Source: an uncultured Planctomycetales bacterium
GTDB lineage: Bacteria > Omnitrophota > Gorgyraeia > Gygaellales > Profunditerraquicolaceae
NCBI GenBank assembly: GCA_964645795.1
Contig: CAZYCL010000001.1
Span: forward strand, 287,194-351,193
Length of the DNA stretch: 64,000 nucleotides
Direction: 5' to 3'
The position numbers were made by a program, and so were the translations under genes. Positions 1 through 64,000 of this stretch are shown here, in pieces. A model generated the notes under the pieces. It saw nothing but the letters and a program-made list of their open reading frames with translations. It was not told the DNA's origin and ran no database searches. Every line of letters starts with the position of its first letter. Positions within the stretch are counted from its first letter, which is position 1.

Positions 1-940
1 CTGCCAGGTTCTTGTCGCTTAAGCCCGAGTAAAGCTTTCTGATCTTAAGGCCGATGTCGATCTCGCCGGAAAATTTATTCTGCCATCTTCTCTCGTAATC
101 GTTTATGCGGTTTGAAAGGATGCACTCGGCGAGGATCTCGGCGCAGCGCATTCCATAATAGATGCCGCCGTGGCTTATGGGTTTGACCTGGCAGGCGGCG
201 TCCCCGACGAGCATCAGCCTGTCTTTATGAACACAGCACCTGCCCAAAGGCACGGCGCCGGCGAACTTTTCAAGGATCTCGCCTTCGATGCGGTAGGCCT
301 TAAGGAAATTAGTGAGGTCCTGATAAGGGTTATCGGAGATGATCCCCGCCCGCACGATGCCCTTGCGCTCCGGGATCACCCAGGCAAAAAAAGGCTTCTT
401 CAAATACACCTGGACGAGATTGTCGCCGGAGTTCTCGTATTTCATCCTGAACTGGACCCCGCGCAGATACTTTATATCTTCGCCGAAACCCGCGACCCTG
501 CGCAGCGTCGAGTTTGCCCCGTCGGCTCCCACCACCACGTCCGCGTAAAACTCCCCTTTATCGGTCTCGACCAAATACCCTTTTCCTTGTTTTTCCAACC
601 CAACAAACCTGGTATTCAGCGCTACGTTAAGGCCCAGCCCCAGGCTATAGTCGAACTTTTCCCGGTCGATAACCACCGCGACATCTTTTCGTTCTATCTT
701 AAAACTGTCATCCTTGAGGAATATCCGTGCGCCGTCTATCCTGTTCAAGATTGTAGCGGTATCGAGCTTTAGTTTTGCCTGGTCAAAAACATCCCTGCTG
801 ACAAGCCCGGCGCAATGGACGGGCTTACCGATCTGCCCATGCTCTTCGATCACTAAAACTTCGAACTTATCCTTCCTGGCATTCAGAATCCTGGCCAGGT
901 AACAACCTATGGGGCCGGCCCCTACTATTAATACTTTCAT
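1..940 (-). CDS. Geranylgeranyl reductase family FAD-dependent oxidoreductase. The 3' end is cut by the window edge; the start ATG is at 938-940.
   Basis: Minus-strand translation from 940 begins MKVLIVGAGPIGCY (Rossmann GxGxxG) and continues with GG-reductase-like motifs. It is absent from the ORF track because the ORF runs off the window edge. Confidence 0.7.
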   Translation of the reverse strand, partial: MKVLIVGAGPIGCYLARILNARKDKFEVLVIEEHGQIGKPVHCAGLVSRDVFDQAKLKLDTATILNRIDGARIFLKDDSFKIERKDVAVVIDREKFDYSLGLGLNVALNTRFVGLEKQGKGYLVETDKGEFYADVVVGADGANSTLRRVAGFGEDIKYLRGVQFRMKYENSGDNLVQVYLKKPFFAWVIPERKGIVRAGIISDNPYQDLTNFLKAYRIEGEILEKFAGAVPLGRCCVHKDRLMLVGDAACQVKPISHGGIYYGMRCAEILAECILSNRINDYERRWQNKFSGEIDIGLKIRKLYSGLSDKNLA

Positions 941-1062
941 GCGCAACTGTCCTTTTTTATAAAACGGATATTATGACGATAGTTTTAAATTTGATTACAA
1001 TGATTCAAAACAAAATGCTTTTATATCTCAATCCGGGTAATCTGTTTTTTAAATCCGCGTGG

Positions 1063-1770
1063 TCATTTTAACAAATCTTCTTTTCCGATCTCCTTAAAAT
1101 AGGCGCAGACCATATCGCCTAAAGGCCCTCCTCCGCGAAGGCTTGCATTATACAAAAAAACTACTTTATCCAGATGCCTGCCCGACCTTTGCTCGTTTTG
1201 GTTGCGGTCCCAATACCGGGCAAGGAACAACTGGATGCTGACGTTCTGAGGATCGAGCTTCTCGGCACAGGAAAACTCCTTCTCGGCTGCATCCCGGTCT
1301 CCCATCAAAGAATAAACCCTGCCCAGCGACAAATGATACACGCCGTTGAACGGATCGCGCCTGATCGCCTTGCGGTAGAAACGCACCGCCTTCTCAAGCA
1401 GCCGTCCTCCCTTGCCGTCATCTGCCTCCTGGACAAATATCGCCCTGAGATCCCCGTCCCCCTCTATCTGAACCAGCGCCTGGGCGTATTCGTAATAAGG
1501 CAGGGGGTTGTGCCTCTGCCAGGCTATGGACCTGTCAAGATTTCCCAATAGCTGCCGCCATGCCATTGACCTCTTTACCAGCAGGGCGCGGTTCAGTGTG
1601 CCGATGTAAGAAAGCCGGCTGCGCGCCTTTCTTAAATAAAAGTCGCTGGCCATCCCGGCAGCCGCCAGATATGCCAGGGATAAAGACAGCGCCAGGCATA
1701 AAACCAGTAATGCGCGGGCCGGCCAGGCGCCGATATCGATTTTGCGCTTATCCAAGTATAGATCGGTCAT
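1063..1770 (-). CDS. Membrane-anchored TPR repeat protein
   Basis: One N-terminal TM helix followed by TPR-like repeats (LGRVYSLMGDRDAAEKEF, AVRFYRKAIRRDP). It overlaps the upstream Wzy-like gene by 23 nt. Confidence 0.55.
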   Translation of the reverse strand: MTDLYLDKRKIDIGAWPARALLVLCLALSLSLAYLAAAGMASDFYLRKARSRLSYIGTLNRALLVKRSMAWRQLLGNLDRSIAWQRHNPLPYYEYAQALVQIEGDGDLRAIFVQEADDGKGGRLLEKAVRFYRKAIRRDPFNGVYHLSLGRVYSLMGDRDAAEKEFSCAEKLDPQNVSIQLFLARYWDRNQNEQRSGRHLDKVVFLYNASLRGGGPLGDMVCAYFKEIGKEDLLK

Positions 1771-3076
1771 CTTTAAACCTGCTGTATGCTAGCCTGTAAA
1801 CCAGGCCCATGATGGAAAAAAACATGATGGCGTTAGAGGGTATATGCAAGTTAAAATCCAGGAAAGAATACAGGATGGTAACAAAAACCGAAGTCAGCCC
1901 CCCGAGGGACAAGCATATCGCGTAGCTGCTGTGGCGCTTCATCCATTCCCCCATAACGGACCTGAAGAACCGGTATACAAAAAGGACGCCGATACCTAAG
2001 CCTAACACCCCCGTCTCCGATAACAGCTGGAGCGCGTCATTATGGGCGTAAGTAAAAAAGCTTTGCGCCGGAGTCGTTTTGTAGAGGGCGGACACGCCGC
2101 TGAAAGTCCCCAGGCCCGTGCCGAAAACCGGAAAATCCATCCACATCCGGATGATATCGGACCAGGGATAACCGTGCCCCAGGAAAAGGAAGTTATCCCT
2201 GCTATAAAGGGTGGAAAGCCTGGCAAGTATCGGCCTTGCCTCCAGAAAAAATACGGTAAGTATCAGTGCGCAGGCCAGCCCCACCCATAAAAGAAAGCTC
2301 TTTTGGCGAAGGATGCCTTTTACCCTGGAAAGGAAAAGGAAAACGCACATGCCCATGCCAAAGACGATAATACCGGCCCTGGAGAAGGAAAGAAAAAGCG
2401 CCATGCACATAATCGCGCAACAACACAGGTATACCGCCCTTTTAGAGAGAGGCATCCTCACCAGCGAATACCCCAGGGACAGCGGAATGATCATGTTGAC
2501 GTAACCGCTGAAGTTATTGCGGTTGACGAACGGCCCGAACGAGGCGCTCGGGTTTATGCCCTGCACAAACCAAGAGAACCTGTCCGCCGAGGCATACCTT
2601 TGCGCTATACCCAACAGGCTTATTATCACGCCCAAGACGATAATGACATTGAGCAGTATATCCAGCTGCCGCCTTGTCTGGACGCCATTGACGATCACCG
2701 CGAATATGCCGATGTAAGAGGCGACCTTTAATAGCTGCTCAGAGCCCATCCAGGGGTTTATGCTCAAGCACTGCGGTCCGTACGACGAGGCAGCGCATCC
2801 CTGAAAATAGGCGTTGATCCCCGGGGAGAAAAACCTGATCATGGGAAGAGGCAAAGGGATAAGCTGAAAAACGGCAAGACAGAAGAACAGGAGCAGGGGC
2901 GTCGTGAGGGAGGTCTTTACAAATAAAAGCTGCCTTCGCAAGCACATCCGGGCCATCCACGCAAAGATCATGATGGCCGCGGCTATCTCGATGACCCCGG
3001 AGGCAAAATGAGTTACGCCGCCTGAAGATATGCTGCTAAATATAATAAGAAAGACCAGGAGCGCTTGAGCAACCAT
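1748..3076 (-). CDS. O-antigen ligase/polymerase (Wzy/WaaL) family polytopic membrane protein
   Basis: 442 aa with about 10-12 hydrophobic helices and a large loop, typical of the O-antigen ligase domain. It sits in a Wza/Wzc context. Confidence 0.65.
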   Translation of the reverse strand: MVAQALLVFLIIFSSISSGGVTHFASGVIEIAAAIMIFAWMARMCLRRQLLFVKTSLTTPLLLFFCLAVFQLIPLPLPMIRFFSPGINAYFQGCAASSYGPQCLSINPWMGSEQLLKVASYIGIFAVIVNGVQTRRQLDILLNVIIVLGVIISLLGIAQRYASADRFSWFVQGINPSASFGPFVNRNNFSGYVNMIIPLSLGYSLVRMPLSKRAVYLCCCAIMCMALFLSFSRAGIIVFGMGMCVFLFLSRVKGILRQKSFLLWVGLACALILTVFFLEARPILARLSTLYSRDNFLFLGHGYPWSDIIRMWMDFPVFGTGLGTFSGVSALYKTTPAQSFFTYAHNDALQLLSETGVLGLGIGVLFVYRFFRSVMGEWMKRHSSYAICLSLGGLTSVFVTILYSFLDFNLHIPSNAIMFFSIMGLVYRLAYSRFKDDRSILG

Positions 3077-3098
3077 AGCGAAGGCGGGGCAGGCCTAA

Positions 3099-4958
3099 CT
3101 AACCCTTCTTCTTAGTGGGATCATCGCTGGAATAATAATAGTGGTAGTAATAGTATGAGTCCTCTTTTCTGACGTTTACGTTATTCAGTATCACCCCGAC
3201 TATCCTGGCCTTGGCCTCGACCAAACGCTGCCTGCCTCTGAGTATCAGATCGATGTTCTGGAAGCTGGCCCTGACTACGTCTATGACGCCGTCCACCTTA
3301 TTGGCCAGTATCGCGCTGTCAGCCACAGTAAGCACCGGGGAAGAATCGAGCAACACGCGGTCAAATTTTGTCTGCGCCTCTTCTATAAGCTGACGGGCCT
3401 TGCTTGAAGTCAGGAGCTCCGCGGGGTTCGGGGGACGCGGACCGCTGGTCATGATAAAGAGATTCGGGATGAATGTCTTCTGGACCGAAGATTCAAGATC
3501 GGATGTGCCCGCAAGGTAACTGCTCAAACCCAGGGGGCTTTCCAGGCTCAGGGATTTACCGATGCGCGGCCGGCGCATATCGGCTTCGATGACCAGCGTC
3601 TTTTCGTTTGCGGAAGCAAAAACAATGCCGAGGTTAAGAGAAACCGTGGTCTTGCCCTCCTCCGGAGTGCTGCTGGTAATGAGTATGGACTTCAAAGGCT
3701 TGTCTTCCGTCGAAGAAAAGATTATGGAGGTCCTGATGGAACGGTAAGCCTCAGCGACGCGCGACTCCGGCAATTTAGAGCAGATCACGTCAATTTCCTT
3801 GCCGGTCTTGACGTCGTTCTTGGCTGAAGGCACGTATCCCAAGAACGGCAGCTTGACGTAGGCTTCAATGTCCTCGGCGTTCTTGACCGTAGAATCGAGG
3901 TACTCTATAAGAAACGCCAGGCATATGCCGATAAAGAAACCGATGGCCGCCCCGGTATAAATGTCTCTTTTTCTATTGGGACTGAAAGGCCCCTTGGGCA
4001 CATTGGCCAGATCCACGATGGTTATGTTTGTGGTCTGAAGGTCGGTGGTAACTTCGGTCTCCTTTATTCTCCTGAGCAGTGACTCATACAGGAACCTGTT
4101 GGACTCCACTTCCCTCTTAAGCACCCCGTACTGCACCATCTTGGCGTTCAACTCCAGGAATTTGCCCGTTTCGTCGGAGATGCTCTGCTCCAGGGCGCTT
4201 ATCTTGCTGCGCAGCGAGATCATCGTCGGGTGCTTCGGCTTATAGCGCTTGCCAAGCTCGGAGACCTGGTTTTCCAGACTTATCTTTTCCTGTTTTAACC
4301 TGTCGATAGAACCCTGGACCTGGTGTTCGACATTGGTGACCGAGACGATCTTGTTATTGAGCAGGTAATCGTTAAGGGCGTTCTCCGAGCTCTCCAGCTT
4401 CCCCTTCAGGCTTAACAGCTCTTTTTCGAGCCAGCCGGTAGCGGTCTTGGTAGCAGCCGTCCTTTTTTCTATGTCCTGGCGGATATAGGTGTTGGTAAGC
4501 GCGTTAGCGTATCTGGAGGCCTTGACCGGATCCGGAAAAATGTAAGCGATGTTGAGTATATTGGAGCCGGGGGTCGGATAAACATTTACTCCCCCCAGGA
4601 AGCTTAACTCCGGCTCGCCCCTGTTCATAAACGTGGTATCTCCGGAAGAGGTCAGCTCCTTAAGCACTTCCCTGGCCAGAGACCTGGAATACAGGATATC
4701 GATCTGATTCTGTATGAACTCCCTGTCGATATAGTAAGGGCTGGAGTAGACCTGCTGGATATTCGGGGCGATCTGAGGGGTGCTTCTTTCGATGAGTATC
4801 TTGGCTATCGCCTTATAGAGCGGCACCTTGCGCATGGTCTGAATGGTAGAGATCGTGCCCACGATAAAGAAGCAGGCAAAGATTACCCAGGCCCTCCTTT
4901 TAAGGATAACCAGGTAATCCTTGATGGTGACATCTCTTAATTGCGACGAAGGTAACAT
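3099..4958 (-). CDS. Polysaccharide co-polymerase / tyrosine autokinase (Wzc/EpsB, BY-kinase)
   Basis: N-terminal Wzz-like domain with TM and a coiled-coil periplasmic region. Walker A GKTTVSLNLG. The C-terminal tail YYYYHYYYSSDD is tyrosine-rich. Confidence 0.8.
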   Translation of the reverse strand: MLPSSQLRDVTIKDYLVILKRRAWVIFACFFIVGTISTIQTMRKVPLYKAIAKILIERSTPQIAPNIQQVYSSPYYIDREFIQNQIDILYSRSLAREVLKELTSSGDTTFMNRGEPELSFLGGVNVYPTPGSNILNIAYIFPDPVKASRYANALTNTYIRQDIEKRTAATKTATGWLEKELLSLKGKLESSENALNDYLLNNKIVSVTNVEHQVQGSIDRLKQEKISLENQVSELGKRYKPKHPTMISLRSKISALEQSISDETGKFLELNAKMVQYGVLKREVESNRFLYESLLRRIKETEVTTDLQTTNITIVDLANVPKGPFSPNRKRDIYTGAAIGFFIGICLAFLIEYLDSTVKNAEDIEAYVKLPFLGYVPSAKNDVKTGKEIDVICSKLPESRVAEAYRSIRTSIIFSSTEDKPLKSILITSSTPEEGKTTVSLNLGIVFASANEKTLVIEADMRRPRIGKSLSLESPLGLSSYLAGTSDLESSVQKTFIPNLFIMTSGPRPPNPAELLTSSKARQLIEEAQTKFDRVLLDSSPVLTVADSAILANKVDGVIDVVRASFQNIDLILRGRQRLVEAKARIVGVILNNVNVRKEDSYYYYHYYYSSDDPTKKKG

Positions 4959-4976
4959 ATTTTCTAAACAAACGGC

Positions 4977-5858
4977 CTAAAAAAATGATTCGGGGACCAC
5001 TATCACATCCTCCGCCTTCAGTGAAACCTCCTTGGAAACAGACTCGCCTTTCATGATCCTCGACACCGGTACCGATATGACCCTCTTCTGCCCCCCCTCC
5101 ACCCTTATGATCTTGGTGCCGTTCTGGGCGGCAGTAGGGCTAAAACCTCCTGCCATGCTTATGGCATCGATGATGCTGAGTTTTTTCTTTAATTTATAAA
5201 TTCCGGGCTTGGCAACCTGGCCGACAACCGAAAAATTTCCGTACTCTCCGACTATTATGGTATCATTGGGCCTTACCTCGATATCCGGGGCCTGCTTGTT
5301 CATTATTTTGTCCATATCCACTATCAGCGTTTCCTTTTTGTTGTCAACTACGCGCATTATCTTGATCTTGCTCACGTCAGCCTCTTCGGTAAACCCGCCG
5401 GCAACAGCCATCACCTGAGTAAACGTCATCCCGCCTTTCATCTGGTAAGAACCCGGGATCTTTACCTGACCGAGTATCGAGATCTTGCCGTACTCCTTGA
5501 TTATTACGTTGACCTGAGGATTCACCAGGTAGTCCTTCTCCAGCAAGTACGATATCCTGGCTTCAAGCTGCCTGGCAGTCAGCCCCGAAGCTTTTATATT
5601 GCCCAGGAGCGGATAGTTTATTGTCCCGTCGCGGTTTATCCGGATCTCCATGGAAAGGTCTTCTTCCCCGTAGACGTTCACCTGCAGAAGGTCGTCCACC
5701 GAAAGCAGGTACTCTCTTTCCCTGGCTACCGGCGCCTGTGAATCATTGACCGCAAGAATCGGGCTGACGGCCGAGAAGAACGCCAGCGCCAGCAAGGCCG
5801 GGAAAAAACACCCTTTAGAACCTGGCCTGCGTAGAAAGCCGGACGGTATGCGTGCCAT
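4977..5858 (-). CDS. Polysaccharide export protein Wza (SLBB domain). The start is taken at the internal Met 5858 that gives a Sec signal peptide.
   Basis: NPQVNV / ISILGQV motifs of the Poly_export/SLBB fold. MARIPSGFLRRPGSKGCFFPALLALAFF looks like a signal peptide. The ORF-track start 5936 adds 26 atypical residues. Confidence 0.7.
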   Translation of the reverse strand: MARIPSGFLRRPGSKGCFFPALLALAFFSAVSPILAVNDSQAPVAREREYLLSVDDLLQVNVYGEEDLSMEIRINRDGTINYPLLGNIKASGLTARQLEARISYLLEKDYLVNPQVNVIIKEYGKISILGQVKIPGSYQMKGGMTFTQVMAVAGGFTEEADVSKIKIMRVVDNKKETLIVDMDKIMNKQAPDIEVRPNDTIIVGEYGNFSVVGQVAKPGIYKLKKKLSIIDAISMAGGFSPTAAQNGTKIIRVEGGQKRVISVPVSRIMKGESVSKEVSLKAEDVIVVPESFF

Positions 5859-7197
5859 AATCGTCGAGATCATAATTATAATCGTATCTGGTGTAATCGT
5901 AACCCAGGGAAAAATCCAGCCATTGCCTGAAGGCATAAGCCAGGCCTAACCCGATGTTGCGCGTCTTGGTAATATCGGCCGGAAATACCGTCTTCGGATA
6001 AACCGTGCGGGTGATCCCGCAGTCAAAAGAAATCCTGAGCCTGGGATTGAAGATCAACCGATGGTTGCCGGACAGCGCCAGAGAAGTTGAGTCGTAATTG
6101 CCGGCCGACTCGGGCTCATTATGATGGCTGTAGCCGAAAGAGAACTGCAGGTCGCTGCGCTCCGAAACGATATAGCTTAAAGCCGAACTAAAGCCTATGC
6201 TCTTGGGGATGCCGTAGTTACCCGGATAATGATTGGTAGAGTAACTAAGGGACGAAGAGCCGGTGAGTTTATGAGAAAGAATGTTTGACAGGCCCAGCGA
6301 ATAGGAGTTTGCGTAAGTGTCGATGTTGTCTTGCGTCTGTTGAAGATAATTTGTGCGGTTATGCCGCCACTCCATCGATGCCGTGGTCTTTGGGGCGAGT
6401 TTCAAGTAGCTGGTCAGGGAAAAAGAATCATAGCTGTGGCCGGCGCCTCCGGGGAAACCTCCCGGCTCCACCGCGTTCTCGCTGTCCTCGACCACATCGA
6501 CGTTACGCTTGTAGTTGGTGTCCGTGCGATCGTAGCCCAGGCCGAACCCGAAACGGTTGAACCTTCCCGACAGGGAAGTGGAAAAAGTATTCCTCCAAAA
6601 ATAATTATACTCCTTCTCGTCTATGCCCAGGTCAGTCCCGGCTACATAGTTAGTGAAATAATTATCCGCGAAGGTAAGCGTGTACTTATTGAGTATGAAG
6701 CTGGAAAAAAAGTTAAAGCTCGCAGAGTCCGCGTTGCCGACAGATCGCTGGGCCTCCCTGAAGTCAGTAAATGCAAGATCTATATTCATAAACTTGTCCT
6801 TGCCCAGGAAGTTTATCTTGACTCCCGGGGTATTGCTGAACCCCAACACGGAGTGTTTATCTCCTATGTTGCTGTTCTTGTCGGTGTAAAACGTGGAGCT
6901 GCCAAAATACGGATGCACTTTGGTGATAAACTTCGGAAAAACCCTCTTTGGTTTTGCCTGCTTCCTTGCCAGCGCTTCTTGCGCCTGCACCAGCTGCATC
7001 TCCAGGACCACATCTCTTAAAGAGGAGTCTTTCTCCCGGGCCTGGTTAAGGGTAGCGACCATCATCTGTTCCCGGGGGCTCAAATACAACTCCTGCGCGA
7101 ATACGCCGGCCGGATTGAAGGTAAACGACAAAAGCAGGATCGTTGCTGCCCTTGCCACAACCTTTATGATTTTAGCCTGCCTCCCCTCTTGCCTCAT
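5815..7197 (-). CDS. Outer membrane beta-barrel protein linked to polysaccharide export
   Basis: N-terminal signal peptide, alternating beta-strand pattern rich in Y/G/S/N, and a C-terminal ...STQARF ending in aromatic F. Its start ATG overlaps the PilZ stop (ATGA). Confidence 0.55.
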   Translation of the reverse strand: MRQEGRQAKIIKVVARAATILLLSFTFNPAGVFAQELYLSPREQMMVATLNQAREKDSSLRDVVLEMQLVQAQEALARKQAKPKRVFPKFITKVHPYFGSSTFYTDKNSNIGDKHSVLGFSNTPGVKINFLGKDKFMNIDLAFTDFREAQRSVGNADSASFNFFSSFILNKYTLTFADNYFTNYVAGTDLGIDEKEYNYFWRNTFSTSLSGRFNRFGFGLGYDRTDTNYKRNVDVVEDSENAVEPGGFPGGAGHSYDSFSLTSYLKLAPKTTASMEWRHNRTNYLQQTQDNIDTYANSYSLGLSNILSHKLTGSSSLSYSTNHYPGNYGIPKSIGFSSALSYIVSERSDLQFSFGYSHHNEPESAGNYDSTSLALSGNHRLIFNPRLRISFDCGITRTVYPKTVFPADITKTRNIGLGLAYAFRQWLDFSLGYDYTRYDYNYDLDDYGTHTVRLSTQARF

Positions 7198-7586
7198 TTG
7201 CCAGGTTTGGAGAAAATCCGGGACAGGAAGTTCTTCTTGCTGGCAACCTTGTAAACGGTCTTTATTTTATCGTCGATCAACTTCTGCATGCTCTCGTCGA
7301 TCTCTATAAATTGAGCGCCTATGTCATAAAGGCGGGAATTTTTGCGCTGCCGTATCCAGACGATTTTAGCCAAGGCAGACATGGTAGTAGAGATGCCGGG
7401 GAAATTGAATTTAAGAACGATGAGGGTGGAAGCGGGGAGGTTCTCTTCGGCCCTGAAGCATACCCCACCGGCCCCGATGTCCTTGAGCGCCGTAAGGGTA
7501 AAAGGCTTGTCCTGCGGGTCAGTGACCTTCTTGTATTTGATAAGATGGTAAACCTGCAGACGTATATATTGCCGCTTATTTTTCAT
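7194..7586 (-). CDS. PilZ domain protein (c-di-GMP receptor)
   Basis: RQYIR (RxxxR) and DIGAGGVCF (DxSxGG) motifs in a 130-aa protein. Confidence 0.7.
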   Translation of the reverse strand: MKNKRQYIRLQVYHLIKYKKVTDPQDKPFTLTALKDIGAGGVCFRAEENLPASTLIVLKFNFPGISTTMSALAKIVWIRQRKNSRLYDIGAQFIEIDESMQKLIDDKIKTVYKVASKKNFLSRIFSKPGK

Positions 7587-7684
7587 ATATTTTTAGAGCT
7601 TTTTTTAAATTATCACAAGCCCGCTTCAATGTCAAGAGAAATTCGGGAAGGGCCGCAGCCCATTACTCTTTGGCAGCCAAAGAT

Positions 7685-8863
7685 TTAAGAGCTGCCGGAG
7701 CGGCGCGCTAAGGGCTTTAATAATCTTTTTAAATAAATAAAAGGGAGCCTAAAAATAGAGCCGCAGCCATAATAGCTTGAGACCTCGGCCGCAGAAATAA
7801 ACACCCTCCTGGCCAGAAGCAGGCAAGCTGCCAACAGGTGCGGGGTGAGAAGATAGCTTACCACCGGATACCTCCAGGCATAGCTGGAAGCAAGGATCTC
7901 TCTTTTATCCAGAACATTGTCCAGAGTAAGCCATTTGCCGCATATATAAAGTTTGAGCCTCTGCGGCCTGAAATACTCGAGCGCCGCTTCTGATATCGGG
8001 CTTAAGAATACCTGCCGGGAAAGCAAGAGCGCAAAGTACACCGCCGCTCCCAGGCCGTACTTTTTGGCCTGCGCCCAGACCCTTTCCCAATCCAGCGAAT
8101 GCGCAAAAGAACAGATCAGGCCGTGGAGATCATGGATATACTTAAGCTGGACGAAATCATAATCCGAGCAGGCGCTCAGCGATAAGAATAACAGAAGATC
8201 TTCCGGCGAAGGCACGCTTACCTGACGCCCGGATGAATCGGCGTTAACTGCGAAAGACCAGGTCTCCTCAAGATTGGCGCGCAGGAACCTGTCCCTGAAC
8301 CCCCAATGCAGGTCCAGGTTCACGACATCCTCCTCGGATTCGCTGCTGGCAAACATGATGCTGTTGCGGAACCTGAAGAAGAAACCGGGGCTTAACCCGG
8401 CCCCGCGGTGCTCGAAGCCGTATCCTTTTAGTATCTGCGCCGCCTTTTCTTTGTCCTCGGGCCGGATAAGGATATCGATATCGCATGATGCCTGCCTCAG
8501 AGACGGGTCTTTATGCAACATGCGTGCCATTACCGCGCCTTTCAGCGAGATCGCGGCTATCCCGTCATCCCTAAGGCGGCAAAGCAGGGAAACGGACTCC
8601 TTTTCCAGCCTTAAGCTATTCTTAAGATTAAAGAGAAACAGGCTTTTGAACTCGTCTGTTACCTGGGCGGGAAGGCCGGCAGGATGAAGCCGGCAGGCAT
8701 TCGAGAAAAAAAGCGGGAATAACCCTATTTTCCAGGAGAAATAAAAAAGCTCCCTCCAGTCGCCTGCCGAAAATCCCGCACACCTATCCTCGACTGACTT
8801 CTTATCGGGGATATCGGGCAATAAAGACAGGAAGAGCTCTTTGAACTGTAGCGGGATAGCCAT
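7685..8863 (-). CDS. Uncharacterised nucleotidyltransferase family protein (PF14907-like)
   Basis: Minimal nucleotidyltransferase signature LKGAVMARMLH...CDIDILIRPED (G..x..DhD). 392 aa. Confidence 0.45.
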   Translation of the reverse strand: MAIPLQFKELFLSLLPDIPDKKSVEDRCAGFSAGDWRELFYFSWKIGLFPLFFSNACRLHPAGLPAQVTDEFKSLFLFNLKNSLRLEKESVSLLCRLRDDGIAAISLKGAVMARMLHKDPSLRQASCDIDILIRPEDKEKAAQILKGYGFEHRGAGLSPGFFFRFRNSIMFASSESEEDVVNLDLHWGFRDRFLRANLEETWSFAVNADSSGRQVSVPSPEDLLLFLSLSACSDYDFVQLKYIHDLHGLICSFAHSLDWERVWAQAKKYGLGAAVYFALLLSRQVFLSPISEAALEYFRPQRLKLYICGKWLTLDNVLDKREILASSYAWRYPVVSYLLTPHLLAACLLLARRVFISAAEVSSYYGCGSIFRLPFIYLKRLLKPLARRSGSS

Positions 8864-8919
8864 ATATTCGGATAATCATTCTATCACAGCAAAAGATTTT
8901 TGCAATAAGGCTGGCTTTT

Positions 8920-9663
8920 TTAGGCGTTTTGCCCGCGGCAAAGCGAGAGGGGTTTTTCAAGGCTGCTGGCGGAAAGCAGCTCTTGATCCTGGAGGAGCTC
9001 GTTGGTAATTCCGTCTGCCGTGACGCAGCCGCGGTGCAGCACGATAGTGCGTTCACAAAGGTCGAGTGCCATATCCAGGTCATGGGTAGCGATTATCTTC
9101 GTGTGCCGGAAGGTCTTGAGCAGTTCGATCAGCCGCCTTCGCGAACGGGGATCAAGGCTTGAAGTAGGCTCATCCATTACCAGGATATCCGGCGACATGA
9201 CCAGCACCGTAGCGATGGAAACAGAGCGCTTTTCTCCCTGAGATAGCTTATAGGGCGGCCGCTTCGAAAGGTGAGGCACGCCGACGGTCTCAAGCGCCCT
9301 GGCCACAGCCTGCTTGACCTCTCCCTCCTCCATGCCGAAGTTCAGGGGGCCGAAGGCGACATCGTCGAATACCGTAGGCATGAATAGCTGGTCGTCCGGA
9401 TTCTGAAAGACCATCCCCACGCTGCGCCGCACGGCGTTGAGGTTCTTTGAGGTCAGGGTATAATCGCCGACCCTGACCGAACCGCGGGACGCAAATAAAT
9501 ATCCGTTTAGATGCAGCAACAGTGTTGATTTGCCGGCGCCGTTCTCCCCGACTATCGCTACAGACTCTCCGTGAGAGACGCGAAACGACACACCCGCCAA
9601 TCCCGGCGTGCCGTCTGGATATGAATAATGGAGATCGGCAACTTCTACGATATGATGGCTCAT
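8920..9663 (-). CDS. cbiO: ECF transporter ATPase (CbiO/NikO)
   Basis: Walker A GENGAGKST, LSQGEKRSVSIA signature, Walker B ILVMDEP. It follows cbiQ. Confidence 0.85.
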   Translation of the reverse strand: MSHHIVEVADLHYSYPDGTPGLAGVSFRVSHGESVAIVGENGAGKSTLLLHLNGYLFASRGSVRVGDYTLTSKNLNAVRRSVGMVFQNPDDQLFMPTVFDDVAFGPLNFGMEEGEVKQAVARALETVGVPHLSKRPPYKLSQGEKRSVSIATVLVMSPDILVMDEPTSSLDPRSRRRLIELLKTFRHTKIIATHDLDMALDLCERTIVLHRGCVTADGITNELLQDQELLSASSLEKPLSLCRGQNA

Positions 9664-9665
9664 TT

Positions 9666-10472
9666 TTAAAACCCTGTAACTAATTTCCCCAGCCCAAGAG
9701 AAAGGTCAAAATACCTAAAGCATGCGAACGCAGACACCCAGAATAAAACAAAGATCGTCTCCCGCCATCCTATGCCCATGGGCCTGACGACGCGCATGCG
9801 CCCGTCAAAGCCGCGGCAGCACATCGCCAGGTAAATGCGCTCGGCCCGGTCAAGCGTGCGCAGCAGCAAATGATTTATCAGCGAGACAAAGACATTAAAG
9901 CGGACTGCCCCGCAGCCTGGCGAGCGCATCGTCCTTGCCCGCAGCATCCGTTCTGCTTCATCGGTCAAAACCCATATGTAGCGGTAAAAAAACAGGAGTT
10001 GCGTCACAAACGGCCGGGGTACGCCAAACTTCAACAGCGAATCGCAAACGGCGTTGAAACCGGTCAGGGCTATCAAAATAAAAGCTGCCGTTACGGTCAA
10101 GAAAAAACGTAGCAATATCGAAAAAAACGACACCCATCCCCCGGATACCTCCATGGGGCCGACCTGCATCAGTATGTGACTGTCCATAACGGGGTTGAAG
10201 ATGCCGACCAGTATCGCAAACGGAGATACGGCCAGTGTTTTTTTTAGAAGATAGCCTGCCGGCAGACCCGCGGCAGAGATCAGGAAAACCGGATAAATAA
10301 CATAAGGCGCCAATGCAAAAATCGAATACTTATCAAAAGAAACTACCGTAATGATGAATGCCAGGGTAGTGACGAGTTTGGCTCTCGGGTCCAGGCGATG
10401 CAAAAAACTGTCTTGGGCAGCCAATGTATCCATAAACCGGATATCGAAAAGATCCCTGCTGCCGATATTCAT
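9666..10472 (-). CDS. cbiQ: ECF transporter transmembrane component CbiQ
   Basis: 268-aa polytopic protein between cbiM and cbiO, with CbiQ-like length and topology. Confidence 0.75.
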   Translation of the reverse strand: MNIGSRDLFDIRFMDTLAAQDSFLHRLDPRAKLVTTLAFIITVVSFDKYSIFALAPYVIYPVFLISAAGLPAGYLLKKTLAVSPFAILVGIFNPVMDSHILMQVGPMEVSGGWVSFFSILLRFFLTVTAAFILIALTGFNAVCDSLLKFGVPRPFVTQLLFFYRYIWVLTDEAERMLRARTMRSPGCGAVRFNVFVSLINHLLLRTLDRAERIYLAMCCRGFDGRMRVVRPMGIGWRETIFVLFWVSAFACFRYFDLSLGLGKLVTGF

Positions 10473-10478
10473 AATCGC

Positions 10479-11516
10479 TTATCCTTGCGCCGTGGCTTTC
10501 CTGCGCCTAAGCCCCAGGCCTGTCAAAAAAGCCGCCGCTAATACGAGTAGGCTGCCGACCAGGCCCGAAACAGAAGTACCGGGATCGATCGCCGGGTAAG
10601 CCGTAGCCGCAGCGGCTGCGTCTTCCCCGCCTTGAGTTTTCTTAAAACCGTAATCCGGTAAAAAAGCCGTCTTCTCCTGGATGCCGGCCAAAGAGGCGTG
10701 CATTTTCTGGTCTGTCTTTACTTCCTCTTTGCCGGAAGCCTTGAATATTGCCCACTCCAGTCCGTCGGGATTGGCGGATGCGAACCAACTGAATACCCCT
10801 CCTACAATCGCAGCTGACGCCAGAAATCCCAGAACCAGCTTTCTGATGCCGTTCTTCCCGGCCAGGGCAGGCTGGCCGCAGATATTCAAGACCTCAGGCC
10901 GCATTCTCCAGACAAAAGTGACCACGCCTGCCGTGACTAAACCTTCCACTATGCCTATAGCCAAGTGTATCGGCTGCATCAAAAGAATGAAAGTATCGAA
11001 CGGCAACTCCGATATCCCGGAGAATACCGTTTCCAGCACCACGCTGAAAGCCCCCAGCTGCAGGGCGGCGACTGCGGCTATTATAGAACCGAGCATTATC
11101 TTCATCCGTGTCGGATTTCTCCCGGCGATCCTGCGGTAAACCAGCGGATAGGTGATAAAACAGGGGAAAAACCCCATATTAAAAATGTTGCACCCCAGGG
11201 CCAAAAGGCCGCCGTCGGCAAAAAACAGCGCCTGGACAATCAGGACCGATGCCATGACCAGGAATGCGGCATAAGGTCCGAGCAGTATCGCAAGGATCAA
11301 GCCCCCTCCCAGGTGGCCGCTTGAACCTGTGGCAGGGATACTGAAGTTGATCATCTGCGAAGCAAAGATAAAAGCTCCCAGCACCCCCATAAGCGGCACT
11401 TTACGGTCGTCCCCTTGCTCTTTTACTTTTTTGGCGCTGTAACCGATGAGCCCGGCCGTAGTCGCCCACATGATCCCGCCGACAGCCGGAGATATCAAAG
11501 CGTCTGCCATATGCAT
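10479..11516 (-). CDS. cbiM: CbiM/NikM substrate-capture component with a fused C-terminal PDGLE-type domain
   Basis: N-terminal MHMADALISPAVGG (CbiM metal-binding N-terminus), 7 TM helices, then NPDGLEWAIFKAS (PDGLE motif) and a terminal TM. Confidence 0.75.
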   Translation of the reverse strand: MHMADALISPAVGGIMWATTAGLIGYSAKKVKEQGDDRKVPLMGVLGAFIFASQMINFSIPATGSSGHLGGGLILAILLGPYAAFLVMASVLIVQALFFADGGLLALGCNIFNMGFFPCFITYPLVYRRIAGRNPTRMKIMLGSIIAAVAALQLGAFSVVLETVFSGISELPFDTFILLMQPIHLAIGIVEGLVTAGVVTFVWRMRPEVLNICGQPALAGKNGIRKLVLGFLASAAIVGGVFSWFASANPDGLEWAIFKASGKEEVKTDQKMHASLAGIQEKTAFLPDYGFKKTQGGEDAAAAATAYPAIDPGTSVSGLVGSLLVLAAAFLTGLGLRRRKATAQG

Positions 11517-11529
11517 GGCTTACCTCCAT

Positions 11530-12888
11530 TTAAAAATCTATTTGCGTCCTGAATCCGTACACGAAAATATTATCGTCATCATCGATAACATCCCTGCCAA
11601 AAGGGTTCCAGATATACTGGATATCAGGGCTAAGGCTAAGGTAGTCATTGAATTGTATCTTGTAGTAGGCCTCGATGCGGCCTTCTTTTTTAGCCAGCCT
11701 TTGAGGATCAAGCTCTTGCCCGGCCTGCCTATAATCTTTGGACGCAATATTCTGGCCGACTGCCATGCCCAAGACGTCTTTCTCCCGGCCCCAAGGCATG
11801 CCTTCCAATTGCAGCCCCGCGCTCCAGGCCTGCTCCAGTGAATAATTCAGGTCTCCTGCCGTAGTAAACTCTGGGTCATATACGCGGGGGTTCTGCCAGC
11901 TGTAACGGCAGAACAGGGTAAGCGCCCGGTTCATTCTCTGGTCAAAACTTAAAGCAAAACCGTAGCTGGACCTCTTATCCTGTTCTGGCTCCATCCACTT
12001 GGTGTGATAACCGTCATTCTTCCAGGCGCTAAAACGGTAATTTCCCTCCAGGCCTAAAATATTGGGCTTAAAGTTCATCTCCGCTATATTAAACAGGTTA
12101 TCGCCCATCTTTTCCCAATCTCCGTCAGCGTCAAGAACCCCGTAGCCCAACTCCAGCCACCGGTACGCAGAATACCCCAGGCGTATGCCGGCGCCGTTAG
12201 AAGGAAAATCTATGGCGGCGTTATTTACGAACATGTGCGCCAGGAATTGGCTGGTCTCGTCATTTGCGATATTATTATTATCGAAGAACGAAAGCGGGTC
12301 CAGTTTTCCGAAAGTCAACACAGCTTTATCTTTCAAAAGCTTTTGTTCATAGTAAAACTCGGTCACGCCTACATTCTCATCATCCGAGGCGTCGTCATTT
12401 ACGTTGCTGTAAAGGCTCAGATCATTATTAAGGCCGTCCGACCTTCCCGCGTTTAAATGCAGGTATGCCAGGCCGCCGGTGCCTTCGAACTCTTTTTCGA
12501 TCGTCACATCGGCCGTATATGAGCCGTCCAGACGGGATTCTTTTTTGGTCTCTGTGGCGTTGGTGTTGTCTGTGCCCTGGACCACCATCGTGCCCCAGGC
12601 GCCGATCTTGAAGCCATCGCTAAGAAACGACGCCGGTCCGGCTTCTTTATGCAGCCTTTCATCGAGCTTCGATATCCGGGATTCATACTCTTGAATCTTG
12701 GTTTTTTGGTCAATGATACACTGCTGCTGATCATGAATGCATTTGTCCTGCTCGAAGACTCTTTTTTCAAGCGCCCCTATGCGGTTTTCCAGCTTCTTGA
12801 GCCTTTCTTCTACCGCGGGTGTATCGGCATAAGAAACAGAAGCCCACGATAATAAGAACATTGCCAATCCTATCGAGAAAAAACGCAT
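11530..12888 (-). CDS. Outer membrane porin with an N-terminal coiled coil (OprB/carbohydrate-porin-like). First gene of the cbi operon.
   Basis: Signal peptide, heptad-rich LKKLENRIGALEKRV...ESRISKLDERL, then beta-barrel-like segments, ending in ...RTQIDF. Confidence 0.5.
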   Translation of the reverse strand: MRFFSIGLAMFLLSWASVSYADTPAVEERLKKLENRIGALEKRVFEQDKCIHDQQQCIIDQKTKIQEYESRISKLDERLHKEAGPASFLSDGFKIGAWGTMVVQGTDNTNATETKKESRLDGSYTADVTIEKEFEGTGGLAYLHLNAGRSDGLNNDLSLYSNVNDDASDDENVGVTEFYYEQKLLKDKAVLTFGKLDPLSFFDNNNIANDETSQFLAHMFVNNAAIDFPSNGAGIRLGYSAYRWLELGYGVLDADGDWEKMGDNLFNIAEMNFKPNILGLEGNYRFSAWKNDGYHTKWMEPEQDKRSSYGFALSFDQRMNRALTLFCRYSWQNPRVYDPEFTTAGDLNYSLEQAWSAGLQLEGMPWGREKDVLGMAVGQNIASKDYRQAGQELDPQRLAKKEGRIEAYYKIQFNDYLSLSPDIQYIWNPFGRDVIDDDDNIFVYGFRTQIDF

Positions 12889-12919
12889 AATGCCTCCTTC
12901 CTGTGTTACGATTTAAATA

Positions 12920-12947
12920 ATTGTAACACCAATGCATTTCTTGTCAA
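12920..12947 (-). promoter_or_regulatory. Sigma70-like promoter of the porin-cbiMQO operon (TTGACA-16-TACAAT)
   Basis: The minus strand reads TTGACAAGAAATGCATTGGTGTTACAAT, followed by AAGGAGG and then the ATG at 12888. Confidence 0.45.
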
Positions 12948-13031
12948 GGATTATTGCAAAAATGGCGAGAAGACAAGCCAAGGCAGGACCCGCTACTGAA
13001 ACACTCGATTAGCGGGTGACGCCGTGAGGCA

Positions 13032-13427
13032 TCAGAATCTATCGGAGACGGAGAACCTGCCCGCTCCCAGCAGGATAAGCGCCACGCATACCGCGGCGAT
13101 GATAAAAGCGTACTCGAAGCCGCCCTGCATCATGAAAAAACCGTTCTTAAGGTGCACCTTGTAAGCGGCAACCGCGATCAGGATCAACAGGGCTGCCGAA
13201 GAACTCCTCACGCCTAAACCGATGATCAGCAAAAACCCCCCGACAAGCTCGGTATAAGCGGCCAGATACGCCCAAAACGACGCCGGGGCAAACCCCAAGC
13301 CCGAGAGCATCTTTGAGAATCCGGGTATACCGGAACCGCCCAGAAGGCCGAACGCCTTTTGTATTCCGTGCAAGCAGAACATGATGCCCAGTGATATTCG
13401 CAATAACAGTATCGCTATATCCATCAT
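13032..13427 (-). CDS. DoxX family membrane protein
   Basis: 131 aa, four TM helices, N-terminus LLRISLGIMFCLHGIQK typical of DoxX. Confidence 0.7.
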   Translation of the reverse strand: MMDIAILLLRISLGIMFCLHGIQKAFGLLGGSGIPGFSKMLSGLGFAPASFWAYLAAYTELVGGFLLIIGLGVRSSSAALLILIAVAAYKVHLKNGFFMMQGGFEYAFIIAAVCVALILLGAGRFSVSDRF

Positions 13428-14560
13428 CCCCGGCCTCCTTGCTTAAACGCCAGTTCCCTAAACACCCCGATCTTGTTTTTAATCCCGCATGACCTGTAAA
13501 TACATATCAGGTAATGAAGGAGCGTCGCCAGCCTTCCCTTGAGATCCGCTCCCAGCACCCTGCCGCAGGAAAGGTTATTGGCCATCGGTATGATATATCC
13601 GAAATCGAACGGCCTGTATCCGGCTAAAGGCAGCCCCTTTATAGACCTGATGACGTTTAGCGCCGCGCAATCACCCTGCGTGCGGGCGAACTGCACGGCC
13701 ATCCTTAAATATTCGCCTGCGCTCTTAAAATAAGCGCAGTCTCCTGCCACAAAACAATCCCTGCCTATACCCAGGTATTCGTCGACCGCGATCCTTCCCT
13801 GCGGGTTCTTCTCCAGGCTTAATCTTTGTATGAAATCCGGGGTCTTTACCCCCGCAGTCCAAACTACCATAGCCTTGTCAAACTCCTGCCCGCCACAAAG
13901 CCTTACCTTTTGGCCTTCTATCTTCTCAATCGCGCAATTAACCATAACGCGGATATTCATTTTGCTAAGATTGCCCTTGACATGCTCCTTCACCCATCCC
14001 GGAAGCGGCCCAAGGATGGAAGCGGCTTTTTCCACAATGACGATGTTGGCGCTGCGCTTATTCTTTCTGGCAAACAGCCAGATATTTCCTGCTGCTTCTA
14101 TGCCGGTATAACCGGCGCCGCTGACGATAAAATTCTCGTATCCACCCGAGCTGACTGCCCTGGACAGCCTTTCGGCATCAGAAACGCTGTCGAACCTGAA
14201 GGCGTTATCGCTGGCGTTTTGGTTACCGTAAAAGTTAGTTTGCGCCCCGCAGGCGATGATCAGGTAATCATAGGAGAGGCTTTCTTTTCCTCCTGCCACT
14301 ATGCGCTTATCAAGATCGACCTGGCCTACCTCAAAGGCGCAAAACCCCGCCCCCAACTTTGAGCATACGCGCGATATATCGCAGGAGAGCTGCCTGCCGG
14401 ATAAGCCTCTTCCGATGATATCGGGCAAAAGGGGAAGGAAATCCGAAGTGGGCCTTTTGTCTATAAGCCTGATATCCAGGCCGAGGCCTGAGCCTGCCAG
14501 TCGCCGCAACGCGCACAAACCTGCAAAACCCCCTCCTATTATGATCACTTTCTCAGTCAT
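13424..14560 (-). CDS. NAD(P)/FAD-dependent oxidoreductase, type II NADH dehydrogenase (NDH-2)/SQR family
   Basis: VIIIGGGFAG dinucleotide fold, a second GAGYTGIE fold, and an overall NDH-2-like arrangement. It is translationally coupled to doxX. Confidence 0.65.
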   Translation of the reverse strand: MTEKVIIIGGGFAGLCALRRLAGSGLGLDIRLIDKRPTSDFLPLLPDIIGRGLSGRQLSCDISRVCSKLGAGFCAFEVGQVDLDKRIVAGGKESLSYDYLIIACGAQTNFYGNQNASDNAFRFDSVSDAERLSRAVSSGGYENFIVSGAGYTGIEAAGNIWLFARKNKRSANIVIVEKAASILGPLPGWVKEHVKGNLSKMNIRVMVNCAIEKIEGQKVRLCGGQEFDKAMVVWTAGVKTPDFIQRLSLEKNPQGRIAVDEYLGIGRDCFVAGDCAYFKSAGEYLRMAVQFARTQGDCAALNVIRSIKGLPLAGYRPFDFGYIIPMANNLSCGRVLGADLKGRLATLLHYLICIYRSCGIKNKIGVFRELAFKQGGRG

Positions 14561-14608
14561 GGCCGGATTTTGTTTGCATTAACCATGCCCCCATGTTAAC
14601 ATAAATCC

Positions 14609-15649
14609 ATGATCAGTGAAATAAAAATCAAAATAGAAAAAGAGATCTGCGGCTACCTCGGGTTTATCAACAAAGCTTACTCTCTAAAGAACATCTGCCC
14701 GATGATGGTAAGCTATATAAAAGAGTTCATCTGCCGCAGCGGCAAACGCGTCAGGCCCATCCTTTTTGTCCTGGGGTACCTGGGCTTTTCTAAAAAGGCG
14801 GCTAGCGGGCTTTACCGCAGCGCCATCTCCATCGAGCTTTTGCATGATTTCATGCTCGTGCATGACGACATAATCGATAAATCCGATACGCGCAGGGGAA
14901 AGCCCTCGATGCACGCTTTGTTAAACGGCCATCTGAAAAAATACAATAACATAAAGTTCGGCGGGCAGGACCTGACCATAGTCATAGGAGACGTGCTTTA
15001 TGCCCTGGGGTTAAAGGCGTTTTTGGCCATCAAAGAAGACAAGACGCGCAAGGAATCTGCGCTTAACATACTCATAGAGGCGGCGCTTTACACGGGGGCC
15101 GGGGAATTCGTAGAGTTACTCTACGGCGCAACCGATATTAATAAGCTGCAAAAATGCGATATCTACAAGATATATGACTATAAGACCGCTTTTTACACCT
15201 TTGCCGCGCCACTGGCTATCGGAGCGGTGCTGGCAGGGGCAGGCCGGAAAGAAAAGAATAAGCTTATCCGTTACGGGATAATGCTGGGCCGGGCCTTTCA
15301 GATAAAAGACGATATATTAGGCATGTTTGGCGAAGAGCATGAAATAGGCAAATCCGCCCTTACCGACCTGCAGGAAGCCAAAAAAACAATACTTATCTGG
15401 CATGCCTTTAACCACTGCAGCGCCAAGGACAGGGCCATCATAAAAGAGCTCTTCAGCAGAAATACGGCTTCAAGGAAGGACTTGATTCGCATGCGAGGGA
15501 TCATATCGGAATCCGGAGCGCTTGATTTCGCCAGAAAAGAAGTCCGGGATTCAGCCGTTCAGGCGCAACGGCTGCTTGGCTCCTGCCGCATGCGGCCGGA
15601 TATAAAAACCGCCCTTAAGCGCTACTCCGAGAAAATCCTGGACCTCTAA
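14609..15649 (+). CDS. Polyprenyl (geranylgeranyl) diphosphate synthase, CrtE-like
   Basis: FARM LVHDDIIDKSDTRRGKPS and SARM FQIKDDILG motifs. Confidence 0.8.
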   Translation: MISEIKIKIEKEICGYLGFINKAYSLKNICPMMVSYIKEFICRSGKRVRPILFVLGYLGFSKKAASGLYRSAISIELLHDFMLVHDDIIDKSDTRRGKPSMHALLNGHLKKYNNIKFGGQDLTIVIGDVLYALGLKAFLAIKEDKTRKESALNILIEAALYTGAGEFVELLYGATDINKLQKCDIYKIYDYKTAFYTFAAPLAIGAVLAGAGRKEKNKLIRYGIMLGRAFQIKDDILGMFGEEHEIGKSALTDLQEAKKTILIWHAFNHCSAKDRAIIKELFSRNTASRKDLIRMRGIISESGALDFARKEVRDSAVQAQRLLGSCRMRPDIKTALKRYSEKILDL

Positions 15650-15651
15650 GC

Positions 15652-16509
15652 TTAATTGCAGATAAAAAGACACTTGCCGCCTGTAACATCCTCTAACAGC
15701 TCGTTGCCGGGATCGATACTTCTGGCCTTCTCAAGATACTCGCGGTATTTTCCATCATCCCCCGAAGCTTTGTATGCCTGGGCAAGCCTTACGTAAGCGT
15801 CGGCAAGCAGCGGATCATTTTCAACCGCTTTATGCAGATAGGGCTTGGACCTTTCGGGATCCCCTCCGATTACGCCCGGCGCAAAAAGATAAAACACCCC
15901 AAGCCCCATAGCCACAAAAGCCGAATCGGGATCGAGCCTCTCTGCCTTCTTAAGGGCAGGCAAGACCGCTGTCCCGTTGATGGCTTTTGAAAGCGGCCCG
16001 GCGTGGTGGGCGATCATCCCTTTAGAGCCGCCGTAGATGACCAGCGCCCGCACGTAATTGGCGCTGTCGACGTTTTCCTTATCGCTTAACACCTTTATCG
16101 CCAGGCGGCTTGAGCTGTTGAAATCACCGTGAAGGTAACGGACGGAGGAGATCGTTAGAAGCGCCGGGTAATATTTGGGGTCGCGCTTTATGCAATCTTT
16201 GAGCGCCTCCTCGCTCTCTTTTAACCGATGCCTGCGCCGCATTACTTCGGCCATTCCCCATTTGGCGTAAACCGAGGAGGAGTCAAGCTTAAGCATCCTC
16301 TTAAAGAGAGCCTCGGCCTCATCGTTCTTGTGATATCTTAATAAAACCAAGGCGCCAACGTAAAGCTCTTCTTCGCCGCCGGAGACCCCGATATTTATTT
16401 CCTCCGGCTTCATCCGGCTCGCTTTCTCGTTAAGCCTGACCCAATCCATGGCCCAGCCGCAGCGGGCGCAAAAAACAAATATTAACAGTAAAACCAATGC
16501 CCTTTTCAT
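15652..16509 (-). CDS. Secreted TPR repeat protein
   Basis: Signal peptide MKRALVLLLIFVFCARCGWA followed by multiple TPR-like helices. Confidence 0.5.
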   Translation of the reverse strand: MKRALVLLLIFVFCARCGWAMDWVRLNEKASRMKPEEINIGVSGGEEELYVGALVLLRYHKNDEAEALFKRMLKLDSSSVYAKWGMAEVMRRRHRLKESEEALKDCIKRDPKYYPALLTISSVRYLHGDFNSSSRLAIKVLSDKENVDSANYVRALVIYGGSKGMIAHHAGPLSKAINGTAVLPALKKAERLDPDSAFVAMGLGVFYLFAPGVIGGDPERSKPYLHKAVENDPLLADAYVRLAQAYKASGDDGKYREYLEKARSIDPGNELLEDVTGGKCLFICN

Positions 16510-16814
16510 GACCTGCCGGATGATTTATCTTTCTTAAAATACTCCCAGAACACGATGCTAAGCGTGACCATGCTGAAGCCAAAAAGAAAATCTTCTGCGG
16601 GAATGCTGCCGAGCCTGAAACCCATAAAAAAATCCGGATCATACCGGACGATACCGGCAGCGGTCAGGTAGCCGTTGACCAGCAGCTTGAAGGCCAGGAT
16701 AAAGACGATAAAAAAATAAAACTCCCTCTTTTTGAGGAGCCTGGTCTTAAGAACGGCGTCCGCCAGGATCGTCACTGCCACCGATAGAACAGCAAGCAGG
16801 GTATACTCTTTCAT
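16506..16814 (-). CDS. Lycopene cyclase domain protein (heterodimeric cyclase subunit, CrtYd-like)
   Basis: 102 aa, 3 TM helices. It is paired and coupled with a second ~100-aa paralogue, the CrtYcd architecture. Confidence 0.65.
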   Translation of the reverse strand: MKEYTLLAVLSVAVTILADAVLKTRLLKKREFYFFIVFILAFKLLVNGYLTAAGIVRYDPDFFMGFRLGSIPAEDFLFGFSMVTLSIVFWEYFKKDKSSGRS

Positions 16815-17116
16815 CCTTTGCGCCTCAGATACCTTAACGCCTCCCAGCTAAAAATACAGCAGAACGGTATCACCACGAAAAACATGACCTCCTCTAACGG
16901 CAGGTTAATGAAGCGCACGCCCCCTACTCCTGCGGGATCAAAATACCAGTGGCCGCGCCAGGTAGCAAAGACATCCCAGCCCCCGAAAATGAACACTATC
17001 AAAAGAATGCTTAAAGCAAGGCTTTTGGCATTACGGTAGAACTTAAGGGGCGGCCAGAAGCTGCAGATAAAGGGGATAGCCGCAGAGCAAACTAATAGCA
17101 TGGCGTATTTGGACAT
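16811..17116 (-). CDS. Lycopene cyclase domain protein (heterodimeric cyclase subunit, CrtYc-like)
   Basis: 101 aa, 3 TM helices. WDVFATWRGHWYFDP resembles the lycopene cyclase domain motif. Confidence 0.65.
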   Translation of the reverse strand: MSKYAMLLVCSAAIPFICSFWPPLKFYRNAKSLALSILLIVFIFGGWDVFATWRGHWYFDPAGVGGVRFINLPLEEVMFFVVIPFCCIFSWEALRYLRRKG

Positions 17117-17186
17117 GGGTTCATTTTACAACATAAAACAGAATCAGTAAAATACAAATATTGGGACCGCGCGGCTACCATACTTC

Positions 17187-17214
17187 TTGATTTACGCTCC
17201 TACGGTTGTAAAAT
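17187..17214 (+). promoter_or_regulatory. Candidate sigma70 promoter (TTGATT-16-TAAAAT) placing the crtB ATG at the TSS, i.e. leaderless
   Basis: TTGATT at 17187-17192, TAAAAT at 17209-17214, ATG at 17222. No SD is present. Confidence 0.35.
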
Positions 17215-17221
17215 ATAGGTT

Positions 17222-18103
17222 ATGGAAAAGCTTGACCCTCTGCTGACTAAGGGTTTTGATGAGGCGCGCAAGATCACCAAAAAATACGGCCGCACCTTTT
17301 ATTTCGCCTCCCTCTTCCTGCCCGACGCAAAGAAACGAGCCGCTTACGCGGTCTATGCAATTTCCAGGCTAAGCGATGAGTCGGTAGACTCTCCTGGCTC
17401 AGAGCCAAAATCAAGCCTTGAGGAGATAGAAAAAAGGATCGCTATCTGCTTCTCCAAAGACAAGCTTAGCGACCCGTTGTCAGCTGCCTTCAGGCATACC
17501 GTCGAAAAATACGGCATCCCGCGCCAGGAGTTTGACCAATTGATGCAGGGCATGCGCATGGACCTGACCAGGGACCGCTACGCCGATTTCAGCCAGCTCT
17601 ATGATTACTGCTTCAAGGTAGCCGGCGTCATCGGGCTGATCATGATAAGGATACTGGAGACCCGCTCTGCACCCTGCAGGGAACAGGCAATAAGCCTGGG
17701 CATTGCCATGCAGCTTACTAATATCATCCGCGATATAGGCGAAGACCTGGACAGGGGCAGGATCTATGTGCCTGCCCAGGAGCTAAGAAGCTTCGGCGTC
17801 AGCGAATCCGATCTGAAAAACCGCCTCCTTACTGATAACTTCAGGAGGCTGCTCGATTTCCAGATCAGGCGCGCCCGTAAATATTACCGGGATTCGCAGA
17901 AAGGCATCGATATGATCCGCGATTACCGCTGCCGCCTGGTGGTCCGGACGATGAAGGAAAATTACTCCAAGATACTTGATAAGGTCGAAAAAAACGGCTA
18001 CGATGTCTTTAGCCGAAGGGCCCGAACCGGCATAATCGATAAGATAATCTCCGTGCCGCAGGCCGCCGCAAGGTCTCTTTACCATGAAAATAAATATCGC
18101 TAA
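17222..18103 (+). CDS. crtB: Phytoene synthase
   Basis: Squalene/phytoene synthase family motifs YGRTFYFASLFLP, YCFKVAGVIGLM. Confidence 0.85.
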   Translation: MEKLDPLLTKGFDEARKITKKYGRTFYFASLFLPDAKKRAAYAVYAISRLSDESVDSPGSEPKSSLEEIEKRIAICFSKDKLSDPLSAAFRHTVEKYGIPRQEFDQLMQGMRMDLTRDRYADFSQLYDYCFKVAGVIGLIMIRILETRSAPCREQAISLGIAMQLTNIIRDIGEDLDRGRIYVPAQELRSFGVSESDLKNRLLTDNFRRLLDFQIRRARKYYRDSQKGIDMIRDYRCRLVVRTMKENYSKILDKVEKNGYDVFSRRARTGIIDKIISVPQAAARSLYHENKYR

Positions 18104-18923
18104 ATCCGCCGGTTTCTGCTTCGGGGTCAAACGCGCCATCAACATCGCCCTCGACACCGCATCAATCGGCAAACAGGTATACATGCTCGGGGATATCGTG
18201 CATAACGAAACGGTCGTAAACAGTATCCGCGAGCGCGGGATCAAGAAGATCGCCAGGCTTGGCAACGGTAAAAACAAGATCCTCCTGATCAGGGCTCACG
18301 GCGCCTCCAAAAGGCTGATATCAAAGGCAAAAAAACAAGGCTACGGGATAGTAGATGCCACCTGCCCCATGGTCAAAGAGATACACCGGATCGCCAGGAG
18401 CATGGAAAAAAAGTGCGGCCGGATCATCGTCATCGGGGACAAGAAACACGACGAAGTCCTCGGGATCATCGGGCAACTGAAGAAGCCGGCAGTGGTCATC
18501 GACGACTTAAAACGCATGCCCTTGGCCCGGATAAAAAGGCTTTCCAGGGCCTGCGTGGTAGTGCAGTCTACCCAGAATTCCGAGAAAGTCATGCGTATCG
18601 TGGAAATACTCAAGCGGCATATCAAAAAACTTATCTTCTTCAACACGATCTGCAAACCGACCAGGTTGAAACAGGAAGAGATCAAGCGCATGCCCCTTGA
18701 GAACGACCTGATGCTCATCATCGGCTCTAAAAACAGCGCTAATACCAAGAGGCTTTACGAGATATCCAAATCCCTCAATAAAAACAGCTACTGGGTCAAT
18801 TCTTGCTGCGATATCAGGAAAGATTGGTTCAGGAGAGCAAAATCGGTAGGCCTGACTGCCGGGGCATCAACCCCTAAGGCGATTATCCAAGAAATCATCA
18901 AATACCTGTCTTCTATCGGTTGA
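18084..18923 (+). CDS. ispH: 4-hydroxy-3-methylbut-2-enyl diphosphate reductase
   Basis: N-terminal AGFCFGVKRAI (conserved Cys), three conserved Cys, LytB-like length. Confidence 0.85.
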   Translation: MKINIAKSAGFCFGVKRAINIALDTASIGKQVYMLGDIVHNETVVNSIRERGIKKIARLGNGKNKILLIRAHGASKRLISKAKKQGYGIVDATCPMVKEIHRIARSMEKKCGRIIVIGDKKHDEVLGIIGQLKKPAVVIDDLKRMPLARIKRLSRACVVVQSTQNSEKVMRIVEILKRHIKKLIFFNTICKPTRLKQEEIKRMPLENDLMLIIGSKNSANTKRLYEISKSLNKNSYWVNSCCDIRKDWFRRAKSVGLTAGASTPKAIIQEIIKYLSSIG

Positions 18924-20397
18924 CCCTCAAACCCCCTCTTTTGTCCCTGGAGATGAAATTAGCCACTATGCGCGAGCCCGCGATGACCACCGGCAGGCCT
19001 CCCCCGGGCTGAGTGCTGGCGCCCACATAATAGAGGTTCGGTATCTGCAGCCCGAAATCGGGAAGATCGATATTGGGGGGTCTAAAGAACGCGCTCTGCA
19101 TGAGCGTATGCGAGAGGCCGAATGCCGCCCCGAATTTAAGGTTGTAGCGCTTCACAAAATCATGCGGGTAGAATCTGTGCTCTACTTCTATCAGATCTTC
19201 AAGGTTTAAACCGCATACCTGTTTTATCCGCTCGAATATCCGGCCCCTTATCGCCTGCTCGTAATCATATAATTCTGCCTGCTGCCGGTCAAGATTAGAG
19301 ACCGGCACCAGGATGTAAAGGATATCTTTGCCTTCCGGGGCCAGCGATGCGTCGGTATGGGTAGGCACGTGCACATAAAAAGACGGGTCATCCAGCGCAG
19401 TCTTATTCCTGAATATATCCCGCAGATTCTTTGCGAGATCGGCCGAAAAGAAGATATTGTGGTGTTCAAGCCCCTTGACCTTCTTCTTAAGGCCCAGATA
19501 AATAAGATAGGCCGAGCATGAATAATCGTAGCGGGGGATCCTGCGGCCTAAAAGCGCGCTTTGGGCGTAAGCGTAATCGGCGTTAACTACCGTCTTTGCC
19601 GCCTCAAACTCCTCCTTGCCAAAGCATAGCCGCAGCATGGTGCGATTCTGGCGGATAGAATCTATGGGCGTGCGGTAATGAAACTTAACCCCCATCTTGC
19701 GGCAGAGCTTCTCCAGCGCTAAGGGTATCTGATACATGCCGCCCATGGGATGATGGATCTTTTTGGCATGGTCAAGGTAGGTGATTATGCTGTAAAGCGC
19801 CGGGGCGTCGAAGGGAGAGACGCCAATGAACATGGATTCAAAGGTAAAGGCGTTAGAGAGCTTGTCGTTCTTGAATATCCTGCGCACGAAATTCCAGTAG
19901 CTCTCCATGGCGCTTAACCTGTTCAAAAGCAGCCAGTAAACGGGGTTTAGCAGCGTCGAGGGAGTGAAACAGCGGTAGAGCATGGGCTTGACCGTATCGT
20001 ATATGCGGCCGGACCTCTCCATGAATCTGTCGAAGGCGCTCGCAGCGCCTTTTTCTATTTTTTCCAGCTCTTCTCTCGTGCGCCGGCTGTCCTGGAATAT
20101 CGTCAGCGCCTGTCCGTCGGCATAAAATATCTTGTAGCTGGTCTCAAGCGGCACCAGCCTAAGATGATCGTTTATATCGCAGCCGCAGTAAGAAAACAGC
20201 TCTTCAAAAAAATCAGGCATCAGCACAAACGAAGGCCCGGTGTCGAATTTAAAACCCTTATCCTCGATGATGTTACACCTGCCGCCGCAGCCATCCAGCT
20301 TCTCGAAGACCTCGACCTTGTGTCCGCGATAAGCCAGCCGCGCTGCAGACGCCAGCCCGCCGATCCCTGCGCCTACAATGCCTATACTCTTAGCCAT
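18913..20397 (-). CDS. crtI: Phytoene desaturase (CrtI family)
   Basis: N-terminal GAGIGGLASAARLA FAD fold, 494 aa, CrtI-like C-terminus. It converges with ispH. Confidence 0.8.
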   Translation of the reverse strand: MAKSIGIVGAGIGGLASAARLAYRGHKVEVFEKLDGCGGRCNIIEDKGFKFDTGPSFVLMPDFFEELFSYCGCDINDHLRLVPLETSYKIFYADGQALTIFQDSRRTREELEKIEKGAASAFDRFMERSGRIYDTVKPMLYRCFTPSTLLNPVYWLLLNRLSAMESYWNFVRRIFKNDKLSNAFTFESMFIGVSPFDAPALYSIITYLDHAKKIHHPMGGMYQIPLALEKLCRKMGVKFHYRTPIDSIRQNRTMLRLCFGKEEFEAAKTVVNADYAYAQSALLGRRIPRYDYSCSAYLIYLGLKKKVKGLEHHNIFFSADLAKNLRDIFRNKTALDDPSFYVHVPTHTDASLAPEGKDILYILVPVSNLDRQQAELYDYEQAIRGRIFERIKQVCGLNLEDLIEVEHRFYPHDFVKRYNLKFGAAFGLSHTLMQSAFFRPPNIDLPDFGLQIPNLYYVGASTQPGGGLPVVIAGSRIVANFISRDKRGGLRVNR

Positions 20398-20410
20398 GAC
20401 CGCCTCGCTT

Positions 20411-20884
20411 TTATAACCTTGTGATCTTTAATATCTTGTATTTAAGAGAGCCTGCCGGTATCTGGATGTCGACGACCTCATTCTCCCGCCGGTTAAGCAG
20501 GCCTTTGCCTACCGGGGAATCAACGGATATCTTACCCTGCTCATAATCCGCTTCCAGCTCCGAAACCAGCATATACTCAAGCTCCTCATCGGTGAGCATG
20601 TCTTTTAACCTGACCTTCGCCCCGATCAGAACCTGGTCTTTGGGCATATCGGTATCATCTAAAATACGGCACTGCGAAAGCTTCTCTTGAAGCTCGGCGA
20701 TCTTTTTTTCGTTGTGCGCCTGGGCGTCCTTGGCGGCGTCATATTCGGCATTCTCGCTGATATCGCCGTGCGCGCGGGCCTGGGCGATGGCCTCGGAGAA
20801 CTGGCGGCGCTTTACTTTTTTCAAATGCTCCAGCTCTTCGATAAGCTTTGCATAACCGTCTTTGGTCAGATATACTTCTGTCAC
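20411..20884 (-). CDS. greA: Transcription elongation factor GreA (GTG start)
   Basis: GreA motifs begin at VTEVYLTKDGY. GTG at 20882-20884 is preceded by AAGGAGG. The upstream 77 codons in the ORF track look non-coding. Confidence 0.8.
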   Translation of the reverse strand: MTEVYLTKDGYAKLIEELEHLKKVKRRQFSEAIAQARAHGDISENAEYDAAKDAQAHNEKKIAELQEKLSQCRILDDTDMPKDQVLIGAKVRLKDMLTDEELEYMLVSELEADYEQGKISVDSPVGKGLLNRRENEVVDIQIPAGSLKYKILKITRL

Positions 20885-20901
20885 AAATGCCTCCTTAATT
20901 G

Positions 20902-21681
20902 CTATTTCCCGTCCGCGATGTCGCTGGCCCTGACCTCGGGATGCCTGTAACGCCTTCTGCCGACCGTGCTCTTGCCGTACTCTATGGCCTGCTTGGGACA
21001 CCAGTGGAAACAGGCGAAACACTGTTCGCATCGATGCAGCCACCTGGGCCTTGAGCTCTTTAAAACAATATTGTCCGCGGGGCAGACCTTGGCGCAGATG
21101 CCGCAGCCGTCGCAATTATCGGTTGACCGGAAATCCTTATCAAGATACGGGATCTTCGGTGCGCCGAACTTATAAACCAAACCCAGCAACGAATTAAGTA
21201 AGGCCGGGCTTTTGTCAAAATGCTCCCTGCGCTCGTTGACCATGCCGGCGATCTCCTTGACCTTGAGCTTCTCCCCGGAAAAAAGCTTCTCCTGCTTCTG
21301 GTGCCCGGCGGCTTCGTAGAGCGGAGTATAATTACCCGGCATGGGGACCAGAAACCCCGCGGACAACTTCAATCCGCGGCGCCTTAACTCTCCGGCAGCC
21401 TGAGCCAACGCCGGACCGGCCGTCCCCCCCAGCGTAGCTACGGCGAAGATATACGTGCCGGGCTCGGCCTTTATCCGCTTTATAAACCGTGAAACGATCA
21501 GCGGAATTCCGAACATGTAAACCGGGAATACGATCCCCATGATCCCTGTGCAGATGATCTCTTCCTGTTTGATCACCTTGGGTATACTGGTGATGCTGGA
21601 CTGGGGGATTTCTTCGGTCAGGTCCCTGGCGACTTTCAGCGAATTCCCGGTACCGGAAAAATAAAAAATTTCAGTCTGCAT
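20902..21681 (-). CDS. EFR1-family protein: flavodoxin-like domain fused to a 2x[4Fe-4S] ferredoxin
   Basis: N-terminal YFSGTGNS flavodoxin-like start, C-terminal CDGCGICAKVCP and CEQCFACFHWCP. Confidence 0.6.
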   Translation of the reverse strand: MQTEIFYFSGTGNSLKVARDLTEEIPQSSITSIPKVIKQEEIICTGIMGIVFPVYMFGIPLIVSRFIKRIKAEPGTYIFAVATLGGTAGPALAQAAGELRRRGLKLSAGFLVPMPGNYTPLYEAAGHQKQEKLFSGEKLKVKEIAGMVNERREHFDKSPALLNSLLGLVYKFGAPKIPYLDKDFRSTDNCDGCGICAKVCPADNIVLKSSRPRWLHRCEQCFACFHWCPKQAIEYGKSTVGRRRYRHPEVRASDIADGK

Positions 21682-21712
21682 AAAGATCTTTCCTGTAATA
21701 TAAGAGTTGCAA

Positions 21713-22174
21713 TTAGCTTAATAATTTGATTCTGGCCTCTTCGGGCAGGGGCATAGAATGCATCTCTTTATTTACGCAAGCCCAGACAGTCATGGCCCTG
21801 ACCAGAAGAAGTTCGCCTTTCTTTATTTCCTGCTTAAAGTGGATCGAAGAATTACCGATTTTGTCTATGCGCGTAAAGATCCTGATGATATCGGCATAGC
21901 GCGCCGGGGCCTTATACTCGAGCTCCAGGCGGACGACCGGAAACTGCACCCCTTTTTCAGAAAGCTCGGCCAGGTTAAGCCCCTTCTTCAAAAGATACAG
22001 GAACCTGCCCTCTTCAAGATGCTTTAAATAATTTGCGTAATAGACCACGCCGCCGCAATCGGTGTCGTGATAGTAAATCCTGTTCTCGGTGATAAAATCG
22101 GGGTCTTGCGTATTCGTCATATTCCCTGTAGCCTTCCAGGCATATTTTACCATAGAGGAATCCTGAATCAACAA
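21713..22174 (-). CDS. Acyl-CoA thioesterase (YbgC/4HBT hotdog fold). The true start may be an internal Met near 22120.
   Basis: YYHDTDCGGVVYYANYLKHLEEGR is the classic YbgC active-site region. Confidence 0.65.
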   Translation of the reverse strand: MLIQDSSMVKYAWKATGNMTNTQDPDFITENRIYYHDTDCGGVVYYANYLKHLEEGRFLYLLKKGLNLAELSEKGVQFPVVRLELEYKAPARYADIIRIFTRIDKIGNSSIHFKQEIKKGELLLVRAMTVWACVNKEMHSMPLPEEARIKLLS

Positions 22175-22296
22175 TATTAGGAACCTTGAGGCGTACTTTG
22201 GGGACGGTCCTCTTAAGCGCTTTTGGGACGGTTCTCGTTAGGAGTCCTTCCCCAAAGTCAAAGCAACGGTAATCGTAAAAAACTCCCAAAAAAATA

Positions 22297-24254
<1,958 letters not shown>

Positions 24255-24258
<4 letters not shown>

Positions 24259-25202
24259 CTTCTGCGCGGCATAAAAGGGTTTGAGCCGGCGCTGGCTTTA
24301 GGCAAAGAGTACTTCTTGGTCTTGATGATCGCCGTTTCTTTTTCGCTCACCCCGGAAATGATCTCCACGTTTTTCTGGTCGGATACACCCAGCTCTACTT
24401 TGCGCCTCTGAGGCTCTCTGCCTTCCTCTGTTTCTATCAGGACCCAGGCGCCGTCATTGTCTCTCTGGACCGCCTCCTGCGGCAGGAGAAGGATGCCGCT
24501 TTTACTCTTTACCTTAAGCTCTGCAGTCGCGTTCATCCCCGAGCGAAGGAACGCCGGAGGGCTTTCCAACTGCAGGTCCACCTCGTAAACCGTGACGTTA
24601 TTAACGGTCTTGGATTCGTAATATATATGCTCGACCCCGGCCTTGATCTCGGTGTCGGCGTAAGCATCAAGGCTTACCAGCGCCGATTGGCCGAGCCTGA
24701 CCTTGGCCATATCTGTCTCGTCAACCTGGGCCCTGACGATAAGCTGATCGGAAAGGACCAGTATCGGATCGGATGTAGTGACGGCCTGGCCCGGCTGGGT
24801 CTTGGATACGATCACTTCGGCATCGATGGGAGAGATCAGGGGGATAGGCTTGTAGACCTCCTGCCAGTACTTAAGCTCTCCCTCGCCTTTACCGCGCGAG
24901 GCATCAAGCAGCGCGGCGCGCTCAGTCGAGCTCAACCAGGCCAGATTCTGCCCTGCCTTTATGCGCTCCCCCTCTTTTACCAATACGCTTTCTACCCGGC
25001 CGTTAACAGGTGGCTTGATCTCCAGCCTGTTCTTGGGCAGGACCGTAGCGGTAGTGGATATCGTCTCTTCAATATTGCCGCGAAAAGGCCTCATCTCTTT
25101 TATTGTCTCGCCTTCCTTTTTCGCCAAACCGCTCTTGAAGATAAAAAAGGCGGCCGCGCCGGCGGCCAATAAAACCAGAAGTATTATTATTTTATTGCGC
25201 AT
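24255..25202 (-). CDS. macA: Periplasmic adaptor subunit (MacA/HlyD family)
   Basis: Signal anchor, coiled-coil and beta-barrel regions. It is coupled to macB. Confidence 0.7.
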
Positions 25203-26478
25203 ATTCCAGCGTCTCTCCTTTCGCCAATATCCAGCCGGCCTCGGCCAAAAGCGAATCAGCCTGGCTTTCCAGAAAACTTCTTTTCGCGCTTACCAGATCG
25301 TTCTCAATGATTATCCAATTGTCAAATGATATGAAGCCTACCGAGTACTGCCCCTCTGCTATCCTTGAGCGCTCCTCAGACGCCTCCAGGGACTTGCGCT
25401 GCACATCTACCTTTTCAGCCGCGTCCTGCAGGCCTGCCCAGTATTGCCGCAGATTGACCATCGCTGCCTCCCTTATGCTTCTTTCGCTGGAGGCGGCCTG
25501 ATTATAGAGCGCCCTGGCCCGGGATACCTGGGCAAACTTTAAACCGCCCTCAAATATAGGCAAACTTACCCCCAGGGCCATATCCCACTGACTGTCCTTA
25601 GGCGGCCAGCGCGAACTTGACTTGTTCGCCCCGGCAGAAGCGGACAACTCCGGGAAAAAACTTGCCTGCGCCGATTTAAGGCTGAAGGCTTGAGAGTTGG
25701 TTTTGGCAGCGGCTGCCAGCACCGAAGGATTATTATGGATCATTTTCTCGAAATCCGGATCATCCGCAAGCGGCTCCGTTAATTCGAATCCTGCGGCAAC
25801 GCTTATCGGGCTGAACTGCTTTCTGCCCAATTGCCTGGAAAGGGCGTATTGACTGGTCTCCAGGTTTCTTTTGGCCTGAGAGAGCTCAAAATTAGCCTGG
25901 GCAAGATTTGCCTGCGCTGCCAATAATGCCCCCTTATGTTCTAATCCGGATTCATAGCGCAGGGTTATCAAAACGAGGTTATCGCGCCTTATCCTTACTA
26001 TATCTTGTGCTACGCGCACCATCTCCTGTGCCCTTAAGAGGCCGATGAAGGCGGCGCGTAAATTATACCTTACCTGCGATGAGGTATAGCGGAAATTCTC
26101 TCTTGCGCCTTTTACCTCTTCGGAGGCGGCCTTCATCTCCTGGACGGTCTTGAGGCCGTCGAAGATGAGCTGCGAACCTGAAACTCCGTAAGAATACGAA
26201 TCCCTGGTCGTAGTAGTCTCTTTACCTGAAGAGCTTGTCGTAGTTTTGGCGCGCGATGCATCCACGGAGGCGTTAATTTGAGGGTAAAGGCCGCTTGCCG
26301 TAACAGACTTTGCCGCCTTTTTCTCCTTGACCCCTTCTGCGGCATAGATCAGGTCAGGATGGTTCTTCTTTGCCTCAAGGATGCAATCCTGCCAGGAAAG
26401 CGTCTCTTCGGCCAATATCCGCTGCGGCATAAGGCAAAGCAACCATAAAATTATAATGATGGGCCTGCCGGATCTCAT
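25192..26478 (-). CDS. TolC-family outer membrane efflux protein
   Basis: Signal peptide and two repeated helical/beta halves. 428 aa, leading macAB. Confidence 0.7.
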   Translation of the reverse strand: MRSGRPIIIILWLLCLMPQRILAEETLSWQDCILEAKKNHPDLIYAAEGVKEKKAAKSVTASGLYPQINASVDASRAKTTTSSSGKETTTTRDSYSYGVSGSQLIFDGLKTVQEMKAASEEVKGARENFRYTSSQVRYNLRAAFIGLLRAQEMVRVAQDIVRIRRDNLVLITLRYESGLEHKGALLAAQANLAQANFELSQAKRNLETSQYALSRQLGRKQFSPISVAAGFELTEPLADDPDFEKMIHNNPSVLAAAAKTNSQAFSLKSAQASFFPELSASAGANKSSSRWPPKDSQWDMALGVSLPIFEGGLKFAQVSRARALYNQAASSERSIREAAMVNLRQYWAGLQDAAEKVDVQRKSLEASEERSRIAEGQYSVGFISFDNWIIIENDLVSAKRSFLESQADSLLAEAGWILAKGETLEYAQ

Positions 26479-26705
26479 TATTTCTCTTTTAATTTCGAAA
26501 GCATTTTAGTAGCCTGTTCCAGGAACTCGCTGAACTGCGAAGCCGGCAGAAAGCCTATCGGCCCTCCTGCCGGCTTGGCAAAAACGATGAGCTTATCTCC
26601 GGTCTTTATCCCGAACATCTTGCGAAGCTCGGCCGGAACAACCACCTGCCCGCGCTCTCCTACCGTAACCGCCCCGAACATCTTAGGCATGGCAAACTTT
26701 TCCAT
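26478..26705 (-). CDS. AbrB/MazE/SpoVT family DNA-binding protein
   Basis: VTVGERGQVVVPAELRKMFGIKTGDKLIV swapped-hairpin motif. 75 aa. Its start is coupled to tolC. Confidence 0.6.
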   Translation of the reverse strand: MEKFAMPKMFGAVTVGERGQVVVPAELRKMFGIKTGDKLIVFAKPAGGPIGFLPASQFSEFLEQATKMLSKLKEK

Positions 26706-26727
26706 TGATCCCCCTTTTGGTTTGATT

Positions 26728-26774
26728 TACATGAATTACATGATAAGTATAATATAACATGTTAATCATGTCAA
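26728..26774 (-). promoter_or_regulatory. Promoter (TTGACA-17-TATACT) overlapping a cluster of four ACATG half-sites
   Basis: Plus strand TTACATGAATTACATGA...ACATGTTAATCATGT. On the minus strand, TTGACA at 26774-26769 and TATACT at 26751-26746. Confidence 0.4.
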
Positions 26775-26869
26775 CGTTTTAATTACCAATGGCAATGCGA
26801 CCGGTTAAAGAACGGGCGGGCAAAAAGAAAGGGGGTTTTTAAAGCGGCCGGGCAACCGCCTTCTTAATG

Positions 26870-27835
26870 CTACCTTGCCCCCTCCAGGGATTTCAAGTAT
26901 TTGAAATATTCGCTATCGGTGCTTAAGACCACCGTGGAATTGGCATCGATGGTCTTCTGATAGGTTTCCAGCGTCTTCAGGAACGAGTAAAAATCAGGGT
27001 CGCGGGAGTAGGCGTTCGCGTAAATATTTATTGTCTCGGCGTCGGCCTTGCCTTTTAAGATCTGAGCCTGGCGGTAGGCCTCGGAGGTGATAAGCTTCAA
27101 CTCCTTTTCGACCTGGCCCGAGATCTCGGCGGCCTTGCCATGCCCCTCGGAGCGGTATTTTTCGGCGGCGCGCTTCCTTTCGGCGATCATCCGGTCATAG
27201 ACTTTGTTGCGGACCTCGTCCACATAGTTTATGCGTTTAATACGCACATCTATCACCTCTATCCCGTACTGTGGCGCCAGGACTTTGGCCTTCTCCAGGA
27301 TAGAGCGCGTCAGGTTGAACCTGCCCGCCGCTATCCTCTCCAGGGCATCCTCGCCTACGATAGCGTCCTCCCCAAGTTCTTTGGTCTCGAGGATCCGGTT
27401 GGTATTCCTTACCGCATCTACCAATAGATGGCCGGTGATGGCGTCACGGGTAGCGGAGTTGATGATATCATCCAGCCGGCTCTGAGCTATAAGCTCATTG
27501 CCTACGGACTGCAGGAATTTAAGCGCATCGACTATCTTCCAGCGGGCCATCGTATCTACCCAGATATACTTCTTATCTTTGGTCGGGATCTGGTTCGGGT
27601 CGCCGTCCCAGTCCAGTATCCTCTTTTCAAAGTAGTGCGCCTCCTGGATGAGCGGCGTCTTAAAATGCAGCCCGGCATCGGTTACCGGCCTGCCCACGGG
27701 TTTGCCGAACTGAGTGATAACTACCTGCTTGGTCTCATCCAGTATGTATATCGCCCCGGTCATGAATGCCAGAGCTATTACGATGACCAGGAATACGATT
27801 ATGCCTGCAATAGTGCCTGGGGCGCCCTTTATCAT
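26870..27835 (-). CDS. hflC: HflC (band-7 protease modulator)
   Basis: SPFH domain, paired with hflK. Confidence 0.8.
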   Translation of the reverse strand: MIKGAPGTIAGIIVFLVIVIALAFMTGAIYILDETKQVVITQFGKPVGRPVTDAGLHFKTPLIQEAHYFEKRILDWDGDPNQIPTKDKKYIWVDTMARWKIVDALKFLQSVGNELIAQSRLDDIINSATRDAITGHLLVDAVRNTNRILETKELGEDAIVGEDALERIAAGRFNLTRSILEKAKVLAPQYGIEVIDVRIKRINYVDEVRNKVYDRMIAERKRAAEKYRSEGHGKAAEISGQVEKELKLITSEAYRQAQILKGKADAETINIYANAYSRDPDFYSFLKTLETYQKTIDANSTVVLSTDSEYFKYLKSLEGAR

Positions 27836-28830
27836 TGTTTGCCTCCTTCCCGGTTAAGATACAACAATGGCAAAGCCGAGGCGCCCTTAGAATCCATAAT
27901 GAACTTCTCCTTGGCCTTCGGAAGGACATCCATCAGCGTCTCCAGATATAGCCTCTTTTTGGTTATGGCCGGGGCTTTTTTGTACTCTTCGACCCTGGCC
28001 AGGAACCTGTCGGCTTCGCCTTTTGCGCGGTTAACCTTGTCCAGGGCGTAGCCTTCCGCCTCACGGATGGTCTTCTCCGCTTCGCCTCTGGCCCTGGGAA
28101 TTACTTTATTATATGCCTCCCAGGCCTGATTTATCATCTTCTCCTTCTCCTGCTTGGCTTCGTTGACCTCGTTAAAAGCGGGCTTGACCTTTTCCGCGGG
28201 ATTGACGTCAAGGAGCTTTACCGTGATGATCTGAACGCCGGTCTGATACTCGTCAAGCACCTGCTGCATCTCTGCCTGGGCCAGACCGTCTATCTCCTCC
28301 CTCTTGTTAGTAAGCACCTCGTCCACGCTGTAATCGCCGACCAAACGGCGCATCACCACCTCCGAGATGTCGCGGATGTTATTCAGCGGATTCCTTACCG
28401 CGAAAAGCAGCTTTACCGGGTCTTTTATCCTGAACTGCACGATCCAGCGCACGTCGAGGATATTCAGGTCTCCCGTAAGCATCAGCGACTCCTCTTCATG
28501 CCTGCCGCCTCCCAAATACCTGCCTCTTTCCTGTCTCAGGCTCCTTGCGCCAAACTCCTCCTTGAATATCTTCTCCACTTTTATCGGCGTCAACTTGTCA
28601 ATGCCAAAAGGAAGCTTCAGATGGAGGCCCGGAGGGCTAAGATAGAGGTATTTGCCGAACCTTTGTATCACCCCTACCTCATCCGGCCCTATCGAGTAGA
28701 TAGTGCCTTTAAGCCCCAAAAGGACCAGCAGTATCGCCAGGGCCCAGGGCAGCATGTTCGAAAACCCGCCGAACTTTTTCTTGCCTACATCGATGATCTC
28801 TTCCGGAGTGGGGATGTTTTGCCATTCCAT
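27832..28830 (-). CDS. hflK: HflK (FtsH modulator)
   Basis: SPFH domain, TM anchor, coupled to hflC. Confidence 0.8.
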   Translation of the reverse strand: MEWQNIPTPEEIIDVGKKKFGGFSNMLPWALAILLVLLGLKGTIYSIGPDEVGVIQRFGKYLYLSPPGLHLKLPFGIDKLTPIKVEKIFKEEFGARSLRQERGRYLGGGRHEEESLMLTGDLNILDVRWIVQFRIKDPVKLLFAVRNPLNNIRDISEVVMRRLVGDYSVDEVLTNKREEIDGLAQAEMQQVLDEYQTGVQIITVKLLDVNPAEKVKPAFNEVNEAKQEKEKMINQAWEAYNKVIPRARGEAEKTIREAEGYALDKVNRAKGEADRFLARVEEYKKAPAITKKRLYLETLMDVLPKAKEKFIMDSKGASALPLLYLNREGGKQ

Positions 28831-28845
28831 TGACCTTCCTCCTTT

Positions 28846-29454
28846 TTAGACGGTAAACGTTGAATAAGGCGAAATGATGCCGCCGGAAATTATGAACTTC
28901 AGCGCCTGGTCTACCGACACATCCAGGACCTTTATCTTTTCCGGCGGCAATAAAAGCAGTATGCCTGAAAACGGGGTCGGGGCCAAAGGCACGAATACGC
29001 TTACCAGGTCATCTTCGGACCTGGGGCTTAGGATCCCCACGTTATCGTTAGTGATGAAACCTACCGCGTAAGAGGTATCTGTCGGATACTGCACCAGGAC
29101 CGCCTTTTTGTATTTGCCCCCGGCGCCTGCATCAAAAAAGAACTTCGACAGCTGCTTGGCCGCGGGATACACCCCTGCCACAAAGGGGAGCTTCATCAGG
29201 GACCTCTCCAGCAATGGGACCAGCTTCCTGCCGATGACGCGGGTCGAGACCAGCCCTACGGTAAGGATAAACAAGAACAGGATCAACAACCCCAGCCCCG
29301 GTATCCTGAACCCGAAGTTCTGCCATAAGTAGGAGTTGATATGCTTTCCCGCAAGGTTGTCCGCCATACGCAAAAGCATTATCCCTATGTATGTCGTGAT
29401 AAAGAACGGCAGGATCACTCCGGTCCCGGCTAACAGATACCTTCTTATCTTCAT
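28846..29454 (-). CDS. DUF502 family membrane protein
   Basis: Two TM helices plus a conserved cytoplasmic domain. 202 aa. Confidence 0.5.
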   Translation of the reverse strand: MKIRRYLLAGTGVILPFFITTYIGIMLLRMADNLAGKHINSYLWQNFGFRIPGLGLLILFLFILTVGLVSTRVIGRKLVPLLERSLMKLPFVAGVYPAAKQLSKFFFDAGAGGKYKKAVLVQYPTDTSYAVGFITNDNVGILSPRSEDDLVSVFVPLAPTPFSGILLLLPPEKIKVLDVSVDQALKFIISGGIISPYSTFTV

Positions 29455-29535
29455 GGCGTCCTCAAGTATTATTTTAATATAAAAGATTAAAGATAGGATG
29501 AAGAGAAAATTAATTTTTCTTAATCTTCGGGGAGC

Positions 29536-30813
29536 TCAGATATTGGGTTTTACTTCATCGATCTCTTTGCCGATCTCGATATCGATGTATTTGGATTTCT
29601 TTATCGCCAGTATCTGAGAGGGGTAGACGCTCCTGTGGCCGGTGATAAGGAAGCTGATAACGCAGGAGATGGCCGCGTATGGGGCGATCGCCGGGCCAAA
29701 AAGCTCTATGGCCATGATGCTGGCGGCGATGGGGGTATTGGCGGCTCCCGCCAGCACCGCCACGAAACCAAGGGCAGAGAACATCACGATGTTCAGATCG
29801 AATAACTGGGCCAGGAGGTTTCCGGCGCTGGCCCCTACGAAAAATATCGGAGTGACTATCCCGCCGCTGCCACCGAAATTAAGGGTGGCGCTGGTGGTCA
29901 GGGATTTTAGTATCACGGCATACCAGGGCGCGGCTGCTCCTTCAAGATAGGACTCGATGGAATCCAGGCCCAATCCCAGATAGTCCCTGGACACCAGCAG
30001 CGCCACTGCAATCAGGACGGCTCCGCCTATAAGGCCCTTTAGCGGCTTCCATATCTTTATCTTCTCCGAGAGATACTTACCTAATTGCAGCATCTCGATC
30101 AGGAAAAATGAGCAGATACCGAAAAATATCCCCGAAAGGACCACCTGATAGAAAAGGACCGGAGAAAAATTGAGCCTGGAGGACAAGGCGTGATGGAAGT
30201 AGCTGATGCCCAGCCCCGAAGAAACGTTATAGCTTATTACCCCGGCGATGAAAGACGGCAGCATCACGTCATAAAGCATGCTGCCCACAAAAAGCACCTC
30301 GACCCCGAATATCGCTCCGGCTATCGGGGTACCGAAAACGGAGGCGAAGCCCGCGCTGATACCGCAGATCACCAGCTTCCTGCGGTCATAGGCGTCAAAC
30401 CTGAAGACCCTGGCAAAAAATGATGCCAACCCCGCCCCGATCTGCGCGCAGGGCCCCTCTTTTCCGGCTGAACCCCCAAAAGCGATAGTGATCACCGTTG
30501 CTACAAGTTTTACCGGTACGACCATCAATTTAATCTTGGAAGCGCGCCGGTGAATGGCCTCTATCACTTTCTCGGTGCCGTGGCCTTCGGCGTCCGGGGC
30601 AAGCAGCCGGATCACCAGGGCGCTGGCAAATAAGGCCGGCGGGACAAACAGAAAATAATAGTTGTTGGCGCCTGCTGCCGAAGAGGCCCAGTTCAGGGAC
30701 TTCAGAAAAAACGCGGTCGCCGTGCCCACGATTATCCCGATGGCGGAAGCCAAAAATACCCACTTAAGGACGCTGTAAAATATTATGCTTGTCTCTTTTA
30801 ACCGTCTGACCAT
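29536..30813 (-). CDS. ClC family chloride channel / H+-Cl- antiporter
   Basis: GSGGIVTP, GKEGP, GASAGN selectivity-filter motifs. Confidence 0.8.
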   Translation of the reverse strand: MVRRLKETSIIFYSVLKWVFLASAIGIIVGTATAFFLKSLNWASSAAGANNYYFLFVPPALFASALVIRLLAPDAEGHGTEKVIEAIHRRASKIKLMVVPVKLVATVITIAFGGSAGKEGPCAQIGAGLASFFARVFRFDAYDRRKLVICGISAGFASVFGTPIAGAIFGVEVLFVGSMLYDVMLPSFIAGVISYNVSSGLGISYFHHALSSRLNFSPVLFYQVVLSGIFFGICSFFLIEMLQLGKYLSEKIKIWKPLKGLIGGAVLIAVALLVSRDYLGLGLDSIESYLEGAAAPWYAVILKSLTTSATLNFGGSGGIVTPIFFVGASAGNLLAQLFDLNIVMFSALGFVAVLAGAANTPIAASIMAIELFGPAIAPYAAISCVISFLITGHRSVYPSQILAIKKSKYIDIEIGKEIDEVKPNI

Positions 30814-30870
30814 AAGAAATTTAGGGATTAGGTCCTGAAGGAAGAATGAACCGTCTTTACGAAGGGGCTT

Positions 30871-31284
30871 TTATTTATTGCCGGGCTTATATAATGCCGC
30901 GACGATCAAACCGGCTATGATGAACTCGGCCATGCCGTATAAAAACCACTCAAGCGCCAGGCCAAAAGGTATGGGATACATCACATACTGGCCGAATGAG
31001 CCTATAAAATTCATAAAAAGCCCCATAATGAGGCCGAACCTTACCCCCTCCGCCAAACCCTTTTTTTCGTATCCCTTGCCGAAGATATACACGAACGCGA
31101 CCGACATCACCAGCCCCGAGAGCGTGAATATCCACATCTTTTCCTGCATATCCGGCCTCCAGATATGCGCCAGCTTTTCATAGGCCGGCATAAGGATTAT
31201 GCCGTGGATAATGTAATCCATTATCTGAAACGCGGCAAAAACCGCTGCCGCCGCTAAAACCAGCCTGTTCATTTTAGTCTTCAT
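30871..31284 (-). CDS. Hypothetical 4-TM membrane protein
   Basis: 137 aa, hydrophobic helices, no recognisable motif. Confidence 0.4.
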   Translation of the reverse strand: MKTKMNRLVLAAAAVFAAFQIMDYIIHGIILMPAYEKLAHIWRPDMQEKMWIFTLSGLVMSVAFVYIFGKGYEKKGLAEGVRFGLIMGLFMNFIGSFGQYVMYPIPFGLALEWFLYGMAEFIIAGLIVAALYKPGNK

Positions 31285-31388
31285 CGTTTCTCCTTTGCTT
31301 CTATTCTATTCCAACGCCCGGTTCTAAGCAAGTTATATTTGAAATGGATTAGCTTTTAATTCCGCCTGTTATATAATATAATAAAATA

Positions 31389-33557
31389 ATGAGAAACCCG
31401 GCCAAGATTACTCCTGCTATCGAATGGTGGTTTGCCCAAGGTTACTTCCAGGGCGGCCCTTGCGACAAACGTTTCTTCATGGCCAGTATCTTCAAGGCCG
31501 ATACCGCGCCTAAGGGCAAGCCCTCCAAACCCGGCTTTACGCTGTTGCTTTCCCTGCTGGATCCGCAGACAGGAGAAAACCATAGCTTAAGCCAGACAGA
31601 CGCCGCCACATTAGAGCTTTTGTGCCGGACAGGGAAAGACCGGCGTTCATCGGGCCTTGACCCCGTGATGGTCAACTCCTACCTCGACGAACTAAGAGAG
31701 TACGGCCCTGCCCTGCCCATAAAACTGCAAAAAACTCCGGTATCATTTGAAAACGGACCGCTAAAGATAAAATGGGATCATTTTTCACTGTCAGAGTCCG
31801 GGGGATCTTTCCGCCTCTCTTTTCGTCAGCCTCATAACGGCAAACAATGTTCATTCGAACTTACTCCGCAATGCCAGCGCATCACCATAGAAGGCTCATC
31901 CGGCCGCTTTAAAGCACTGGATTACGTTACCTTTCCCCGGCTCAAGCTTAAAGGTAAATCAGGAGGCTCTCCTGTCCGCGGAGAAGCCTGGCTTGACCAC
32001 CAATGGGGAGATTTCGGCGGCTGGTTCATTGACCGCCCCGGAGGCAACAGGCTCCTTGGCTGGGACTGGTTCGGGATAAACCTCGATAACGCAGATGACC
32101 TGCTGGTCATGACGCACCGCGATATGCAAAAGGACATCCCCGTAGCGCAGTTCGCGCTGCTTTCCAGAAAAAAGGAGTACCCGCGCCTGTTAAAGGATGT
32201 AGAGCTCCGGCCAATAAGGTATTGGGAGAGCAAAACCACTTTTATCAGGTATCCTATTGCCTGGAGTATAAAAATACCTTCGCTTAAATGCGAGCTTGTC
32301 TTTGAGCCTCTGGCAGACGACCAGGAGATAAAAACCATCGGATTCATGCGGGCGATCTGGGAAGGCGCGGGGACGGTCAAGGGCAGGCTGGAGGGTAAAC
32401 GCGTATCCGGCAGGGCCAGGCTTGAACTCTTTGGCTATGGTTTCATCTTTGATTACAAGGACTACGCCCAAAGGCTGATAAAGCGCATTGACAAAAGCAT
32501 AGAAGATTTCCTGCCTAAAGAGATCGGGCGAAAGCATCTAGCAAAGTATGCCGGACCGGACTGCCGCAGCTGTGATCCCTCTGTTTATACCCGCACGCTT
32601 TCGCTGCCGCTCTGGGACCTGATGTCGCGGCCGGGAAAACACTGGCGTTCTATTTTTAACGCCCTCATGCTGGAGGCGCTGGGAAAATCCTTCATCCCCT
32701 ATGAATCCCTGGTAGCTGTGATCCCGGAGCTCACCCACGCCGGCTCCCTAATAATTGACGATATCGAAGACGGCTCAAAGCTGCGCCGCAAGAATAAATG
32801 CATACATTTGCGTTATGGGCTCGATACTTCCTTAAATGCCGCCAATACTGCCTACTTCCTTCCCTACCTGGTCATCAGCGACCACCCGCTCCTATCGGAT
32901 AGCCAAAGGCTGGAGTTATTCCGCATCATGGTGCGGCAGTTCTCCCGCGCGCACCTCGGGCAGGGCCAGGACATTTTCTGGTCCAAAAACATGAATATAA
33001 ACAATCTGAATCGCTGGCTAAACAATAAAACCCGCGGCCAGATCCTGCAGATGTATGCCTATAAGACCGCGGCAATCGTAGAGGGGATAGCAGAATCCGC
33101 AGCAGTTATCGCGCAGGCCGATGCTGCTGTGCGCAAGGCCTGCGCTTCTTTTGGGCGCAAATTGGGGGTGGCTTTTCAGATCATCGATGACTTAAACGAA
33201 CTTTCGGGCCTGGATAAGGACAACGCAGCCCCCGGCGAAGACATCTTTTCCGGAAAACTAACTTATATAATGTTCACTGCCCTGACGAAATTAAAAGGCC
33301 GCGATAAAAGACGCCTGCAGATGATCGTCTGCTCGAAAAAACCCTCGCTATCGCTTATTAATGAAGGGCTCAGGTTGGTGCGGGCCTCAGGCGCCATAGA
33401 AGAATCCCACAGGTTTGCCAAAAATCTGGTAGAGACTGAATGGCGAAGCTTATCAGCTCATCTTGCCCCTTCGGAGCCAAAGACGATGCTTAGGCTATTA
33501 TGCACCAAGCTTCTCCAGATAAACGCAACCTCATCAGACAAAAAACACGAGAGATAA
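31389..33557 (+). CDS. Two-domain fusion. The N-terminal domain is CrtC/AttH-like (lipocalin-like carotenoid 1,2-hydratase family). The C-terminal domain is polyprenyl-synthase-like (isoprenoid synthase fold).
   Basis: N-terminal IEWWFAQGYFQG and GEAWLDHQWGDFGG (the EWWY and WxDHEW motifs of CrtC/AttH). C-terminal IIDDIEDGSKLRRK (FARM-like) and FQIIDDLNELSG (SARM-like). Confidence 0.55.
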   Translation: MRNPAKITPAIEWWFAQGYFQGGPCDKRFFMASIFKADTAPKGKPSKPGFTLLLSLLDPQTGENHSLSQTDAATLELLCRTGKDRRSSGLDPVMVNSYLDELREYGPALPIKLQKTPVSFENGPLKIKWDHFSLSESGGSFRLSFRQPHNGKQCSFELTPQCQRITIEGSSGRFKALDYVTFPRLKLKGKSGGSPVRGEAWLDHQWGDFGGWFIDRPGGNRLLGWDWFGINLDNADDLLVMTHRDMQKDIPVAQFALLSRKKEYPRLLKDVELRPIRYWESKTTFIRYPIAWSIKIPSLKCELVFEPLADDQEIKTIGFMRAIWEGAGTVKGRLEGKRVSGRARLELFGYGFIFDYKDYAQRLIKRIDKSIEDFLPKEIGRKHLAKYAGPDCRSCDPSVYTRTLSLPLWDLMSRPGKHWRSIFNALMLEALGKSFIPYESLVAVIPELTHAGSLIIDDIEDGSKLRRKNKCIHLRYGLDTSLNAANTAYFLPYLVISDHPLLSDSQRLELFRIMVRQFSRAHLGQGQDIFWSKNMNINNLNRWLNNKTRGQILQMYAYKTAAIVEGIAESAAVIAQADAAVRKACASFGRKLGVAFQIIDDLNELSGLDKDNAAPGEDIFSGKLTYIMFTALTKLKGRDKRRLQMIVCSKKPSLSLINEGLRLVRASGAIEESHRFAKNLVETEWRSLSAHLAPSEPKTMLRLLCTKLLQINATSSDKKHER

Positions 33558-33559
33558 AT

Positions 33560-34678
33560 ATGAATCTCCTTTCATTCCTAATTAAGGACCTTCTGCGCCG
33601 CAAGCTGCGCATCCTGCTTACCATCGCGGGGGTGGCGGTGGGGCTGGCTGCCTGCACCATAATGCTGGGCTTAAGCCAGAGCATCCGCGATTCTTTCCGC
33701 CTGGCCCACTCCAACCGCAATATCGATATCATCGTATTTGAAAAGGACGGATACAACATCCTCTCCAGCAAAGTAGACGAAGCGATAATCCGGCAGCTAC
33801 AACGGCTGCCTGAAGTGGAATCCGCTGCCGCAGCCATCCTTGACCTGCAAAAGTTCGATAACCGGTATCTGCCGCTGTTCGGCTGGGCCCCCGGCTCACT
33901 GCTCTATGACCAGATAGTGATCAGCTCCGGGAGAAAACCGGCGCAAGCCGCCAATGAAGTGATCGTCGGCGATCTCTTTGCCCGGGCATCGGAGAAAAAG
34001 ATCGGGGACAAACTCTCCATAAAGGGGCAGCCTTTCGAGATCGTAGGCGTCTTTAAAAGCCAGGTGCCGTTTGAAAGGTCGGCACTGGTCATTTCGCTGG
34101 ATATGCTGCAGAGGATAAAGAATACGGGTGCTACGGTAGCGGCAGTGCACCTGCGTTTAAAAAGCGGATACAGAAACAAAGATACCGTTGATGCTGTATC
34201 CCGCAGGATAGAAGAGCTTTACCCTAAAATAAGCGCCCAGCCCGCAGATATCTTTATGAGCGAAAAGACCCGTCAGATAATCTTAGGCGAGAAGTTCTCC
34301 CTGCTTATCGCGATAGTCATAATCGTGGCAGTGGTGCTGGGCCTTTCCAATACCATGATCACCACGGTATTTGAGCAGAGAAAGCTCATGGGCGTGCTTA
34401 TTGCCCTTGGCTGGCAGAAAAGCGACGTCTTAAAGCTGGTATTTTCGCAGGCCCTGCTTCTGGTCTTTTTTGCCGGGGCCATCGGCGCAGGGATCGGTTT
34501 CTATGCCACCGCAGGCGTATTCAGGATGATGGAGATAAGCGTATTTGCCCCGGCGCAAGACTTCATATTTATCTTAAAGGTCGCCGGGATGATCCTTGTC
34601 TCGGGCCTGGCCGCAGCCTTGATCCCTGCCTGGATCATCATCAACTTAAACCCCGTCGAGGTGATCAAAAGTGAATAA
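33560..34678 (+). CDS. ABC transporter permease (FtsX/MacB-LolC type). Start taken at the internal ATG 33560, directly after the upstream stop.
   Basis: N-terminal TM helix, ~200-aa periplasmic domain, three C-terminal TM helices. The ORF-track N-extension overlaps the upstream gene. Confidence 0.7.
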   Translation: MNLLSFLIKDLLRRKLRILLTIAGVAVGLAACTIMLGLSQSIRDSFRLAHSNRNIDIIVFEKDGYNILSSKVDEAIIRQLQRLPEVESAAAAILDLQKFDNRYLPLFGWAPGSLLYDQIVISSGRKPAQAANEVIVGDLFARASEKKIGDKLSIKGQPFEIVGVFKSQVPFERSALVISLDMLQRIKNTGATVAAVHLRLKSGYRNKDTVDAVSRRIEELYPKISAQPADIFMSEKTRQIILGEKFSLLIAIVIIVAVVLGLSNTMITTVFEQRKLMGVLIALGWQKSDVLKLVFSQALLLVFFAGAIGAGIGFYATAGVFRMMEISVFAPAQDFIFILKVAGMILVSGLAAALIPAWIIINLNPVEVIKSE

Positions 34679-35351
34679 ACCGGGCGATGATATACTTATC
34701 CGTTGTCAGGGTTTAAGCAAAACCTATCCCAATACCCGGACCAATGCCCTGCGCCAGGTCCAGCTTGACATCCGCCGCGCTGAATTCATAAGCATTACCG
34801 GCCCCAGCGGCAGCGGCAAATCTACCTTCCTTAATATTCTCGCCGCGCTTATTGAGCCAACAGAAGGAGAAGTGTCCTTCAGGGGCCGCCCGTACTCAGA
34901 GATAAAAAATAAACCACTTTTCAGGCGCGAGAATATCGGCTATATCTTCCAGGACTTCTATCTCTACCCCGGTTTCAGCGCGCTGGAAAACATCCTTATC
35001 GCCAGTGCCTACAGCCTCCTCAGGCCGCGCTCACTTAAAGACCGGGCCTTAGAGCTCCTCTCCTATCTTAATCTGGGCTCAAAAGCATTACTTAAGGTAA
35101 ATACGCTTTCTGCCGGAGAGCGCCAGAGGGTTTGTATCGCCCGGGCCCTCATTCACCAGCCGGCGCTGATCCTGGCGGATGAGCCTACCGGCAGCCTCGA
35201 CAGCAATAACGCAAGGGCCATTATGGATATCTTAAAGGTAATCAACGCCGAGAAGGAAGCGACCATTATCATGGCTACCCATGATATGCGCATGGCCGGC
35301 TATGCCCACAGGAACATAGCAATTGAGGATGGGGTCCTTAGGAGATCTTAA
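34671..35351 (+). CDS. ABC transporter ATP-binding protein (LolD/MacB-ATPase type)
   Basis: [35 protein letters not shown]. Confidence 0.85.
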   Translation: MNKPGDDILIRCQGLSKTYPNTRTNALRQVQLDIRRAEFISITGPSGSGKSTFLNILAALIEPTEGEVSFRGRPYSEIKNKPLFRRENIGYIFQDFYLYPGFSALENILIASAYSLLRPRSLKDRALELLSYLNLGSKALLKVNTLSAGERQRVCIARALIHQPALILADEPTGSLDSNNARAIMDILKVINAEKEATIIMATHDMRMAGYAHRNIAIEDGVLRRS

Positions 35352-35640
35352 CGGAAAATTGCATTATATGAATGGTCAGAATTGCCACGCCCAGCGCAAT
35401 ACGCAGGCACCGGTATAGCTGCTGCCTGGCAGAGCTCTCCCTGTGCCTGAAGATATCTACCCAGCCTTCCAAAACCAGAAACCCTCCCATGATCAGGGCC
35501 GAGACATCCACCGTGACCGGGTCAAGATAGCTGCAGCCGCGCACCTCTTTATTGGCGCTGCTCTGAATAAGGAAAGCGCCGACAAAGGCTAAAAGGCTCA
35601 AGAGCCAGGCCTGGATCTCTGTCTTGTTTATGTTATTCAT
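35338..35640 (-). CDS. Small hypothetical membrane protein
   Basis: 100 aa, 3 predicted TM helices, last gene of the iron-locus transcription unit. Confidence 0.35.
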   Translation of the reverse strand: MNNINKTEIQAWLLSLLAFVGAFLIQSSANKEVRGCSYLDPVTVDVSALIMGGFLVLEGWVDIFRHRESSARQQLYRCLRIALGVAILTIHIMQFSVKIS

Positions 35641-35651
35641 GAAGATTTCTG

Positions 35652-36527
35652 TTAAACCTCGATCCCGAACACATTCCTTATCGCCAGCCCGATGAGAAAG
35701 TTAATCGCTGCGACGCTAAGGCTTATCCCGGCCATCTCCAGGAACCTTTTCCTGAAATCAAGCCCTTTAGCCACCGAAATGTAGTAGGTAAAGCAGAATA
35801 TCAAAATAAGCGAAAAGGCGACTACCAGGCCCAGGCAAAGAAACATATTATCAAACAATAAGTAGGGAAAGACCAAAAGCGCTACGGTCCCGATATAGGC
35901 GCTTCCCGTATAGATACTGGCCTTAACGGGGTCCTTGTCCGTCTCTTCGTGCTTGGTAGAAAGGTACTCGGAGGCAGCCATAGACATGGCAGCGGCAATG
36001 CCGGTGATCAGCCCCACGACGGCAATAAGCTTTGTCTTCTGCAGTGCAAGCGTAAACCCGACCAGGGCGCCGCTTAACTCTACCAGGGCGTCGTTAAGGC
36101 CCAGCACCATGGAGCTGACGTACTTTAGTCGCTCCTCGTCTATCAGGCTGATCAGTTCGTTCTCATGGCTCTTTTCGTCCTTGATCACCTCTTCTATTTT
36201 AGGCGAAACTTCTTTAATCTTTTCATAGGCATCCTGGGCCAGGTCCTCGCCGTTTTCCATGAGCTTTAAGCCGAAGTTCAGGCCCAAGATCTTAGAGATA
36301 GCCACAAAGATAAGGATCTTGCGCTTATCAGGGGAAACCTCCTGACCGGTAAGGGTTTTGAAATAATCGTAATGCGCCAGCTCTTCGCCGGCTATCCTCT
36401 CCAGGATTTCGGCGTGCTTTGAGGCCTTTACAAATCCGGCCAGCTTCTTATAAACCACATGCTCGGTGATCTCATTCCTCTGCGCCCGCAGGGCCTCTCT
36501 TCTCAAGCCAGGGCTTAATGGATCCAT
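35652..36527 (-). CDS. MbfA-like membrane-bound erythrin-VIT1 iron exporter (ferritin-like N-terminal domain plus VIT1/CCC1 domain)
   Basis: N-terminal E...ExxH ferritin-like helices (EELAHYDYF, DEKSHENEL) followed by VIT1-type TM helices. Confidence 0.7.
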   Translation of the reverse strand: MDPLSPGLRREALRAQRNEITEHVVYKKLAGFVKASKHAEILERIAGEELAHYDYFKTLTGQEVSPDKRKILIFVAISKILGLNFGLKLMENGEDLAQDAYEKIKEVSPKIEEVIKDEKSHENELISLIDEERLKYVSSMVLGLNDALVELSGALVGFTLALQKTKLIAVVGLITGIAAAMSMAASEYLSTKHEETDKDPVKASIYTGSAYIGTVALLVFPYLLFDNMFLCLGLVVAFSLILIFCFTYYISVAKGLDFRKRFLEMAGISLSVAAINFLIGLAIRNVFGIEV

Positions 36528-36552
36528 CTTTAGCGCCTCTCTATTCCTCGGC

Positions 36553-36852
36553 CTACCTTTTTCTTATTTCTTCCTCTACCTCTTCTGCGCCCTCATCGTA
36601 GAACTTCTGCTCATCAGGGGCCAGCTCCTTTAAGAGCCTCAGGAACTCTCCTGCATGCACTTTTTCTTCATCCGCGATATCCCTTAAGACTTCCTGCGAC
36701 AGTTTATGGTCGGTTGACTCCGCAAGCTGCATATAAAGCTGTATCGCCTCGTACTCCGCGGCGATCATGAAGCGGATAGCGCGGATAAGCTCCTCTTTGG
36801 CGATCTTCTTATCCCTGGATAGCCCTGAAAACGGCGTGCAAAATTCCGGCAT
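36553..36852 (-). CDS. Two-helix erythrin/half-ferritin-like protein (single E...ExxH diiron half-site)
   Basis: AAEYEAIQLY on helix 1 and ADEEKVHAGEF on helix 2. 99 aa. SD AGGAGG. Confidence 0.5.
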   Translation of the reverse strand: MPEFCTPFSGLSRDKKIAKEELIRAIRFMIAAEYEAIQLYMQLAESTDHKLSQEVLRDIADEEKVHAGEFLRLLKELAPDEQKFYDEGAEEVEEEIRKR

Positions 36853-36871
36853 GACAAACCTCCTTTATTGT

Positions 36872-37000
36872 TTAACCTTTGATCTTTACCATCGGCTGCT
36901 GGCAGCAGACCAGCTCCCCGCCGCCTGCCTTCTTAACCTCCACGACATTGCCGCAGACTTCGCACTTATATACTTCTCCCTCTTTTTCTACTCTTGCCAT
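36872..37000 (-). CDS. Desulforedoxin-like small protein (42 aa). Not in the ORF track.
   Basis: Minus strand: [42 protein letters not shown], with CxxC...CC spacing like desulforedoxin. AGGAGGGGG SD lies 6 nt upstream. Confidence 0.6.
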
Positions 37001-37021
37001 ACCCCCTCCTGTCCAAAGATT

Positions 37022-37765
37022 TTATTTTACTTCCACCGTAGCGTTAGAGTCAAAAGGATTGGTCCTGGCTGCCAGCGAAAAAAGATACGGGTAATCGTGT
37101 TTTAGGTACTTCATATGATCCAGCCACTGCAGGATAAGCCCGTGGTAGGCCCTCTTTATGTCTCCAGCCAGATGCTGATAATCCGTATCCGGCAGCTTCT
37201 TTAAGTCTGCGCGGTGCGCCAGCTCATCGGTCAGGTGGAATACCGCCCAAAGCAGATTGGTAAATGACTCGTGCTCCAGCATATTGGGGTTCTCCAGCAG
37301 CCCGAGCATGAACTGCCTTTTGGAAACCAGGAAATCCTTTACTTCTGCCAAGCCCCCCTTTTTGCTGTCAACCCCTATATCGAAGCCCTCTATCTTCTTG
37401 CGCGCAGAGATAAACTCCTTATCCGACCAGTCTTTGGTCACTACCAACTGCGCAGCCAGCCTTGAAAGCTCCGGGGCAAACTGCGAGCACCTCTTCAAGA
37501 GCTCAGTGCCCACTTCGCTGAAAAAAGTCCCGATGACCATGTTCAGCTTCTTCATGATCGTCTGTTTCTCCCGGTATTCAAGCAAGCGGTGCAGGACCAG
37601 CATCACGATCAGCACATCCAAAAAAAGAAAAGCAATGTCGCCTACAAGATAAAGGAATATATGGTGGGCGTCCCTGAATATAAAATAGTGGATAAAATAG
37701 AAAAGCGCCGAGAGAAAAACCAGGATGAGCGCCAGTATGAGCTGCCAGCTGCGAATAAGCTTCAT
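37022..37765 (-). CDS. Hypothetical membrane protein (3 TM helices plus a cytoplasmic domain)
   Basis: 247 aa, no recognisable motif. It is the first gene before the desulforedoxin gene. Confidence 0.4.
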   Translation of the reverse strand: MKLIRSWQLILALILVFLSALFYFIHYFIFRDAHHIFLYLVGDIAFLFLDVLIVMLVLHRLLEYREKQTIMKKLNMVIGTFFSEVGTELLKRCSQFAPELSRLAAQLVVTKDWSDKEFISARKKIEGFDIGVDSKKGGLAEVKDFLVSKRQFMLGLLENPNMLEHESFTNLLWAVFHLTDELAHRADLKKLPDTDYQHLAGDIKRAYHGLILQWLDHMKYLKHDYPYLFSLAARTNPFDSNATVEVK

Positions 37766-37779
37766 TTACCTACCTCTTT

Positions 37780-38592
37780 CTAGCCGAATGCCACATCCAG
37801 TATCATCATCGCCAAAAACCCTAAAATCGTACCTGCCGTAGCCAGGTCAGTATGGCCGTTGCGTTGTGATTCGGGTATGACCTCTTCGACTACGACGAAT
37901 ATCATCGCCCCTGCGGCAAAACCCAGGGCATAAGGAAGCAATGGCCTGGCCCATAAAACCGCTGCCGCGCCTAATACTGCGGCAATGGGTTCAACAATCG
38001 CGGAAAGCTGGCCGAACCAAAAACTCCTGAACTTGGACATTTTTTCGCGGCGAAGCGTTATCGATACGGCGAAGCCTTCAGGTATATTCTGGATGCCTAT
38101 ACCAAACGAAAGCACTATTGCCGCAGCCATTGTGGCTTCCGGTAAACCTAAAGCCGCCGCCCCGATTGCCACTCCCACAGCCAGGCCTTCCGGAATATTA
38201 TGCAACGTTATTGCCAGTATCAAGAGCACGCTTCGGCGCCAGGAAGTTTTTAGTCCTTCGGCCTCGGAAACGGAAAACCCCAGATGCAGATGGGGTAATA
38301 CCTTATCGATAGACCTTAAAAACAGGGTCCCTAAAAGGAGGCCGGCAGCGGCAGGCATCCAGGGGATCGTCCCGGCGTGATACGACATCTCGATCGCCGG
38401 AGAAAGCAGCGACCAGAAGCTTGCCGCCAGCATCACCCCGGCGGCAAATCCGAGCATGGAATCAAAGACCTTCTGGCTAAAATCTTTTGTGATAAATATG
38501 AAGGCAGCGCCCAAAGCAGTAAGCAGCCAGGTAAAACCGCCCGCTGCCAGCGCCTGCAATACGGGATGATAATTCTCGATATTAACGCTCAT
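37780..38592 (-). CDS. ZIP family metal (Zn/Fe) permease (ZupT-like)
   Basis: HNIPEGLAVG and QNIPEGFAV motifs. 8 TM helices. Confidence 0.8.
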   Translation of the reverse strand: MSVNIENYHPVLQALAAGGFTWLLTALGAAFIFITKDFSQKVFDSMLGFAAGVMLAASFWSLLSPAIEMSYHAGTIPWMPAAAGLLLGTLFLRSIDKVLPHLHLGFSVSEAEGLKTSWRRSVLLILAITLHNIPEGLAVGVAIGAAALGLPEATMAAAIVLSFGIGIQNIPEGFAVSITLRREKMSKFRSFWFGQLSAIVEPIAAVLGAAAVLWARPLLPYALGFAAGAMIFVVVEEVIPESQRNGHTDLATAGTILGFLAMMILDVAFG

Positions 38593-38658
38593 ATGTTCGT
38601 ATTATACCAAGTCCGGGGGGCGCCTGCAACAGAAACAGGCGCCCCCTTGACAGCCGTT

Positions 38659-39210
38659 TTACTTCAGGAACTTAGAGACAAAAGGCGACGTCTCGCCGCG
38701 GCGCATAAAATGCCCGGAAGGGCCTTCGCCGAGGAATTCGGCAAACCAGGACTCGTGCTCGATCTCTTCGTTAAGTATGGCCAGGACCAGATCGTAGGTG
38801 CGGTGGTCTTTGCCAGCGGTCATATTGCATATCTCGGTGTAACCCTTGACCGCGCATCTTTCCGCGTTAGCCAGGACCTTCAATATCCCCTCGACATCTT
38901 CGGGCGACTTCGGAAGATTCGCCGGCGGACATGCAGAAAGGTCATGGAACTTCTTCATGCAGTCCGGAAGCTTGCCTCCCAGCTCATAGATACGCGGGAC
39001 CAGCGCCTCAAAGTGGTTGCGGTCTTCGATCCTGGCGGTCTCGGCTATTTCCTTGACCCCCTCGCCCTTTAAACCAATTAGGTTGGCACGCAAGATCGTA
39101 TAATAGTAATAGGTGGTGATCTCTGCCGACGCGTTCTTTATCAACAGGTCCAACAACTTATCCAAATCCACTCCCGACTGTTTAACCATCTCGATCGCTA
39201 CTTTTGCCAT
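38659..39210 (-). CDS. Ferritin-like diiron protein (bacterioferritin/DPS-like family)
   Basis: Four-helix-bundle ligand pattern: SAEITTYYYY, IEDRNHFE, ANAERCAV, LNEEIEHESW. Confidence 0.6.
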   Translation of the reverse strand: MAKVAIEMVKQSGVDLDKLLDLLIKNASAEITTYYYYTILRANLIGLKGEGVKEIAETARIEDRNHFEALVPRIYELGGKLPDCMKKFHDLSACPPANLPKSPEDVEGILKVLANAERCAVKGYTEICNMTAGKDHRTYDLVLAILNEEIEHESWFAEFLGEGPSGHFMRRGETSPFVSKFLK

Positions 39211-39290
39211 TTTTCTCCTCCTGTTTTAGTATAGCAGCTTAAGTTTCAACTCTTTCTTTTGCAAAGCCTGCATTCCCTCCTTTCATACTT

Positions 39291-39306
39291 ATTACTAATT
39301 AGTAAT
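39291..39306. promoter_or_regulatory. Perfect 16-bp palindrome ATTACTAATTAGTAAT (candidate Fur/PerR-type operator) upstream of the ferritin-like gene
   Basis: Read directly. It lies between the fur 3' end and the ferritin-like gene start, followed by a third half-site TATTACTAA. Confidence 0.4.
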
Positions 39307-39335
39307 TATTACTAACGTTAAACCAAAAAAAAATT

Positions 39336-39779
39336 TTACTTCTTCTTAGCGCACTGCCCGCAGATGCCCTCTAAAACCACTTTCTTGTTTAAAATATTGA
39401 ACCTCGACTTTATCTCTTCGGGTATTTTGATATTATCGTAGTATTCGTTATAAAAATCCACTATCTTATGGCACCTGGCGCACCTGAAGTGGTGATGGGT
39501 TCTTGTGTTGGGGTCAAAACGCTTGGACCCTCCGTAGCCCTCCACTATATTGATCAGCCCTATATCGGAAAGCGAGATGACCGTCCTGTATACGGTATCG
39601 AATGATATATTGGGAAAGGCCGCTTTTATCCTTTTCAGTATCGCCTCAATAGAAGGATGGTCTTCTGCCTTCACCAGCTCCTTGTATATTTCGGTGCGCT
39701 GCGGCGTAAGCTTAAGCCCGCGGCTGCGGCAGGCCTGCCTGAAGCGTTCCATGGCCTCCTGAACATCTGTTTTATGCAT
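39336..39779 (-). CDS. Fur family transcriptional regulator (Fur/PerR/Zur)
   Basis: Winged-helix N-terminus, HHHFRCARC and CGQC metal sites. Confidence 0.85.
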   Translation of the reverse strand: MHKTDVQEAMERFRQACRSRGLKLTPQRTEIYKELVKAEDHPSIEAILKRIKAAFPNISFDTVYRTVISLSDIGLINIVEGYGGSKRFDPNTRTHHHFRCARCHKIVDFYNEYYDNIKIPEEIKSRFNILNKKVVLEGICGQCAKKK

Positions 39780-39782
39780 GTT

Positions 39783-39814
39783 ATTATTATGTAATAATTA
39801 TTCTTATCTGTCAA
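39783..39814 (-). promoter_or_regulatory. Promoter TTGACA-17-CATAAT, 6 nt before the fur ATG (leaderless), overlapped by the inverted repeat ATTATTA-TG-TAATAAT
   Basis: The minus strand reads TTGACAGATAAGAATAATTATTACATAATAATAACATG. The inverted repeat is at 39783-39798. Confidence 0.4.
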
Positions 39815-39868
39815 GGTTTTTTTTACCAAATCTCGGCCAACCGCCGCATCCCTTCGCCGGCAAAAGCA

Positions 39869-41038
39869 TTACCGGGCCGATATGGCAGGGCCGGCATCCC
39901 TAATCAGGTACTTATACATCCTGGCGGCTATCATCCTGCTTGCCTTCCTGCTGGGATGCAGGCCGTCAAGACTGTAGTCGTTTAGGTTCCTTATCTCAAG
40001 GACGACGTATTGCGCAATATTGCTCAGTGTCTCTACCGGGTCGAATAGATTAAAGCAAAAGATGGCTTTAAACCACCCTCTTCCAAGAAATGGCCTGCTC
40101 TTAAGCCAAAACCTGCTTTTTATCGCTTTATTGTATATATTTTCGTACTTCTGGGCATAAAGCTCTTCATGGAACGCCAGGTAGTCTATCCCCTGCTCTT
40201 TCAGGAACTCTTCCAGCCGGGGGTCTTCGTCGAACAGCATAAAGACCAGCCTGATGCGGCGTTCCCTGGCCAGCTTATTCATCTCTAAGATCGGGATCTC
40301 CAGCAATACCCTTCGGAACTTCTCCCTGCCTTCCAATGCCTCATAGATCTCCCAAACCCGGCAAGCACTCCGCAAGATTGATATCAACTGCCGGGCAGAC
40401 CTCGCTTCTTCGGCGGACAAAGCGTGTTCCTTGCCGCTCAATAACCCGTTGAGATAACCGATGTATATCTGCCTCAGGTTCGTGAAAGGGTCCTCGGTAG
40501 GAAGGAAATCGTTGGAACAGTAGCTGACCAGGACCACGTCTGGAGAGTAGCGGACGGCGTACTGTTCAAAATATACCCTTGTCTGATAAGCGCCATAGCC
40601 GACGACCCCGGCATTGATCACCTCAACCCCGGGCACCCTTTGCCGCAGGAGCTTATCCAGAACGCCCAGAAACGAATCTTGCGCGTTCAGCAGGCCGCCC
40701 TCCATGATGGAATCTCCGATACCCATAATGCGGTAAGTGCCTGCCGGCTTCTGCGGTAAAAACTCCCTGTAAGAGCGCAATCCCTGGCTGTTGGTCCGGC
40801 ATATGAGACGGCCGAATTCACGGTTGGAGAAATCGGGCTTATTCCTGTAGCCCAGCAAGGGGTCTTTGACCCAGTAAGCCGGGCGCGGTTCGCAGCAACC
40901 CCTACCTTCGATGTCAGCGCCAAGGAGGTGCTCGCAACCCCTAAGGAAGAACAAGGTGAGTGTAAGCGAAAACCAGGCCAGGCCGCAGCCAACAAAGATC
41001 CTTTTCAGGCATCTCGGAAGTTCAGGGGATATGCTCAT
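39869..41038 (-). CDS. Membrane-anchored SGNH/GDSL hydrolase-family protein (paralogue 1 of 4)
   Basis: GIGDSIMEG (GDS block I) and DGLHPS (block V DxxH). N-terminal TM. Confidence 0.6.
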   Translation of the reverse strand: MSISPELPRCLKRIFVGCGLAWFSLTLTLFFLRGCEHLLGADIEGRGCCEPRPAYWVKDPLLGYRNKPDFSNREFGRLICRTNSQGLRSYREFLPQKPAGTYRIMGIGDSIMEGGLLNAQDSFLGVLDKLLRQRVPGVEVINAGVVGYGAYQTRVYFEQYAVRYSPDVVLVSYCSNDFLPTEDPFTNLRQIYIGYLNGLLSGKEHALSAEEARSARQLISILRSACRVWEIYEALEGREKFRRVLLEIPILEMNKLARERRIRLVFMLFDEDPRLEEFLKEQGIDYLAFHEELYAQKYENIYNKAIKSRFWLKSRPFLGRGWFKAIFCFNLFDPVETLSNIAQYVVLEIRNLNDYSLDGLHPSRKASRMIAARMYKYLIRDAGPAISAR

Positions 41039-41092
41039 TCGGGTATCTGCGGGTCTGGAGCGGCCATCGAAGAAAAGACCGGCTTCTAGGGG

Positions 41093-42307
41093 CTATTTAT
41101 TATCGCGCATATATTTTTGCTTTGCTTCCAGGATGTTCAAAGTCTTTTCATCCATATATCCTGCGCAGTAAAGGGTATTGAATGTATGGTAGATGCGGTT
41201 ACTGCGCAGCATATGAGCCAACCCGTTAAATCCGTATTTGAGGAGGATATTTTCCAGATCGTTAAATGCAAATTTATCGGCCCTTGCCGCCAAATAGTCC
41301 TTCTCAAAGTACCGGCCGGGCCCCCAAGAGGTTACCTGAGGCTTGAACCTGTCCTTGCTCTGTTGAAAGGTATAGACTGAAGAAAATTTCGGAGGATAAA
41401 ATGACTCTGTTTTCTTCGCTGCATCATAGACTTCGCTTAAAAATCTGGTGTAAGCGTTCTGCTCGATGCCATCCAGCCTGGATCCTTCTTTTTCAAGGAT
41501 GTCCAGGCACATTAACCCGTATTCAAACTGGTTAAAGACCATCGAGATAAAAGCAAGCTTGGCAAGCATCTCAGGGCGCTTCTGGTTGCTGCCTATGCCC
41601 CTGTTTTTCCTGCCCTTTTTTATTTTCTTCAGAAAAAGGGCATCCGCGCTGCACTGAAAGCCTTCCGCGCGCAGCCCTATGGGCTTACGACAGGGAGAGT
41701 AGTCGTCGTGCATTGAAGTAAATTTGACAAAATAAAAATCTTTTGCCTGCATCAGCTTCATTATATCGCTGAATAGCTTCTGGTTCTTCCGCAGGGGAGA
41801 GAATGCCACTTCGGCGATGACGCCAAGTATACAGTCATCCAGAAGACGGGATGCGCCCTTTAATATCGGATATTCGTAGCCCTCCACGTCGAGGGACAAG
41901 AAATCCGGCGCGGGGACGCCGGTCTTGCCTTCTCGATAAAGCTGGTCAAGGGTGACCAGCTTTACGGGTATGGTCTCCATCGGCTTCATGATATCGGACA
42001 TTAAGCATTCGTAGCTTACGTAAAAGAGGGAAAAATCGGCAAACTCCTCGTTTAGAGGCAAAAGCGAGCTGTTGTAGGTGTCGTAGGTGATAAAAAACTT
42101 GGATGTAGAGGATTTTTCGCCGATGCAGTATGGTAAAACATGGGTGGTGGACTGAGGCTGCGAACTGTATGCCTGTTTTATCTGCTCGATACAGGCAGCA
42201 TCGGCATCGTAAATGACGTTGATAAGATCCGCCTCAAAGGCAGAAAGGCACGGAAACCCCTTTGAGCCGCCTCTGCCGCCGATGTGGTGCAAAGATAATT
42301 TTGACAT
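41093..42307 (-). CDS. FkbM family methyltransferase domain protein
   Basis: LSLDVEGYEYPILKGA matches the FkbM signature. 404 aa. Confidence 0.5.
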   Translation of the reverse strand: MSKLSLHHIGGRGGSKGFPCLSAFEADLINVIYDADAACIEQIKQAYSSQPQSTTHVLPYCIGEKSSTSKFFITYDTYNSSLLPLNEEFADFSLFYVSYECLMSDIMKPMETIPVKLVTLDQLYREGKTGVPAPDFLSLDVEGYEYPILKGASRLLDDCILGVIAEVAFSPLRKNQKLFSDIMKLMQAKDFYFVKFTSMHDDYSPCRKPIGLRAEGFQCSADALFLKKIKKGRKNRGIGSNQKRPEMLAKLAFISMVFNQFEYGLMCLDILEKEGSRLDGIEQNAYTRFLSEVYDAAKKTESFYPPKFSSVYTFQQSKDRFKPQVTSWGPGRYFEKDYLAARADKFAFNDLENILLKYGFNGLAHMLRSNRIYHTFNTLYCAGYMDEKTLNILEAKQKYMRDNK

Positions 42308-42382
42308 AAAATAATGATAACAAGAAATTAAACCCTAGGCAATGCTTATCTGGAGCTCATGGTTGTAAAAATTGCGCAATCC

Positions 42383-43219
42383 CTATTCAACCATGTAAAT
42401 ATTCTTTCCGCATCTGCATGCCTGGCATACTGCTTCCTTGAAAACCCCTTTTCGCAGGTCATTCCTCAGCTTCCTGTAATAAGGCTTGTTCCAGATATCT
42501 AGCAATCTTTCATTCTTTATATTGCCCAATTTAACGGTATTCAGATAATCCTCGCAGCAGAATATCACATCCCCATTACAATTGATGTAAATAAGGCTTA
42601 GGGGGAACATGCAGTTTTTGGGACGCCCCGCTTCGCCGTCCAACTTTATTAACCCGCCCCTGCTGCCGATATATTCCAGGCTGTTGTAAATTAACTGGAC
42701 GCCTTCATTGCCGTGCTCTTGCCGGTATTTTTTCAGCTCGGCGATTGTCGCCAATTCTTCCTTTTGATGCAGGGAAACGGCAAATGACCTAACCCCTGCC
42801 CTTACCAGCTTGTCATACCTTTCGATTGTCAGAAAATCACCGTTGGTAGCGATACTGATAACGCAGCCGGGCAGCTTTGCCCTGGCATATTCGATAAACC
42901 CCTCCAGGCGTTGGTCCAATAAAGGTTCGTTATAAAAATCAGGGTGGATCTGCCCTACCCACTTAAGCCCGGATAATTCGTCTATGACCTTGCGAAACAA
43001 ATCCGGCTCCATTTTATCTTTGCCGGTAACAAGCCTCCTGTCATATTTTGAGTTAGGGCAATACGGGCATTTTCTATTACAGGCAGAAGAGGTTTCGATG
43101 CCGATACTGGAAAATATGTTGAAAATGTCGTGCCTCAGGAAGGATAATTTAAATTTGATTGCCAGCGGCAAGCGTTGCTTGAGAAAATTGAATAAAGGGA
43201 AAACAAGATTATTCTTCAA
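42383..43219 (-). CDS. Radical SAM protein with a C-terminal Cys-rich (SPASM-like) region
   Basis: CNRKCPYC (CxxxCxxC) and C-terminal CNGDVIFCC...CQACRC. Confidence 0.65.
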   Translation of the reverse strand: MKNNLVFPLFNFLKQRLPLAIKFKLSFLRHDIFNIFSSIGIETSSACNRKCPYCPNSKYDRRLVTGKDKMEPDLFRKVIDELSGLKWVGQIHPDFYNEPLLDQRLEGFIEYARAKLPGCVISIATNGDFLTIERYDKLVRAGVRSFAVSLHQKEELATIAELKKYRQEHGNEGVQLIYNSLEYIGSRGGLIKLDGEAGRPKNCMFPLSLIYINCNGDVIFCCEDYLNTVKLGNIKNERLLDIWNKPYYRKLRNDLRKGVFKEAVCQACRCGKNIYMVE

Positions 43220-43371
43220 ATGTCGGCTCGTCAGGATTATGCGGCATCTGCAGCGCGTAATGATGGGGCTTTATGGCCCTATTATAGCAAAGACAATGGA
43301 AAGCGGCAACATCAGGATTGCCTGCCTTTCTACTCCCGCTCCTGCCTCCCTTTACCTGGCCTGCTTTTATC

Positions 43372-43399
43372 TTGACTGGTATGCCAATTAGTGTAAAAT
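43372..43399 (+). promoter_or_regulatory. Candidate promoter TTGACT-16-TAAAAT for the tRNA-Asn gene
   Basis: TTGACT at 43372-43377 and TGTAAAAT at 43392-43399, about 34 nt before tRNA position 1. Confidence 0.4.
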
Positions 43400-43432
43400 A
43401 TCTACACATATTGTTCTTTTAAATACCGGAAT

Positions 43433-43749
43433 TCCCCCTTAGCTCAGTCGGTAGAGCGAGTGGCTGTCAAATCCCGCCAGTGGCGGGATTTGTGCCTAAC
43501 GCAGAGGCGTTCGGCACAAGAGGCAGCTTCCTTGGGAAACCAGGGTTGAAACAGCGGGCTAATTCAGGGAAGTCCCGAGAGATCGGGATAATCCTGAGCT
43601 AAGTCTCCAGTTTAAGGAGTAAATGCGCAGAGACTATACACCCGCCTCCTAAAGCGAAAGCTACGGAGAAGAGATAGTCCACTTCCGGAAGTAATTCCGG
43701 GTCAAGTGTAACCACCAGGTCCGAGGTTCGAGTCCTCGAGGGGGAGCCA
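43433..43749 (+). tRNA. tRNA-Asn (anticodon GUU) interrupted by a group I intron. Exons are 43433-43467 and 43709-43749, including the encoded CCA.
   Basis: Joined exons give TCCCCCT-TA-GCTC-AGTCGGTA-GAGC-G-AGTGG-CTGTTAA-CCACC-AGGTC-CGAGG-TTCGAGT-CCTCG-AGGGGGA-G-CCA. The acceptor stem is 7 bp, U1-A72, G73, the canonical Asn anticodon loop CUGUUAA, a T-loop TTCGAGT, and an Asn-like D-loop. Confidence 0.7.
43468..43708 (+). other. Group I self-splicing intron (~241 nt) between anticodon positions 35 and 36 of tRNA-Asn
   Basis: R-like CAGAGACTATACA (43629-43641) and S-like AAGAGATAGTCC (43669-43680) form P7 (GACTAT/ATAGTC). There are three GNRA-capped hairpins (GAAA, GAAA, GTAA), a terminal omega-G (43708), and the 5' exon ends in U. 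It is too short to encode a homing endonuclease. Confidence 0.65.
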
Positions 43750-43757
43750 TCTTTAAC

Positions 43758-43788
43758 AAATGCCTTACTCATATGAGTAAGGCATTTT
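43758..43788. terminator. Perfect 30-bp palindrome AAATGCCTTACTCATATGAGTAAGGCATTT with flanking T/A runs, directly after the tRNA
   Basis: Read directly. It could act as a bidirectional terminator. Confidence 0.5.
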
Positions 43789-43944
43789 GCTTGCAGATGG
43801 TTTTTTTACGAATTTACGGCATGTTCATAAAACCGAACTTTTTGAAATAAGTTTTCGATAAATTTATTAACATCCTTTTTTTGTTCTTTAATAGTATAAT
43901 GAGCTTCGGGTCTTGATTTAATTTCGGAGGAGATAAAAATAGGC

Positions 43945-44415
43945 ATGAAGGAAGAAGGCCTTGGTAAAGCTCTTTTGAGCGTCTTGGTCGTGTCGGTTGT
44001 GGTGGTTGGTGTTATTGCTTTTATTTTCTATCGGGTGAGGCTGATTGGGCCTGTAATTGTTGTTTTGGGTTTTGTTCCGTTGATTCCTTTGAAGCTGTCT
44101 GGCAGGTCGGTTAAGTCAGCTGGTGCAGACATTATTTTTGGGGCTATCGATACAGGTCTCTTGGGAGTTGCTGCCCTTATTGGGGCGAGTTTTGCTGGAG
44201 TGCTCGGAGCTATTGTCGGTGGTGCTGTCGGGGATTCGATTACTGATGGGTTGGCTGGCTTGTTTGAGGGAAAGATTGCTGAGCGTTTGAGAAAGCTCGG
44301 GATTGATGAAGCACGGACTCCTCTCAGTTCTTCAATGGGGAAGATGAGCGGTTGTCTATTTGGGGTTGGAGTTGTTTTAACAATTGCTTGGAGTATAATC
44401 GGAATAAGTATGTAA
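43945..44415 (+). CDS. Gly/Ala-rich hypothetical membrane protein (AT-rich island)
   Basis: 156 aa, three or four hydrophobic helices, lower GC than the flanks. Confidence 0.4.
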   Translation: MKEEGLGKALLSVLVVSVVVVGVIAFIFYRVRLIGPVIVVLGFVPLIPLKLSGRSVKSAGADIIFGAIDTGLLGVAALIGASFAGVLGAIVGGAVGDSITDGLAGLFEGKIAERLRKLGIDEARTPLSSSMGKMSGCLFGVGVVLTIAWSIIGISM

Positions 44416-44520
44416 AAAAACGGTTATGAAAATATCGTTTGCCACCTACAGCCTTTTCTTACACTGCTTAGTCCTACAAATATCGTAATAGAAAAGTTCG
44501 GATTTTTGGGGGGACGTGGG

Positions 44521-44571
44521 GAGTTTGACTTCCTAACCCTCTGCGATATAATATATTGCAGAGGGTTTTTG
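44521..44571 (+). terminator. 51-nt repeat module ending in a terminator hairpin CCCTCTG-N-CAGAGGG plus TTTTTG (copy 1)
   Basis: A near-identical second copy lies at 46108-46158. Confidence 0.5.
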
Positions 44572-44609
44572 CTTTACAGTTATTCGTTAGGGACAAGTAT
44601 TAAATTAAT

Positions 44610-45617
44610 ATGGCTAAGATAAATAAGCTACTTAGAACGTTACCAGTGCTAATATATTGGATTTTTGCATTATTGGTACTTTTTGAAATAGGAGTTCGGT
44701 TTTGGGGTTATTCCCAACATTATATTTACGACCCAATCTATAAAGAATTTGACAAGAGTAAAGATTTGCCTTATATCCATAAGCCAAATCTTAAAAATGC
44801 TCGAGGGCGCGGATTGACTAATGTCAATACGGATGTTCTGGGTCTGCGTTCAAAAATGCCAGGTATTAAATATGGACCGAAGAAAGAGAATGATTATAGG
44901 ATCGTAATATTAGGCGATTCAGTGGCCTTCGGAGAAGGCGTAAAGATGGAGGAAGACACTTTTGCTCAGGTGCTTGAAGATATTCTTAACACAAAACAAC
45001 ATTCCTTTGTCGTTAAGGTATTCAACTATGGAGTTTCGGCGTACAGCATTAAGAATATGGTGGCAACCTTACAATATAGAGCGCTGGATGTAGAGCCGGA
45101 TTTGGTCCTTATGACGGTCATTCCTGACGACTTTCGGATTGACAGAACGGTTGTTGTAGACAAGTTCGGGTACACCTTTAATAAACGTTTATCCGGTTTC
45201 ATGAATAAGGATTCCGCTATAAAGCGTTTATTACGGGAAGTGCATTTAGTATATCTTCTTAGGGATATAAAGCATTTTTACATTGATCGGATCCGAAATA
45301 CAAAAGACATGGGCCCATCAGATTCCTTGGATGATTATGCTTATATTGTAAAATTTAAAGAGATCTCAACGCAGCATGGCTTGCTTTACGCGGTAGTGCT
45401 TTTACCAGATCTCGCTGAAGATTTTAAAAGTTTGTTAGCAAAATTAAATCAAGATGAAATAGTCTCTATCGACCTCTCGTTTCTTAAGAATGAATTTACT
45501 CCTCGTGAATTTATGGCGAGTAAGTTTGATAGACATCCTTCGGCAATTGTTCATAGAAGAATAGCCAGAATGCTTTCGGAATACATTATAAGCAATCAAT
45601 TGATACCCAAGAAATAG
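44610..45617 (+). CDS. Membrane-anchored SGNH/GDSL hydrolase-family protein (paralogue 2, AT-rich)
   Basis: LGDSVAFGEG (block I) and DRHPS (DxxH). N-terminal TM. Confidence 0.6.
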   Translation: MAKINKLLRTLPVLIYWIFALLVLFEIGVRFWGYSQHYIYDPIYKEFDKSKDLPYIHKPNLKNARGRGLTNVNTDVLGLRSKMPGIKYGPKKENDYRIVILGDSVAFGEGVKMEEDTFAQVLEDILNTKQHSFVVKVFNYGVSAYSIKNMVATLQYRALDVEPDLVLMTVIPDDFRIDRTVVVDKFGYTFNKRLSGFMNKDSAIKRLLREVHLVYLLRDIKHFYIDRIRNTKDMGPSDSLDDYAYIVKFKEISTQHGLLYAVVLLPDLAEDFKSLLAKLNQDEIVSIDLSFLKNEFTPREFMASKFDRHPSAIVHRRIARMLSEYIISNQLIPKK

Positions 45618-45766
45618 CCTCGGAATCTATCTTTAAAAAGGGATCGAAAGGGTTTCTGCATCGAGAAAAATTCGCGGGCATAGATTTGACCATTAGAAAA
45701 ATAAATTCTTAATGACTTAATTTTTTTATAAAACAAAGCCCAACACGACAAGTTTTAATTCCTACT

Positions 45767-45850
45767 CCCCCGTCATACACCAGTTGCAAAACTCGTCCAA
45801 GAGGCGGAGCCAAAATTAGCCCGGCACGAAAGTGCTGGGCTTTTTTATTT
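45767..45850 (+). repeat. Conserved ~60-nt 3' module (CTCCCCCGT..GTTGCAAAACTC..AGGC..AGCCA) followed by a hairpin terminator 45818-45850 (copy A)
   Basis: It aligns with 47240-47300. The terminator is AGCCCGGCAC-GAAA-GTGCTGGGCT plus T6. Confidence 0.45.
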
Positions 45851-46017
45851 TCGCGCCCTCTCGAGAAAAGGGGGATTTTAAGGGGAAAAGACCGTTTTCC
45901 CCTTAAGGTTGAAGTCTTTTGATTGCTAAGGAAGGGATGACACCCGCCACGCTTTTTGGCGGGGCCATAGGGGAAACCATTGGGTTTCCCCTATGGGGAG
46001 CGAGCGCAAGCGAACGA

Positions 46018-46038
46018 CAGGTCCGCAGGTTCGAGTCC
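46018..46038 (+). other. 21-nt near-copy of the tRNA-Asn variable-loop/T-arm segment (CAGGTCCGCAGGTTCGAGTCC), set in a hairpin-dense non-coding stretch
   Basis: It matches tRNA positions 43716-43735 with one inserted C. There is no acceptor-stem match. Confidence 0.4.
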
Positions 46039-46107
46039 CTAAGCGGCCAAGGCGCGAAGCTCCGAGGGAGCGCCGGAAATGCTCTGCATTTCCGGCGCCC
46101 CGAGGCG

Positions 46108-46158
46108 GAGTTTGATTTCCTAACCCTCTGTGATAGAATATATTGCAGAGGGTTTTTG
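46108..46158 (+). terminator. 51-nt repeat module with terminator hairpin (copy 2)
   Basis: GAGTTTGATTTCCTAACCCTCTGTGATAGAATATATTGCAGAGGGTTTTTG, about 92% identical to 44521-44571. Confidence 0.5.
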
Positions 46159-46200
46159 ATTGGATAAAGCGGTTATCCCGTTGGATGATTATTTAATCTA

Positions 46201-47160
46201 ATGATGTTACAAAATAAAAATAGGGCAGATAATTTAAGAAAGAAAATACTTTTGGTGCTGTTAGGGGTTGTTGCGGCGTTGATTCTTGTTGAATTGTTAT
46301 TGCGGATATGCGGTTTTGTCTACAAAAGCATCTATAGTCCGAAGCAAAAAAATTTAGGTAATTATACAATATTTTGCCTGGGCGAATCTACTACATGGGG
46401 AGTTGGAGCAAGGAATCCATCATTGCAGAGTTATCCGAGGCAGTTGGAAGGAAAATTAGCTGTCATGTATAAGAGTTTGGGTATAAAAGTCATTTATGAT
46501 CAAACAATAGGCCAGAATACTTCCGAAATTTCAAATAAACTGCCGTTTTATATTGAAAAATACCGCCCGCAAATAGTAATAATCATGTGCGGCGCTAATA
46601 ATTTCTGGAACTTAGATAAAAGTAACATATTGTTATTTAATAAGAATAAATATATTGCCGATACCGCATTGAATATTTTAATGTTTTTGGATAAATTCAG
46701 GATTTGGAAATTATATAAATGGCTGAGTTTGAATTCTGGTTTTTATAAACATAGATGGAATTATTATTATCCGTATAGTTACCCCTGGTATGTTTTGTTG
46801 AGAGAAATGGAGCGGGAATATAACGGGATGGGTATTTTTTATAAAATTGCGGACTACGATATAAGAGAAATGGTAAAAACCTGCAAACGAAACGGGATTA
46901 AGCTGATTATCTGTAATTATCCGGGCGGGGTAGGCGCGCCCCTTGATTCTTTACAAAAGAAGATTGCTACGGATTTTCAAGTTGTTTTCGTAGACAATAA
47001 GAAAATTTTTGGTGAACTTCCTAATGCCAAAGATTATTTTTCCACAGACAAGTGGCATCCTAATGAAGAGGGATATGGGATTTTGGCTGAAAATGTATAT
47101 GATGCTATAGTCAAAAACAAGCTGTTGCAAAAAAGCAACAATGGCAATACCCTCCCGTAG
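46201..47160 (+). CDS. SGNH hydrolase-like protein (paralogue 3; block I reads GES not GDS)
   Basis: FCLGESTTWGVG and DKWHPNEEG (DxxH). N-terminal TM. AT-rich. Confidence 0.5.
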   Translation: MMLQNKNRADNLRKKILLVLLGVVAALILVELLLRICGFVYKSIYSPKQKNLGNYTIFCLGESTTWGVGARNPSLQSYPRQLEGKLAVMYKSLGIKVIYDQTIGQNTSEISNKLPFYIEKYRPQIVIIMCGANNFWNLDKSNILLFNKNKYIADTALNILMFLDKFRIWKLYKWLSLNSGFYKHRWNYYYPYSYPWYVLLREMEREYNGMGIFYKIADYDIREMVKTCKRNGIKLIICNYPGGVGAPLDSLQKKIATDFQVVFVDNKKIFGELPNAKDYFSTDKWHPNEEGYGILAENVYDAIVKNKLLQKSNNGNTLP

Positions 47161-47239
47161 TTGATACCGAATACTTAGCTTTAATTTACTGAGCCGCTTA
47201 ATTTAATAAAGCCGGCTCTGGGTATGGTTTTTTCGCCTC

Positions 47240-47327
47240 CCCCCGTAATTAACCGGTTGCGAAACTCCTCCGATAAAGGCAGCCATACTTAGAATAGCCC
47301 TACTCATATGAGCAGGGCTATTTTTTT
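47240..47327 (+). repeat. Conserved 3' module (copy B) followed by the hairpin terminator AGCCCTACTCATATGAGCAGGGCT plus T7 (47294-47327)
   Basis: It aligns with 45767-45826. The hairpin centre CTCATATGAG is the same as in the palindrome at 43758. Confidence 0.45.
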
Positions 47328-47606
47328 GACAAATTACCTGAACTGTCGGGTTTGCCGCTGCCCCCATCCCCCGAAAAGCCGGATCTTATTTAATTGTATC
47401 TATTCCGGGGTATTTGTGCTAGACTGTAAATAGTCAACTATCCTTGCACCTCGGTAAAACGAGACAGTCCGTACCCGGCACGCCCTGAAGATCCTTCGCG
47501 TATTCCACCCCAATCAGGCTGTTTTATTTTTCCCTCACGGTTGACCGTTTAGTTCCAAAAATCACTTACTGCGCATCCCCGGCATTTTTCAGGAAGATAA
47601 CGTCAA

Positions 47607-48788
47607 ATGGTAAAAATGAGTAAAAAGATCAATGTGCTCCATGTAGCGACCCTGAACCGGCCGATCAGGCAGGACCTGGGTTACGGCCCTATCGAAACGG
47701 TTATTTATAACATCGATAAGGGCATCCACGCATTGGGCTACCGTTCGATCGTCGCCTGTTCCGGCGATTCCCGCGTTGCCGGAGAACAGTATACCACTAT
47801 TGAAAAAAGCTTCAGTGAATACTGGAGCGAAAATACGCGCGCGCAGCAACGAAATATGCGCAGGCATCTTGCCATGTCGCTTGGAAGGGCAAAAAAAGGC
47901 GACATCGATATCATCCACATGCATGATGCCATTATGGCAGAATATATTTTTAAGGGGGTCTTTAAAAGCCCGGTCCCTATCGTAATGACGCTCCATGTGC
48001 CTGCTGAGGAAAAAGGATCGTTCAAGCGCTGGAATGAATCGCTCGCTTCTTCTTCCGCCGCGTATTTTGTCCCGATCAGCGAATACCAGAGAAGGCAGCA
48101 TCACGGGCTGGTCAACGCGCAGAAGGTCATCCATCACGGCATCGATGTAGAGGGCTACCCGTTCAAAAGCGGCCCCGCAAAACACGACTATCTGTTCTCG
48201 ATCGGCAGGATCACTCAGGATAAAGGCCAGGATAAAGCCATCGAGATAGCGAAGAAAACCGGCTCCCGGCTCATACTTGCCGGCAATGTCCAGAACAAAG
48301 CAAAAGACCGGGCATTTTTCAAAAGATTAAATAAGTCCATCGACCTTGTGACTGACGCCGGAAAGCCTTTTACCGGCAGCGATTATTATGAGAAGGTAAT
48401 GAAACCCATCCTGGATTCGGGCAAGCAGATCATCTATATCGGCGAAGTTGACAGGGACCAGAAAAAACTGTGGTACCTGCACGCGCGCATGACCCTCTTC
48501 CCTATTCAGTGGGGCGAACCGTTCGGGCTCGTGCTGATCGAATCCATGGCCTGCGGCACTCCGGTGGCCGCCTTTCGCAAGGGCTCGGTGTCCGAAATCG
48601 TCATTCACAAAAAAACAGGTTTTGTCGTGGATTCGATAGATGAGATGGCTGAGGCCGCGAGGGCAAGCCGCCTTATCGATCCCAACGACTGCCGCAGGCA
48701 CGTTGAAGATAATTTCTCGATTGCCGTTATGGCCGGGAAATATTCACAACTATACCGGTGGATCTTGACGAAAGGACTCCATGCCTAA
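47607..48788 (+). CDS. Glycosyltransferase family 4 (GT-B, RfaB-like)
   Basis: Conserved EPFGLVLIESMACGTPV (EX7E region) and the GT4 C-terminal domain. Confidence 0.75.
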   Translation: MVKMSKKINVLHVATLNRPIRQDLGYGPIETVIYNIDKGIHALGYRSIVACSGDSRVAGEQYTTIEKSFSEYWSENTRAQQRNMRRHLAMSLGRAKKGDIDIIHMHDAIMAEYIFKGVFKSPVPIVMTLHVPAEEKGSFKRWNESLASSSAAYFVPISEYQRRQHHGLVNAQKVIHHGIDVEGYPFKSGPAKHDYLFSIGRITQDKGQDKAIEIAKKTGSRLILAGNVQNKAKDRAFFKRLNKSIDLVTDAGKPFTGSDYYEKVMKPILDSGKQIIYIGEVDRDQKKLWYLHARMTLFPIQWGEPFGLVLIESMACGTPVAAFRKGSVSEIVIHKKTGFVVDSIDEMAEAARASRLIDPNDCRRHVEDNFSIAVMAGKYSQLYRWILTKGLHA

Positions 48789-50742
48789 AGACATACCGGT
48801 AAGTAACGGGTCTTTTCTTTTGAATTTCGATCCGGATTATCAGATCCGGGATGTTTATTTCCCTTTTATCGGCCAGGAAAACCATTCCAGCGGCCATCCC
48901 TTCCGCTTCGGCGTATGGGCTGATGGCAAATATTCATGGATGGGCCCGGATTGGGAAAAAGACCTGAGATACCATAACGAGAGCCTGGTCACGGATGTCT
49001 TCTTAAAAAATGAGGCCCTGGGCCTGGAGCTGCGCTGCTCGGATGTGGTGGACCTGGATCTTAACATCTACGTTAAAAAGATCGAGGTAACCAACCTGCA
49101 TGATAAGGCGCGGCAGGTCCGGCTTTTTTTCAATCATGATTTTTACCTTTATGGCAACGATGTCGGAGGCACGGCCTATTTTGATCCGCGCAGCTGTTCG
49201 ATCATCCACTACAAGATGCACCGGTATTTTCTTATCAGCTGCCGGGAGCATGGCAATTGGGGCGTCAAACATTTTACCTGCGGCAGGAGAGGGAACCCGG
49301 AAAGCCCAACTGCCGGCAAAGACGGCGAAAACGGGGAGCTTGACGGCAATCCGTCCGCGTGGGGCTCTCCGCATTCTACCCTCGGCATTTGGCTGGAATT
49401 GCCGGCCAAGGGGAAAACAGACGCCTATTACTGGATAGCGGCGGGCACTACCTATCCGGAAGTCGCAAAGCTTAATTTGGAGGTCCATCAAAGATCGCCG
49501 GAAGAGCTCATCAGGCGCTCGTCAAAATATTGGACGACCTGGGTGCATAAACAAACCCTTAAAATAAAGGGGCTGCCAAAATCGATAACCGATGTTTTCA
49601 GCCGCAGCCTCCTTATCCTGAGAACGCAGATCGACAACCATGGCGCCATTATCGCCGCCAACGATTCCGATATCGTCCGTTTCGGAAAAGATACTTATTC
49701 GTATATGTGGGGCCGGGACGGCGCTTTTGTCGCCGCCGCTTTAGCGAAGGCCGGGTACTCCCATGTATGCATGAAATATTTTGATTTTTGCGCCCGCGTC
49801 CTGTCAGAAGAGGGCTATTTATTCCAGCATTATAACCCGGACGGGTCCCTTGCCAGCAATTGGCACGCCTGGCTGGTTGACGGTAAAGAGATCCTTCCCA
49901 TCCAGGAAGACTCGACCGCTTTGACCCTCTGGGCGCTCTGGATACACTACCAGAGCCTGAAAGACGTGGAATTTATCCGACCCCTCTACGGCACGCTCAT
50001 TAAAAAAGCCGCGGATTTCCTGGTCGGTTACCGGGACCCTCAAACCCTGCTGCCGCTGCCTTCCTATGACCTTTGGGAAGAACGTTACGCGCTGCACGCC
50101 TATACGGCTGCGTCCGTGGTCGCAGGCCTCAGGGCCGCAGCTGATTTTGCCAAGCTCTTTCAGGATACCTCCCTGGCGAAAAAGTATGACCTTGTGGCGG
50201 ACGAAATTGCGGCAGGCGTCAGCCAACACCTTTATCATGCCGGACTAAAGCGATTTGCCCGTTCGGGCTCCAGGGTAAACGGTGGTTACAAGCTTGATGA
50301 GGTCATCGATATCAGCCTGTTAAGATTGGCGTCTTTTGGGGTCCTAGACCCCAAAGATCCGCGGATGATCGAAACAGCCAGAGCCGTACGCCAGCAGCTG
50401 TGGCTTAAGACTCCTGTTGAAGGCTGCGCCAGATACCAGGGCGATATCTATCAGCGAGTGGAGAACAGCCCAAAAGACATCCCCGGCAATCCCTGGTTTA
50501 TCGCAACCCTTTGGCTGGCGGAATACTTCATCGACCTGGCAGAGGACCAAGGACAGCTTCAAGCAACCCTTCCTTACCTTGAGTGGTGCGGGAAAAACGC
50601 GCTCCCTTCCGGCGTGCTTGCCGAGCAGGTGCATCCGGTAAACGGCTCACCTCTTTGCGTCTCGCCTCTTACCTGGAGCCATTCCGCTTTTGTCTGGACC
50701 GTCCTGCGCTACACTGAAAAGGACAGGGCGCTTAAAAAATAA
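48781..50742 (+). CDS. Glycoside hydrolase family 15-like protein (glucoamylase/glucodextranase/trehalase clan)
   Basis: (alpha/alpha)6 catalytic-domain motifs YSYMWGRDGAF, LWEERYALHAYT, NPWFIATLWLAEY. 653 aa with an N-terminal beta domain. Confidence 0.7.
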   Translation: MPKDIPVSNGSFLLNFDPDYQIRDVYFPFIGQENHSSGHPFRFGVWADGKYSWMGPDWEKDLRYHNESLVTDVFLKNEALGLELRCSDVVDLDLNIYVKKIEVTNLHDKARQVRLFFNHDFYLYGNDVGGTAYFDPRSCSIIHYKMHRYFLISCREHGNWGVKHFTCGRRGNPESPTAGKDGENGELDGNPSAWGSPHSTLGIWLELPAKGKTDAYYWIAAGTTYPEVAKLNLEVHQRSPEELIRRSSKYWTTWVHKQTLKIKGLPKSITDVFSRSLLILRTQIDNHGAIIAANDSDIVRFGKDTYSYMWGRDGAFVAAALAKAGYSHVCMKYFDFCARVLSEEGYLFQHYNPDGSLASNWHAWLVDGKEILPIQEDSTALTLWALWIHYQSLKDVEFIRPLYGTLIKKAADFLVGYRDPQTLLPLPSYDLWEERYALHAYTAASVVAGLRAAADFAKLFQDTSLAKKYDLVADEIAAGVSQHLYHAGLKRFARSGSRVNGGYKLDEVIDISLLRLASFGVLDPKDPRMIETARAVRQQLWLKTPVEGCARYQGDIYQRVENSPKDIPGNPWFIATLWLAEYFIDLAEDQGQLQATLPYLEWCGKNALPSGVLAEQVHPVNGSPLCVSPLTWSHSAFVWTVLRYTEKDRALKK

Positions 50743-50787
50743 CGACCGTTAAACGGGAAAAAACCGTTATTTTAACCTTGAAGAAAA

Positions 50788-50821
50788 GCCTCTGCAGCAA
50801 GATATGATGCAGGGGTTTTTT
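50788..50821 (+). terminator. Rho-independent terminator CCTCTGCAGCAAGATATGATGCAGGGG plus T6 after the GH15 gene
   Basis: 8-bp stem and a T-run. It belongs to the same hairpin family as 44521 and 46108. Confidence 0.55.
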
Positions 50822-50874
50822 ATTACTATTTTTTATTGTAATGGTATAATTAAGGAAAAGGAAAAGGAGCGGCG

Positions 50875-51102
50875 ATGGGCAAACTTATTTTAATTCTGAT
50901 ACTACTGGTTATCGTAACGATAATATATTACGTATTCAAGACAGATAAAGCAAGGCAGGCGGAAAAAAACGGCCAGAAAGATGCCCGCTCTAAGGCGAGC
51001 GAAAGAATAATGGGCCCGGAAAGAAAGCTCCACCGGGAAGAGAAAAAACGCTGGGAAGACGACTACTGGAAACGACAGGAAAAAAGAGACCCCCAGGCCT
51101 GA
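50875..51102 (+). CDS. Small single-TM protein with a Lys/Arg/Glu-rich tail
   Basis: AAGGAG SD 5 nt upstream. 75 aa. Confidence 0.45.
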   Translation: MGKLILILILLVIVTIIYYVFKTDKARQAEKNGQKDARSKASERIMGPERKLHREEKKRWEDDYWKRQEKRDPQA

Positions 51103-51120
51103 TCCGTCCCGGGATTACGG

Positions 51121-51753
51121 CTAAAGGCGAAAGCTTTTGAACGCCTTCTCGATCCTTGATAAAGACGCGGGATCTATGTAAATTTCCCTTTTCTCCAAAG
51201 GGCCGCCCGCATAGGCCTCCCTTACCTCGTAATGCAGGATCTTTAAAACGAACGCGCCGTTAAGAAAATAAGTGACGTGCAAACAGCTGCGGCGGCCTTT
51301 CTCTTCTTTCTCTTCCAACCAACTCTGGGCCTTTACCATTCGCTCATACGCATCCCGGGCGCTGGACGCGTCATAATACCTTTGCGCGATCAGATTTACT
51401 GAGTCGACACAAAGGTTTGCGGTTTCAACGGGTTCTTTTCGGGAGGACGCGTGCGCGCCGGGCCGGGAAATAGCCATATCTTGCCCGCGTTTCCTCATGG
51501 CCTCTCTTGTTGCCTGCCTTGCTTGAGCGTACCGGCTGTCTTGAAGCTCACGCTGCCGGCTTCTTTCCAGCGCGTCTTCCATGCCCTGGGGATAAGACGG
51601 GCCTTGCTCTGTTGCTGCAAGCCCTGCCGCGCGAAAATGCCGCAAGAGAGAGTCGATTGTTGTCCCGGATGCGGCTTGAAGAAGGCCGGCCTGGGCGCAC
51701 AATGAGAAGAATGCCGAGATAAAGATTAATATCTTACGAATATCCCGCTTCAT
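51121..51753 (-). CDS. Secreted hypothetical protein (start moved to the Met with a GGAGGG SD)
   Basis: Signal peptide MKRDIRKILIFISAFFSLCAQA. The ORF-track start 51774 would contain the SD. Confidence 0.4.
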   Translation of the reverse strand: MKRDIRKILIFISAFFSLCAQAGLLQAASGTTIDSLLRHFRAAGLAATEQGPSYPQGMEDALERSRQRELQDSRYAQARQATREAMRKRGQDMAISRPGAHASSRKEPVETANLCVDSVNLIAQRYYDASSARDAYERMVKAQSWLEEKEEKGRRSCLHVTYFLNGAFVLKILHYEVREAYAGGPLEKREIYIDPASLSRIEKAFKSFRL

Positions 51754-51834
51754 AATCCCTCCTATCCAAGTCAACTTCTATAGTAAATATCCTATCAGGA
51801 AAACTGCAGCTATTTCCCGTAAACAGGGATACCT

Positions 51835-52953
51835 TTAAGGAGCCTGCCTGCTCCCCAACCACTCCTCTACCATTGGATAAAGGGCCTCTGCCGCAAAAAT
51901 GTGGCCTGCGGGGGTGTAATGGTCATAATCCATGAAATACCTTTTCCAGACCCTCTCTCTCCCATCCACCCCTGCTTCTCTGCGGGCCTCATCTTCAAGC
52001 AGTCCTAAAAGCTCCAGGTACCCCATATCATTGCGCCGGGCAAAATCCCGCAGCATCTCTTGCGTGCGGCTCTGGGCCGGACCGAAGAACTGGAAACGCG
52101 CCGGCGACACCATCAGTATGCAGCCGATCCCGTTTTCCCGGCATAGCCTCACCTCTTTCTGCAGCCATTGAAAACATTCTTGCCGGGCGCTGCGCAACTT
52201 CTTGTCATCTAAGGCGAGGCTGTCCGCCTTCTCGCACAATTCAACCTCCCGCTGCAGCGCTTCATAAGGCAGGGCCTTGTCGCCGAACACCCCGAACCTG
52301 ATCTTAGCCGCCGCTCTGCTCAAGAACAGGTAAAACCTGCTTTTCTCTCTTAAGAAATAATGCCAGCGGCACCAACCAGTCATCTCATGGTAATCGCTCT
52401 TACTGCCGCCGTACTTGCGGCAAACCAGGTATGGCTCTATGACGTCGTTGAGCGCAAATTGAATGATCACGATATCGGGGCTAAAGGCCAGGCCGCGCTT
52501 CAGGTCGATGTATTCCTGAAAAGGGGAGTTTCCCGGCACAGCCGTATTGATGACCTCAAAACGGGATTTTTTATTTTTCCTGTTCAAAAGCCGCTCAAGG
52601 ACCCGGGGGTAAGCGTCATCTGCGCCAACGGCGTGACCGAAACTGATGGAATCCCCCACGACCAGTATCCGGACAACGCCCCTGCCCTTCTCGATGGGGA
52701 TCTGCGGGCTCCTGTAGCCGAAAGAGTTTGTCTCTACCGGCTTGCCGGCGAACTCGCCGTCTTTGAGGTTCTTTTTCAAACGGTATATCTTTTCTTCGTC
52801 GTATTCAAATATGAATTTCCCGGGATCCTGCGCCGGATGATACCAAAGGCGGCAGGCAAACTCCGCCGCGCCGAAGAATACGGCCAGAAAGAATACGGCC
52901 AACGCGATATTGCCGCAGATATTGCTTATCCGTAACCTGCGCCCCTTAACCAT
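51835..52953 (-). CDS. Membrane-anchored SGNH/GDSL hydrolase-family protein (paralogue 4). Its start overlaps the upstream stop by 8 nt.
   Basis: VGDSISFGHAVG and DHYTPAGH. TM anchor NIALAVFFLAVFF. Confidence 0.6.
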   Translation of the reverse strand: MVKGRRLRISNICGNIALAVFFLAVFFGAAEFACRLWYHPAQDPGKFIFEYDEEKIYRLKKNLKDGEFAGKPVETNSFGYRSPQIPIEKGRGVVRILVVGDSISFGHAVGADDAYPRVLERLLNRKNKKSRFEVINTAVPGNSPFQEYIDLKRGLAFSPDIVIIQFALNDVIEPYLVCRKYGGSKSDYHEMTGWCRWHYFLREKSRFYLFLSRAAAKIRFGVFGDKALPYEALQREVELCEKADSLALDDKKLRSARQECFQWLQKEVRLCRENGIGCILMVSPARFQFFGPAQSRTQEMLRDFARRNDMGYLELLGLLEDEARREAGVDGRERVWKRYFMDYDHYTPAGHIFAAEALYPMVEEWLGSRQAP

Positions 52954-54250
52954 GGAGCGCCGGATTCCCGGAAATGAATTTGCCGACATTCAGAATACAC
53001 TCGTCCATGTTTAAATAATCCCAATTACCGCTCCTGCCTACAGTAAAGATATTATGTCCGTTGAGGATACCGCAAACCTCTCCCCGGGCCTGCTCAAGGC
53101 CTACCGTGGGTATAGGATAGGTGTATTTTACCAATCTTGTCTCGGTTAAAGCGATATCATCACAGGAAGCCACAATGCCAAGGCGAATAAGCTCCTGAAC
53201 CACCAGCTCGCTGATCTCTTTTTCGCTCCTGCCCGGAGAATCTTTCTTACGGGTCACCTCCGCTACTAACGCCGGCGCAAACTCCGGGCTGAAATTATGC
53301 ATCATGGTGAAGCGGTAAAATATCTCGTCCTCCTTGAAGAATGCCCAATGGCAATCCGCAAACATCTTGAAACCGCAGCCCCTTTTAAGTCCGACCAGGG
53401 TAAAAAAGGTGTCGTTCCAGCTAAACAGCCTCTCTTTTCCTTTAAGCCCGTCAAGCGGGAGCTTTCCGAAGAGCTCTACGAGCGGGATCGTGGAGAAGAT
53501 TACATCCGCCTCATAGCTTTTATCTTTGGCCATTACCAGCCACCTGACGCCTTTTTTCTCCAGCCTTTTCACCTCGGAATCCAGCATTATCCTGTCCCGG
53601 ATGCCCTGCGTCAGGTGTTCGATAAAGCCCTGTATGCCCTCTCTCGGATAAATGAACCTGGCCTGATGCTTCCTGCCGGAGTTCTTTAACCCCAGAAGAA
53701 ACAGGATAAAATCCAGGGTCGATGACGGCTCGATTTTAGAAGTCACCAGCCTGCTGGATATGCGCGAAAGCGGGCAGTCCCATATCTTCTGATTATAAGG
53801 CGTCATGAAATGCCGCGCGATCCCCGGGCCCAGATAGCGATCGATCCAATCCTGAAGACTAAGACATTGACTGCCGCAGCGCGAGCGTCCGAAGAAATAA
53901 CCACGCAGACACTCCAGCTTATCCTCCAAAGGCAGCTCCCGGATCCCCAGCTCAAAAGGGTAGCGAAGGAGGCGTTTTCCGCCATTCCTGTCCGAATGCA
54001 GGATCCTGACCTTCCTGTCCAGAACCGAATAAGCCAGCGGCAACGAATGGAAATAACCCGCCATCTCCTTGTGCCGGCTGTACAAGGCGTGAACGGAGAA
54101 ATCCCAATGGTACTGCCCGGTCTTATTGGTCCGGCACAATCCTCCGGCCTGAGGCTCTTTCTCAAGGATAATGAAATCCTTGCCCATATCCTTGAGCCTC
54201 CTGCCCAGCTCTATACCGGTGACTCCGGCGCCCAGTATGGCGAACTTCAT
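52946..54250 (-). CDS. FAD-dependent oxidoreductase of the UDP-galactopyranose mutase (Glf)/amine-oxidase-like superfamily
   Basis: N-terminal ILGAGVTGIE FAD fold. C-terminal GRSGNWDYLNMDECI resembles the Glf C-terminus. Confidence 0.55.
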   Translation of the reverse strand: MKFAILGAGVTGIELGRRLKDMGKDFIILEKEPQAGGLCRTNKTGQYHWDFSVHALYSRHKEMAGYFHSLPLAYSVLDRKVRILHSDRNGGKRLLRYPFELGIRELPLEDKLECLRGYFFGRSRCGSQCLSLQDWIDRYLGPGIARHFMTPYNQKIWDCPLSRISSRLVTSKIEPSSTLDFILFLLGLKNSGRKHQARFIYPREGIQGFIEHLTQGIRDRIMLDSEVKRLEKKGVRWLVMAKDKSYEADVIFSTIPLVELFGKLPLDGLKGKERLFSWNDTFFTLVGLKRGCGFKMFADCHWAFFKEDEIFYRFTMMHNFSPEFAPALVAEVTRKKDSPGRSEKEISELVVQELIRLGIVASCDDIALTETRLVKYTYPIPTVGLEQARGEVCGILNGHNIFTVGRSGNWDYLNMDECILNVGKFISGNPALHG

Positions 54251-55035
54251 CTTTTATTGCCCCGCAACTCGCTGCTTAATCTCCAAAGCCCAAACATGAC
54301 CTTAAACATGATCCGGGGCAGGCCAACGGCAGAAAAAATCCTGCTTTTTCCCTTAGCCGGCCTGGCGCGGTGCGAGACGCAAACCTCTCCGATTGCGAAA
54401 CCCGCCCGGCGGGCCCTCAGCATAAACTCCGTCATCACGCAATAGTCAAGGAGCCGGACATCGTTTAGCACCGCATCGATCACTTCTTTTCTTATCAGCT
54501 TGAACCCGGAATTGATGTCCCTCATCCCGATCCCGAATAGCGCGCGGACCAGGAAGTTATACGCCGCGGAAATTATCAGCCGGTGCCGGGGGTCAAAACG
54601 CCGGCACCTTCGGCCGCTTACGACATCTTTATCTTCCATGGCCGCCAGCAGCTTAAAGAAATCGCCCGGATCGTGCTGGCCGTCCGAATCGCTAAAGAAT
54701 ACAAGCTCGCCATCCGCCGCCTTTAATAGATCCTTGAATGCCCGGGTATAACCCTTTCGCACACCTGAGCTGACCATGACAAAAGGTATCTTTTTATTCA
54801 AGGCGACAAGCACCTCTTTTGTCCCATCGGTACTGCCGTCCTCGGCGATCAATAACCTTGAACCGTTGTATTTCTTGACTACCTTTTCGTAGAAATCCTC
54901 CAGGGTTTGGGCGATGGTGGCGGCCTCGTTATAAACAGGGATAACCGCGGTAAGGCTTAAACTCCCGCCCTGAGCGCTATTTTTTATCTGCATAGGTATA
55001 ATCCCAGTACGAAACTTCCTGGCGGCCGCGGACAA
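54247..55035 (-). CDS. GT2 glycosyltransferase, polyprenyl-phosphate sugar synthase (DPM1/ArnC-like). The true start may be Met 54993.
   Basis: VIPVYNEA, EDGSTDGT and DSDGQHDP (DXD) motifs. Confidence 0.75.
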   Translation of the reverse strand: MSAAARKFRTGIIPMQIKNSAQGGSLSLTAVIPVYNEAATIAQTLEDFYEKVVKKYNGSRLLIAEDGSTDGTKEVLVALNKKIPFVMVSSGVRKGYTRAFKDLLKAADGELVFFSDSDGQHDPGDFFKLLAAMEDKDVVSGRRCRRFDPRHRLIISAAYNFLVRALFGIGMRDINSGFKLIRKEVIDAVLNDVRLLDYCVMTEFMLRARRAGFAIGEVCVSHRARPAKGKSRIFSAVGLPRIMFKVMFGLWRLSSELRGNKR

Positions 55036-57112
55036 GATCCTTAATCACTATCCTGCCGCCTATAAAATCCACATCCACTATGGCTTCCGGTCGGAAGCCG
55101 GCGAAGTAAGGCAGCGTCGATAGCTTTCTGGAGCGGTTCTCCACATAGACGTGTTCAACGCGCATTGCCTTGTTACCGTCCTTGAGTATGACCAACAAAG
55201 GATACTCCCACCAGTCCTTCTTTAAAACCAGCCCGACGTTCTTATAACCTTTTTCCCTTATATAACGATCAACCCTGCGGTATTCGTTTTCGATACCGGG
55301 CGATAATAAGAAATATTGGCTGAACCGCGTTCCGGAGAATATATTATCTTTACCCGCAAGCCTCCTGGTCCCGTTGAAAAACACCCAGGGCAACGCAAGA
55401 ATGAACAGCGTGACGCAGATGATGACCGGCGCCTTCAAATTCGAACGATAACGCAGCGCCAGCAACGCTAAGATGAAAAAACCCGCAAAGACATTAAAGG
55501 TGCCGCCAAAGAGTAAACAGGCGATCCTATCCAACGGGACAACCGGACCGTTACGCATCAACGCTTCGGTCAGGACCCCGCCGAAGTAAAGATACGCCAG
55601 GAATACCCCTGCAAGCAGCATAAATGTTTTCAGCGCTCTTCGGAATGCGGTTTTAGCGCGCAAAAATCCGGTGCCCTCTCCTGCCGGGGATAGCGCCGCT
55701 GCTACCGGAGCAGACCAGAGCACAAATAAAGGCAGGTGCAGACGGCTCTGCCACGGCGTCCATTTCAACAGCAGAGAAAATAACATAAATGCGCACGTCA
55801 TAGCCAGGAAATAGTGCTTCAAGCAAGCCGCTTGCCCCTTACGCAAGATCGCGATCCCCGCCGCCATTATTAATAACAGGTGCGCAAAATTACCGGCATG
55901 ATCCTCATAAAAGGAGAGCTTTATGTAATACTGCCAATAGGCAAAGGTGGTGCGCGGATCGCTTATATCCACGCCAAGGAGCCGGTGGACAAAGATCAAC
56001 GCCTTTTCCGTGAAGGCATTGAGAGCATCACCGGGCATCCCCAGGTGCAGGCCGATCTGTTTTAAAACGCTGGAGGCAAAGAGTGGCGGGGTAAAGGCGC
56101 TGTTAAGCTCCCTGCCGGTCCCGGCCAGGATGTTCCCATAGAGGAAGAGATTGCGCGTATAATGCCCCAGGTTAATAATGAGGGCGACCAGGAGCATGAC
56201 AACCACAGCCCTCCATAACCGCGGCCTGTCCGCAAAACGAGTAAATGAAGACAACCCAAGCCAGGCCATGAACGCAAGGGCGCAGATATAGGCCTGATGC
56301 TTGGTAAGAACAGCCAAACCAAGCGCTGCCCCGGCCAATAAGGCGTAGGTAACGCGCGGCGAACTTTTTAACAGCAGAAGAGTATAAACAAAACAAACCA
56401 ACCAGAAGCTTACGGCATAGTCATTAAGCGTGCCCGAAGACTGCAGGATGCCCATAGGTATGGTGGCAACCACTACGCCGGCAAAAAGCTGCCCCTGGCT
56501 TGCGGCCCCAAGCCGGCGCGCGATAAGCGATACGCCGATGATGCTGCCTATCATGCTCAGCCACTGGACGAAGCCGGCGAAACGGTCAGAGCCGCTTAGT
56601 ATCTGCAGATGCAGGATAGCAAACTCCGCCAAGGGATTACGGTGCAACTGCCTTTCGACATGCGTAGGATAATGCGCTATATTGCGGTCCTGTATCCAAT
56701 GGGATACCCTGGCCATATGATACGCCATTGAATCCCAATCATTAGGGGCACAGGTATAAGCGATGAGCGCCGTGGCGGCAACGATAAAAACTAAACAGCC
56801 AAGCAGCAAGACCGAGGATGGGCGTAGTTTAGAAGCTTTGAACCGGATAGCGGGTTTTTGCCTGCGGGCCAATATTGCCAGGAAAACGGACAATAACAAA
56901 CAGAGCGCGCCCCACGATACGGATAAACCGGGCAAGGTTATCAGGTTGAATAAACTCAAGAGCTCGGTCATCGCAGCCAACAAACACCCGAATGTCACGG
57001 CGCAAAACAGGAGGTTTTCGCGCAGGGATAACGCAGCGCCGCGGCCCGAGCTAAATGCGTTAAGTATCATGAAGATCAACAGAAAACAAAACAGTGGTAA
57101 GATCAATAACAT
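54977..57112 (-). CDS. GT-C fold membrane glycosyltransferase (ArnT/PMT, GT39/GT83-like), 711 aa
   Basis: About 13 TM helices and a C-terminal soluble domain. It is coupled to the GT2 gene. Confidence 0.55.
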   Translation of the reverse strand: MLLILPLFCFLLIFMILNAFSSGRGAALSLRENLLFCAVTFGCLLAAMTELLSLFNLITLPGLSVSWGALCLLLSVFLAILARRQKPAIRFKASKLRPSSVLLLGCLVFIVAATALIAYTCAPNDWDSMAYHMARVSHWIQDRNIAHYPTHVERQLHRNPLAEFAILHLQILSGSDRFAGFVQWLSMIGSIIGVSLIARRLGAASQGQLFAGVVVATIPMGILQSSGTLNDYAVSFWLVCFVYTLLLLKSSPRVTYALLAGAALGLAVLTKHQAYICALAFMAWLGLSSFTRFADRPRLWRAVVVMLLVALIINLGHYTRNLFLYGNILAGTGRELNSAFTPPLFASSVLKQIGLHLGMPGDALNAFTEKALIFVHRLLGVDISDPRTTFAYWQYYIKLSFYEDHAGNFAHLLLIMAAGIAILRKGQAACLKHYFLAMTCAFMLFSLLLKWTPWQSRLHLPLFVLWSAPVAAALSPAGEGTGFLRAKTAFRRALKTFMLLAGVFLAYLYFGGVLTEALMRNGPVVPLDRIACLLFGGTFNVFAGFFILALLALRYRSNLKAPVIICVTLFILALPWVFFNGTRRLAGKDNIFSGTRFSQYFLLSPGIENEYRRVDRYIREKGYKNVGLVLKKDWWEYPLLVILKDGNKAMRVEHVYVENRSRKLSTLPYFAGFRPEAIVDVDFIGGRIVIKDLVRGRQEVSYWDYTYADKK

Positions 57113-57194
57113 TATCGCTCCACGCCCGCCAGGTACGCCGCGCTAACCGAGCGGCACCCTGAATAAACACGCCGGCCCGGGTTTGCCGGCCGAT

Positions 57195-58754
57195 TCATTG
57201 TTGCCTGACGTAAACATGCCATCCGGCTAACTCCTCGATATCTATTCTTTTTGAGAACTCCGGCAAATAGCGCAGCACGCTTGTTGACCTCTGCAGGGCC
57301 TCATTTTCCGGCAGCACGACCATCGCCAGGCGCGGGGGAATATGCCTGAAGAACTGCTCCCTGCCCACCCGGTCACCGGCCAGCTCCCTATCCGCTATGG
57401 CGTCCGAAAAATGATAGGCCTTGCCTTCAACTGCCAGATGCAGCAGCGGATTTCCGGGAAAATAAACCTCTCCCTTATGCCGCTCAAGGAACCGGCAGGC
57501 CGGCGCATAGGGCTCCCTTAGCGACATTGAATCATCATAAGAATGGCTGAACAAATAAGGTAGGTTCACCAGAAGGAAAGCCGCGACCATTATCCTGGCC
57601 AGCGCAGGCATGCCCCGTCCTCCCTTGTCTGCAGTATCGGAAATAACGCCGGCCAAGGCGGCTGAGGCAGCGATGAAAAAATAGTAAGTGATAAAACTAA
57701 GGGTATTCAGCGCGCCTCCGGCCTTCAGCTTTGTCAAAACCGACACAGGCATCAAGGCCAGGCTTAAAAACAAGAATATCAGCCAACGGTCTTGCCGCAG
57801 CATCTGCCTGATCCCGAAAGCCTTGCCGCAAAAAATAAGCCCTGCCAAGGCCAAAGAGATAAACACGAATAGCCCGCAGCCAAGCTCCCTGGTCAAAAGG
57901 TATCTTAAGGGGTAGGTAAAGTAAGGGCTGAAGGGATGTTTCATAGGCATGAGGAACAGGTTATAAAACATGGCTTCCGGATCGAAGAAGCTGAAAAACA
58001 CCAAAGCTGTGACGGCGCTCCAGGCCAGAAGATAGATTACATAGCGCAAGAAAACTTTTCTGCCCCAAGCCAAATATAAGTAAAACGGCAGGGCCAGGAT
58101 CCCCGCCAGCATTACCTGTTTAGTCCAGCAGGCCAATACAGCCAGAAGGCTTGAAGCCGCCAGGAGAACCCTATCCCGGTCGTCACGGAGCCGCAAAAGA
58201 GCTAATCCCGCCAGCGCCCCGAGCCCCAAAGCCGGGGCATCGGCGTGGATGGAAAGGAAGGTGTCTTTGAGCGAATCCGCCCCGGAGGCAAAACAAAAAA
58301 AGACAAAAAAAGCGGCCCAGGCCGTAACCCGCCTGTGCGGACCGCCGGATGCCGAGAAAATAATGAATAAAACCGGCAGCAATGCAAAGCCTGCGGATAA
58401 CCAAAGGCCGCAGATCAACGCCCCCTTTAGAGAAGGAAAGATAACCGCGGGCAGATAGGCTGCCGCTGCTAACGGCCCGTAGATGTGGCCGGAGATCACG
58501 CCCTCGCCAGGCAGGGTATAAAGCGCAAAGCCCTTTGCCAGCATGAACGACGGAGCCAGCCTGCAGCAGTTCCATTGCGAAAGGCTATATTGCAGTGATA
58601 TCCGGGAGACGATAAAGAGAGCCGCGGCAAACCCCATGAGGATATTCGTAAAAACCAGCAGCTTCACCGGGAACTCGCAACGGGAGAACTTGAGGGGGAT
58701 ATAAATCGAAAGCGCTAAAGCGATGAGGAAATAGCAGGATATGAAGAAAAGCAT
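57195..58754 (-). CDS. Large polytopic membrane protein, possibly a second GT-C-type transferase
   Basis: 519 aa, about 12 TM helices and a C-terminal soluble domain. It is the first gene of the operon. Confidence 0.4.
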   Translation of the reverse strand: MLFFISCYFLIALALSIYIPLKFSRCEFPVKLLVFTNILMGFAAALFIVSRISLQYSLSQWNCCRLAPSFMLAKGFALYTLPGEGVISGHIYGPLAAAAYLPAVIFPSLKGALICGLWLSAGFALLPVLFIIFSASGGPHRRVTAWAAFFVFFCFASGADSLKDTFLSIHADAPALGLGALAGLALLRLRDDRDRVLLAASSLLAVLACWTKQVMLAGILALPFYLYLAWGRKVFLRYVIYLLAWSAVTALVFFSFFDPEAMFYNLFLMPMKHPFSPYFTYPLRYLLTRELGCGLFVFISLALAGLIFCGKAFGIRQMLRQDRWLIFLFLSLALMPVSVLTKLKAGGALNTLSFITYYFFIAASAALAGVISDTADKGGRGMPALARIMVAAFLLVNLPYLFSHSYDDSMSLREPYAPACRFLERHKGEVYFPGNPLLHLAVEGKAYHFSDAIADRELAGDRVGREQFFRHIPPRLAMVVLPENEALQRSTSVLRYLPEFSKRIDIEELAGWHVYVRQQ

Positions 58755-58879
58755 GAATTTAAACTATATCCTTTTTTCCCAACGCCGGCTGGAGCTGAGC
58801 GGTCAGCGGCAGGAATGCATACTTGAAGATCAATTTTAACATAGATAAGGACCCCGTTCAATCCATTTATAAACGGGGG

Positions 58880-59209
58880 TTAAACCCTGCAGCCGCAGTT
58901 CTTATTACGCAATATCTCGGCCTGTCTCTTTGGGGAATCGACAAATTCAGATTGTTTCCTGGCGCCCAGGGCAAACCTTTTCTCAAGCCTGCTGTTATGC
59001 CGATAACCTCTCCTGAGCAGCTCTTTAACAAGCAAGCCGTGCCTTGAATACAGGGCTGCAAGCTTGCCCTTCCATCGCAGGGTTTCCGGATGCCGGCAAT
59101 AGCCCTTTTTGTCCTTTGTCAAGACGCTCCATACCGCGTGCACCTCCCTGTGCTCTCCCAACAGGTGATTGCGGCATAGCTTCTCAGGCGCAATATCCCA
59201 GACCCTCAT
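58880..59209 (-). CDS. Pyrimidine dimer DNA glycosylase (T4 endonuclease V/Pdg-like) family protein
   Basis: MRVWDIAPEKLCRNHLLGEHRE...GYCRHPETLRW resembles the MRLWSLHPKYL...HPQ N-terminal region of Pdg-like proteins. Confidence 0.45.
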   Translation of the reverse strand: MRVWDIAPEKLCRNHLLGEHREVHAVWSVLTKDKKGYCRHPETLRWKGKLAALYSRHGLLVKELLRRGYRHNSRLEKRFALGARKQSEFVDSPKRQAEILRNKNCGCRV

Positions 59210-59215
59210 GCCTGC

Positions 59216-61147
59216 TCATATTATCTTCGCCTCAAGGCCTCCTATTTCCAGCCTTAGCAAAGATATCTCCTTGCCTATTTCCTTGATGCGCCGGCCGTAC
59301 TCTTTGGCCTTTTCTTCATCGTGGTAGAACTTGGGGTTTGAGAGCGAACGCGCCTTGGCATAGCTCTCAAGCTCTAGCCTCTCTATCCGGACCTGCAGCT
59401 TATTGATCTGGTTGCGGATCTGGGCATTATAGGCCTTGCGCTGTTTTTCTTCGGTCCGGCGCCTCTTCTCCTCTTCCCTGTCCCTTTCCCTGGCCTCTTC
59501 TGCCTTCTTTCTTTCGGCCTCATGCAATGAAAGCTTCTTAGCCGGCTGGATATCCGGCATGGATTTGCGCTTTTCAAGGTAATAATCGAAGGTCCCCGGG
59601 TATTTACGGACTGCGCCGTTCTTTACTTCATAGACGACATTGGCCAGGGAACGCACAAAATGAATATCGTGGCTGATAAAGACGACCGTCCCCTGGTATT
59701 CGCTTAGCGCCCTGATCAGGGCGTCAACGGCGTCAACATCCAGATGGGTTGTCGGCTCATCAAGTAAAAGGAAGTTGGGAGGATTTATTAAAAGCTTTGC
59801 CAGGATCAGCCTGCTCTTCTCTCCGCCCGACAATACTTTTACGCTCTTGTCCGCGTCATCGCCGCCAAACAGGAACGCGCCCAGGATCGTGCGGATCGCC
59901 TCTTCCGCCATAAATCCCGGTGCCGCAGTGTAGGCCTCGCGAAGCACCGTATTCTCAGGATTCAACACATCCATCCTGGTCTGAGAAAAGTAGCCTATTT
60001 CGACGTTATAACCGACGGTGCGCTCCCCGGAATCTACCGGGACTACTCCGGCCAGGATCTTAAGCAGCGTGGACTTGCCTGCCCCGTTCTCGCCTGCCAG
60101 GACGGCTTTTTCGCCTTGCGTTATCTCAAAATCAAAATCCTGATAAACCCTGATATCTCCGTAGGACTTGGCGATCTTGTCCAGCTTCATCACCCTGTGG
60201 CCGCTGCGCCAGGTCTGAGGAAAACGGAAATCGTTTATACTGCGCCGGATATCCGGCGGCAGCGCCACCTGCTCTTTTTCCAGCCGCTCCAACTGCGTGC
60301 GTTTGGCCCGCACTGACTGGGCCTTATTGGGCTGGGCGTGGAAACGGCTGACAAACTCCTCAAGCTGCTGGCGCTTCTTCTCCTGCTCCTTGAACTGTTT
60401 CTCCAGATGCAGCCGTTTCTCTTTTTTTATCTGTTCGTAATGGGTGTAATTTCCGTGCACCTTGAAGATTCCGCCGTTCTCAAGGACAAGGGTGTAGTTG
60501 GTCACCTCATTCAGGAAGGCCTTGTCGTGGGAGATCATCAGAAAAGTGCCTTTGAAGCCGGCAAGGTAATCCTTAAGCCAAAGCGCGGCGCCCAGGTCAA
60601 GATAGTTGGTAGGCTCATCCAGGAGGAGCAGGTCGTAGGGATAAGTGAGAAGCTTGCCTAAAAGCGCGCGCATCTGCCAGCCGCCGCTTAAATTCGATAT
60701 CGGACGGCCGAAGTCGCGCTCTTTAAAACCCAGGCCGGAGAGTATCTTTTTCGCCTTATGCTCAAGCTCAAAGAACCCCATCGACTCCAGCTCGTGAAGT
60801 ATGTCGCCGTAACGAAGGCTGTCCGCCTGATCGCCCTCTTCAAGGCGCTGCTTCTCCTCTTTCAGGCGCATTATCCGTTCATCGCCTTCCGTGAGCTCCG
60901 CTAAAACCGAGCGCTCTGAATGAAAGCTTGACTCCTGGGCCAGATGGCCGATATGGGTATTCTTTATTACCGTTACCTGTCCGGATGACGGCTCTACCTC
61001 GCCGAGGATCAAGGAAAACAAAGTGCTCTTGCCGGCCCCGTTAGGGCCGATAAGGCCTATCTTCTCTCCCCGGTTTATGCTTAAAGAGATGTCCCGGAAG
61101 AGGATCTTTTGTCCGTAGTTTTTGGAGAGGCTGCTTATGCTGATCAT
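59216..61147 (-). CDS. ABC-F family ATPase (two tandem ABC domains, C-terminal coiled coil)
   Basis: Two Walker A motifs (GPNGAGKST, GENGAGKST), two LSGG signatures, no TM domain. Confidence 0.8.
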   Translation of the reverse strand: MISISSLSKNYGQKILFRDISLSINRGEKIGLIGPNGAGKSTLFSLILGEVEPSSGQVTVIKNTHIGHLAQESSFHSERSVLAELTEGDERIMRLKEEKQRLEEGDQADSLRYGDILHELESMGFFELEHKAKKILSGLGFKERDFGRPISNLSGGWQMRALLGKLLTYPYDLLLLDEPTNYLDLGAALWLKDYLAGFKGTFLMISHDKAFLNEVTNYTLVLENGGIFKVHGNYTHYEQIKKEKRLHLEKQFKEQEKKRQQLEEFVSRFHAQPNKAQSVRAKRTQLERLEKEQVALPPDIRRSINDFRFPQTWRSGHRVMKLDKIAKSYGDIRVYQDFDFEITQGEKAVLAGENGAGKSTLLKILAGVVPVDSGERTVGYNVEIGYFSQTRMDVLNPENTVLREAYTAAPGFMAEEAIRTILGAFLFGGDDADKSVKVLSGGEKSRLILAKLLINPPNFLLLDEPTTHLDVDAVDALIRALSEYQGTVVFISHDIHFVRSLANVVYEVKNGAVRKYPGTFDYYLEKRKSMPDIQPAKKLSLHEAERKKAEEARERDREEEKRRRTEEKQRKAYNAQIRNQINKLQVRIERLELESYAKARSLSNPKFYHDEEKAKEYGRRIKEIGKEISLLRLEIGGLEAKII

Positions 61148-61153
61148 CTAGAG

Positions 61154-61753
61154 CTAGATCGCGCGGCGGGCCTCAAGGGCCTTGGAAAGGGTGGAAGAAT
61201 CCGCGTATTCGAGGTTTGAGCCGACGGGAATGCCCAGGCCTATGCGGCTGATATGCACGCCGTAGGGCTTGAGCATCTTATTAAGATATATGGCGGTGGT
61301 TTCGCCCTCGGTATCGGCGTCGGTGGCGATGATGACTTCTTTTACGTTGCTTTCTTTGAGGCGGCTGACCAGGCCTTCGACCTTGAGATCCCCCGGCCCC
61401 CTGCCTTCCAGCGGCGAGATAGAACCCAGAAGCACATGATATATCCCGTTGTAATTGCCGGCTTTCTCAAGCGCCGTGACGTCGCTGGGTTTCTCTACTA
61501 TGCAGATGGTATCCTTGAACCTGCGCACATCCTGGCATATCCTGCAGAACTCCTCTTCGCTCAGGTTGTTGCAGGCCTTGCAAAAACGCACCGTATCTTT
61601 TACGCGGGATATGGACTCGGAGAGGGCCTTGGCCTCGGAAGCAGACGCCCCCAGGATGTGGCCGACGATACGCTCAGCGCTCCTCCTGCCTATACCGGGC
61701 AGCTTGGTAAGGCATTCGATAAGCTTTTCTATGGACTCGGTATATATCGACAT
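61154..61753 (-). CDS. recR: Recombination protein RecR
   Basis: HhH LPGIGRRSAERI, zinc finger CxxC..CxxC, Toprim domain. Confidence 0.9.
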   Translation of the reverse strand: MSIYTESIEKLIECLTKLPGIGRRSAERIVGHILGASASEAKALSESISRVKDTVRFCKACNNLSEEEFCRICQDVRRFKDTICIVEKPSDVTALEKAGNYNGIYHVLLGSISPLEGRGPGDLKVEGLVSRLKESNVKEVIIATDADTEGETTAIYLNKMLKPYGVHISRIGLGIPVGSNLEYADSSTLSKALEARRAI

Positions 61754-63396
61754 TATCCCTCTCTTACTACCCTGCCGCCGAAAAGCTCGATGGCGGACTT
61801 CAGGAACTGGCTATCTTCCTCCTGCCTGGCAGGCGTATCCGATGAAAGGATGAAGTTCACTCTCATTTGGGCGTTACATGACTCGCACAGGCACTTTTCG
61901 ATAAGCGCCCGGTTCTCCCGCGACTCCAGCGACTCCTTATGCAGGGAATAGGTTTTGGGGAATGATACCGTCAGGACATTGCCCTGGACCTTCAACGGCT
62001 GGCCCTCGCTCAAATACGTAGAAGTCGACATCTTGACCTTGGCAAGGCTGTCGATCATCTTCTGCCAGGCGCCCTTTATCAGCTCCAGAGAAACGCAGCA
62101 GGCATCCTTGGCCGGCTGCGCATCCATACCTTGCACTTCCGGGCCATTCTCTTTCTTGGGAACAGGAGAAAATATCTTCTCCCTGATATCGGCGGCGCTC
62201 AATAACTGCCCTTTAGAAAACTGTTTTTTCTGGGCCGTCTCGCCAGCCTGCGGCTGAGGCTGTGCCGCAGGGGCATTCTCTCGAGGTTGGGGCCTTTGCG
62301 CCGGCTGGTCTTTTGTTATGGTAAGCTTTATAAGGCTTACCTCCAGAGGTATGCGCAGAGAGTCTATCCTCTTGGCCATCTCCTGCGCCGAGACCAGGGT
62401 GTTGAACGCCAGGAAAATCTCCTCAAGGCCCATCCTGCGGCTTTGCTCCAGGAGTTTTTCGCAAATCTCCGCGGGCAGGTCCACGAGCTTCGGGTCTCCG
62501 GAGCTTACCCTGGAGACCATAAGGTTGCGGAAATGTTCGATAAGGCTGGCCAGGAATACCGACATGTCCTTGCCGTTATCGATAAGGCGGTTAAACAATG
62601 CCAGTGCCGCGCGGGAGTCTTTGCGGATGATCTGCTCCGTCAGCTCAAACAACGCCTCCTGATCGACTAACCCCAGCATCGAAACCACGTCATTTAATAC
62701 CAGCCTGTCTTTGGAGAAAGAAACCAGCTGATCCAGGACGCTTTCGGCGTCGCGTAGAGACCCGTCGCTGGAGCGGGCGAGAGCGTAGAGCACCTCTTTG
62801 TCGACATCGATCTTCTCGGCAGAAGCTATCCTCTGCAGCTGTTCAACCATCTCCAGCACGCTGATGCGCTTAAAATCAAAACGCTGGCAGCGGGAAAGTA
62901 TGGTCGGGATGACCTTATTGGGATTGGTCGTGGCGAATATGAACTTGACGTATGGCGGAGGCTCTTCCAGCGTCTTTAAAAGCGCGTTGAAGGCCTCGGT
63001 AGTGAGCATGTGCACTTCATCGATGATATATATCTTGAACTTCCCGCAGACGGGGGCGAATTTAACGTTCTCGCGCAACACGCGTATCTCATCTATGCCG
63101 CGGTTGGAAGCGCCGTCTATTTCGATAACGTCCAGGCTCCTGCCGTCGTTTATCTGACTGCAGCCTGAACAGGCATTACAGGGATTATCTGTTGGTCCGT
63201 TCTGGCAATTGAGGGACTTGGCCAGGATCCTGGCCGTGGTGGTCTTGCCTACCCCGCGGGGTCCGGCAAAAAGATAGGCTGAAGCTATCCGGTTCTTCTG
63301 GATCGCGTTCTTGAGGGTGAGGATTATGTGCGGCTGTCCGACGACCTCGTCAAAATTCTTCGGGCGCCACTTGAGGGCAAAAACTTTATAGGGCAT
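61753..63396 (-). CDS. dnaX: DNA polymerase III subunit gamma/tau
   Basis: GPRGVGKTT Walker A, the zinc module CQNGPTDNPCNACSGC, and a tau C-terminal region. Confidence 0.9.
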   Translation of the reverse strand: MPYKVFALKWRPKNFDEVVGQPHIILTLKNAIQKNRIASAYLFAGPRGVGKTTTARILAKSLNCQNGPTDNPCNACSGCSQINDGRSLDVIEIDGASNRGIDEIRVLRENVKFAPVCGKFKIYIIDEVHMLTTEAFNALLKTLEEPPPYVKFIFATTNPNKVIPTILSRCQRFDFKRISVLEMVEQLQRIASAEKIDVDKEVLYALARSSDGSLRDAESVLDQLVSFSKDRLVLNDVVSMLGLVDQEALFELTEQIIRKDSRAALALFNRLIDNGKDMSVFLASLIEHFRNLMVSRVSSGDPKLVDLPAEICEKLLEQSRRMGLEEIFLAFNTLVSAQEMAKRIDSLRIPLEVSLIKLTITKDQPAQRPQPRENAPAAQPQPQAGETAQKKQFSKGQLLSAADIREKIFSPVPKKENGPEVQGMDAQPAKDACCVSLELIKGAWQKMIDSLAKVKMSTSTYLSEGQPLKVQGNVLTVSFPKTYSLHKESLESRENRALIEKCLCESCNAQMRVNFILSSDTPARQEEDSQFLKSAIELFGGRVVREG

Positions 63397-63515
63397 TGCA
63401 ATATATTTGCTGCCGGCTTTCTGGCTTGCGCGGCGCGACTCGTCAACGTAATTCTTGTTTTATAATACCACTAACGCGTGCGGTTTTCAAGGTATTTGTC
63501 TTATATTTAGCGCCG

Positions 63516-64000
63516 CTACGCGCGGTCTGCGAACGCCAGGGACCGCGCGTCGCGATAGGCCATATAGAAGAAAAGAACGGTATCCAGGAACAACAGCTCG
63601 TAGCGCCTGGCGACGACGTCTTCCTTGACAAACCGCCAACTCTGCTCTTTAAGATGCTCCCGGAAGGCGCATTTCAGGAAAGATGCGAGGTCTTTCTTTG
63701 CGTAAATGCTTTCGAAGTTGGCGGACCACCAGTAACGGTAAGCCGTCTTTAGTATAGAGGCAAAGCTATCGCGGCGCAGGTGCTTTACCACGGCGGCAGG
63801 TTCGTACATTAGCGAAAAACCGCAGGCGCCAAGGCGCCTTGAAATGTCCACGTCTTCTCCGTTAGTCCTATAAGTTTCGTTATACCAGCCCGCCTTTTCA
63901 AGGGCGCTTTTTCTGACGAGCCCGTCGTGGCCGAAGATGAACTCGGGGTCGCGCCGGGGACTTTCTCCCCAGTGCTGACACATGTGCGCCGCACGCCAGC
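63516..64000 (-). CDS. GT2 glycosyltransferase, C-terminal part (the 5' end lies beyond the window)
   Basis: The ORF is open to the window edge. GT2-like C-terminal region. Confidence 0.5.
   Translation of the reverse strand, partial: WRAAHMCQHWGESPRRDPEFIFGHDGLVRKSALEKAGWYNETYRTNGEDVDISRRLGACGFSLMYEPAAVVKHLRRDSFASILKTAYRYWWSANFESIYAKKDLASFLKCAFREHLKEQSWRFVKEDVVARRYELLFLDTVLFFYMAYRDARSLAFADRA

Follow-up and report, generated by a model that had tools for sequence, protein, structure and literature searches.

A conserved fusion of an AttH/CrtC-type barrel with a trans-prenyl diphosphate synthase, linked to a type VII ABC transporter, probably makes an exported hydroxylated isoprenoid lipid

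What is the role of a protein that joins a hydratase-like β-barrel to a prenyl diphosphate synthase, and are the ABC transporter genes directly behind it part of the same pathway? The question is raised by a locus in the 64,000-nucleotide stretch of DNA analysed here (the window). An initial annotation had read the locus as such a fusion followed by an exporter of a lipophilic product, for example a modified carotenoid. Our analysis confirms the observation as a whole, namely a 722-aa fusion, a permease with MacB_PCD and FtsX domains, and an ABC ATPase, and partly supports the interpretation. The fusion gene and its two halves are as follows.

31389..33557, plus strand: gene for the 722-aa fusion (open reading frame list, Pfam domains, AF2 model, more than 120 full-length homologues)
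31389..32444, plus strand: residues 1-352, double lipocalin-like β-barrel of the AttH/CrtC/kievitone-hydratase fold (PF07143, PF17186, Foldseek, PDB profile search)
32598..33518, plus strand: residues 404-710 approximately, all-helical trans-isoprenyl diphosphate synthase domain, type-III GGPPS-like (PF00348, PDB search, Foldseek)

From N- to C-terminus, the protein consists of the AttH/CrtC-like domain, a helical linker and the trans-prenyl diphosphate synthase domain, and a hydropathy scan revealed neither a signal peptide nor a transmembrane segment. All Pfam matches exceed the curated cut-offs: CrtC PF07143 scores 31.9 bits (cut-off 22.5; a partial match, residues 120-207), Lipocalin_9 PF17186 83.5 bits (cut-off 26.2) and polyprenyl_synt PF00348 151.5 bits (cut-off 27; 3e-44). 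For both halves, Pfam, PDB sequence search and Foldseek concur on domain and fold, which upholds the CrtC/AttH and polyprenyl-synthase assignments made initially. The AF2 model reaches a pLDDT of 92.7 and a pTM of 0.92, and a fixed packing of the two halves is therefore predicted. An identical locus was found on two public contigs, and the more than 120 full-length homologues share 40-50% identity. The fusion is a real, widely conserved and unstudied protein, not an artefact. Because it is genuine and conserved, the concerns voiced at the outset, that domain searches might recover neither fold or that a frameshift had joined halves kept separate in relatives, fall away.

The carriers comprise about 45 species from many bacterial phyla plus Methanoregula, and also include Smithella, Syntrophales and Aminicenantes, with methanogens and syntrophs among them; Desulfatitalea alkaliphila M08but and Antarctobacter jejuensis KCTC 42009 are cultured examples. 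The fusion was unfamiliar to the first annotator; databases contain it in abundance, with the generic label 'polyprenyl synthetase family protein', and in the searchable literature we found neither a study of it nor a description of any β-barrel/PT fusion. A cyanobacterial relative from Tolypothrix forms a 1509-aa chain of sulfotransferase, GT1 glycosyltransferase, AttH-like domain and prenyl synthase.

The N-terminal domain matches 2ich (E 2e-18) and 7a0t (E 1e-13) in Foldseek, and the PDB profile search recovers 2ich at 2e-30. Three motifs mark its putative active site.

31422..31433, plus strand: EWWF motif, E12-F15 (residues 12-15), conserved in 110-112 of 114 homologues
31986..32009, plus strand: AWLDHQWG motif, residues 200-207, aligning with the RgCrtC block '...GHAYFD.NWG...' (PMC4717167 supplement)
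32058..32069, plus strand: GWDW motif (W225, W227), aligned with CrtC W283 and W285

By alignment, D203 is the predicted catalytic acid, equivalent to CrtC D268, and W201 would take the place of CrtC Y266. Among the 114 homologues, D203 is kept in 112, W201 and W225 in all, and W227 in 113; distant fusions and Agrobacterium AttH likewise retain a D203-type acid. To judge from its place in the domain, W13/W14 is probably the counterpart of CrtC W110, a residue whose role is described in PMC12402844. In CrtC, W283 and W285 stabilise the carbocation, and the catalytic Asp and the Trp residues are essential by mutagenesis (PMC4717167, PMC12402844). No clear counterpart of CrtC H239, which is essential in CrtC, was seen in the fusion.

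Must the barrel be a hydratase at all? The same acid could in theory trigger cyclisation of the chain end by protonating it, which would make the protein a new bifunctional terpene synthase, or the barrel could be a non-catalytic lipid-binding module from which the ABC transporter receives the prenyl product. Canonical AttH proteins, whose function is not established, keep AWLD.EW and GWDW, and the missing H239 would fit either alternative. The genomic association of AttH with LolD-type ABC transporters, reported in 2009 (PMC2954199), was interpreted as lipid transport, and a lipid-carrier role has been proposed for classical AttH/DUF2006 proteins; moreover, the CrtC authors emphasise squalene-hopene cyclase as a mechanistic analogue. 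We nevertheless consider a barrel other than a hydratase unlikely. The characterised members of the fold family all form a tertiary alcohol by hydration of an isoprene C=C, the near-invariant acid between Trp residues suits catalysis better than mere binding, and the glycosyltransferase and sulfotransferase fused in Tolypothrix imply a hydroxyl acceptor.

The C-terminal half finds human GGPS1 (9hjs) and yeast GGPPS (2dh4) as its best single-sequence PDB matches and aligns structurally with 1wy0 (Foldseek, TM 0.88), with all scores against the NCBIfam GGPPS equivalogs lying far under the cut-offs. The features that bear on its activity are listed below, together with a second synthase gene of the window.

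32751..32792, plus strand: first Asp-rich (FARM-like) motif with the IPP-binding arginines, IIDDIEDGSKLRRK, residues 455-468 (D457, D458, D461, R466, R467)
32853..32858, plus strand: Y489-F490, aligned to Y107-F108 of the yeast GGPPS chain-length floor (alignment to 2dh4)
32952..32954, plus strand: H522, aligned to H139 of the same floor, in 114 of 114 homologues
33174..33209, plus strand: second Asp-rich (SARM-like) motif, FQIIDDLNELSG, residues 596-607 (Q597, D600, D601)
14609-15649: stand-alone, housekeeping-type prenyl synthase

The initial annotation had quoted both Asp-rich motifs and those of the EWWF and AWLDHQWG type, and all are present. It had taken the variant first motif as a sign that the domain may bind an isoprenoid diphosphate rather than elongate it; such a domain would grip the head group and offer the tail to the β-barrel. 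The separate housekeeping-type synthase would suit this idea, as would the RRK of the window protein in place of RRG, the loss throughout the family of the Pro that usually follows, and the first Asp of the second motif (D600), which is Asp in 74 homologues and Asn in 40 of 114; these departures could point to altered synthase chemistry. However, K468 is confined to the window protein (1 of 114), and 109 of the 114 homologues have Gly. The residues for IPP binding (K417, R420, H450, R466, R467, K559, Q597) and for Mg2+ and the allylic diphosphate (D457, D458, D461, D601) are invariant in the 114 homologues, apart from K417 and R420, which, like K623, are nearly so; this would be unexpected had IPP condensation been lost. 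The chain-length floor is retained as well, with Y489 in 114 and F490 in 100 of the 114 homologues; in the passage of PMC9729869 that cites Chang 2006, yeast Y107, F108 and H139 halt the chain at C20. A domain that binds without elongating is therefore an improbable reading, and the argument from the first motif does not hold.

Two genes follow the fusion directly.

33560..34678, plus strand: 372-aa type VII ABC permease (TM1, MacB-like periplasmic core, FtsX 3-TM bundle; Pfam MacB_PCD 2.6e-19, FtsX 1.1e-14)
34671..35351, plus strand: 226-aa ABC ATPase, LolD/FtsE/DevA-like, GTG start (Pfam ABC_tran 8.6e-33)

The permease start was set at ATG 33560, giving 372 aa as called on two public contigs (the mechanical open reading frame list has 33500). 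This ATG lies 2 nt past the TAA of the fusion gene, and the GTG of the ATPase at 34671, preceded by a Shine-Dalgarno-like GAGGTG, overlaps the permease end by 8 nt, so that the sequence bears out the spacing first described. In translation the ATPase has an intact Walker A (GPSGSGKST), signature (LSAGERQR) and Walker B (ILADEP), and among NCBIfam models it scores best against LolD, with 198.8 bits, under the 307.75 cut-off. The Pfam matches of both proteins clear the curated cut-offs.

Could these ABC genes be unrelated neighbours, set close by chance and serving another substrate? ABC transporter genes are common, and 33 of 46 fusion loci, those of Methanoregula included, have no permease of the 372-aa type within 3 kb. 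The search of related genomes for an ABC partner, suggested initially, nevertheless found that permease type within 3 kb at 13 of 46 fusion loci against 0 of 34 non-fused AttH-like control loci (Fisher p = 4e-4). The pairing, whose gene order varies, occurs in Syntrophales, Omnitrophota, Verrucomicrobiota, Aminicenantes, Acidobacteriota and Proteobacteria. Of all permeases from the loci retrieved, those most similar to the window permease adjoin the fusion in other phyla (47% and 42% identity), and it is nearer to these partner permeases than to the window's own MacB. Together with the 2-nt gap and the 8-nt overlap, these findings make a chance neighbourhood highly improbable. Other export-type genes also occur at fusion loci: HpnN-like MMPL genes adjoin the fusion or lie within about 3 kb at six loci, LolA-like genes occur at four and MlaC at one, and more distant fusions have an ABC-2 exporter (Streptomyces) or DevBCA (Tolypothrix) alongside; no adjoining exporter was seen at 27 of 46 loci, many of them on short contigs. 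The link between the fusion and ABC genes is an observed one, and because the MacB/LolC-type link recurs across phyla and is enriched over the control set, export of a lipophilic product, as proposed at the outset, is a reasonable reading.

In sum, a hydroxylated isoprenoid lipid is the probable product and export cargo of the operon. The best explanation overall, which we hold with about even confidence, is a bifunctional GGPP synthase and terminal-isoprene hydratase whose hydroxylated product is exported by the ABC pair. We envision the 722-aa protein as a cytoplasmic isoprenoid enzyme in which the C-terminal domain would be an active trans-prenyl diphosphate synthase resembling type-III GGPPS, yielding geranylgeranyl diphosphate (C20). 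In the N-terminal barrel, Asp203, backed by Trp201, Trp225 and Trp227, would protonate an isoprenoid chain at its terminal trisubstituted C=C, and water would then trap the cation, leaving a tertiary alcohol like those formed by CrtC, kievitone hydratase and the OH-GDGT synthase Hgs. The hydrated chain might be the nascent C20 unit or a lipid built from it; were GGPP alone hydrated, the product would be small and the need for an ABC extractor hard to see. The two translationally coupled downstream genes would then form a homodimeric type VII (MacB/LolCDE-like) machine that pulls the hydroxylated lipid from the inner membrane towards the envelope. Domain identities, conservation of the fusion and of its catalytic residues, and the linkage to lipid exporter genes are observations; activities, chain length, hydration substrate, and cargo and direction of transport are what we infer from them.

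In the window genome, the hydrated lipid could be a C40 compound from the CrtB-like and CrtI-family genes upstream.

17222-18103: SQS_PSY gene, 13.3 kb upstream of the fusion
18913-20397, minus strand: crtI-family gene, 11 kb upstream of the fusion

On the carotenoid reading, suggested initially, the protein would in effect be a CrtE-CrtC fusion: its GGPPS domain would feed these upstream enzymes, its CrtC-like domain would hydrate the psi-end of an acyclic C40 chain to a 1-hydroxy product of the rhodopin type, and the ABC pair would move the pigment to the outer envelope. Carotenoid backbone genes had been placed 12 kb away, which is only partly borne out; the window does contain an isoprenoid cluster of prenyl synthase, SQS_PSY overlapping ispH (17222-18923), and a crtI-family protein above its subfamily cut-off (411.8 versus 238.1 bits). 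After that subfamily, the latter best matches the 1-hydroxycarotenoid desaturases CrtID and CrtD. The SQS_PSY protein, however, scores under every NCBIfam equivalog cut-off, CrtB and HpnD alike, and therefore leaves the choice between carotenoid and squalene-type chemistry undecided. Export of a C40 lipid would plausibly require a LolA- or HpnN-style route, and fusions of non-consecutive carotenoid steps have a precedent in fungal CrtYB. At other loci, the enzyme-like protein most often encoded beside the fusion is a lycopene-cyclase-domain membrane protein, absent within the window; this lends the carotenoid pathway some weight. Such a cyclase would contend for the same kind of chain end, which counts against hydration. 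Of about 45 other loci, though, only one has CrtB- or CrtI-like genes no more than 10 kb from the fusion, and the closest relative has a squalene-hopene-cyclase-like next gene instead. To our knowledge, Methanoregula, Smithella, Syntrophales and Aminicenantes are not known as carotenoid makers. The carotenoid link is thus weak at the level of the family and possible for the window genome, and we give the pigment pathway as a whole a minority chance, well short of that of the hydroxylated lipid.

Among known systems, CrtC of Rubrivivax gelatinosus and Thiocapsa roseopersicina shares with the fusion the PF07143 N-domain, the two-barrel fold, the (Y/W)-x-D catalytic Asp and the W-x-W pair; it needs no cofactor and adds water to the terminal prenyl units of C12-C40 terpenoids (PMC4717167, PMC12402844). 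Whereas CrtC is stand-alone, membrane-anchored and found in carotenoid/photosynthesis clusters, the fusion is anchorless and joined to a prenyl synthase, in addition to its partial PF07143 match and the absence of a clear H239 equivalent. AttH/NE1406 (2ich) is the best structural and sequence match for the N-terminal half, and in the Agrobacterium attE-attFG-attH operon attH likewise shares its transcript with genes for an ABC ATPase and an FtsX/MacB-type permease; classical AttH, however, has a signal peptide, is periplasmic and has no fused enzyme partner, and it is paired with an 802-aa permease of duplicated FtsX type rather than a 372-aa one. Kievitone hydratase (KHS, 7a0t) and the archaeal hydroxy-GDGT synthase Hgs, which acts on membrane lipids of anaerobic archaea, have the AttH fold and form tertiary alcohols by hydrating an isoprene C=C. 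Each consists of a single domain, KHS being secreted and glycosylated and Hgs partnered by a radical-SAM desaturase, and in contrast to the fusion neither carries a prenyl synthase domain or has an ABC exporter linked to it.

The type-III GGPPS enzymes that best match the C-terminal half, yeast Bts1 (2dh4) and human GGPS1, have in common with it DDIED...RR, small residues at -4/-5, FQI.DD and the Tyr/Phe/His chain-length floor, at an identity of only about 21-24%; they differ at the RRK and Pro positions and in the partial N-for-D change discussed above, and the fusion has bacterial and archaeal hosts and a 400-residue N-terminal extension. The PT domains of bifunctional prenyltransferase-terpene cyclases are also among the PDB matches. 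In these enzymes (PvCPS, fusicoccadiene synthase) a GGPP-forming domain is likewise joined to a domain acting on its chain, and the second domain of PvCPS, the Penicillium copalyl diphosphate synthase, protonates the terminal C=C; their partner, however, is an α or βγ helical cyclase rather than an all-β AttH barrel, and the domain order of the fusion is other than that of PvCPS. Finally, LolCDE, MacAB-TolC and DevBCA (type VII) resemble the window transporter in their MacB_PCD and FtsX permease and LolD/DevA-like ATPase. The window pair differs in having no fused NBD and no adjoining MFP or OMP, and scores far under the LolCE, MacB and DevC equivalog cut-offs; its single permease gene implies a homodimer. 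At related fusion loci the ABC genes are accompanied by those for LolA-like, MlaC or membrane-fusion proteins, and the known type VII members extract lipids, lipoproteins and glycolipids.

The 722-aa fusion protein, which joins AttH/CrtC-like barrels to a prenyl synthase, is encoded by the first gene of a compact operon:

31389-33557, + strand: fusion gene, 722-aa ORF, from the ORF listing
33560-34678, + strand: permease gene, 372 aa, ATG at 33560, 2 nt past the fusion-gene TAA
34671-35351, + strand: ABC ATPase gene, 226 aa, GTG start, from the ORF listing

Since the flanking genes on both sides lie on the opposite strand, we treat the fusion, permease and ATPase genes as a three-gene unit. 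The mechanical ORF list opens the permease frame at 33500; the ATG at 33560 yields the 372-aa product that gene callers give on two public contigs with an identical locus. The ATPase gene starts 8 nt ahead of the permease-gene stop, downstream of GAGGTG. A promoter and terminator scan returned sites no more numerous than in shuffled sequence, and a search for tRNA genes found none. No Shine-Dalgarno sequence is visible before the fusion gene (31360-31388), and, with a TATAAT-like run only ~12-18 nt 5' of the ATG, the mRNA may have little or no leader.

Beyond the operon, positions 35652-39400 (- strand) hold an iron/oxidative-stress cluster typical of anaerobes, composed of a VIT1-rubrerythrin fusion, a rubrerythrin, a 42-aa desulfoferrodoxin N-domain ORF, an MJ1433-like protein, a Zip transporter, a ferritin and Fur (Pfam labels from L001, an identical public contig). 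The segment 42000-48000, with a G+C content of 0.41-0.45 vs ~0.52 elsewhere, may have been acquired horizontally as a surface-glycan island; it contains a radical-SAM/SPASM gene, a GDSL lipase-like gene, two ORFs without a Pfam match (43945-44415 and 44610-45617) and, beginning near its 3' end, a GT4 glycosyltransferase gene.

The four motifs quoted in the initial annotation are all present in the fusion (EWWF at residues 12-15, AWLDHQWG at 200-207, IIDDIEDGSKLRRK at 455-468 and FQIIDDLNELSG at 596-607), and its domain assignments are borne out by Pfam, where every match exceeds its curated cut-off: CrtC (PF07143, 31.9 bits, cut-off 22.5) and Lipocalin_9 (PF17186, 83.5 bits, cut-off 26.2) in the N-terminal half, and polyprenyl_synt (PF00348, E 3e-44) in the C-terminal half. 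No terpene-synthase Pfam match was found in the fusion. An AlphaFold2 model built with 114 homologues as input (mean pLDDT 92.7, pTM 0.92) is beta from residue 11 to 348, interrupted by two inserted helices (72-105), and helical from 356 to 721; the high pTM predicts a fixed mutual arrangement of the two halves. Foldseek matched the N-terminal half to 2ich, the structure of the putative AttH protein NE1406 (E 2e-18), and to kievitone hydratase 7a0t (E 1e-13), and the C-terminal half to the Pyrococcus GGPP synthase 1wy0 (target TM 0.88). A 25-homologue profile searched against the PDB likewise returned GGPP and solanesyl-PP synthases at ~1e-35 and NE1406 at 2e-30. None of the three operon proteins reaches a curated NCBIfam equivalog; the synthase half scores 65-93 bits against the GGPPS-type models, whose cut-offs are 468-500 (IdsA 92.7 against 468, GGPP_syn 65.3 against 500).

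The fusion belongs to a widespread family. Nearly all of the best 120 matches of a search of 5.8 billion proteins are full-length, with 40-50% identity and the same three Pfam domains, under source names such as 'polyprenyl synthetase family protein' and 'geranylgeranyl pyrophosphate synthase/predicted secreted hydrolase'. Searched exhaustively with phmmer, the N-terminal half matched 94 clusters (built at 50% identity) with E <= 1e-30; the majority are 700-770 aa long, and most of the best-scoring ones are of fusion length. A scan of one genome per species places the fusion in ~45 species, among them Syntrophales, Smithella, Acidobacteriota, Aminicenantes, Omnitrophota, Verrucomicrobiota, Phycisphaerales, several Methanoregula, relatives of Bacteroidales and Ignavibacteria, and Alpha-, Beta- and Gammaproteobacteria; cultured carriers include Desulfatitalea alkaliphila M08but and Antarctobacter jejuensis KCTC 42009. 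One plasmid of Streptomyces canus and one of Tolypothrix carry more distant fusions, with 23-26% identity across the full alignment.

A sequencing frameshift or artificial fusion is ruled out by identical genes on independent public contigs together with more than 120 full-length relatives. That the halves are separate genes in relatives is likewise rejected: only a few stand-alone N-terminal halves came up (for example at locus L048, 419 aa), and no prenyl synthase lies within 10 kb of them. The two concerns that the initial annotation had raised against its own proposal, that the folds might not be recovered and that the gene might be a frameshifted join of separate halves, thus do not hold. 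In five MAG loci (L033, L039, L040, L042 and L046) the fusion copy is split by frameshifts, probably through assembly errors, and would mimic separate genes in automated annotation. Chloroflexota/Limnocylindrales MAGs (L053, L058, L064, L067, L069 and L076) encode 1100-1200-aa proteins in which the CrtC and Lipocalin_9 pair is C-terminal; in L058, the one scanned with Pfam, ~830 residues without a Pfam match precede the pair. We considered these long proteins as FtsX fusions, an idea rejected by the permease HMM and, for L058, by Pfam.

The synthase half retains its catalytic residues. Its first and second Asp-rich motifs, FARM and SARM, read DDIED (residues 457-461) and DDLNE (600-604); D457, D458, D461 and D601 are invariant in the 114 aligned homologues, and the D600 position is Asn in 40. 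Alignment to 1wy0 shows that the full allylic/Mg2+ and IPP-binding set is kept in the family, the IPP-binding positions being conserved at K417 (107 of 114), R420 (113), H450, R466, R467, K559 and Q597 (all 114), T560 (111) and K623 (112). The NSE/DTE motif that terpene synthases carry in place of the SARM is absent. The initial annotation had suggested that this domain may bind an isoprenoid diphosphate rather than elongate it, and the canonical RRG-x-P after the FARM is indeed missing from the window fusion, which has RRKNK. That proposal is not supported by the family alignment, in which RRG is present in 109/114 homologues and RRK occurs solely in the window fusion, while the Mg2+/allylic and IPP-binding residues are kept. 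What is odd family-wide is the missing proline after RRG (the second position beyond it is E, A, T, D or K, never Pro) and the frequent Asn at the first SARM position.

Residues that would set chain length point to C20. The nearest solved sequences to the C-terminal half are human GGPS1 and yeast GGPPS, and a passage in PMC9729869, citing Chang et al. 2006, attributes the stop of the yeast enzyme at C20 to Y107, F108 and H139. These align with fusion Y489 (114/114 homologues), F490 (100/114) and H522 (114/114), and small residues (G452 and S453) occupy positions -4/-5 before the FARM, as in type-III GGPP synthases. From the invariant or near-invariant catalytic set and the yeast-type floor residues we predict that the C-terminal half is an active GGPP synthase.

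In the barrel half, the evidence concerns residues known from CrtC, where mutagenesis identified D268 as the protonating acid and Y266, W283, W285, W110, H239 and W241 as also essential (PMC4717167, PMC12402844). The CrtC block '...GHAYFD.NWG...YWDWSR' (PMC4717167 supplement) lines up with 'GEAWLDHQWG...GWDW' of the fusion, so that D203 corresponds to RgCrtC D268, W201 to Y266, and W225 and W227 to W283 and W285. Among the 114 homologues, D203 is conserved in 112, W201 and W225 in 114 and W227 in 113; the acid is Asp also in Agrobacterium AttH and the Tolypothrix fusion, and Glu in the Streptomyces fusion. About 27 residues before D203, in a stretch aligned by eye, the family has '(M/L)-x-Y179-x-T-(F/Y)-P-R-L', where the aromatic Y179 (110/114) may stand in place of CrtC W241. 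No conserved His matching CrtC H239 is evident in this stretch among the 114 homologues, and membership of the fusion in CrtC proper is therefore not established. All characterised members of the AttH/CrtC fold, namely CrtC, kievitone hydratase and the archaeal hydroxy-GDGT synthase Hgs, hydrate an isoprene C=C to a tertiary alcohol. No signal peptide or transmembrane segment was found in the family, N-terminal extensions being hydrophobic in only 1/103 members, which fits a cytoplasmic protein, as the other half needs IPP and Mg2+. In the window fusion 11 residues, all polar, precede EWWF, as against a family median of 24.

The other two genes of the operon encode a predicted exporter. The permease scores above the Pfam cut-offs for MacB_PCD (70.8 bits) and FtsX (54.9 bits), with the MacB periplasmic core domain lying between TM1 and the FtsX 3-TM bundle, and the ATPase matches ABC_tran (114.3 bits) and has Walker A, signature and Walker B motifs in its translation. 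With these features the pair qualifies as a putative type VII ABC transporter of the MacB/FtsX superfamily. We clustered the ORFs around 42 full-length loci which, with four annotated contexts, make 46 loci. A MacB_PCD/FtsX permease of the 372-aa type, usually with an ATPase, lies within 3 kb of the fusion in 13/46 loci, spanning six phyla and variable gene orders. Fusion-adjacent permeases of an Omnitrophota and a Syntrophales genome share 47% and 42% identity, respectively, with the one in the window operon. By comparison, an HMM built from these permeases, which also picks up the window's MacB and cyanobacterial DevC, had no hit in the 3 kb around any of 34 AttH-like genes that lack the fusion (Fisher p = 4e-4). 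The link between fusion and ABC transporter drawn in the initial annotation is thereby upheld. The window also encodes, at 22297-26478 (- strand), a complete tripartite pump consisting of a fused 653-aa MacB (ATPase and permease), a membrane-fusion protein and an outer-membrane factor, so this genome has a canonical MacAB-TolC-type system besides the fusion operon; BLAST gave no match between the window permease and the permease part of this MacB.

Other lipid-handling partners recur. At six of the 46 loci an HpnN-like MMPL/sterol-sensing RND transporter gene adjoins the fusion or lies no more than ~3 kb away, LolA-like proteins occur at four (two Aminicenantes genomes have LolA-like protein, ATPase, permease and fusion in that order), MlaC at one, and a DAGK-type lipid kinase adjoins the fusion at two. 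At L011:691-4637 (Aminicenantes) and L015:8880-14663 (a MAG labelled Eubacteriales), an apparent operon comprises a 107-aa ORF, a DAGK_cat/YegS-type lipid kinase, the fusion and an MMPL transporter, a sign that some lineages may phosphorylate the hydroxylated product. The Streptomyces fusion adjoins an ABC-2 permease and ATPase.

Genes resembling those of isoprenoid enzymes also neighbour the fusion. The commonest enzyme-like neighbour, at 12/46 loci, is a ~235-aa polytopic membrane protein with two GxED/PLEE repeats, whose match to Pfam Lycopene_cyc (PF18916) is weak but repeated (6/10 members, best E 1.4e-6). Examples of its genes in the surveyed loci are:

L019:12222-12938: ~235-aa lycopene-cyclase-domain gene
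L018:12139-12876: ~235-aa lycopene-cyclase-domain gene
L037:9217-9954: ~235-aa lycopene-cyclase-domain gene
L090:7312-8004 and 10213-10905: two ~235-aa lycopene-cyclase-domain genes
L091:7262-7999: ~235-aa lycopene-cyclase-domain gene

This partner is absent from the window. Its carriers include obligate anaerobes such as Smithella, and at L048 it adjoins a stand-alone AttH-like gene. At L091:6009-10175 (Nitrospirae MAG JACRLQ010000048.1) a B12-binding radical-SAM gene, the lycopene-cyclase-domain gene and the fusion follow one another, an order reminiscent of the B12-rSAM desaturase Ted and AttH-like hydratase Hgs pair reported for archaeal OH-GDGT synthesis. In the closest relative of the window fusion, a squalene-hopene-cyclase-like gene follows the fusion gene.

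The window itself holds an isoprenoid cluster at 14609-20397, which also includes a TPR protein and in which the crtI-family desaturase gene is convergent:

14609-15649: stand-alone polyprenyl synthase
17222-18103: SQS_PSY gene, overlapping ispH by 20 nt
18913-20397, - strand: crtI-family gene, over its subfamily cut-off, next-best models CrtID and CrtD

The SQS_PSY protein falls under both the CrtB and the HpnD cut-offs, and the named proteins nearest to the crtI-family product (60-64% identity) come from Candidatus Omnitrophota MAGs. The initial annotation had connected the fusion to carotenoids; CrtC proper acts on lycopene or neurosporene and its gene sits among carotenoid genes, and CrtB- and CrtI-like genes do lie 11-13 kb from the fusion in the window. 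A C40 substrate is therefore possible in this genome. As a family-wide link the idea is weak: CrtB, CrtI, SHC and IspH are not recurrent neighbours, and within 10 kb of the fusion at the other loci a CrtI-like gene occurs only at L036 and SQS_PSY at none.

A relative with further fused domains is found on Tolypothrix sp. PCC 7712 plasmid NZ_CP063788.1, flanked by DevB-, DevC- and DevA-like exporter genes and IS701 copies:

L086:6199-10728: 1509-aa protein with Sulfotransfer_3, GT1-type glycosyltransferase, CrtC and Lipocalin_9, and polyprenyl_synt domains

The protein resembles an assembly line within a single chain that would make a sulfated terpenoid glycoside. The joined sulfotransferase and GT1 domains imply a product with a hydroxyl that could be glycosylated and then sulfated, and a final lipid that would be exported.

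The analyses above establish fold, residues, conservation and gene linkage; the activities of the fusion, its chain length, its hydration substrate and the cargo we infer as follows. In the best-supported model the fusion would be a cytoplasmic protein that combines GGPP synthesis with hydration of a prenyl end, and a dedicated type VII ABC extractor would take over its hydroxylated, GGPP-derived lipid product. Hydration may act in cis on the nascent C20 chain, or a larger lipid derived from that chain may be the substrate; the barrel domain, taken here as a hydratase, may instead cyclise the chain or only carry it. We also envision a bolder scenario, tentative and on balance doubtful, in which the AttH-type barrel and GGPP synthase form an unrecognised bifunctional terpenoid synthase that hydrates, or cyclises after protonation, the omega-end of its own chain in cis. 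Such an enzyme would open the route to a novel class of envelope lipids, C20-derived, hydroxylated or cyclic and destined for export, in anaerobic bacteria (Omnitrophota, Aminicenantes, Syntrophales, Acidobacteriota, Verrucomicrobiota) and in Methanoregula, a route completed elsewhere by the lycopene-cyclase-domain protein and in cyanobacteria by fused glycosyl- and sulfotransferases. Were this true, such lipids could be unassigned environmental biomarkers.

Both halves of the fusion and the AttH-ABC pairing are already known, and the pairing is unexplained. No study seems to have addressed the fusion family, its location in the cytoplasm or the wider range of its partners, and our literature search turned up no published account or characterised member. 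With its MacB-type ABC, HpnN-like RND, LolA-like, MlaC and lycopene-cyclase-domain partners, and with the glycosyl- and sulfotransferase domains joined to it in one relative, the fusion outlines an undescribed pathway of isoprenoid-lipid synthesis and export. If confirmed, the GGPP synthase-hydratase and extractor model would provide the first physiological role for the puzzling AttH-ABC pairing, a terminal hydratase that needs no cofactor and brings its own substrate supply, such as biocatalysis groups already look for in CrtC, and possibly a source of unrecognised hydroxylated terpenoid lipids in anoxic environments.

Among known systems, the authors of the NE1406 structure (PMC2954199) already pointed out that AttH-type proteins go together with LolD-type ABC transporters, and the Agrobacterium attE-attFG-attH operon (pAt) shows the same pairing. 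The AttEFGH module resembles the operon described here in that an AttH-like gene shares an operon with genes for an FtsX-type permease and an ABC ATPase (here with spacings of 2 nt and -8 nt), but Agrobacterium AttH is secreted, with a signal peptide, and begins MNVKRILLLCALSLPAPAVA, whereas the fusion family has no signal peptide. LolCDE differs in having paralogous LolC and LolE where a single permease gene is present here; the permease scores 20 bits against LolCE TIGR02212 (cut-off 362) and the ATPase 198.8 against LolD TIGR02211 (cut-off 307.75). MacAB-TolC differs as well, since ATPase and permease are encoded by separate genes in our operon, which has no membrane-fusion protein gene. 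In the fungal PT-terpene cyclases the prenyltransferase is joined to a helical class I/II cyclase, whereas the partner here is an all-beta barrel pair save for the helical pair at 72-105. The nearest mechanistic precedent is the fungal copalyl diphosphate synthase PvCPS, which combines a GGPP-forming domain with one that protonates the terminal double bond, although that partner domain is of an unrelated helical fold.

Follow-up and report, generated by a model that had tools for sequence, protein, structure and literature searches.

The PerR regulon of B. subtilis, in the Firmicutes, includes perR, mrgA and pfeT, and the bacterioferritin (Bfr) of D. desulfuricans pairs with rubredoxin-2. Bacterioferritin and its ferredoxin Bfd likewise exchange electrons, and the gene of this Fe-S carrier lies beside the ferritin-family gene (PMC7762939). 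EncFtn requires an encapsulin shell for iron storage (PMC5012862; bioRxiv 10.1101/785121). A Non-EncFtn or short FLP class, represented by NE0167 (PDB 3K6C), has been noted as well, both by He et al. (2016; PMC5012862) and by the review PMC11202242. The window analysed here, a stretch of DNA of 64,000 nucleotides, contains a cluster of oxidative-stress and iron-handling genes of an anaerobic bacterium that is real and largely ordinary. By its closest homologues the organism probably belongs to the Omnitrophota. What stands out in the cluster is a mini-ferritin of the "encapsulated" type that lacks a shell, together with a tiny Fe-S electron carrier and an MJ1433-like membrane protein; these are neighbours elsewhere too.

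Genes of the cluster and their control

All eight co-directional minus-strand ORFs listed in the preliminary description were found at the positions given, and their identities were upheld by family scans, PDB sequence matches and folds. The locus is consistent with the peroxide and iron theme proposed there, and it occurs, identical, on independent metagenome contigs. Its features are as follows.

35338..35640, minus strand: small hydrophobic protein, 100 aa (87 aa in other callers), about three hydrophobic segments; last gene of the predicted operon
35652..36527, minus strand: erythrin-VIT1 (Er-VIT1) of MbfA architecture, putative Fe2+ exporter (VIT1 PF01988, 55 bits; Rubrerythrin PF02915, 26.5 bits)
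36553..36852, minus strand: EncFtn-type two-helix ferritin-like protein, 99 aa (NF058679, EncB_fam, 92.8 bits against a cutoff of 90)
36872..37000, minus strand: desulforedoxin (Dx), 42 aa (PF06397, 64 bits against a cutoff of 23), Fe(Cys)4 motif C13-x2-C16 ... C32-C33
37022..37765, minus strand: MJ1433-like membrane protein, 247 aa (Pfam PF27246/PF27232, MJ1433_N/C)
37780..38592, minus strand: ZIP-family divalent metal transporter, 270 aa (PF02535, 90 bits)
38616..38646, minus strand: GC-rich hairpin read from the sequence, 3' of dpsL, with an 11-bp stem, a 9-nt loop and no T tract
38659..39210, minus strand: DpsL-type ferritin, dodecameric, Dps-like with a bacterioferritin-like diiron site (NF009990, 319 bits against a cutoff of 158)
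39300..39314, no strand: perfect 7-1-7 palindrome TAGTAATAATTACTA 5' of dpsL, predicted operator
39336..39779, minus strand: Fur-family regulator, PerR type, 147 aa (PF01475, 91 bits)
39786..39814, minus strand: promoter-like site TTGACA-17-CATAAT 5' of the regulator gene, matching 11 of 12 consensus positions
39792..39806, no strand: operator-like 7-1-7 inverted repeat TAAGAATAATTATTA between the hexamers of the regulator's own promoter

The regulator, which other gene callers start at M10 (138 aa), has PerR as its best NCBIfam model (104 bits, below the cutoff of 180) and B. subtilis PerR 2FE3 as its best PDB match (E=1e-20), with the equivalents of H37, D85, H91, H93 and D104 and both CxxC pairs aligned and conserved. 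A scan of the window for the 7-1-7 motif with at most three mismatches gave five matches, all inside the two intergenic regions of the locus. In four related loci of other lineages (L088, L097, L104 and L109) the motif is kept both at the same position 5' of fur/perR-like genes and in the fur-dpsL spacer. A PerR-type repressor would bind this operator in its own promoter and 5' of dpsL, and the placement of TAAGAATAATTATTA suggests autoregulation. No PerR-type operator was found 5' of the ZIP-to-VIT1 operon, the motif lying only 5' of the regulator gene and dpsL, so that common regulation is no more than possible. The earlier placing of the locus under a Fur-family regulator stands as to family, with a PerR-like rather than a Fur protein, and does not extend by operator to the ZIP-to-VIT1 genes.

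The hairpin after dpsL was not called by a terminator scan, and a hairpin with a T-run, a true terminator, occupies its position in the same four loci. It is followed by a TATAAT-like hexamer at 38601-38606, 8 nt 5' of the ZIP start codon. The genes from ZIP to the last one are read as a single operon because the gaps between them are 11-25 nt and Shine-Dalgarno-like purine-rich stretches (AGAGGTAGG, GGAGGGGG and AAGGAGG) lie 5' of the MJ1433-like, Dx and 99-aa genes; co-transcription through to the small membrane protein gene would follow. The proposed order is thus a PerR-type regulator with dpsL, then a separate compact operon of ZIP, MJ1433-like, Dx, EncFtn-like, Er-VIT1 and small membrane protein genes.

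DpsL, which matches 7STW (E=2.6e-71) and 2CLB (E=3.9e-61) in the PDB, would mineralise iron and thereby remove Fe(II) and H2O2. The ZIP protein scores 125 bits against the ZupT model, below its cutoff of 252, and its long start is supported because homologues conserve the N-terminal 45 residues. It would import divalent metal, and Er-VIT1, with ExxH at residues 49 and 118 and five hydrophobic segments in 138-291, would export Fe(II), both directions of transport being predicted. The label of MbfA-like exporter fits Er-VIT1 in domain architecture (PF02915 plus PF01988) but not by the MbfA equivalog model, which it fails (20 bits against a cutoff of 450). An importer plus an exporter inside one operon is unusual; their substrates here are predicted. 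The small hydrophobic protein had no family match in Pfam and NCBIfam scans and no homologue in 160 related loci, and is taken as lineage-specific. The 3' end of its gene overlaps a convergent ABC-ATPase gene (34671-35351).

The 99-aa ferritin-like protein

The closest PDB sequences to the 99-aa protein are P. furiosus EncFtn 5N5E (E=4.6e-15) and EncC 7S8T (E=7.7e-10), and it also exceeds the threshold of Pfam Rubrerythrin PF02915 (34 bits against 22.8). Its AF2 model (pLDDT 83) has three helices, and the top 50 Foldseek matches were all EncFtn-type structures except 2FZF at rank 19, the best being 5N5E (TM 0.73, rmsd 1.9 A, 44% identity). The structural comparison thus found the ferritin-type fold expected of a two-helix half-ferritin diiron protein, namely that of EncFtn with half of a symmetric diiron site. 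E33, E35, Y40, E63 and H66 are invariant, and the single E...ExxH half-site noted earlier is E33 with E63xxH66. The accompanying identification as an erythrin or rubrerythrin half was not borne out, EncFtn 5N5E being closest in both sequence and fold. The protein is neither a fragment of rubrerythrin, its closest relatives being EncFtn, nor paralogous to the erythrin domain encoded next to it (BLASTP E=3). The subunits are expected to pair, with a diiron ferroxidase centre forming at the dimer interface.

Compared with Table 2 of PMC11202242, the protein has no targeting peptide, and its C-terminus, EEVEEEIRKR, is unlike all known targeting peptides given there. An encapsulin domain was found in none of 20 window ORFs scanned, and no encapsulin-sized neighbour recurs across 80 EncFtn-like loci from many phyla. 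Because a targeting peptide and a nearby encapsulin gene are both missing, the protein is assigned by sequence to the non-encapsulated Non-EncFtn or short FLP class already noted in the literature, for which the review PMC11202242 leaves open that its members might yet be encapsulated. It falls in a clade of its own, 74-88% conserved over bacterial and archaeal anaerobes and apart from NE0167. Since a shell-less EncFtn cannot store iron, a catalytic action is proposed.

Gene neighbourhoods and the proposed role of desulforedoxin

Checked for conservation, the 42-aa ORF proved to be a conserved, selected desulforedoxin. It matches D. gigas Dx 1CFW (E=1.3e-10), all of 27 homologues keep its four Cys, and dN/dS against relatives is 0.04-0.09; the gene is real and under strong purifying selection. 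Other stand-alone Dx genes lie in ROS-detoxification operons beside Rbr, AhpC, FDP and SOR. The MJ1433-like protein consists of two N-terminal TM helices and an all-helical domain rich in invariant His/Asp/Glu, the invariant residues of the protein being H26, D32, H35, D43, E84, H165, H177, E181, H198 and D202. It has about 7,900 homologues, none of them named. Its AF2 model (pLDDT 85) had no match in a PDB fold search (best E=0.24), nor did its sequence in PDB and NCBIfam.

Related loci were picked as best matches, hence their frequencies are not unbiased: EncFtn-like genes adjoin MJ1433-like genes in 8/80 GTDB loci and 9/80 metagenome loci, in both gene orders (~10%), and Dx lies within two genes 3' of an MJ1433-like gene in 5 of 63 loci with sufficient flank (~8%), and additionally in L092. 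The gene after MJ1433-Dx is EncFtn-like in the window and L102, a 147-aa ferritin-like gene in L097 and a classical ferritin in L117; L098 has the order MJ1433, EncFtn-like, Dx, rubrerythrin. Dx directly abuts a ferritin-superfamily gene, of four classes, in five of the seven loci with MJ1433 and Dx, the window included. Dx beside an EncFtn-like gene is rare (1/80 EncFtn-like loci), and none of the four closest Dx homologues examined has an EncFtn-like neighbour. Further neighbours of EncFtn-like genes are Rbr, SOD, Prx, Dfx, FeoAB and Er-VIT1, and 15/80 have no operonic partner. The recurrent partner of both Dx and EncFtn-like genes is the MJ1433-like membrane protein.

The best explanation of the observed gene identities, folds, conserved ligands, purifying selection, conserved operator motif and neighbourhood statistics is, with reasonable probability, a peroxide and iron stress island with a shell-less EncFtn-type ferritin, Dx as electron carrier and an MJ1433-like hub. 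As a small Fe(Cys)4 carrier, Dx would swap electrons with EncFtn-like and other ferritin-like diiron centres, either re-reducing the diiron centre and so sustaining O2 or H2O2 consumption (a rubrerythrin-like chemistry in trans) or mobilising Fe(III) in a Bfd-like manner. The membrane-bound MJ1433-like protein, whose genes elsewhere also adjoin ZIP, VIT1 and ZnuABC, would act as the link between metal transporters on one side and Dx with ferritin-like proteins on the other, and might contact its partners physically.

A literal split rubrerythrin, in which Dx (as rubredoxin/Dx domain) and an EncFtn-like dimer (as four-helix diiron domain) make up an NAD(P)H peroxidase of two dedicated components, is unlikely. 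The Rubrerythrin score and the half-site of the 99-aa protein agree with it, as do the repeated adjacency of Dx to ferritin-superfamily diiron proteins, true rubrerythrin among them, and a candidate reductase in the window (Pyr_redox_2, 378 aa, 13424-14560), but in sequence and fold alike the protein stands closest to EncFtn ferroxidases, not to rubrerythrins, and it does not resemble the erythrin domain next to it. The EncFtn-like family is mostly without a nearby FeCys4 partner, Dx pairing occurs in ~1% of its loci, and no Dx-EncFtn fusion was found among 43 unusually long proteins from the 150 best family representatives. The two-gene module of Dx and 99-aa protein suggested earlier is thus not conserved. 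As for rubrerythrin or desulforubrerythrin domains encoded as separate genes, common descent and conserved pairing fall away, and the idea possibly holds only as a functional analogy, with Dx in trans as redox partner of a diiron protein.

The pairing might also have no specific meaning, with Dx serving the MJ1433-like protein or unlinked SOR, Rbr or FDP, the EncFtn-like protein acting as a lone ferroxidase that feeds Fe(III) to DpsL or aids Er-VIT1, and the stress-regulated operon alone being shared. MJ1433-Dx stands without a ferritin-like neighbour in L092 and L113, at least 15 loci have EncFtn-like with MJ1433-like genes but no Dx, and most EncFtn-like genes are alone or have variable neighbours; however, abutment in five of seven loci would be hard to reach by chance for a 42-aa gene, which weakens this reading to quite improbable. 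It is highly improbable that the 99-aa protein serves as a normal cargo of encapsulin with its shell gene elsewhere in the genome, since, although it passes the EncB_fam threshold, has as best structural relative a P. furiosus domain itself fused to encapsulin and belongs with short FLPs that the review allows to be encapsulated, its C-terminus resembles no known targeting peptide, and cargo genes normally adjoin a shell gene, yet no shell-sized neighbour recurs in the 80 loci and none was found among the window ORFs scanned.

Comparison with known systems

As in Firmicutes PerR regulons, a PerR-type repressor has a 7-1-7 AT-rich operator on its own gene and a Dps-type gene, with iron efflux part of the same stress response; unlike in those regulons, the operator stands at perR and dpsL only, the Dps is of DpsL type, and the efflux protein is VIT1 rather than a P-type ATPase. 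Er-VIT1 resembles MbfA of alpha-proteobacteria in that its VIT1 membrane domain is preceded, in the same polypeptide, by a four-helix diiron domain carrying two ExxH motifs, but its host is no alpha-proteobacterium and, unlike in the MbfA setting, the locus encodes no Irr-type regulator.

The 99-aa protein shares with EncFtn (P. furiosus PFC_05175 5N5E, M. xanthus EncC/EncB, R. rubrum Rru_A0973) a pair of long helices with a short one at the C-terminus and the conserved ferroxidase ligands (E, Y and ExxH), which two subunits supply symmetrically. It differs in having no targeting peptide, no fusion to a shell and no adjoining shell gene, and its gene shares an operon with those of Dx, the metal transporters and a membrane protein. 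It is like the NE0167/3K6C class in length (~95-100 aa), EncFtn fold and lack of a targeting peptide, but the sequence relationship is distant (E=0.049, 22% identity).

With rubrerythrin and desulforubrerythrin the locus has in common a diiron four-helix site, an Fe(Cys)4 centre and a place in the peroxide defence of anaerobes, and Dx corresponds to the domain at the N-terminus of desulfoferrodoxin and desulforubrerythrin. In the window, by contrast, each centre has a polypeptide of its own, two identical subunits would be needed to complete the diiron site, and the diiron protein belongs to the EncFtn lineage, with a pairing to Dx that is not conserved. In the Bfr systems a [2Fe-2S] ferredoxin or a rubredoxin serves as carrier and the partner is a 24-mer storage cage, with no membrane protein involved, whereas the carrier of the window is a Dx; in both, the gene of a small Fe-S electron carrier lies next to that of a ferritin-family protein, with which, in the window, the carrier would exchange electrons.

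The gene array and its regulation

Eight open reading frames run co-directionally on the minus strand between 35338 and 39779, all of them lying where the preliminary description had placed them. Seven of the eight are assigned by family scans, and the locus is real and coherent, with parts from known families.

Genes of the locus (window coordinates, strand, assignment)
39336-39779, minus: Fur-family regulator (perR), from family scans
38659-39210, minus: DpsL-type ferritin (dpsL), NF009990 at 319 bits against a cutoff of 158
37780-38592, minus: ZIP transporter, from family scans
37022-37765, minus: 247-aa MJ1433-like protein with two N-terminal hydrophobic helices
36872-37000, minus: desulforedoxin (Dx), 42 aa, PF06397 at 64 bits against 23
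36553-36852, minus: ferritin-like (EncFtn-like) protein, 99 aa, Pfam Rubrerythrin and NCBIfam EncB_fam
35652-36527, minus: Rubrerythrin plus VIT1 protein (Er-VIT1), from family scans
35338-35640, minus: small hydrophobic protein, no match in family scans

From the ZIP gene onward, intergenic gaps measure 11-25 nt, and purine-rich Shine-Dalgarno-like sequences lie 5' of the MJ1433-like, Dx and 99-aa genes, together suggesting that this part of the array forms a single operon. The ZIP gene itself is without a Shine-Dalgarno sequence (38593-38615), and 8 nt separate an upstream TATAAT hexamer from its ATG; use of this promoter would suggest a transcript with no leader or almost none. The array ends at a convergent ABC-ATPase gene, and several independent metagenome contigs carry an identical locus. 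The DpsL protein passes a curated equivalog cutoff (NF009990) and resembles solved DPSL structures (matches to 7STW and 2CLB). A CbiM(PDGLE)-CbiQ-CbiO ECF-type cobalt/nickel uptake system, positionally unrelated to the locus, is found at 8920-11516 on the minus strand.

The best solved relative of the regulator is Bacillus subtilis PerR (2FE3, E=1e-20), with which it shares the equivalents of the regulatory metal-site residues H37, D85, H91, H93 and D104 (B. subtilis numbering) and both CxxC pairs of the structural Cys4 site; in Campylobacter jejuni Fur, Glu takes the place of D104. Among NCBIfam models the top match is likewise PerR (NF052545), at 104 bits, under its cutoff of 180. Two AT-rich 7-1-7 inverted repeats are present: one, the perfect palindrome TAGTAATAATTACTA (39300-39314), is upstream of dpsL; the other, the related site TAAGAATAATTATTA (39792-39806), is upstream of the regulator gene, flanked by the two hexamers of a strong promoter-like element (TTGACA-17-CATAAT). 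All matches to this operator motif in the window fall in the 5' spacers of these two genes, and no PerR-type operator precedes ZIP or any other window gene at three or fewer mismatches. The same motif occupies both positions in four related loci from other genomes (L088, L097, L104 and L109), where regulator identity is just 47-61%. A true terminator follows dpsL in relatives, and a GC-rich hairpin is found there in the window. Because the putative operators are confined to perR and dpsL and a hairpin or terminator follows dpsL, support for control by the Fur-family protein covers these two genes and stops short of the ZIP-to-VIT1 operon; the preliminary description had placed the whole locus under this regulator, and its proposal is supported for the first two genes. 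Between the dpsL terminator and ZIP, L088, L104 and L109 contain a conserved stretch, AAAATGTAACC(C/T)GTTGT(A/G)(T/C)CA(G/A)ATAA(A/G)C, which may be an operator of a different metal regulator for the ZIP-MJ1433 operon; the window lacks this stretch.

Elsewhere in the window, a tRNA gene at 43433-43749 (plus strand) has its anticodon loop split by a group I intron (RF00028, 83.9 bits, 43488-43701) and was missed by ARAGORN until the intron was removed in silico. Splice sites following the U...G rule give either tRNA-Thr(UGU) (43465/43707) or tRNA-Asn(GUU) (43467/43709), and in its U1-A72 pair and G73 the gene resembles tRNA-Asn. The classical intron-bearing bacterial tRNAs are those for Leu, fMet, Arg and Ile; Thr and Asn are not among them. 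Beside this gene begins a stretch of low GC content (42000-48000; 0.41-0.45, vs about 0.52 elsewhere) with genes for GDSL-type lipase-like proteins and glycosyltransferases and one open reading frame matching no family (44610-45617); the stretch is a possible island inserted at the intron-containing tRNA.

The EncFtn-like protein and desulforedoxin

The 99-aa protein passes both Pfam Rubrerythrin (34 bits) and, at 92.8 bits against a cutoff of 90, NCBIfam EncB_fam, a family of ferritin-like encapsulin cargo. Its top structure-bearing relatives by sequence are the Pyrococcus furiosus encapsulated-ferritin domain (5N5E, E=4.6e-15) and Myxococcus xanthus EncC (E=7.7e-10). An AlphaFold (AF2) model (pLDDT 83) predicts helices at residues 19-46, 50-77 and 79-98, consistent with the two-helix EncFtn subunit fold plus an extra C-terminal helix. 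The likeness to ferritin folds was borne out by Foldseek, whose top 50 matches to the model are EncFtn-type structures with the sole exception of 2FZF, the best being 5N5E (TM 0.73, rmsd 1.9 Å, 44% identity). Residues E33, Y40, E63 and H66 align with the ferroxidase ligands of the P. furiosus protein and EncC and are invariant in 35 homologues; E35, at the entry site, is also invariant among homologues. A single ExxH occurs, at residue 63, rather than the two E...ExxH motifs of a rubrerythrin-type single-chain bundle. The protein is therefore a half-ferritin, as proposed, but of the EncFtn rather than the rubrerythrin/erythrin family. Recent paralogy with the neighbouring erythrin domain was ruled out separately (BLASTP against Er-VIT1, E=3).

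The family of the 99-aa protein is very widely distributed, with over 503 species representatives, and its members stay 74-88% identical in archaea and in many phyla of bacteria; archaeal carriers among the related loci L007-L086 include Methanoculleus, Methanogenium and Bathyarchaeota. Such identity is extreme for so small a protein and implies that constraint is very strong or horizontal transfer frequent. The domain is also found fused to long, mutually unrelated extensions, some of which look phage-like (fetched proteins P0330, P0335, P0356, P0368, P0374, P0392, P0400, P0411 and P0428), and on eight IMG/VR viral contigs (L179-L186), one of 469 kb, a hint that viruses carry forms of it.

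With regard to an encapsulin shell, the protein ends at residue 99 in EEVEEEIRKR, which resembles none of the targeting peptides in Table 2 of PMC11202242, and it contains neither a C-terminal targeting peptide nor an encapsulin fusion. The encapsulin Pfam domain is absent from 20 candidate open reading frames of the window, and among the neighbours in 80 related loci no protein of encapsulin size is recurrent. Shell-less relatives have previously been noted as "Non-EncFtn" (PMC5012862) and as short FLPs (PMC11202242), neither group having been characterised. According to two reports, EncFtn oxidises iron and needs encapsulin for a competent iron store (PMC5012862; bioRxiv 10.1101/785121), so a shell-less member most likely works catalytically.

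Dx aligns over its full length with Desulfovibrio gigas desulforedoxin (1CFW, E=1.3e-10). Its C-x2-C ... C-C cysteines show no substitution in a set of 27 stand-alone homologues (40-45 aa) drawn from Omnitrophota, Atribacterota, Elusimicrobiota, Bacillota and methanogens, and comparison with relatives gives synonymous sites near saturation and dN/dS of 0.04-0.09. Judged by this pattern of substitution, Dx is a real, translated gene, and its identification as a conserved desulforedoxin was upheld. It is a gene of its own with its own ribosome-binding site, rather than a covalent Fe-Cys domain of the rubrerythrin type, and no Dx-EncFtn fusion was found among the 43 proteins of abnormally great length in the top 150 of 1,468 family representatives. 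The N-terminal extensions of those long proteins look like mis-called starts; the long C-terminal ones are unrelated and partly phage-like. A literature search on Dx with encapsulin or ferritin partners returned nothing relevant. About 22 kb from the locus, a 378-aa Pyr_redox_2 flavoprotein (13424-14560, minus strand) has the size and family of NADH:rubredoxin oxidoreductases and is a candidate reductase for Dx. In a related locus from Dehalococcoidia (L059, 2341-2529), a His-rich 62-aa protein with two CxxC pairs and no Pfam family sits between the EncFtn-like and MJ1433-like genes, in the slot taken by Dx in the window.

Neighbourhoods and the MJ1433-like membrane protein

The two small genes had been taken for a split rubrerythrin, a reading that finds no support as homology, given the EncFtn family, or as a conserved module: in a survey of 80 EncFtn-like loci, a stand-alone Dx adjoins the EncFtn-like gene once (L053). 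In 15 of these loci the gene is without an operonic neighbour. Sporadic neighbours include desulfoferrodoxin, rubredoxin with rubrerythrin, SOD, peroxiredoxins, FeoAB, Er-VIT1 and Fur/PerR, and the commonest is the 247-aa MJ1433-like protein (8/80). A second survey, of 80 metagenome loci around MJ1433-like genes, gave ZIP in 11, EncFtn-like in nine, Fur/PerR in seven, Dx in six and DpsL in five; Dx lies at most two genes downstream of MJ1433-like in 5 of the 63 loci with enough flank. Single look-ups showed MJ1433 then EncFtn-like, Fur-DpsL-ZIP-MJ1433, VIT1 then MJ1433, ZnuABC then MJ1433, and MJ1433 then Dx. The gene following MJ1433-Dx usually belongs to the ferritin superfamily, with a class that varies: it is EncFtn-like both in L102 and in the window, encodes a 147-aa ferritin-like protein in L097, and encodes a classical ferritin in L117. 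The order in L098 is MJ1433, EncFtn-like, Dx, rubrerythrin, and other stand-alone Dx genes are located in classical anaerobe ROS operons. Since the ferritin class varies and Dx/EncFtn adjacency is rare, the conserved signal is not the Dx-EncFtn pair. It lies in a looser triad: MJ1433-like, Dx and a ferritin-like diiron protein of one class or another, in many cases next to metal transporters.

The MJ1433-like protein matches Pfam MJ1433_N/C (PF27246/PF27232; precomputed for an identical protein) and has about 7,900 homologues, all unnamed. Its AlphaFold model (pLDDT 85) is all-helical: a predicted membrane hairpin of two helices comes first and a helical domain after it. Residues H26, D32, H35 and D43 around a short loop, and E84, H165, H177, E181, H198 and D202 in the soluble domain, are invariant, a pattern that suggests metal binding. 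Foldseek found no PDB match to the model with E under 0.2, a profile search of PDB sequences turned up only chance matches, and NCBIfam scans of 41 members only noise; no paper mentioning MJ1433 was found in the literature. Its neighbourhood ties the protein to metal homeostasis, to which a large family of about 8,000 homologues without a known function thereby becomes attached. Altogether, what is unusual and may be new is that a shell-less EncFtn clade and desulforedoxin are repeatedly associated with this uncharacterised membrane protein next to metal transporters.

Proposed roles and comparison with known systems

Er-VIT1 has the MbfA architecture, an N-terminal erythrin domain with two ExxH motifs fused to a VIT1 membrane domain, but scores 20 bits against the MbfA equivalog (NF045676, cutoff 450), so the label "MbfA-type exporter" describes its architecture and not orthology to characterised MbfA. 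A PDB sequence search with this protein gave spurious matches only. Under peroxide or iron stress, PerR would let go of perR and dpsL, and DpsL would consume H2O2 and Fe(II). By extrapolation from known peroxide regulons, ZIP may bring in a divalent metal, possibly Mn or Zn, sparing iron enzymes, and Er-VIT1 may export Fe(II) by analogy with MbfA, for which Fe(II) export is reported (PMC7762939). The shell-less EncFtn protein would oxidise Fe(II) or reduce O2/H2O2 at an inter-subunit diiron site, and the MJ1433-like protein could localise or regulate diiron/Dx chemistry at the membrane.

A bolder proposal, which we regard as unlikely, is that anaerobes have a hitherto undescribed iron-redox module anchored in the membrane and made up of MJ1433-like, Dx and a member of the ferritin superfamily. 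Its MJ1433-like component, with a putative extracytoplasmic His/Asp-rich loop and cytoplasmic His/Glu-rich helical domain, would bind metal or pass electrons and recruit Dx, and Dx would then give electrons to, or take them from, interchangeable diiron partners (a shell-less EncFtn, a ferritin or a rubrerythrin) close by ZIP, VIT1 or Znu transporters. If so, iron oxidation state would be coupled to import and export; if the associations are simply regulatory, the locus is one more anaerobe stress operon.

For shell-less EncFtn proteins, the locus provides a testable context, with PerR-type stress control nearby, Dx as candidate electron partner and the MJ1433-like protein as candidate membrane partner. 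To our knowledge, no physiological partner of desulforedoxin has ever been established, and the locus suggests a candidate. We infer that Dx would carry electrons to or from the EncFtn diiron site, the step of the mechanism nearest to the preliminary description. It is equally compatible with a rubrerythrin-like peroxidase cycle and with a Bfd-like iron release, for which Bfr/Bfd is the precedent (PMC7762939).

Follow-up and report, generated by a model that had tools for sequence, protein, structure and literature searches.

The 64-kb stretch of DNA analysed here (the window) carries, at 36872..37000 on the minus strand, a coding sequence of 42 codons plus a TAA stop that is best explained as a genuine, predicted to be translated, stand-alone desulforedoxin (Dx) gene, whose product would very probably act as an FeS4 electron carrier to ROS-detoxifying or iron-handling metalloproteins. 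The desulforedoxin family has been known since the 1970s–1990s and consists of tiny iron-binding electron-carrier proteins of anaerobes. The assignment is carried by matches to the family models PF06397 and TIGR00319 and to the desulforedoxin of D. gigas, together with a substitution bias towards third codon positions. Public resources already contain the family with its models and product name, as well as thousands of stand-alone copies, and gene calls exist for the exact sequence; the window Dx is therefore an ordinary, known kind of gene. Taken alone it matters little, being one more uncharacterised orthologue of a kind that Pfam, NCBIfam and ordinary gene callers already recover. Of modest wider interest are its neighbours in the window and at related loci, which bear on the question of what a stand-alone desulforedoxin serves.

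Sequence features and family membership

The ATG of the Dx coding sequence is the first start codon past the upstream in-frame stop in the translated open reading frame (ORF), and the 42 residues quoted in the original prediction are exactly those encoded. The strong Shine-Dalgarno (SD) sequence that had been pointed out is also present: AGGAGGGGG (37002..37010, minus strand) lies one base 5′ of the ATG, its AGGAGG core is 4 nt from the ATG, and GGAGG-type sites 5–9 nt 5′ of the starts occur at homologous Dx loci as well. The predicted cysteine spacing of desulforedoxin, CxxC followed by CC, was likewise borne out, with the four metal-ligand codons (36902..36964, minus strand) encoding Cys13 (36964-36962), Cys16 (36955-36953), Cys32 (36907-36905) and Cys33 (36904-36902) in a CxxC-X15-CC arrangement, after which the ORF terminates nine codons past the CC pair. 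The pattern CXXCX15CC is the defining conserved metal-binding signature of the Dx domain (SORGOdb, PMC3116461).

With 50 ORFs of at least 30 aa overlapping the surrounding 6-kb stretch, a length of 42 codons is unremarkable by itself; short ORFs are frequent by chance, so that the case for Dx has to be made from homology and conservation and not from the presence of an ORF. Comparison with Pfam PF06397 (Desulfoferrod_N), the check that had been proposed, gave 64.1 bits against a cutoff of 23 (E 8.6e-18, model positions 2-36 of 36), and NCBIfam TIGR00319, whose product name is [quoted passage not shown], was matched at 59.2 bits (cutoff 36.05, model positions 3-34 of 34). The best solved relative is the 36-residue D. 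gigas desulforedoxin (1DXG/1CFW; phmmer E 1.3e-10), to residues 2-35 of which residues 6-39 of the window protein align with 22 of 34 positions identical (~65%), and the next-best solved relatives are the N-terminal domains of desulfoferrodoxins (Dfx). Across 49 aligned sequences, i.e., 48 homologues and the D. gigas protein, C13, C16, C32, C33, G8, G26-G28 and L30 are invariant, and with them the GGG-x-L motif. A whole-domain profile match, the CxxC-X15-CC spacing, a stand-alone chain in the range of ~36–45 aa and homology to the D. gigas protein were all found, and by every feature testable in silico the window ORF is a member of the desulforedoxin family.

Like the D. gigas protein (1DXG, 1CFW, 1DCD, 1DHG, 2LK5, 2LK6), the window Dx is a stand-alone peptide of ~40 aa with the same cysteine spacing, two adjacent cysteines and a GGG-x-LVCC core. 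It differs in being six residues longer (N-terminal MARVEK, C-terminal KIKG), in having Gln-Gln-Pro past the CC pair where the D. gigas protein has Gly-Glu-Asp, and in being encoded in a metal-homeostasis operon of an uncultured lineage, probably of the Omnitrophota, where it is known from sequence alone. The centre-I domain of desulfoferrodoxin, or 2Fe-SOR (1DFX, 1VZG, 2JI1; the “Dx-SOR” class of SORGOdb), belongs to the same PF06397 family, and the window Dx is ~62% identical over 37 residues to the fused Dfx of a related locus (L079), but it is without the C-terminal PF01880 SOR domain and stops after 42 codons. An identity as desulfoferrodoxin was rejected on a score of 47 bits against TIGR00320 (cutoff 146.9, model positions 4-36 of 125) with PF01880 unmatched, and in tblastn searches of the window with SOR and Dfx queries only the Dx part was matched. 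Rubredoxin resembles the window Dx in being a small protein that carries one electron on a mononuclear Fe(SCys)4 site, and its gene often accompanies the oxidative-stress genes of anaerobes, but it has two CxxC pairs and another fold, whereas the second pair of the window Dx is a contiguous CC; this identity was rejected as well, with PF00301 unmatched and CC in place of the second CxxC.

Conservation and annotation of the gene

Gene calls for an identical protein of 42 aa (P0001), annotated with PF06397, exist on at least 12 public contigs from NCBI and Logan assemblies, and at the six places that were fetched the nucleotides are identical to those of the window and the neighbours present are the same genes. 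Counting one genome per GTDB species, there are at least 586 related loci, and 747 clusters (50%-identity representatives) match Dx at E <= 1e-3, the top 150 of which are mostly short ORFs. The nearest homologues are encoded in Omnitrophota metagenome-assembled genomes (MAGs), where Dx is 83–88% identical to the window protein and the products of neighbouring genes have close homologues too (ZIP 89%, Dps 84%, and also the EncFtn-like protein). The window thus probably belongs to an Omnitrophota genome. Further loci come from a wide range of bacteria and archaea, among them Planctomycetota, Auribacterota, Atribacterota, WOR-3, Dehalococcoidales/Chloroflexota, Halanaerobium, Methanomicrobiales, Hadarchaeota and Bathyarchaeota. 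A stop 3–8 codons past “CC..PM” makes the protein a stand-alone peptide in 79 of the best 80 loci (GTDB species representatives), the only fused case among them being the 125-aa Dfx of L079.

The nucleotide differences between the window Dx and 15 homologous loci fall mostly on third codon positions of the minus frame; at codon positions 1/2/3 they number, for example, 3/3/20 against L015 and 3/3/22 against L017. With dN at 0.07–0.33 and dS saturated across these 15 comparisons, the Dx frame is conserved in relatives, a point that had been put forward for checking, and is under purifying selection; neither of the outcomes named beforehand as counting against the prediction was observed. The comparative data refute the view that the ORF is non-functional, which would make it a chance ORF, a decayed remnant of a desulfoferrodoxin N-terminus, or the shadow of a 112-aa antisense ORF (36767..37105, plus strand) that overlaps it. 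The shortness of Dx and the overlapping plus-strand ORF could be cited in favour of this view, but a profile E-value of 9e-18, the third-position bias in the minus frame, the SD of its own, and the retention of the stop position and the stand-alone state in 79 of the best 80 loci, which span many phyla, are against it, as are the unrelated intact gene that follows downstream in another frame and the antisense ORF itself, for which no Pfam family match was found. We regard a non-functional ORF as almost certainly wrong.

The gene had been described as unannotated and as one that standard annotation would miss. The former is accurate for the ORF list that accompanied the sequence, from which Dx is absent because the first-stage length cutoff was 60 aa, and which displays the antisense ORF instead; it does not extend to the public contigs, on which the identical protein has been called. 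The latter did not stand. Eight homologues of 40–57 aa bear the NCBI name [quoted passage not shown], and the JGI name for homologues of this size is “desulfoferrodoxin-like iron-binding protein”; since NCBI and JGI call and name such homologues, standard pipelines do find Dx genes. A 60-aa cutoff, for its part, hides real small metalloprotein genes and puts a spurious antisense ORF on display in their place. Elsewhere in the window, a record look-up for the protein encoded at 22297-24258 gave no result.

The gene cluster around Dx and its putative control

Dx lies within a tight series of minus-strand genes that begins with a ZIP/ZupT-like divalent-metal transporter (37780..38592; PF02535 at 89.6 bits, and the ZupT model at 125 bits, below its cutoff). 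Next comes an MJ1433-like membrane protein of 247 aa with no assigned function (37022..37765; PF27246/PF27232), the stop of which is 21 nt 5′ of the Dx start; no relative of it was found in the PDB, and a literature search for MJ1433 returned nothing. Dx is followed by a gene for a 99-aa EncFtn-like half-ferritin (36553..36852; NCBIfam EncB_fam at 92.8 bits with a cutoff of 90, and PF02915), which starts 19 nt 3′ of the Dx stop in another reading frame and with its own SD; its best PDB relatives are the P. furiosus EncFtn (5N5E/2E0Z) and the M. xanthus EncC (7S8T). The next gene (35652..36527) encodes a membrane protein with an N-terminal ferritin-like and a VIT1/CCC1 part (PF02915 and PF01988), an architecture like that of MbfA, although the MbfA equivalog model scored far below its cutoff. 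MbfA-type proteins are iron exporters, the loss of which sensitises cells to iron and H2O2 (PMC4902296). The last gene of the cluster is a small predicted membrane ORF of 100 aa (35338..35640; 87 aa in public gene calls) for which there was no family match.

From ZIP to the last gene all genes are on the same strand, with gaps of 14, 21, 19, 25 and 11 nt. No terminator-like site was found in these gaps, the sole same-strand match in the cluster being inside the ZIP coding sequence (38296-38277). Given the short gaps and the lack of a terminator-like site within them, co-transcription of the cluster is likely. A candidate internal promoter for Dx, TTGACT-18-TAAAAT, situated 24 nt 5′ of the gene, was rejected as a by-product of C-terminal codons of the MJ1433-like gene (NPFD...VEVK and the stop) that are conserved in all relatives. 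Composition over 33–42 kb shows no anomaly (GC 0.43–0.56), and an origin of the region as a horizontal-transfer island was rejected.

Two further minus-strand genes lie upstream of the cluster. The nearer one encodes a Dps of the archaeal type, a DNA-protection/ferritin-like protein (38659..39210; NF009990 at 319 bits and NF040955 at 293 bits, both above cutoff), and the farther one a Fur-family regulator (39336..39779; PF01475 at 90.9 bits), for which the best model is PerR (NF052545, 104 bits, below the cutoff of 180). The dps promoter region contains a perfect 7-1-7 palindrome, TAGTAATnATTACTA (39300..39314, no strand assigned), a candidate Fur-family operator and the only exact match in the window; Fur-family operators of Bacillus subtilis have this 7-1-7 layout. 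A related box, GAATAATTATTAC (39791-39806), overlaps the near-consensus TTGACA-17-CATAAT promoter of the regulator gene. The Omnitrophota relative L021 has the same operator-like motifs at the equivalent places, and in the Auribacterota locus L075 the exact 15-mer TAGTAATnATTACTA stands between perR and an operon of Dx, peroxiredoxin and ferritin-like genes.

Before the ZIP-to-Dx part of the window cluster no operator-like box was found, all matches to TAGTAATnATTACTA with at most three mismatches being at the perR and dps promoters. The gene dps is followed by a GC-rich 11-bp hairpin without a U-tract (38616..38646, minus strand) and then by TGgTATAAT (−10 hexamer 38601-38606) just 5′ of the ZIP start, and the 70-nt dps–ZIP intergenic RNA has an MFE of −34.6 kcal/mol. 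In L021, the equivalent hairpin has a T-run and precedes TGATAGAAT. Control of the window Dx by the predicted regulator is possible, for instance through read-through of the U-less hairpin.

Recurrent neighbours and possible partners

Neighbours within three genes were counted at 79 stand-alone Dx loci, taken from the best 80, and their identities were confirmed by Pfam. The most frequent were 1-Cys peroxiredoxin (20 loci, 11 adjacent) and NADPH-dependent FMN reductase or flavodoxin-fold proteins (19 loci), followed by a ferredoxin-thioredoxin-reductase-like (FTR-like) protein with a rubredoxin domain (12 loci, 8 adjacent), heavy-metal P-type ATPases (10 loci), ferritin-like proteins (8 loci, 6 adjacent), one-iron SOR (7 loci, 6 adjacent), Fe/Mn SOD (7 loci, all adjacent), AhpD/CMD (6 loci) and ZIP (4 loci). 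Methanoregulaceae have the order Dx-CMD-peroxiredoxin adjoining rubrerythrin, and another lineage has rubrerythrin-Dx. Synteny with the window extends over PerR-Dps-ZIP-MJ1433-Dx-ferritin-like in L021, ZIP-MJ1433-Dx in L048, MJ1433-Dx-peroxiredoxin-ferritin-like in L023, PerR-Dx-peroxiredoxin-ferritin-like in L075, Dps-Dx-ZIP in L018 and ZIP-Dx-cupin in L046. The window itself does not encode SOR, peroxiredoxin, rubrerythrin, rubredoxin or FMN reductase, as judged by tblastn over the full 64 kb.

The closest associations of the window Dx are not fixed ones. In L021, L023, L048 and L130 the gene next to Dx on its upstream side is MJ1433-like, but an obligate MJ1433/Dx module was rejected on four further MJ1433-like loci without Dx, which adjoin FUR-Dps-ZIP, ferritin, VIT1 or ZnuABC genes. 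The EncFtn-like gene was surveyed at 80 loci, 79 of them with enough upstream sequence to judge, and Dx is located directly 5′ of it in 2 of the 79 (L130, with the order MJ1433-Dx-EncFtn-like, and L147, with Dx-EncFtn-like) and within 3 kb in 4 of the 80, Dx lying just downstream in L101 and 2.5 kb away in L117. MJ1433-like, ferritin-VIT1 and PerR genes are each adjacent to or near the EncFtn-like gene in 4–5 of the 80 loci. None of the best 80 Dx loci has an EncFtn-like gene, and an obligate Dx/EncFtn-like pairing was rejected on these counts. Read-through or fusion between the two was rejected too, the frames being different and the starts 148 nt apart, and no Dx domain was found in three longer EncFtn-like homologues that were read (152, 122 and 113 aa, among 120 listed). 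What emerges is a loose assortment of small metal-homeostasis and oxidative-stress genes that are reshuffled among anaerobes, to which Dx belongs only facultatively, and not a fixed two-gene machine.

To our knowledge, the physiological partner of a stand-alone desulforedoxin, even that of the D. gigas protein, has never been established. By analogy with D. gigas Dx and with the corresponding domains of desulfoferrodoxin and desulforubrerythrin, the window peptide would dimerise and hold one iron per chain, with Cys13, Cys16, Cys32 and Cys33 as the ligands of an Fe(SCys)4 centre whose tetrahedron is distorted by the adjacent cysteine pair. Such an FeS4 centre would cycle between Fe3+ and Fe2+, and Dx would most likely use it to carry single electrons to enzymes of oxidative-stress defence or iron detoxification; the gene neighbourhoods suggest that its electrons would pass to oxygen- or peroxide-detoxifying or iron-handling metalloproteins. 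Known Dx-like centres have potentials of ~0 mV, whereas that of the C. jejuni enzyme lies at +240 mV (PMC7482061).

Within the window operon, the most plausible acceptors would be the di-iron sites of the adjacent EncFtn-like and ferritin-VIT1 proteins, in an arrangement resembling a desulforubrerythrin split over separate genes. The desulforubrerythrin of C. jejuni has a Dx-type centre as electron-transfer site fused to a di-iron four-helix bundle (PMC7482061; PMC6006211), together with a rubredoxin domain, and it joins a Dx centre to a protein of the ferritin/rubrerythrin superfamily much as the window places the two in genes 19 nt apart. In the window, however, the polypeptides are separate, the neighbour is a 99-aa half-ferritin of the EncFtn type instead of a rubrerythrin and lacks a rubredoxin domain, a functional link between the two is no more than a hypothesis, and relatives seldom show the pairing; an identity as desulforubrerythrin was rejected, as Dx is not fused to a di-iron bundle. 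No encapsulin shell was found among the 16 ORFs of 247–346 aa in a Pfam scan or in the Pfam list for the surrounding ±6 kb. In its specific form, this proposal makes Dx, in this lineage, a redox partner dedicated to ferritin-VIT1 and to an EncFtn-like half-ferritin that is not encapsulated. In a strict anaerobe, the three together would couple the delivery of electrons either to the reduction of peroxide or oxygen or to the oxidation and export of iron. The 19-nt gap, the pairings in L130 and L147 and the ferritin-like genes of other kinds that adjoin Dx in six more loci are compatible with it, but we consider it unlikely; the rarity of the Dx/EncFtn-like pairing makes an obligate partnership improbable, and the pairing occurs too seldom to be a general rule. 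If true, it would provide the first defined physiological partner for desulforedoxin.

Two other roles have to be weighed against that of a carrier for the neighbouring detoxification and iron-handling proteins. Dx might be one half of a split two-iron SOR, supplying the centre-I module in trans to a one-iron SOR (neelaredoxin) encoded elsewhere, so that its position in the operon would reflect shared stress regulation only. The Dx domain is best known from its fused form, Dfx, and the PF01880 one-iron SOR found at 7 of the 79 loci is in six of them directly downstream of Dx (WOR-3, Methanofastidiosum and others). Most Dx loci, however, are without a nearby SOR, the 64-kb window holds no SOR domain, and in the syntenic relatives L021, L023, L048 and L075 no SOR adjoins Dx, which leaves this role rather doubtful for the window gene.

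The cysteine site could also serve mainly metal handling, as a Cys4 chaperone, buffer or sensor for Fe2+ or Zn2+ in concert with the ZIP importer, the MJ1433-like membrane protein and the VIT1 exporter. ZIP adjoins or is near Dx in the window as well as in L018, L021, L046 and L048, MJ1433-like genes occur alongside those for ZIP, VIT1, ZnuABC and ferritin, and the P-type heavy-metal ATPases at ten loci point in the same direction. The six PDB entries with the D. gigas Dx sequence presumably include Cd, Hg, Ga and Zn forms, so the site would not be iron-specific. The dominant neighbours across phyla, however, are redox enzymes of ROS defence (peroxiredoxin, SOR, SOD, FMN reductase and the FTR-like protein) and not metal transporters, and every characterised centre of the Dx type, i.e., that of Dx, of Dfx centre I and of desulforubrerythrin, is a redox-active FeS4. 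A mainly metal-handling function is thus hardly probable in our judgement, although carrier and metal-handling roles are not mutually exclusive.

The recurring neighbourhoods, which unite Dx with a Fur-family regulator, Dps and further ferritin-like proteins, peroxiredoxin, SOR or SOD, and ZIP or VIT1, help to narrow the question of the partner of a stand-alone Dx. These neighbourhoods recur in Omnitrophota, Planctomycetota, Auribacterota, WOR-3, Dehalococcoidales and Methanomicrobiales.

Genes flanking desulforedoxin in the metal cluster

The gene preceding desulforedoxin on the minus strand (37022..37765) encodes a 247-aa MJ1433-like protein, recognized by precomputed PF27246/PF27232 matches, in which an N-terminal pair of transmembrane helices is followed by a conserved helical domain. 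Its family is very large, with 7935 matches of which the best 120 share 66–83% identity, and is annotated uniformly as “hypothetical”; we found neither a relative in the PDB nor any literature on it. Because its members consistently adjoin genes for metal transporters and ferritins (ZIP, VIT1, ZnuABC, Dps, and EncFtn-like), the MJ1433-like protein is probably an uncharacterized component of metal homeostasis.

Downstream of desulforedoxin, NCBIfam and Pfam matches together with PDB relatives identify an EncFtn-type half-ferritin of 99 aa (36553..36852, minus strand). No C-terminal targeting peptide is evident on this protein, and an encapsulin gene was not found in the operon, in the Pfam list covering ±6 kb, or among the 16 Pfam-scanned ORFs of 247–346 aa in the window. 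The EncFtn-like family is huge and extremely conserved, with at least 8000 matches, the best 120 of them at ≥82% identity, and its members are mostly encoded alone. The half-ferritin may belong to the class that PMC11202242 describes under the name “s-FLP”.

ZIP start codon and candidate operators

Public gene calls place the start of the ZIP gene 45 codons further downstream than position 38592, which yields a protein of 225 aa. The 270-aa form that starts at 38592 is kept both in the syntenic Omnitrophota relative (L021) and in a second locus with the gene order ZIP-MJ1433-desulforedoxin (L048), and its residues 12–264 span profile positions 6–260 of the 266-position ZupT model. Just 8 nt separate a TGgTATAAT −10 element (38601..38609) from the ATG of this long form, whose mRNA would therefore be nearly leaderless.

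Two candidate operators of the Fur-family regulator were located, namely a perfect 7-1-7 palindrome, TAGTAATnATTACTA, before dps (39300..39314) and GAATAATTATTAC (39786..39814), overlapping the regulator gene's own promoter (TTGACA-17-CATAAT). Both are kept in L021 and in an Auribacterota locus (L075). The half-site differs at one position from the Zur box of Bacillus subtilis and at two from its Fur box and its PerR box, so the regulator may respond either to a metal or to peroxide.

Desulforedoxin in other genomes

Two stand-alone desulforedoxin paralogues are present in the Omnitrophota MAG JBFZAU01, in contexts that differ while both being metal-related: PerR-Dps-ZIP-MJ1433-desulforedoxin-ferritin-like on the contig of L021 versus ZIP-desulforedoxin-cupin on that of L046. 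Five loci from Dehalococcoidales/Chloroflexota (L020, L036, L044, L049, and L069) share a conserved cluster in the order P-type heavy-metal ATPase, tandem ferritin-like protein (~280 aa), and desulforedoxin, followed in all except L020, where another gene occupies this place, by an Fe/Mn superoxide dismutase and a small, putatively Rieske-like protein (CxH...CxxH, ~120 aa). This cluster represents a further recurrent desulforedoxin context, one that joins metal export with superoxide defence.

The search of 50%-identity cluster representatives also returned the homologues P0182, P0184, P0192 (~195 aa), P0207 (750 aa), and P0200 (111 aa), a set comprising proteins built of 4–11 tandem desulforedoxin-like repeats and one desulforedoxin fused to a C-terminal helix-turn-helix resembling sigma-70 region 4. 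Both forms are unusual architectures of the domain, observed here from sequences alone.

A tRNA-Asn gene split by a group I intron

A tRNA-Asn(GUU) gene on the plus strand (43433..43749; Rfam and ARAGORN) is split by a group I intron of 241 nt (43468..43708), inserted between anticodon positions 35 and 36 and covered over the full Rfam model RF00028 at 83.9 bits. A literature search for group I introns in tRNA-Asn returned only papers on organelles. ARAGORN detects no tRNA in the raw window, and after in silico splicing at ...CTGT/...AAGTG/TAACC... (slashes mark the cuts) it reports a clean tRNA-Asn of 76 nt.
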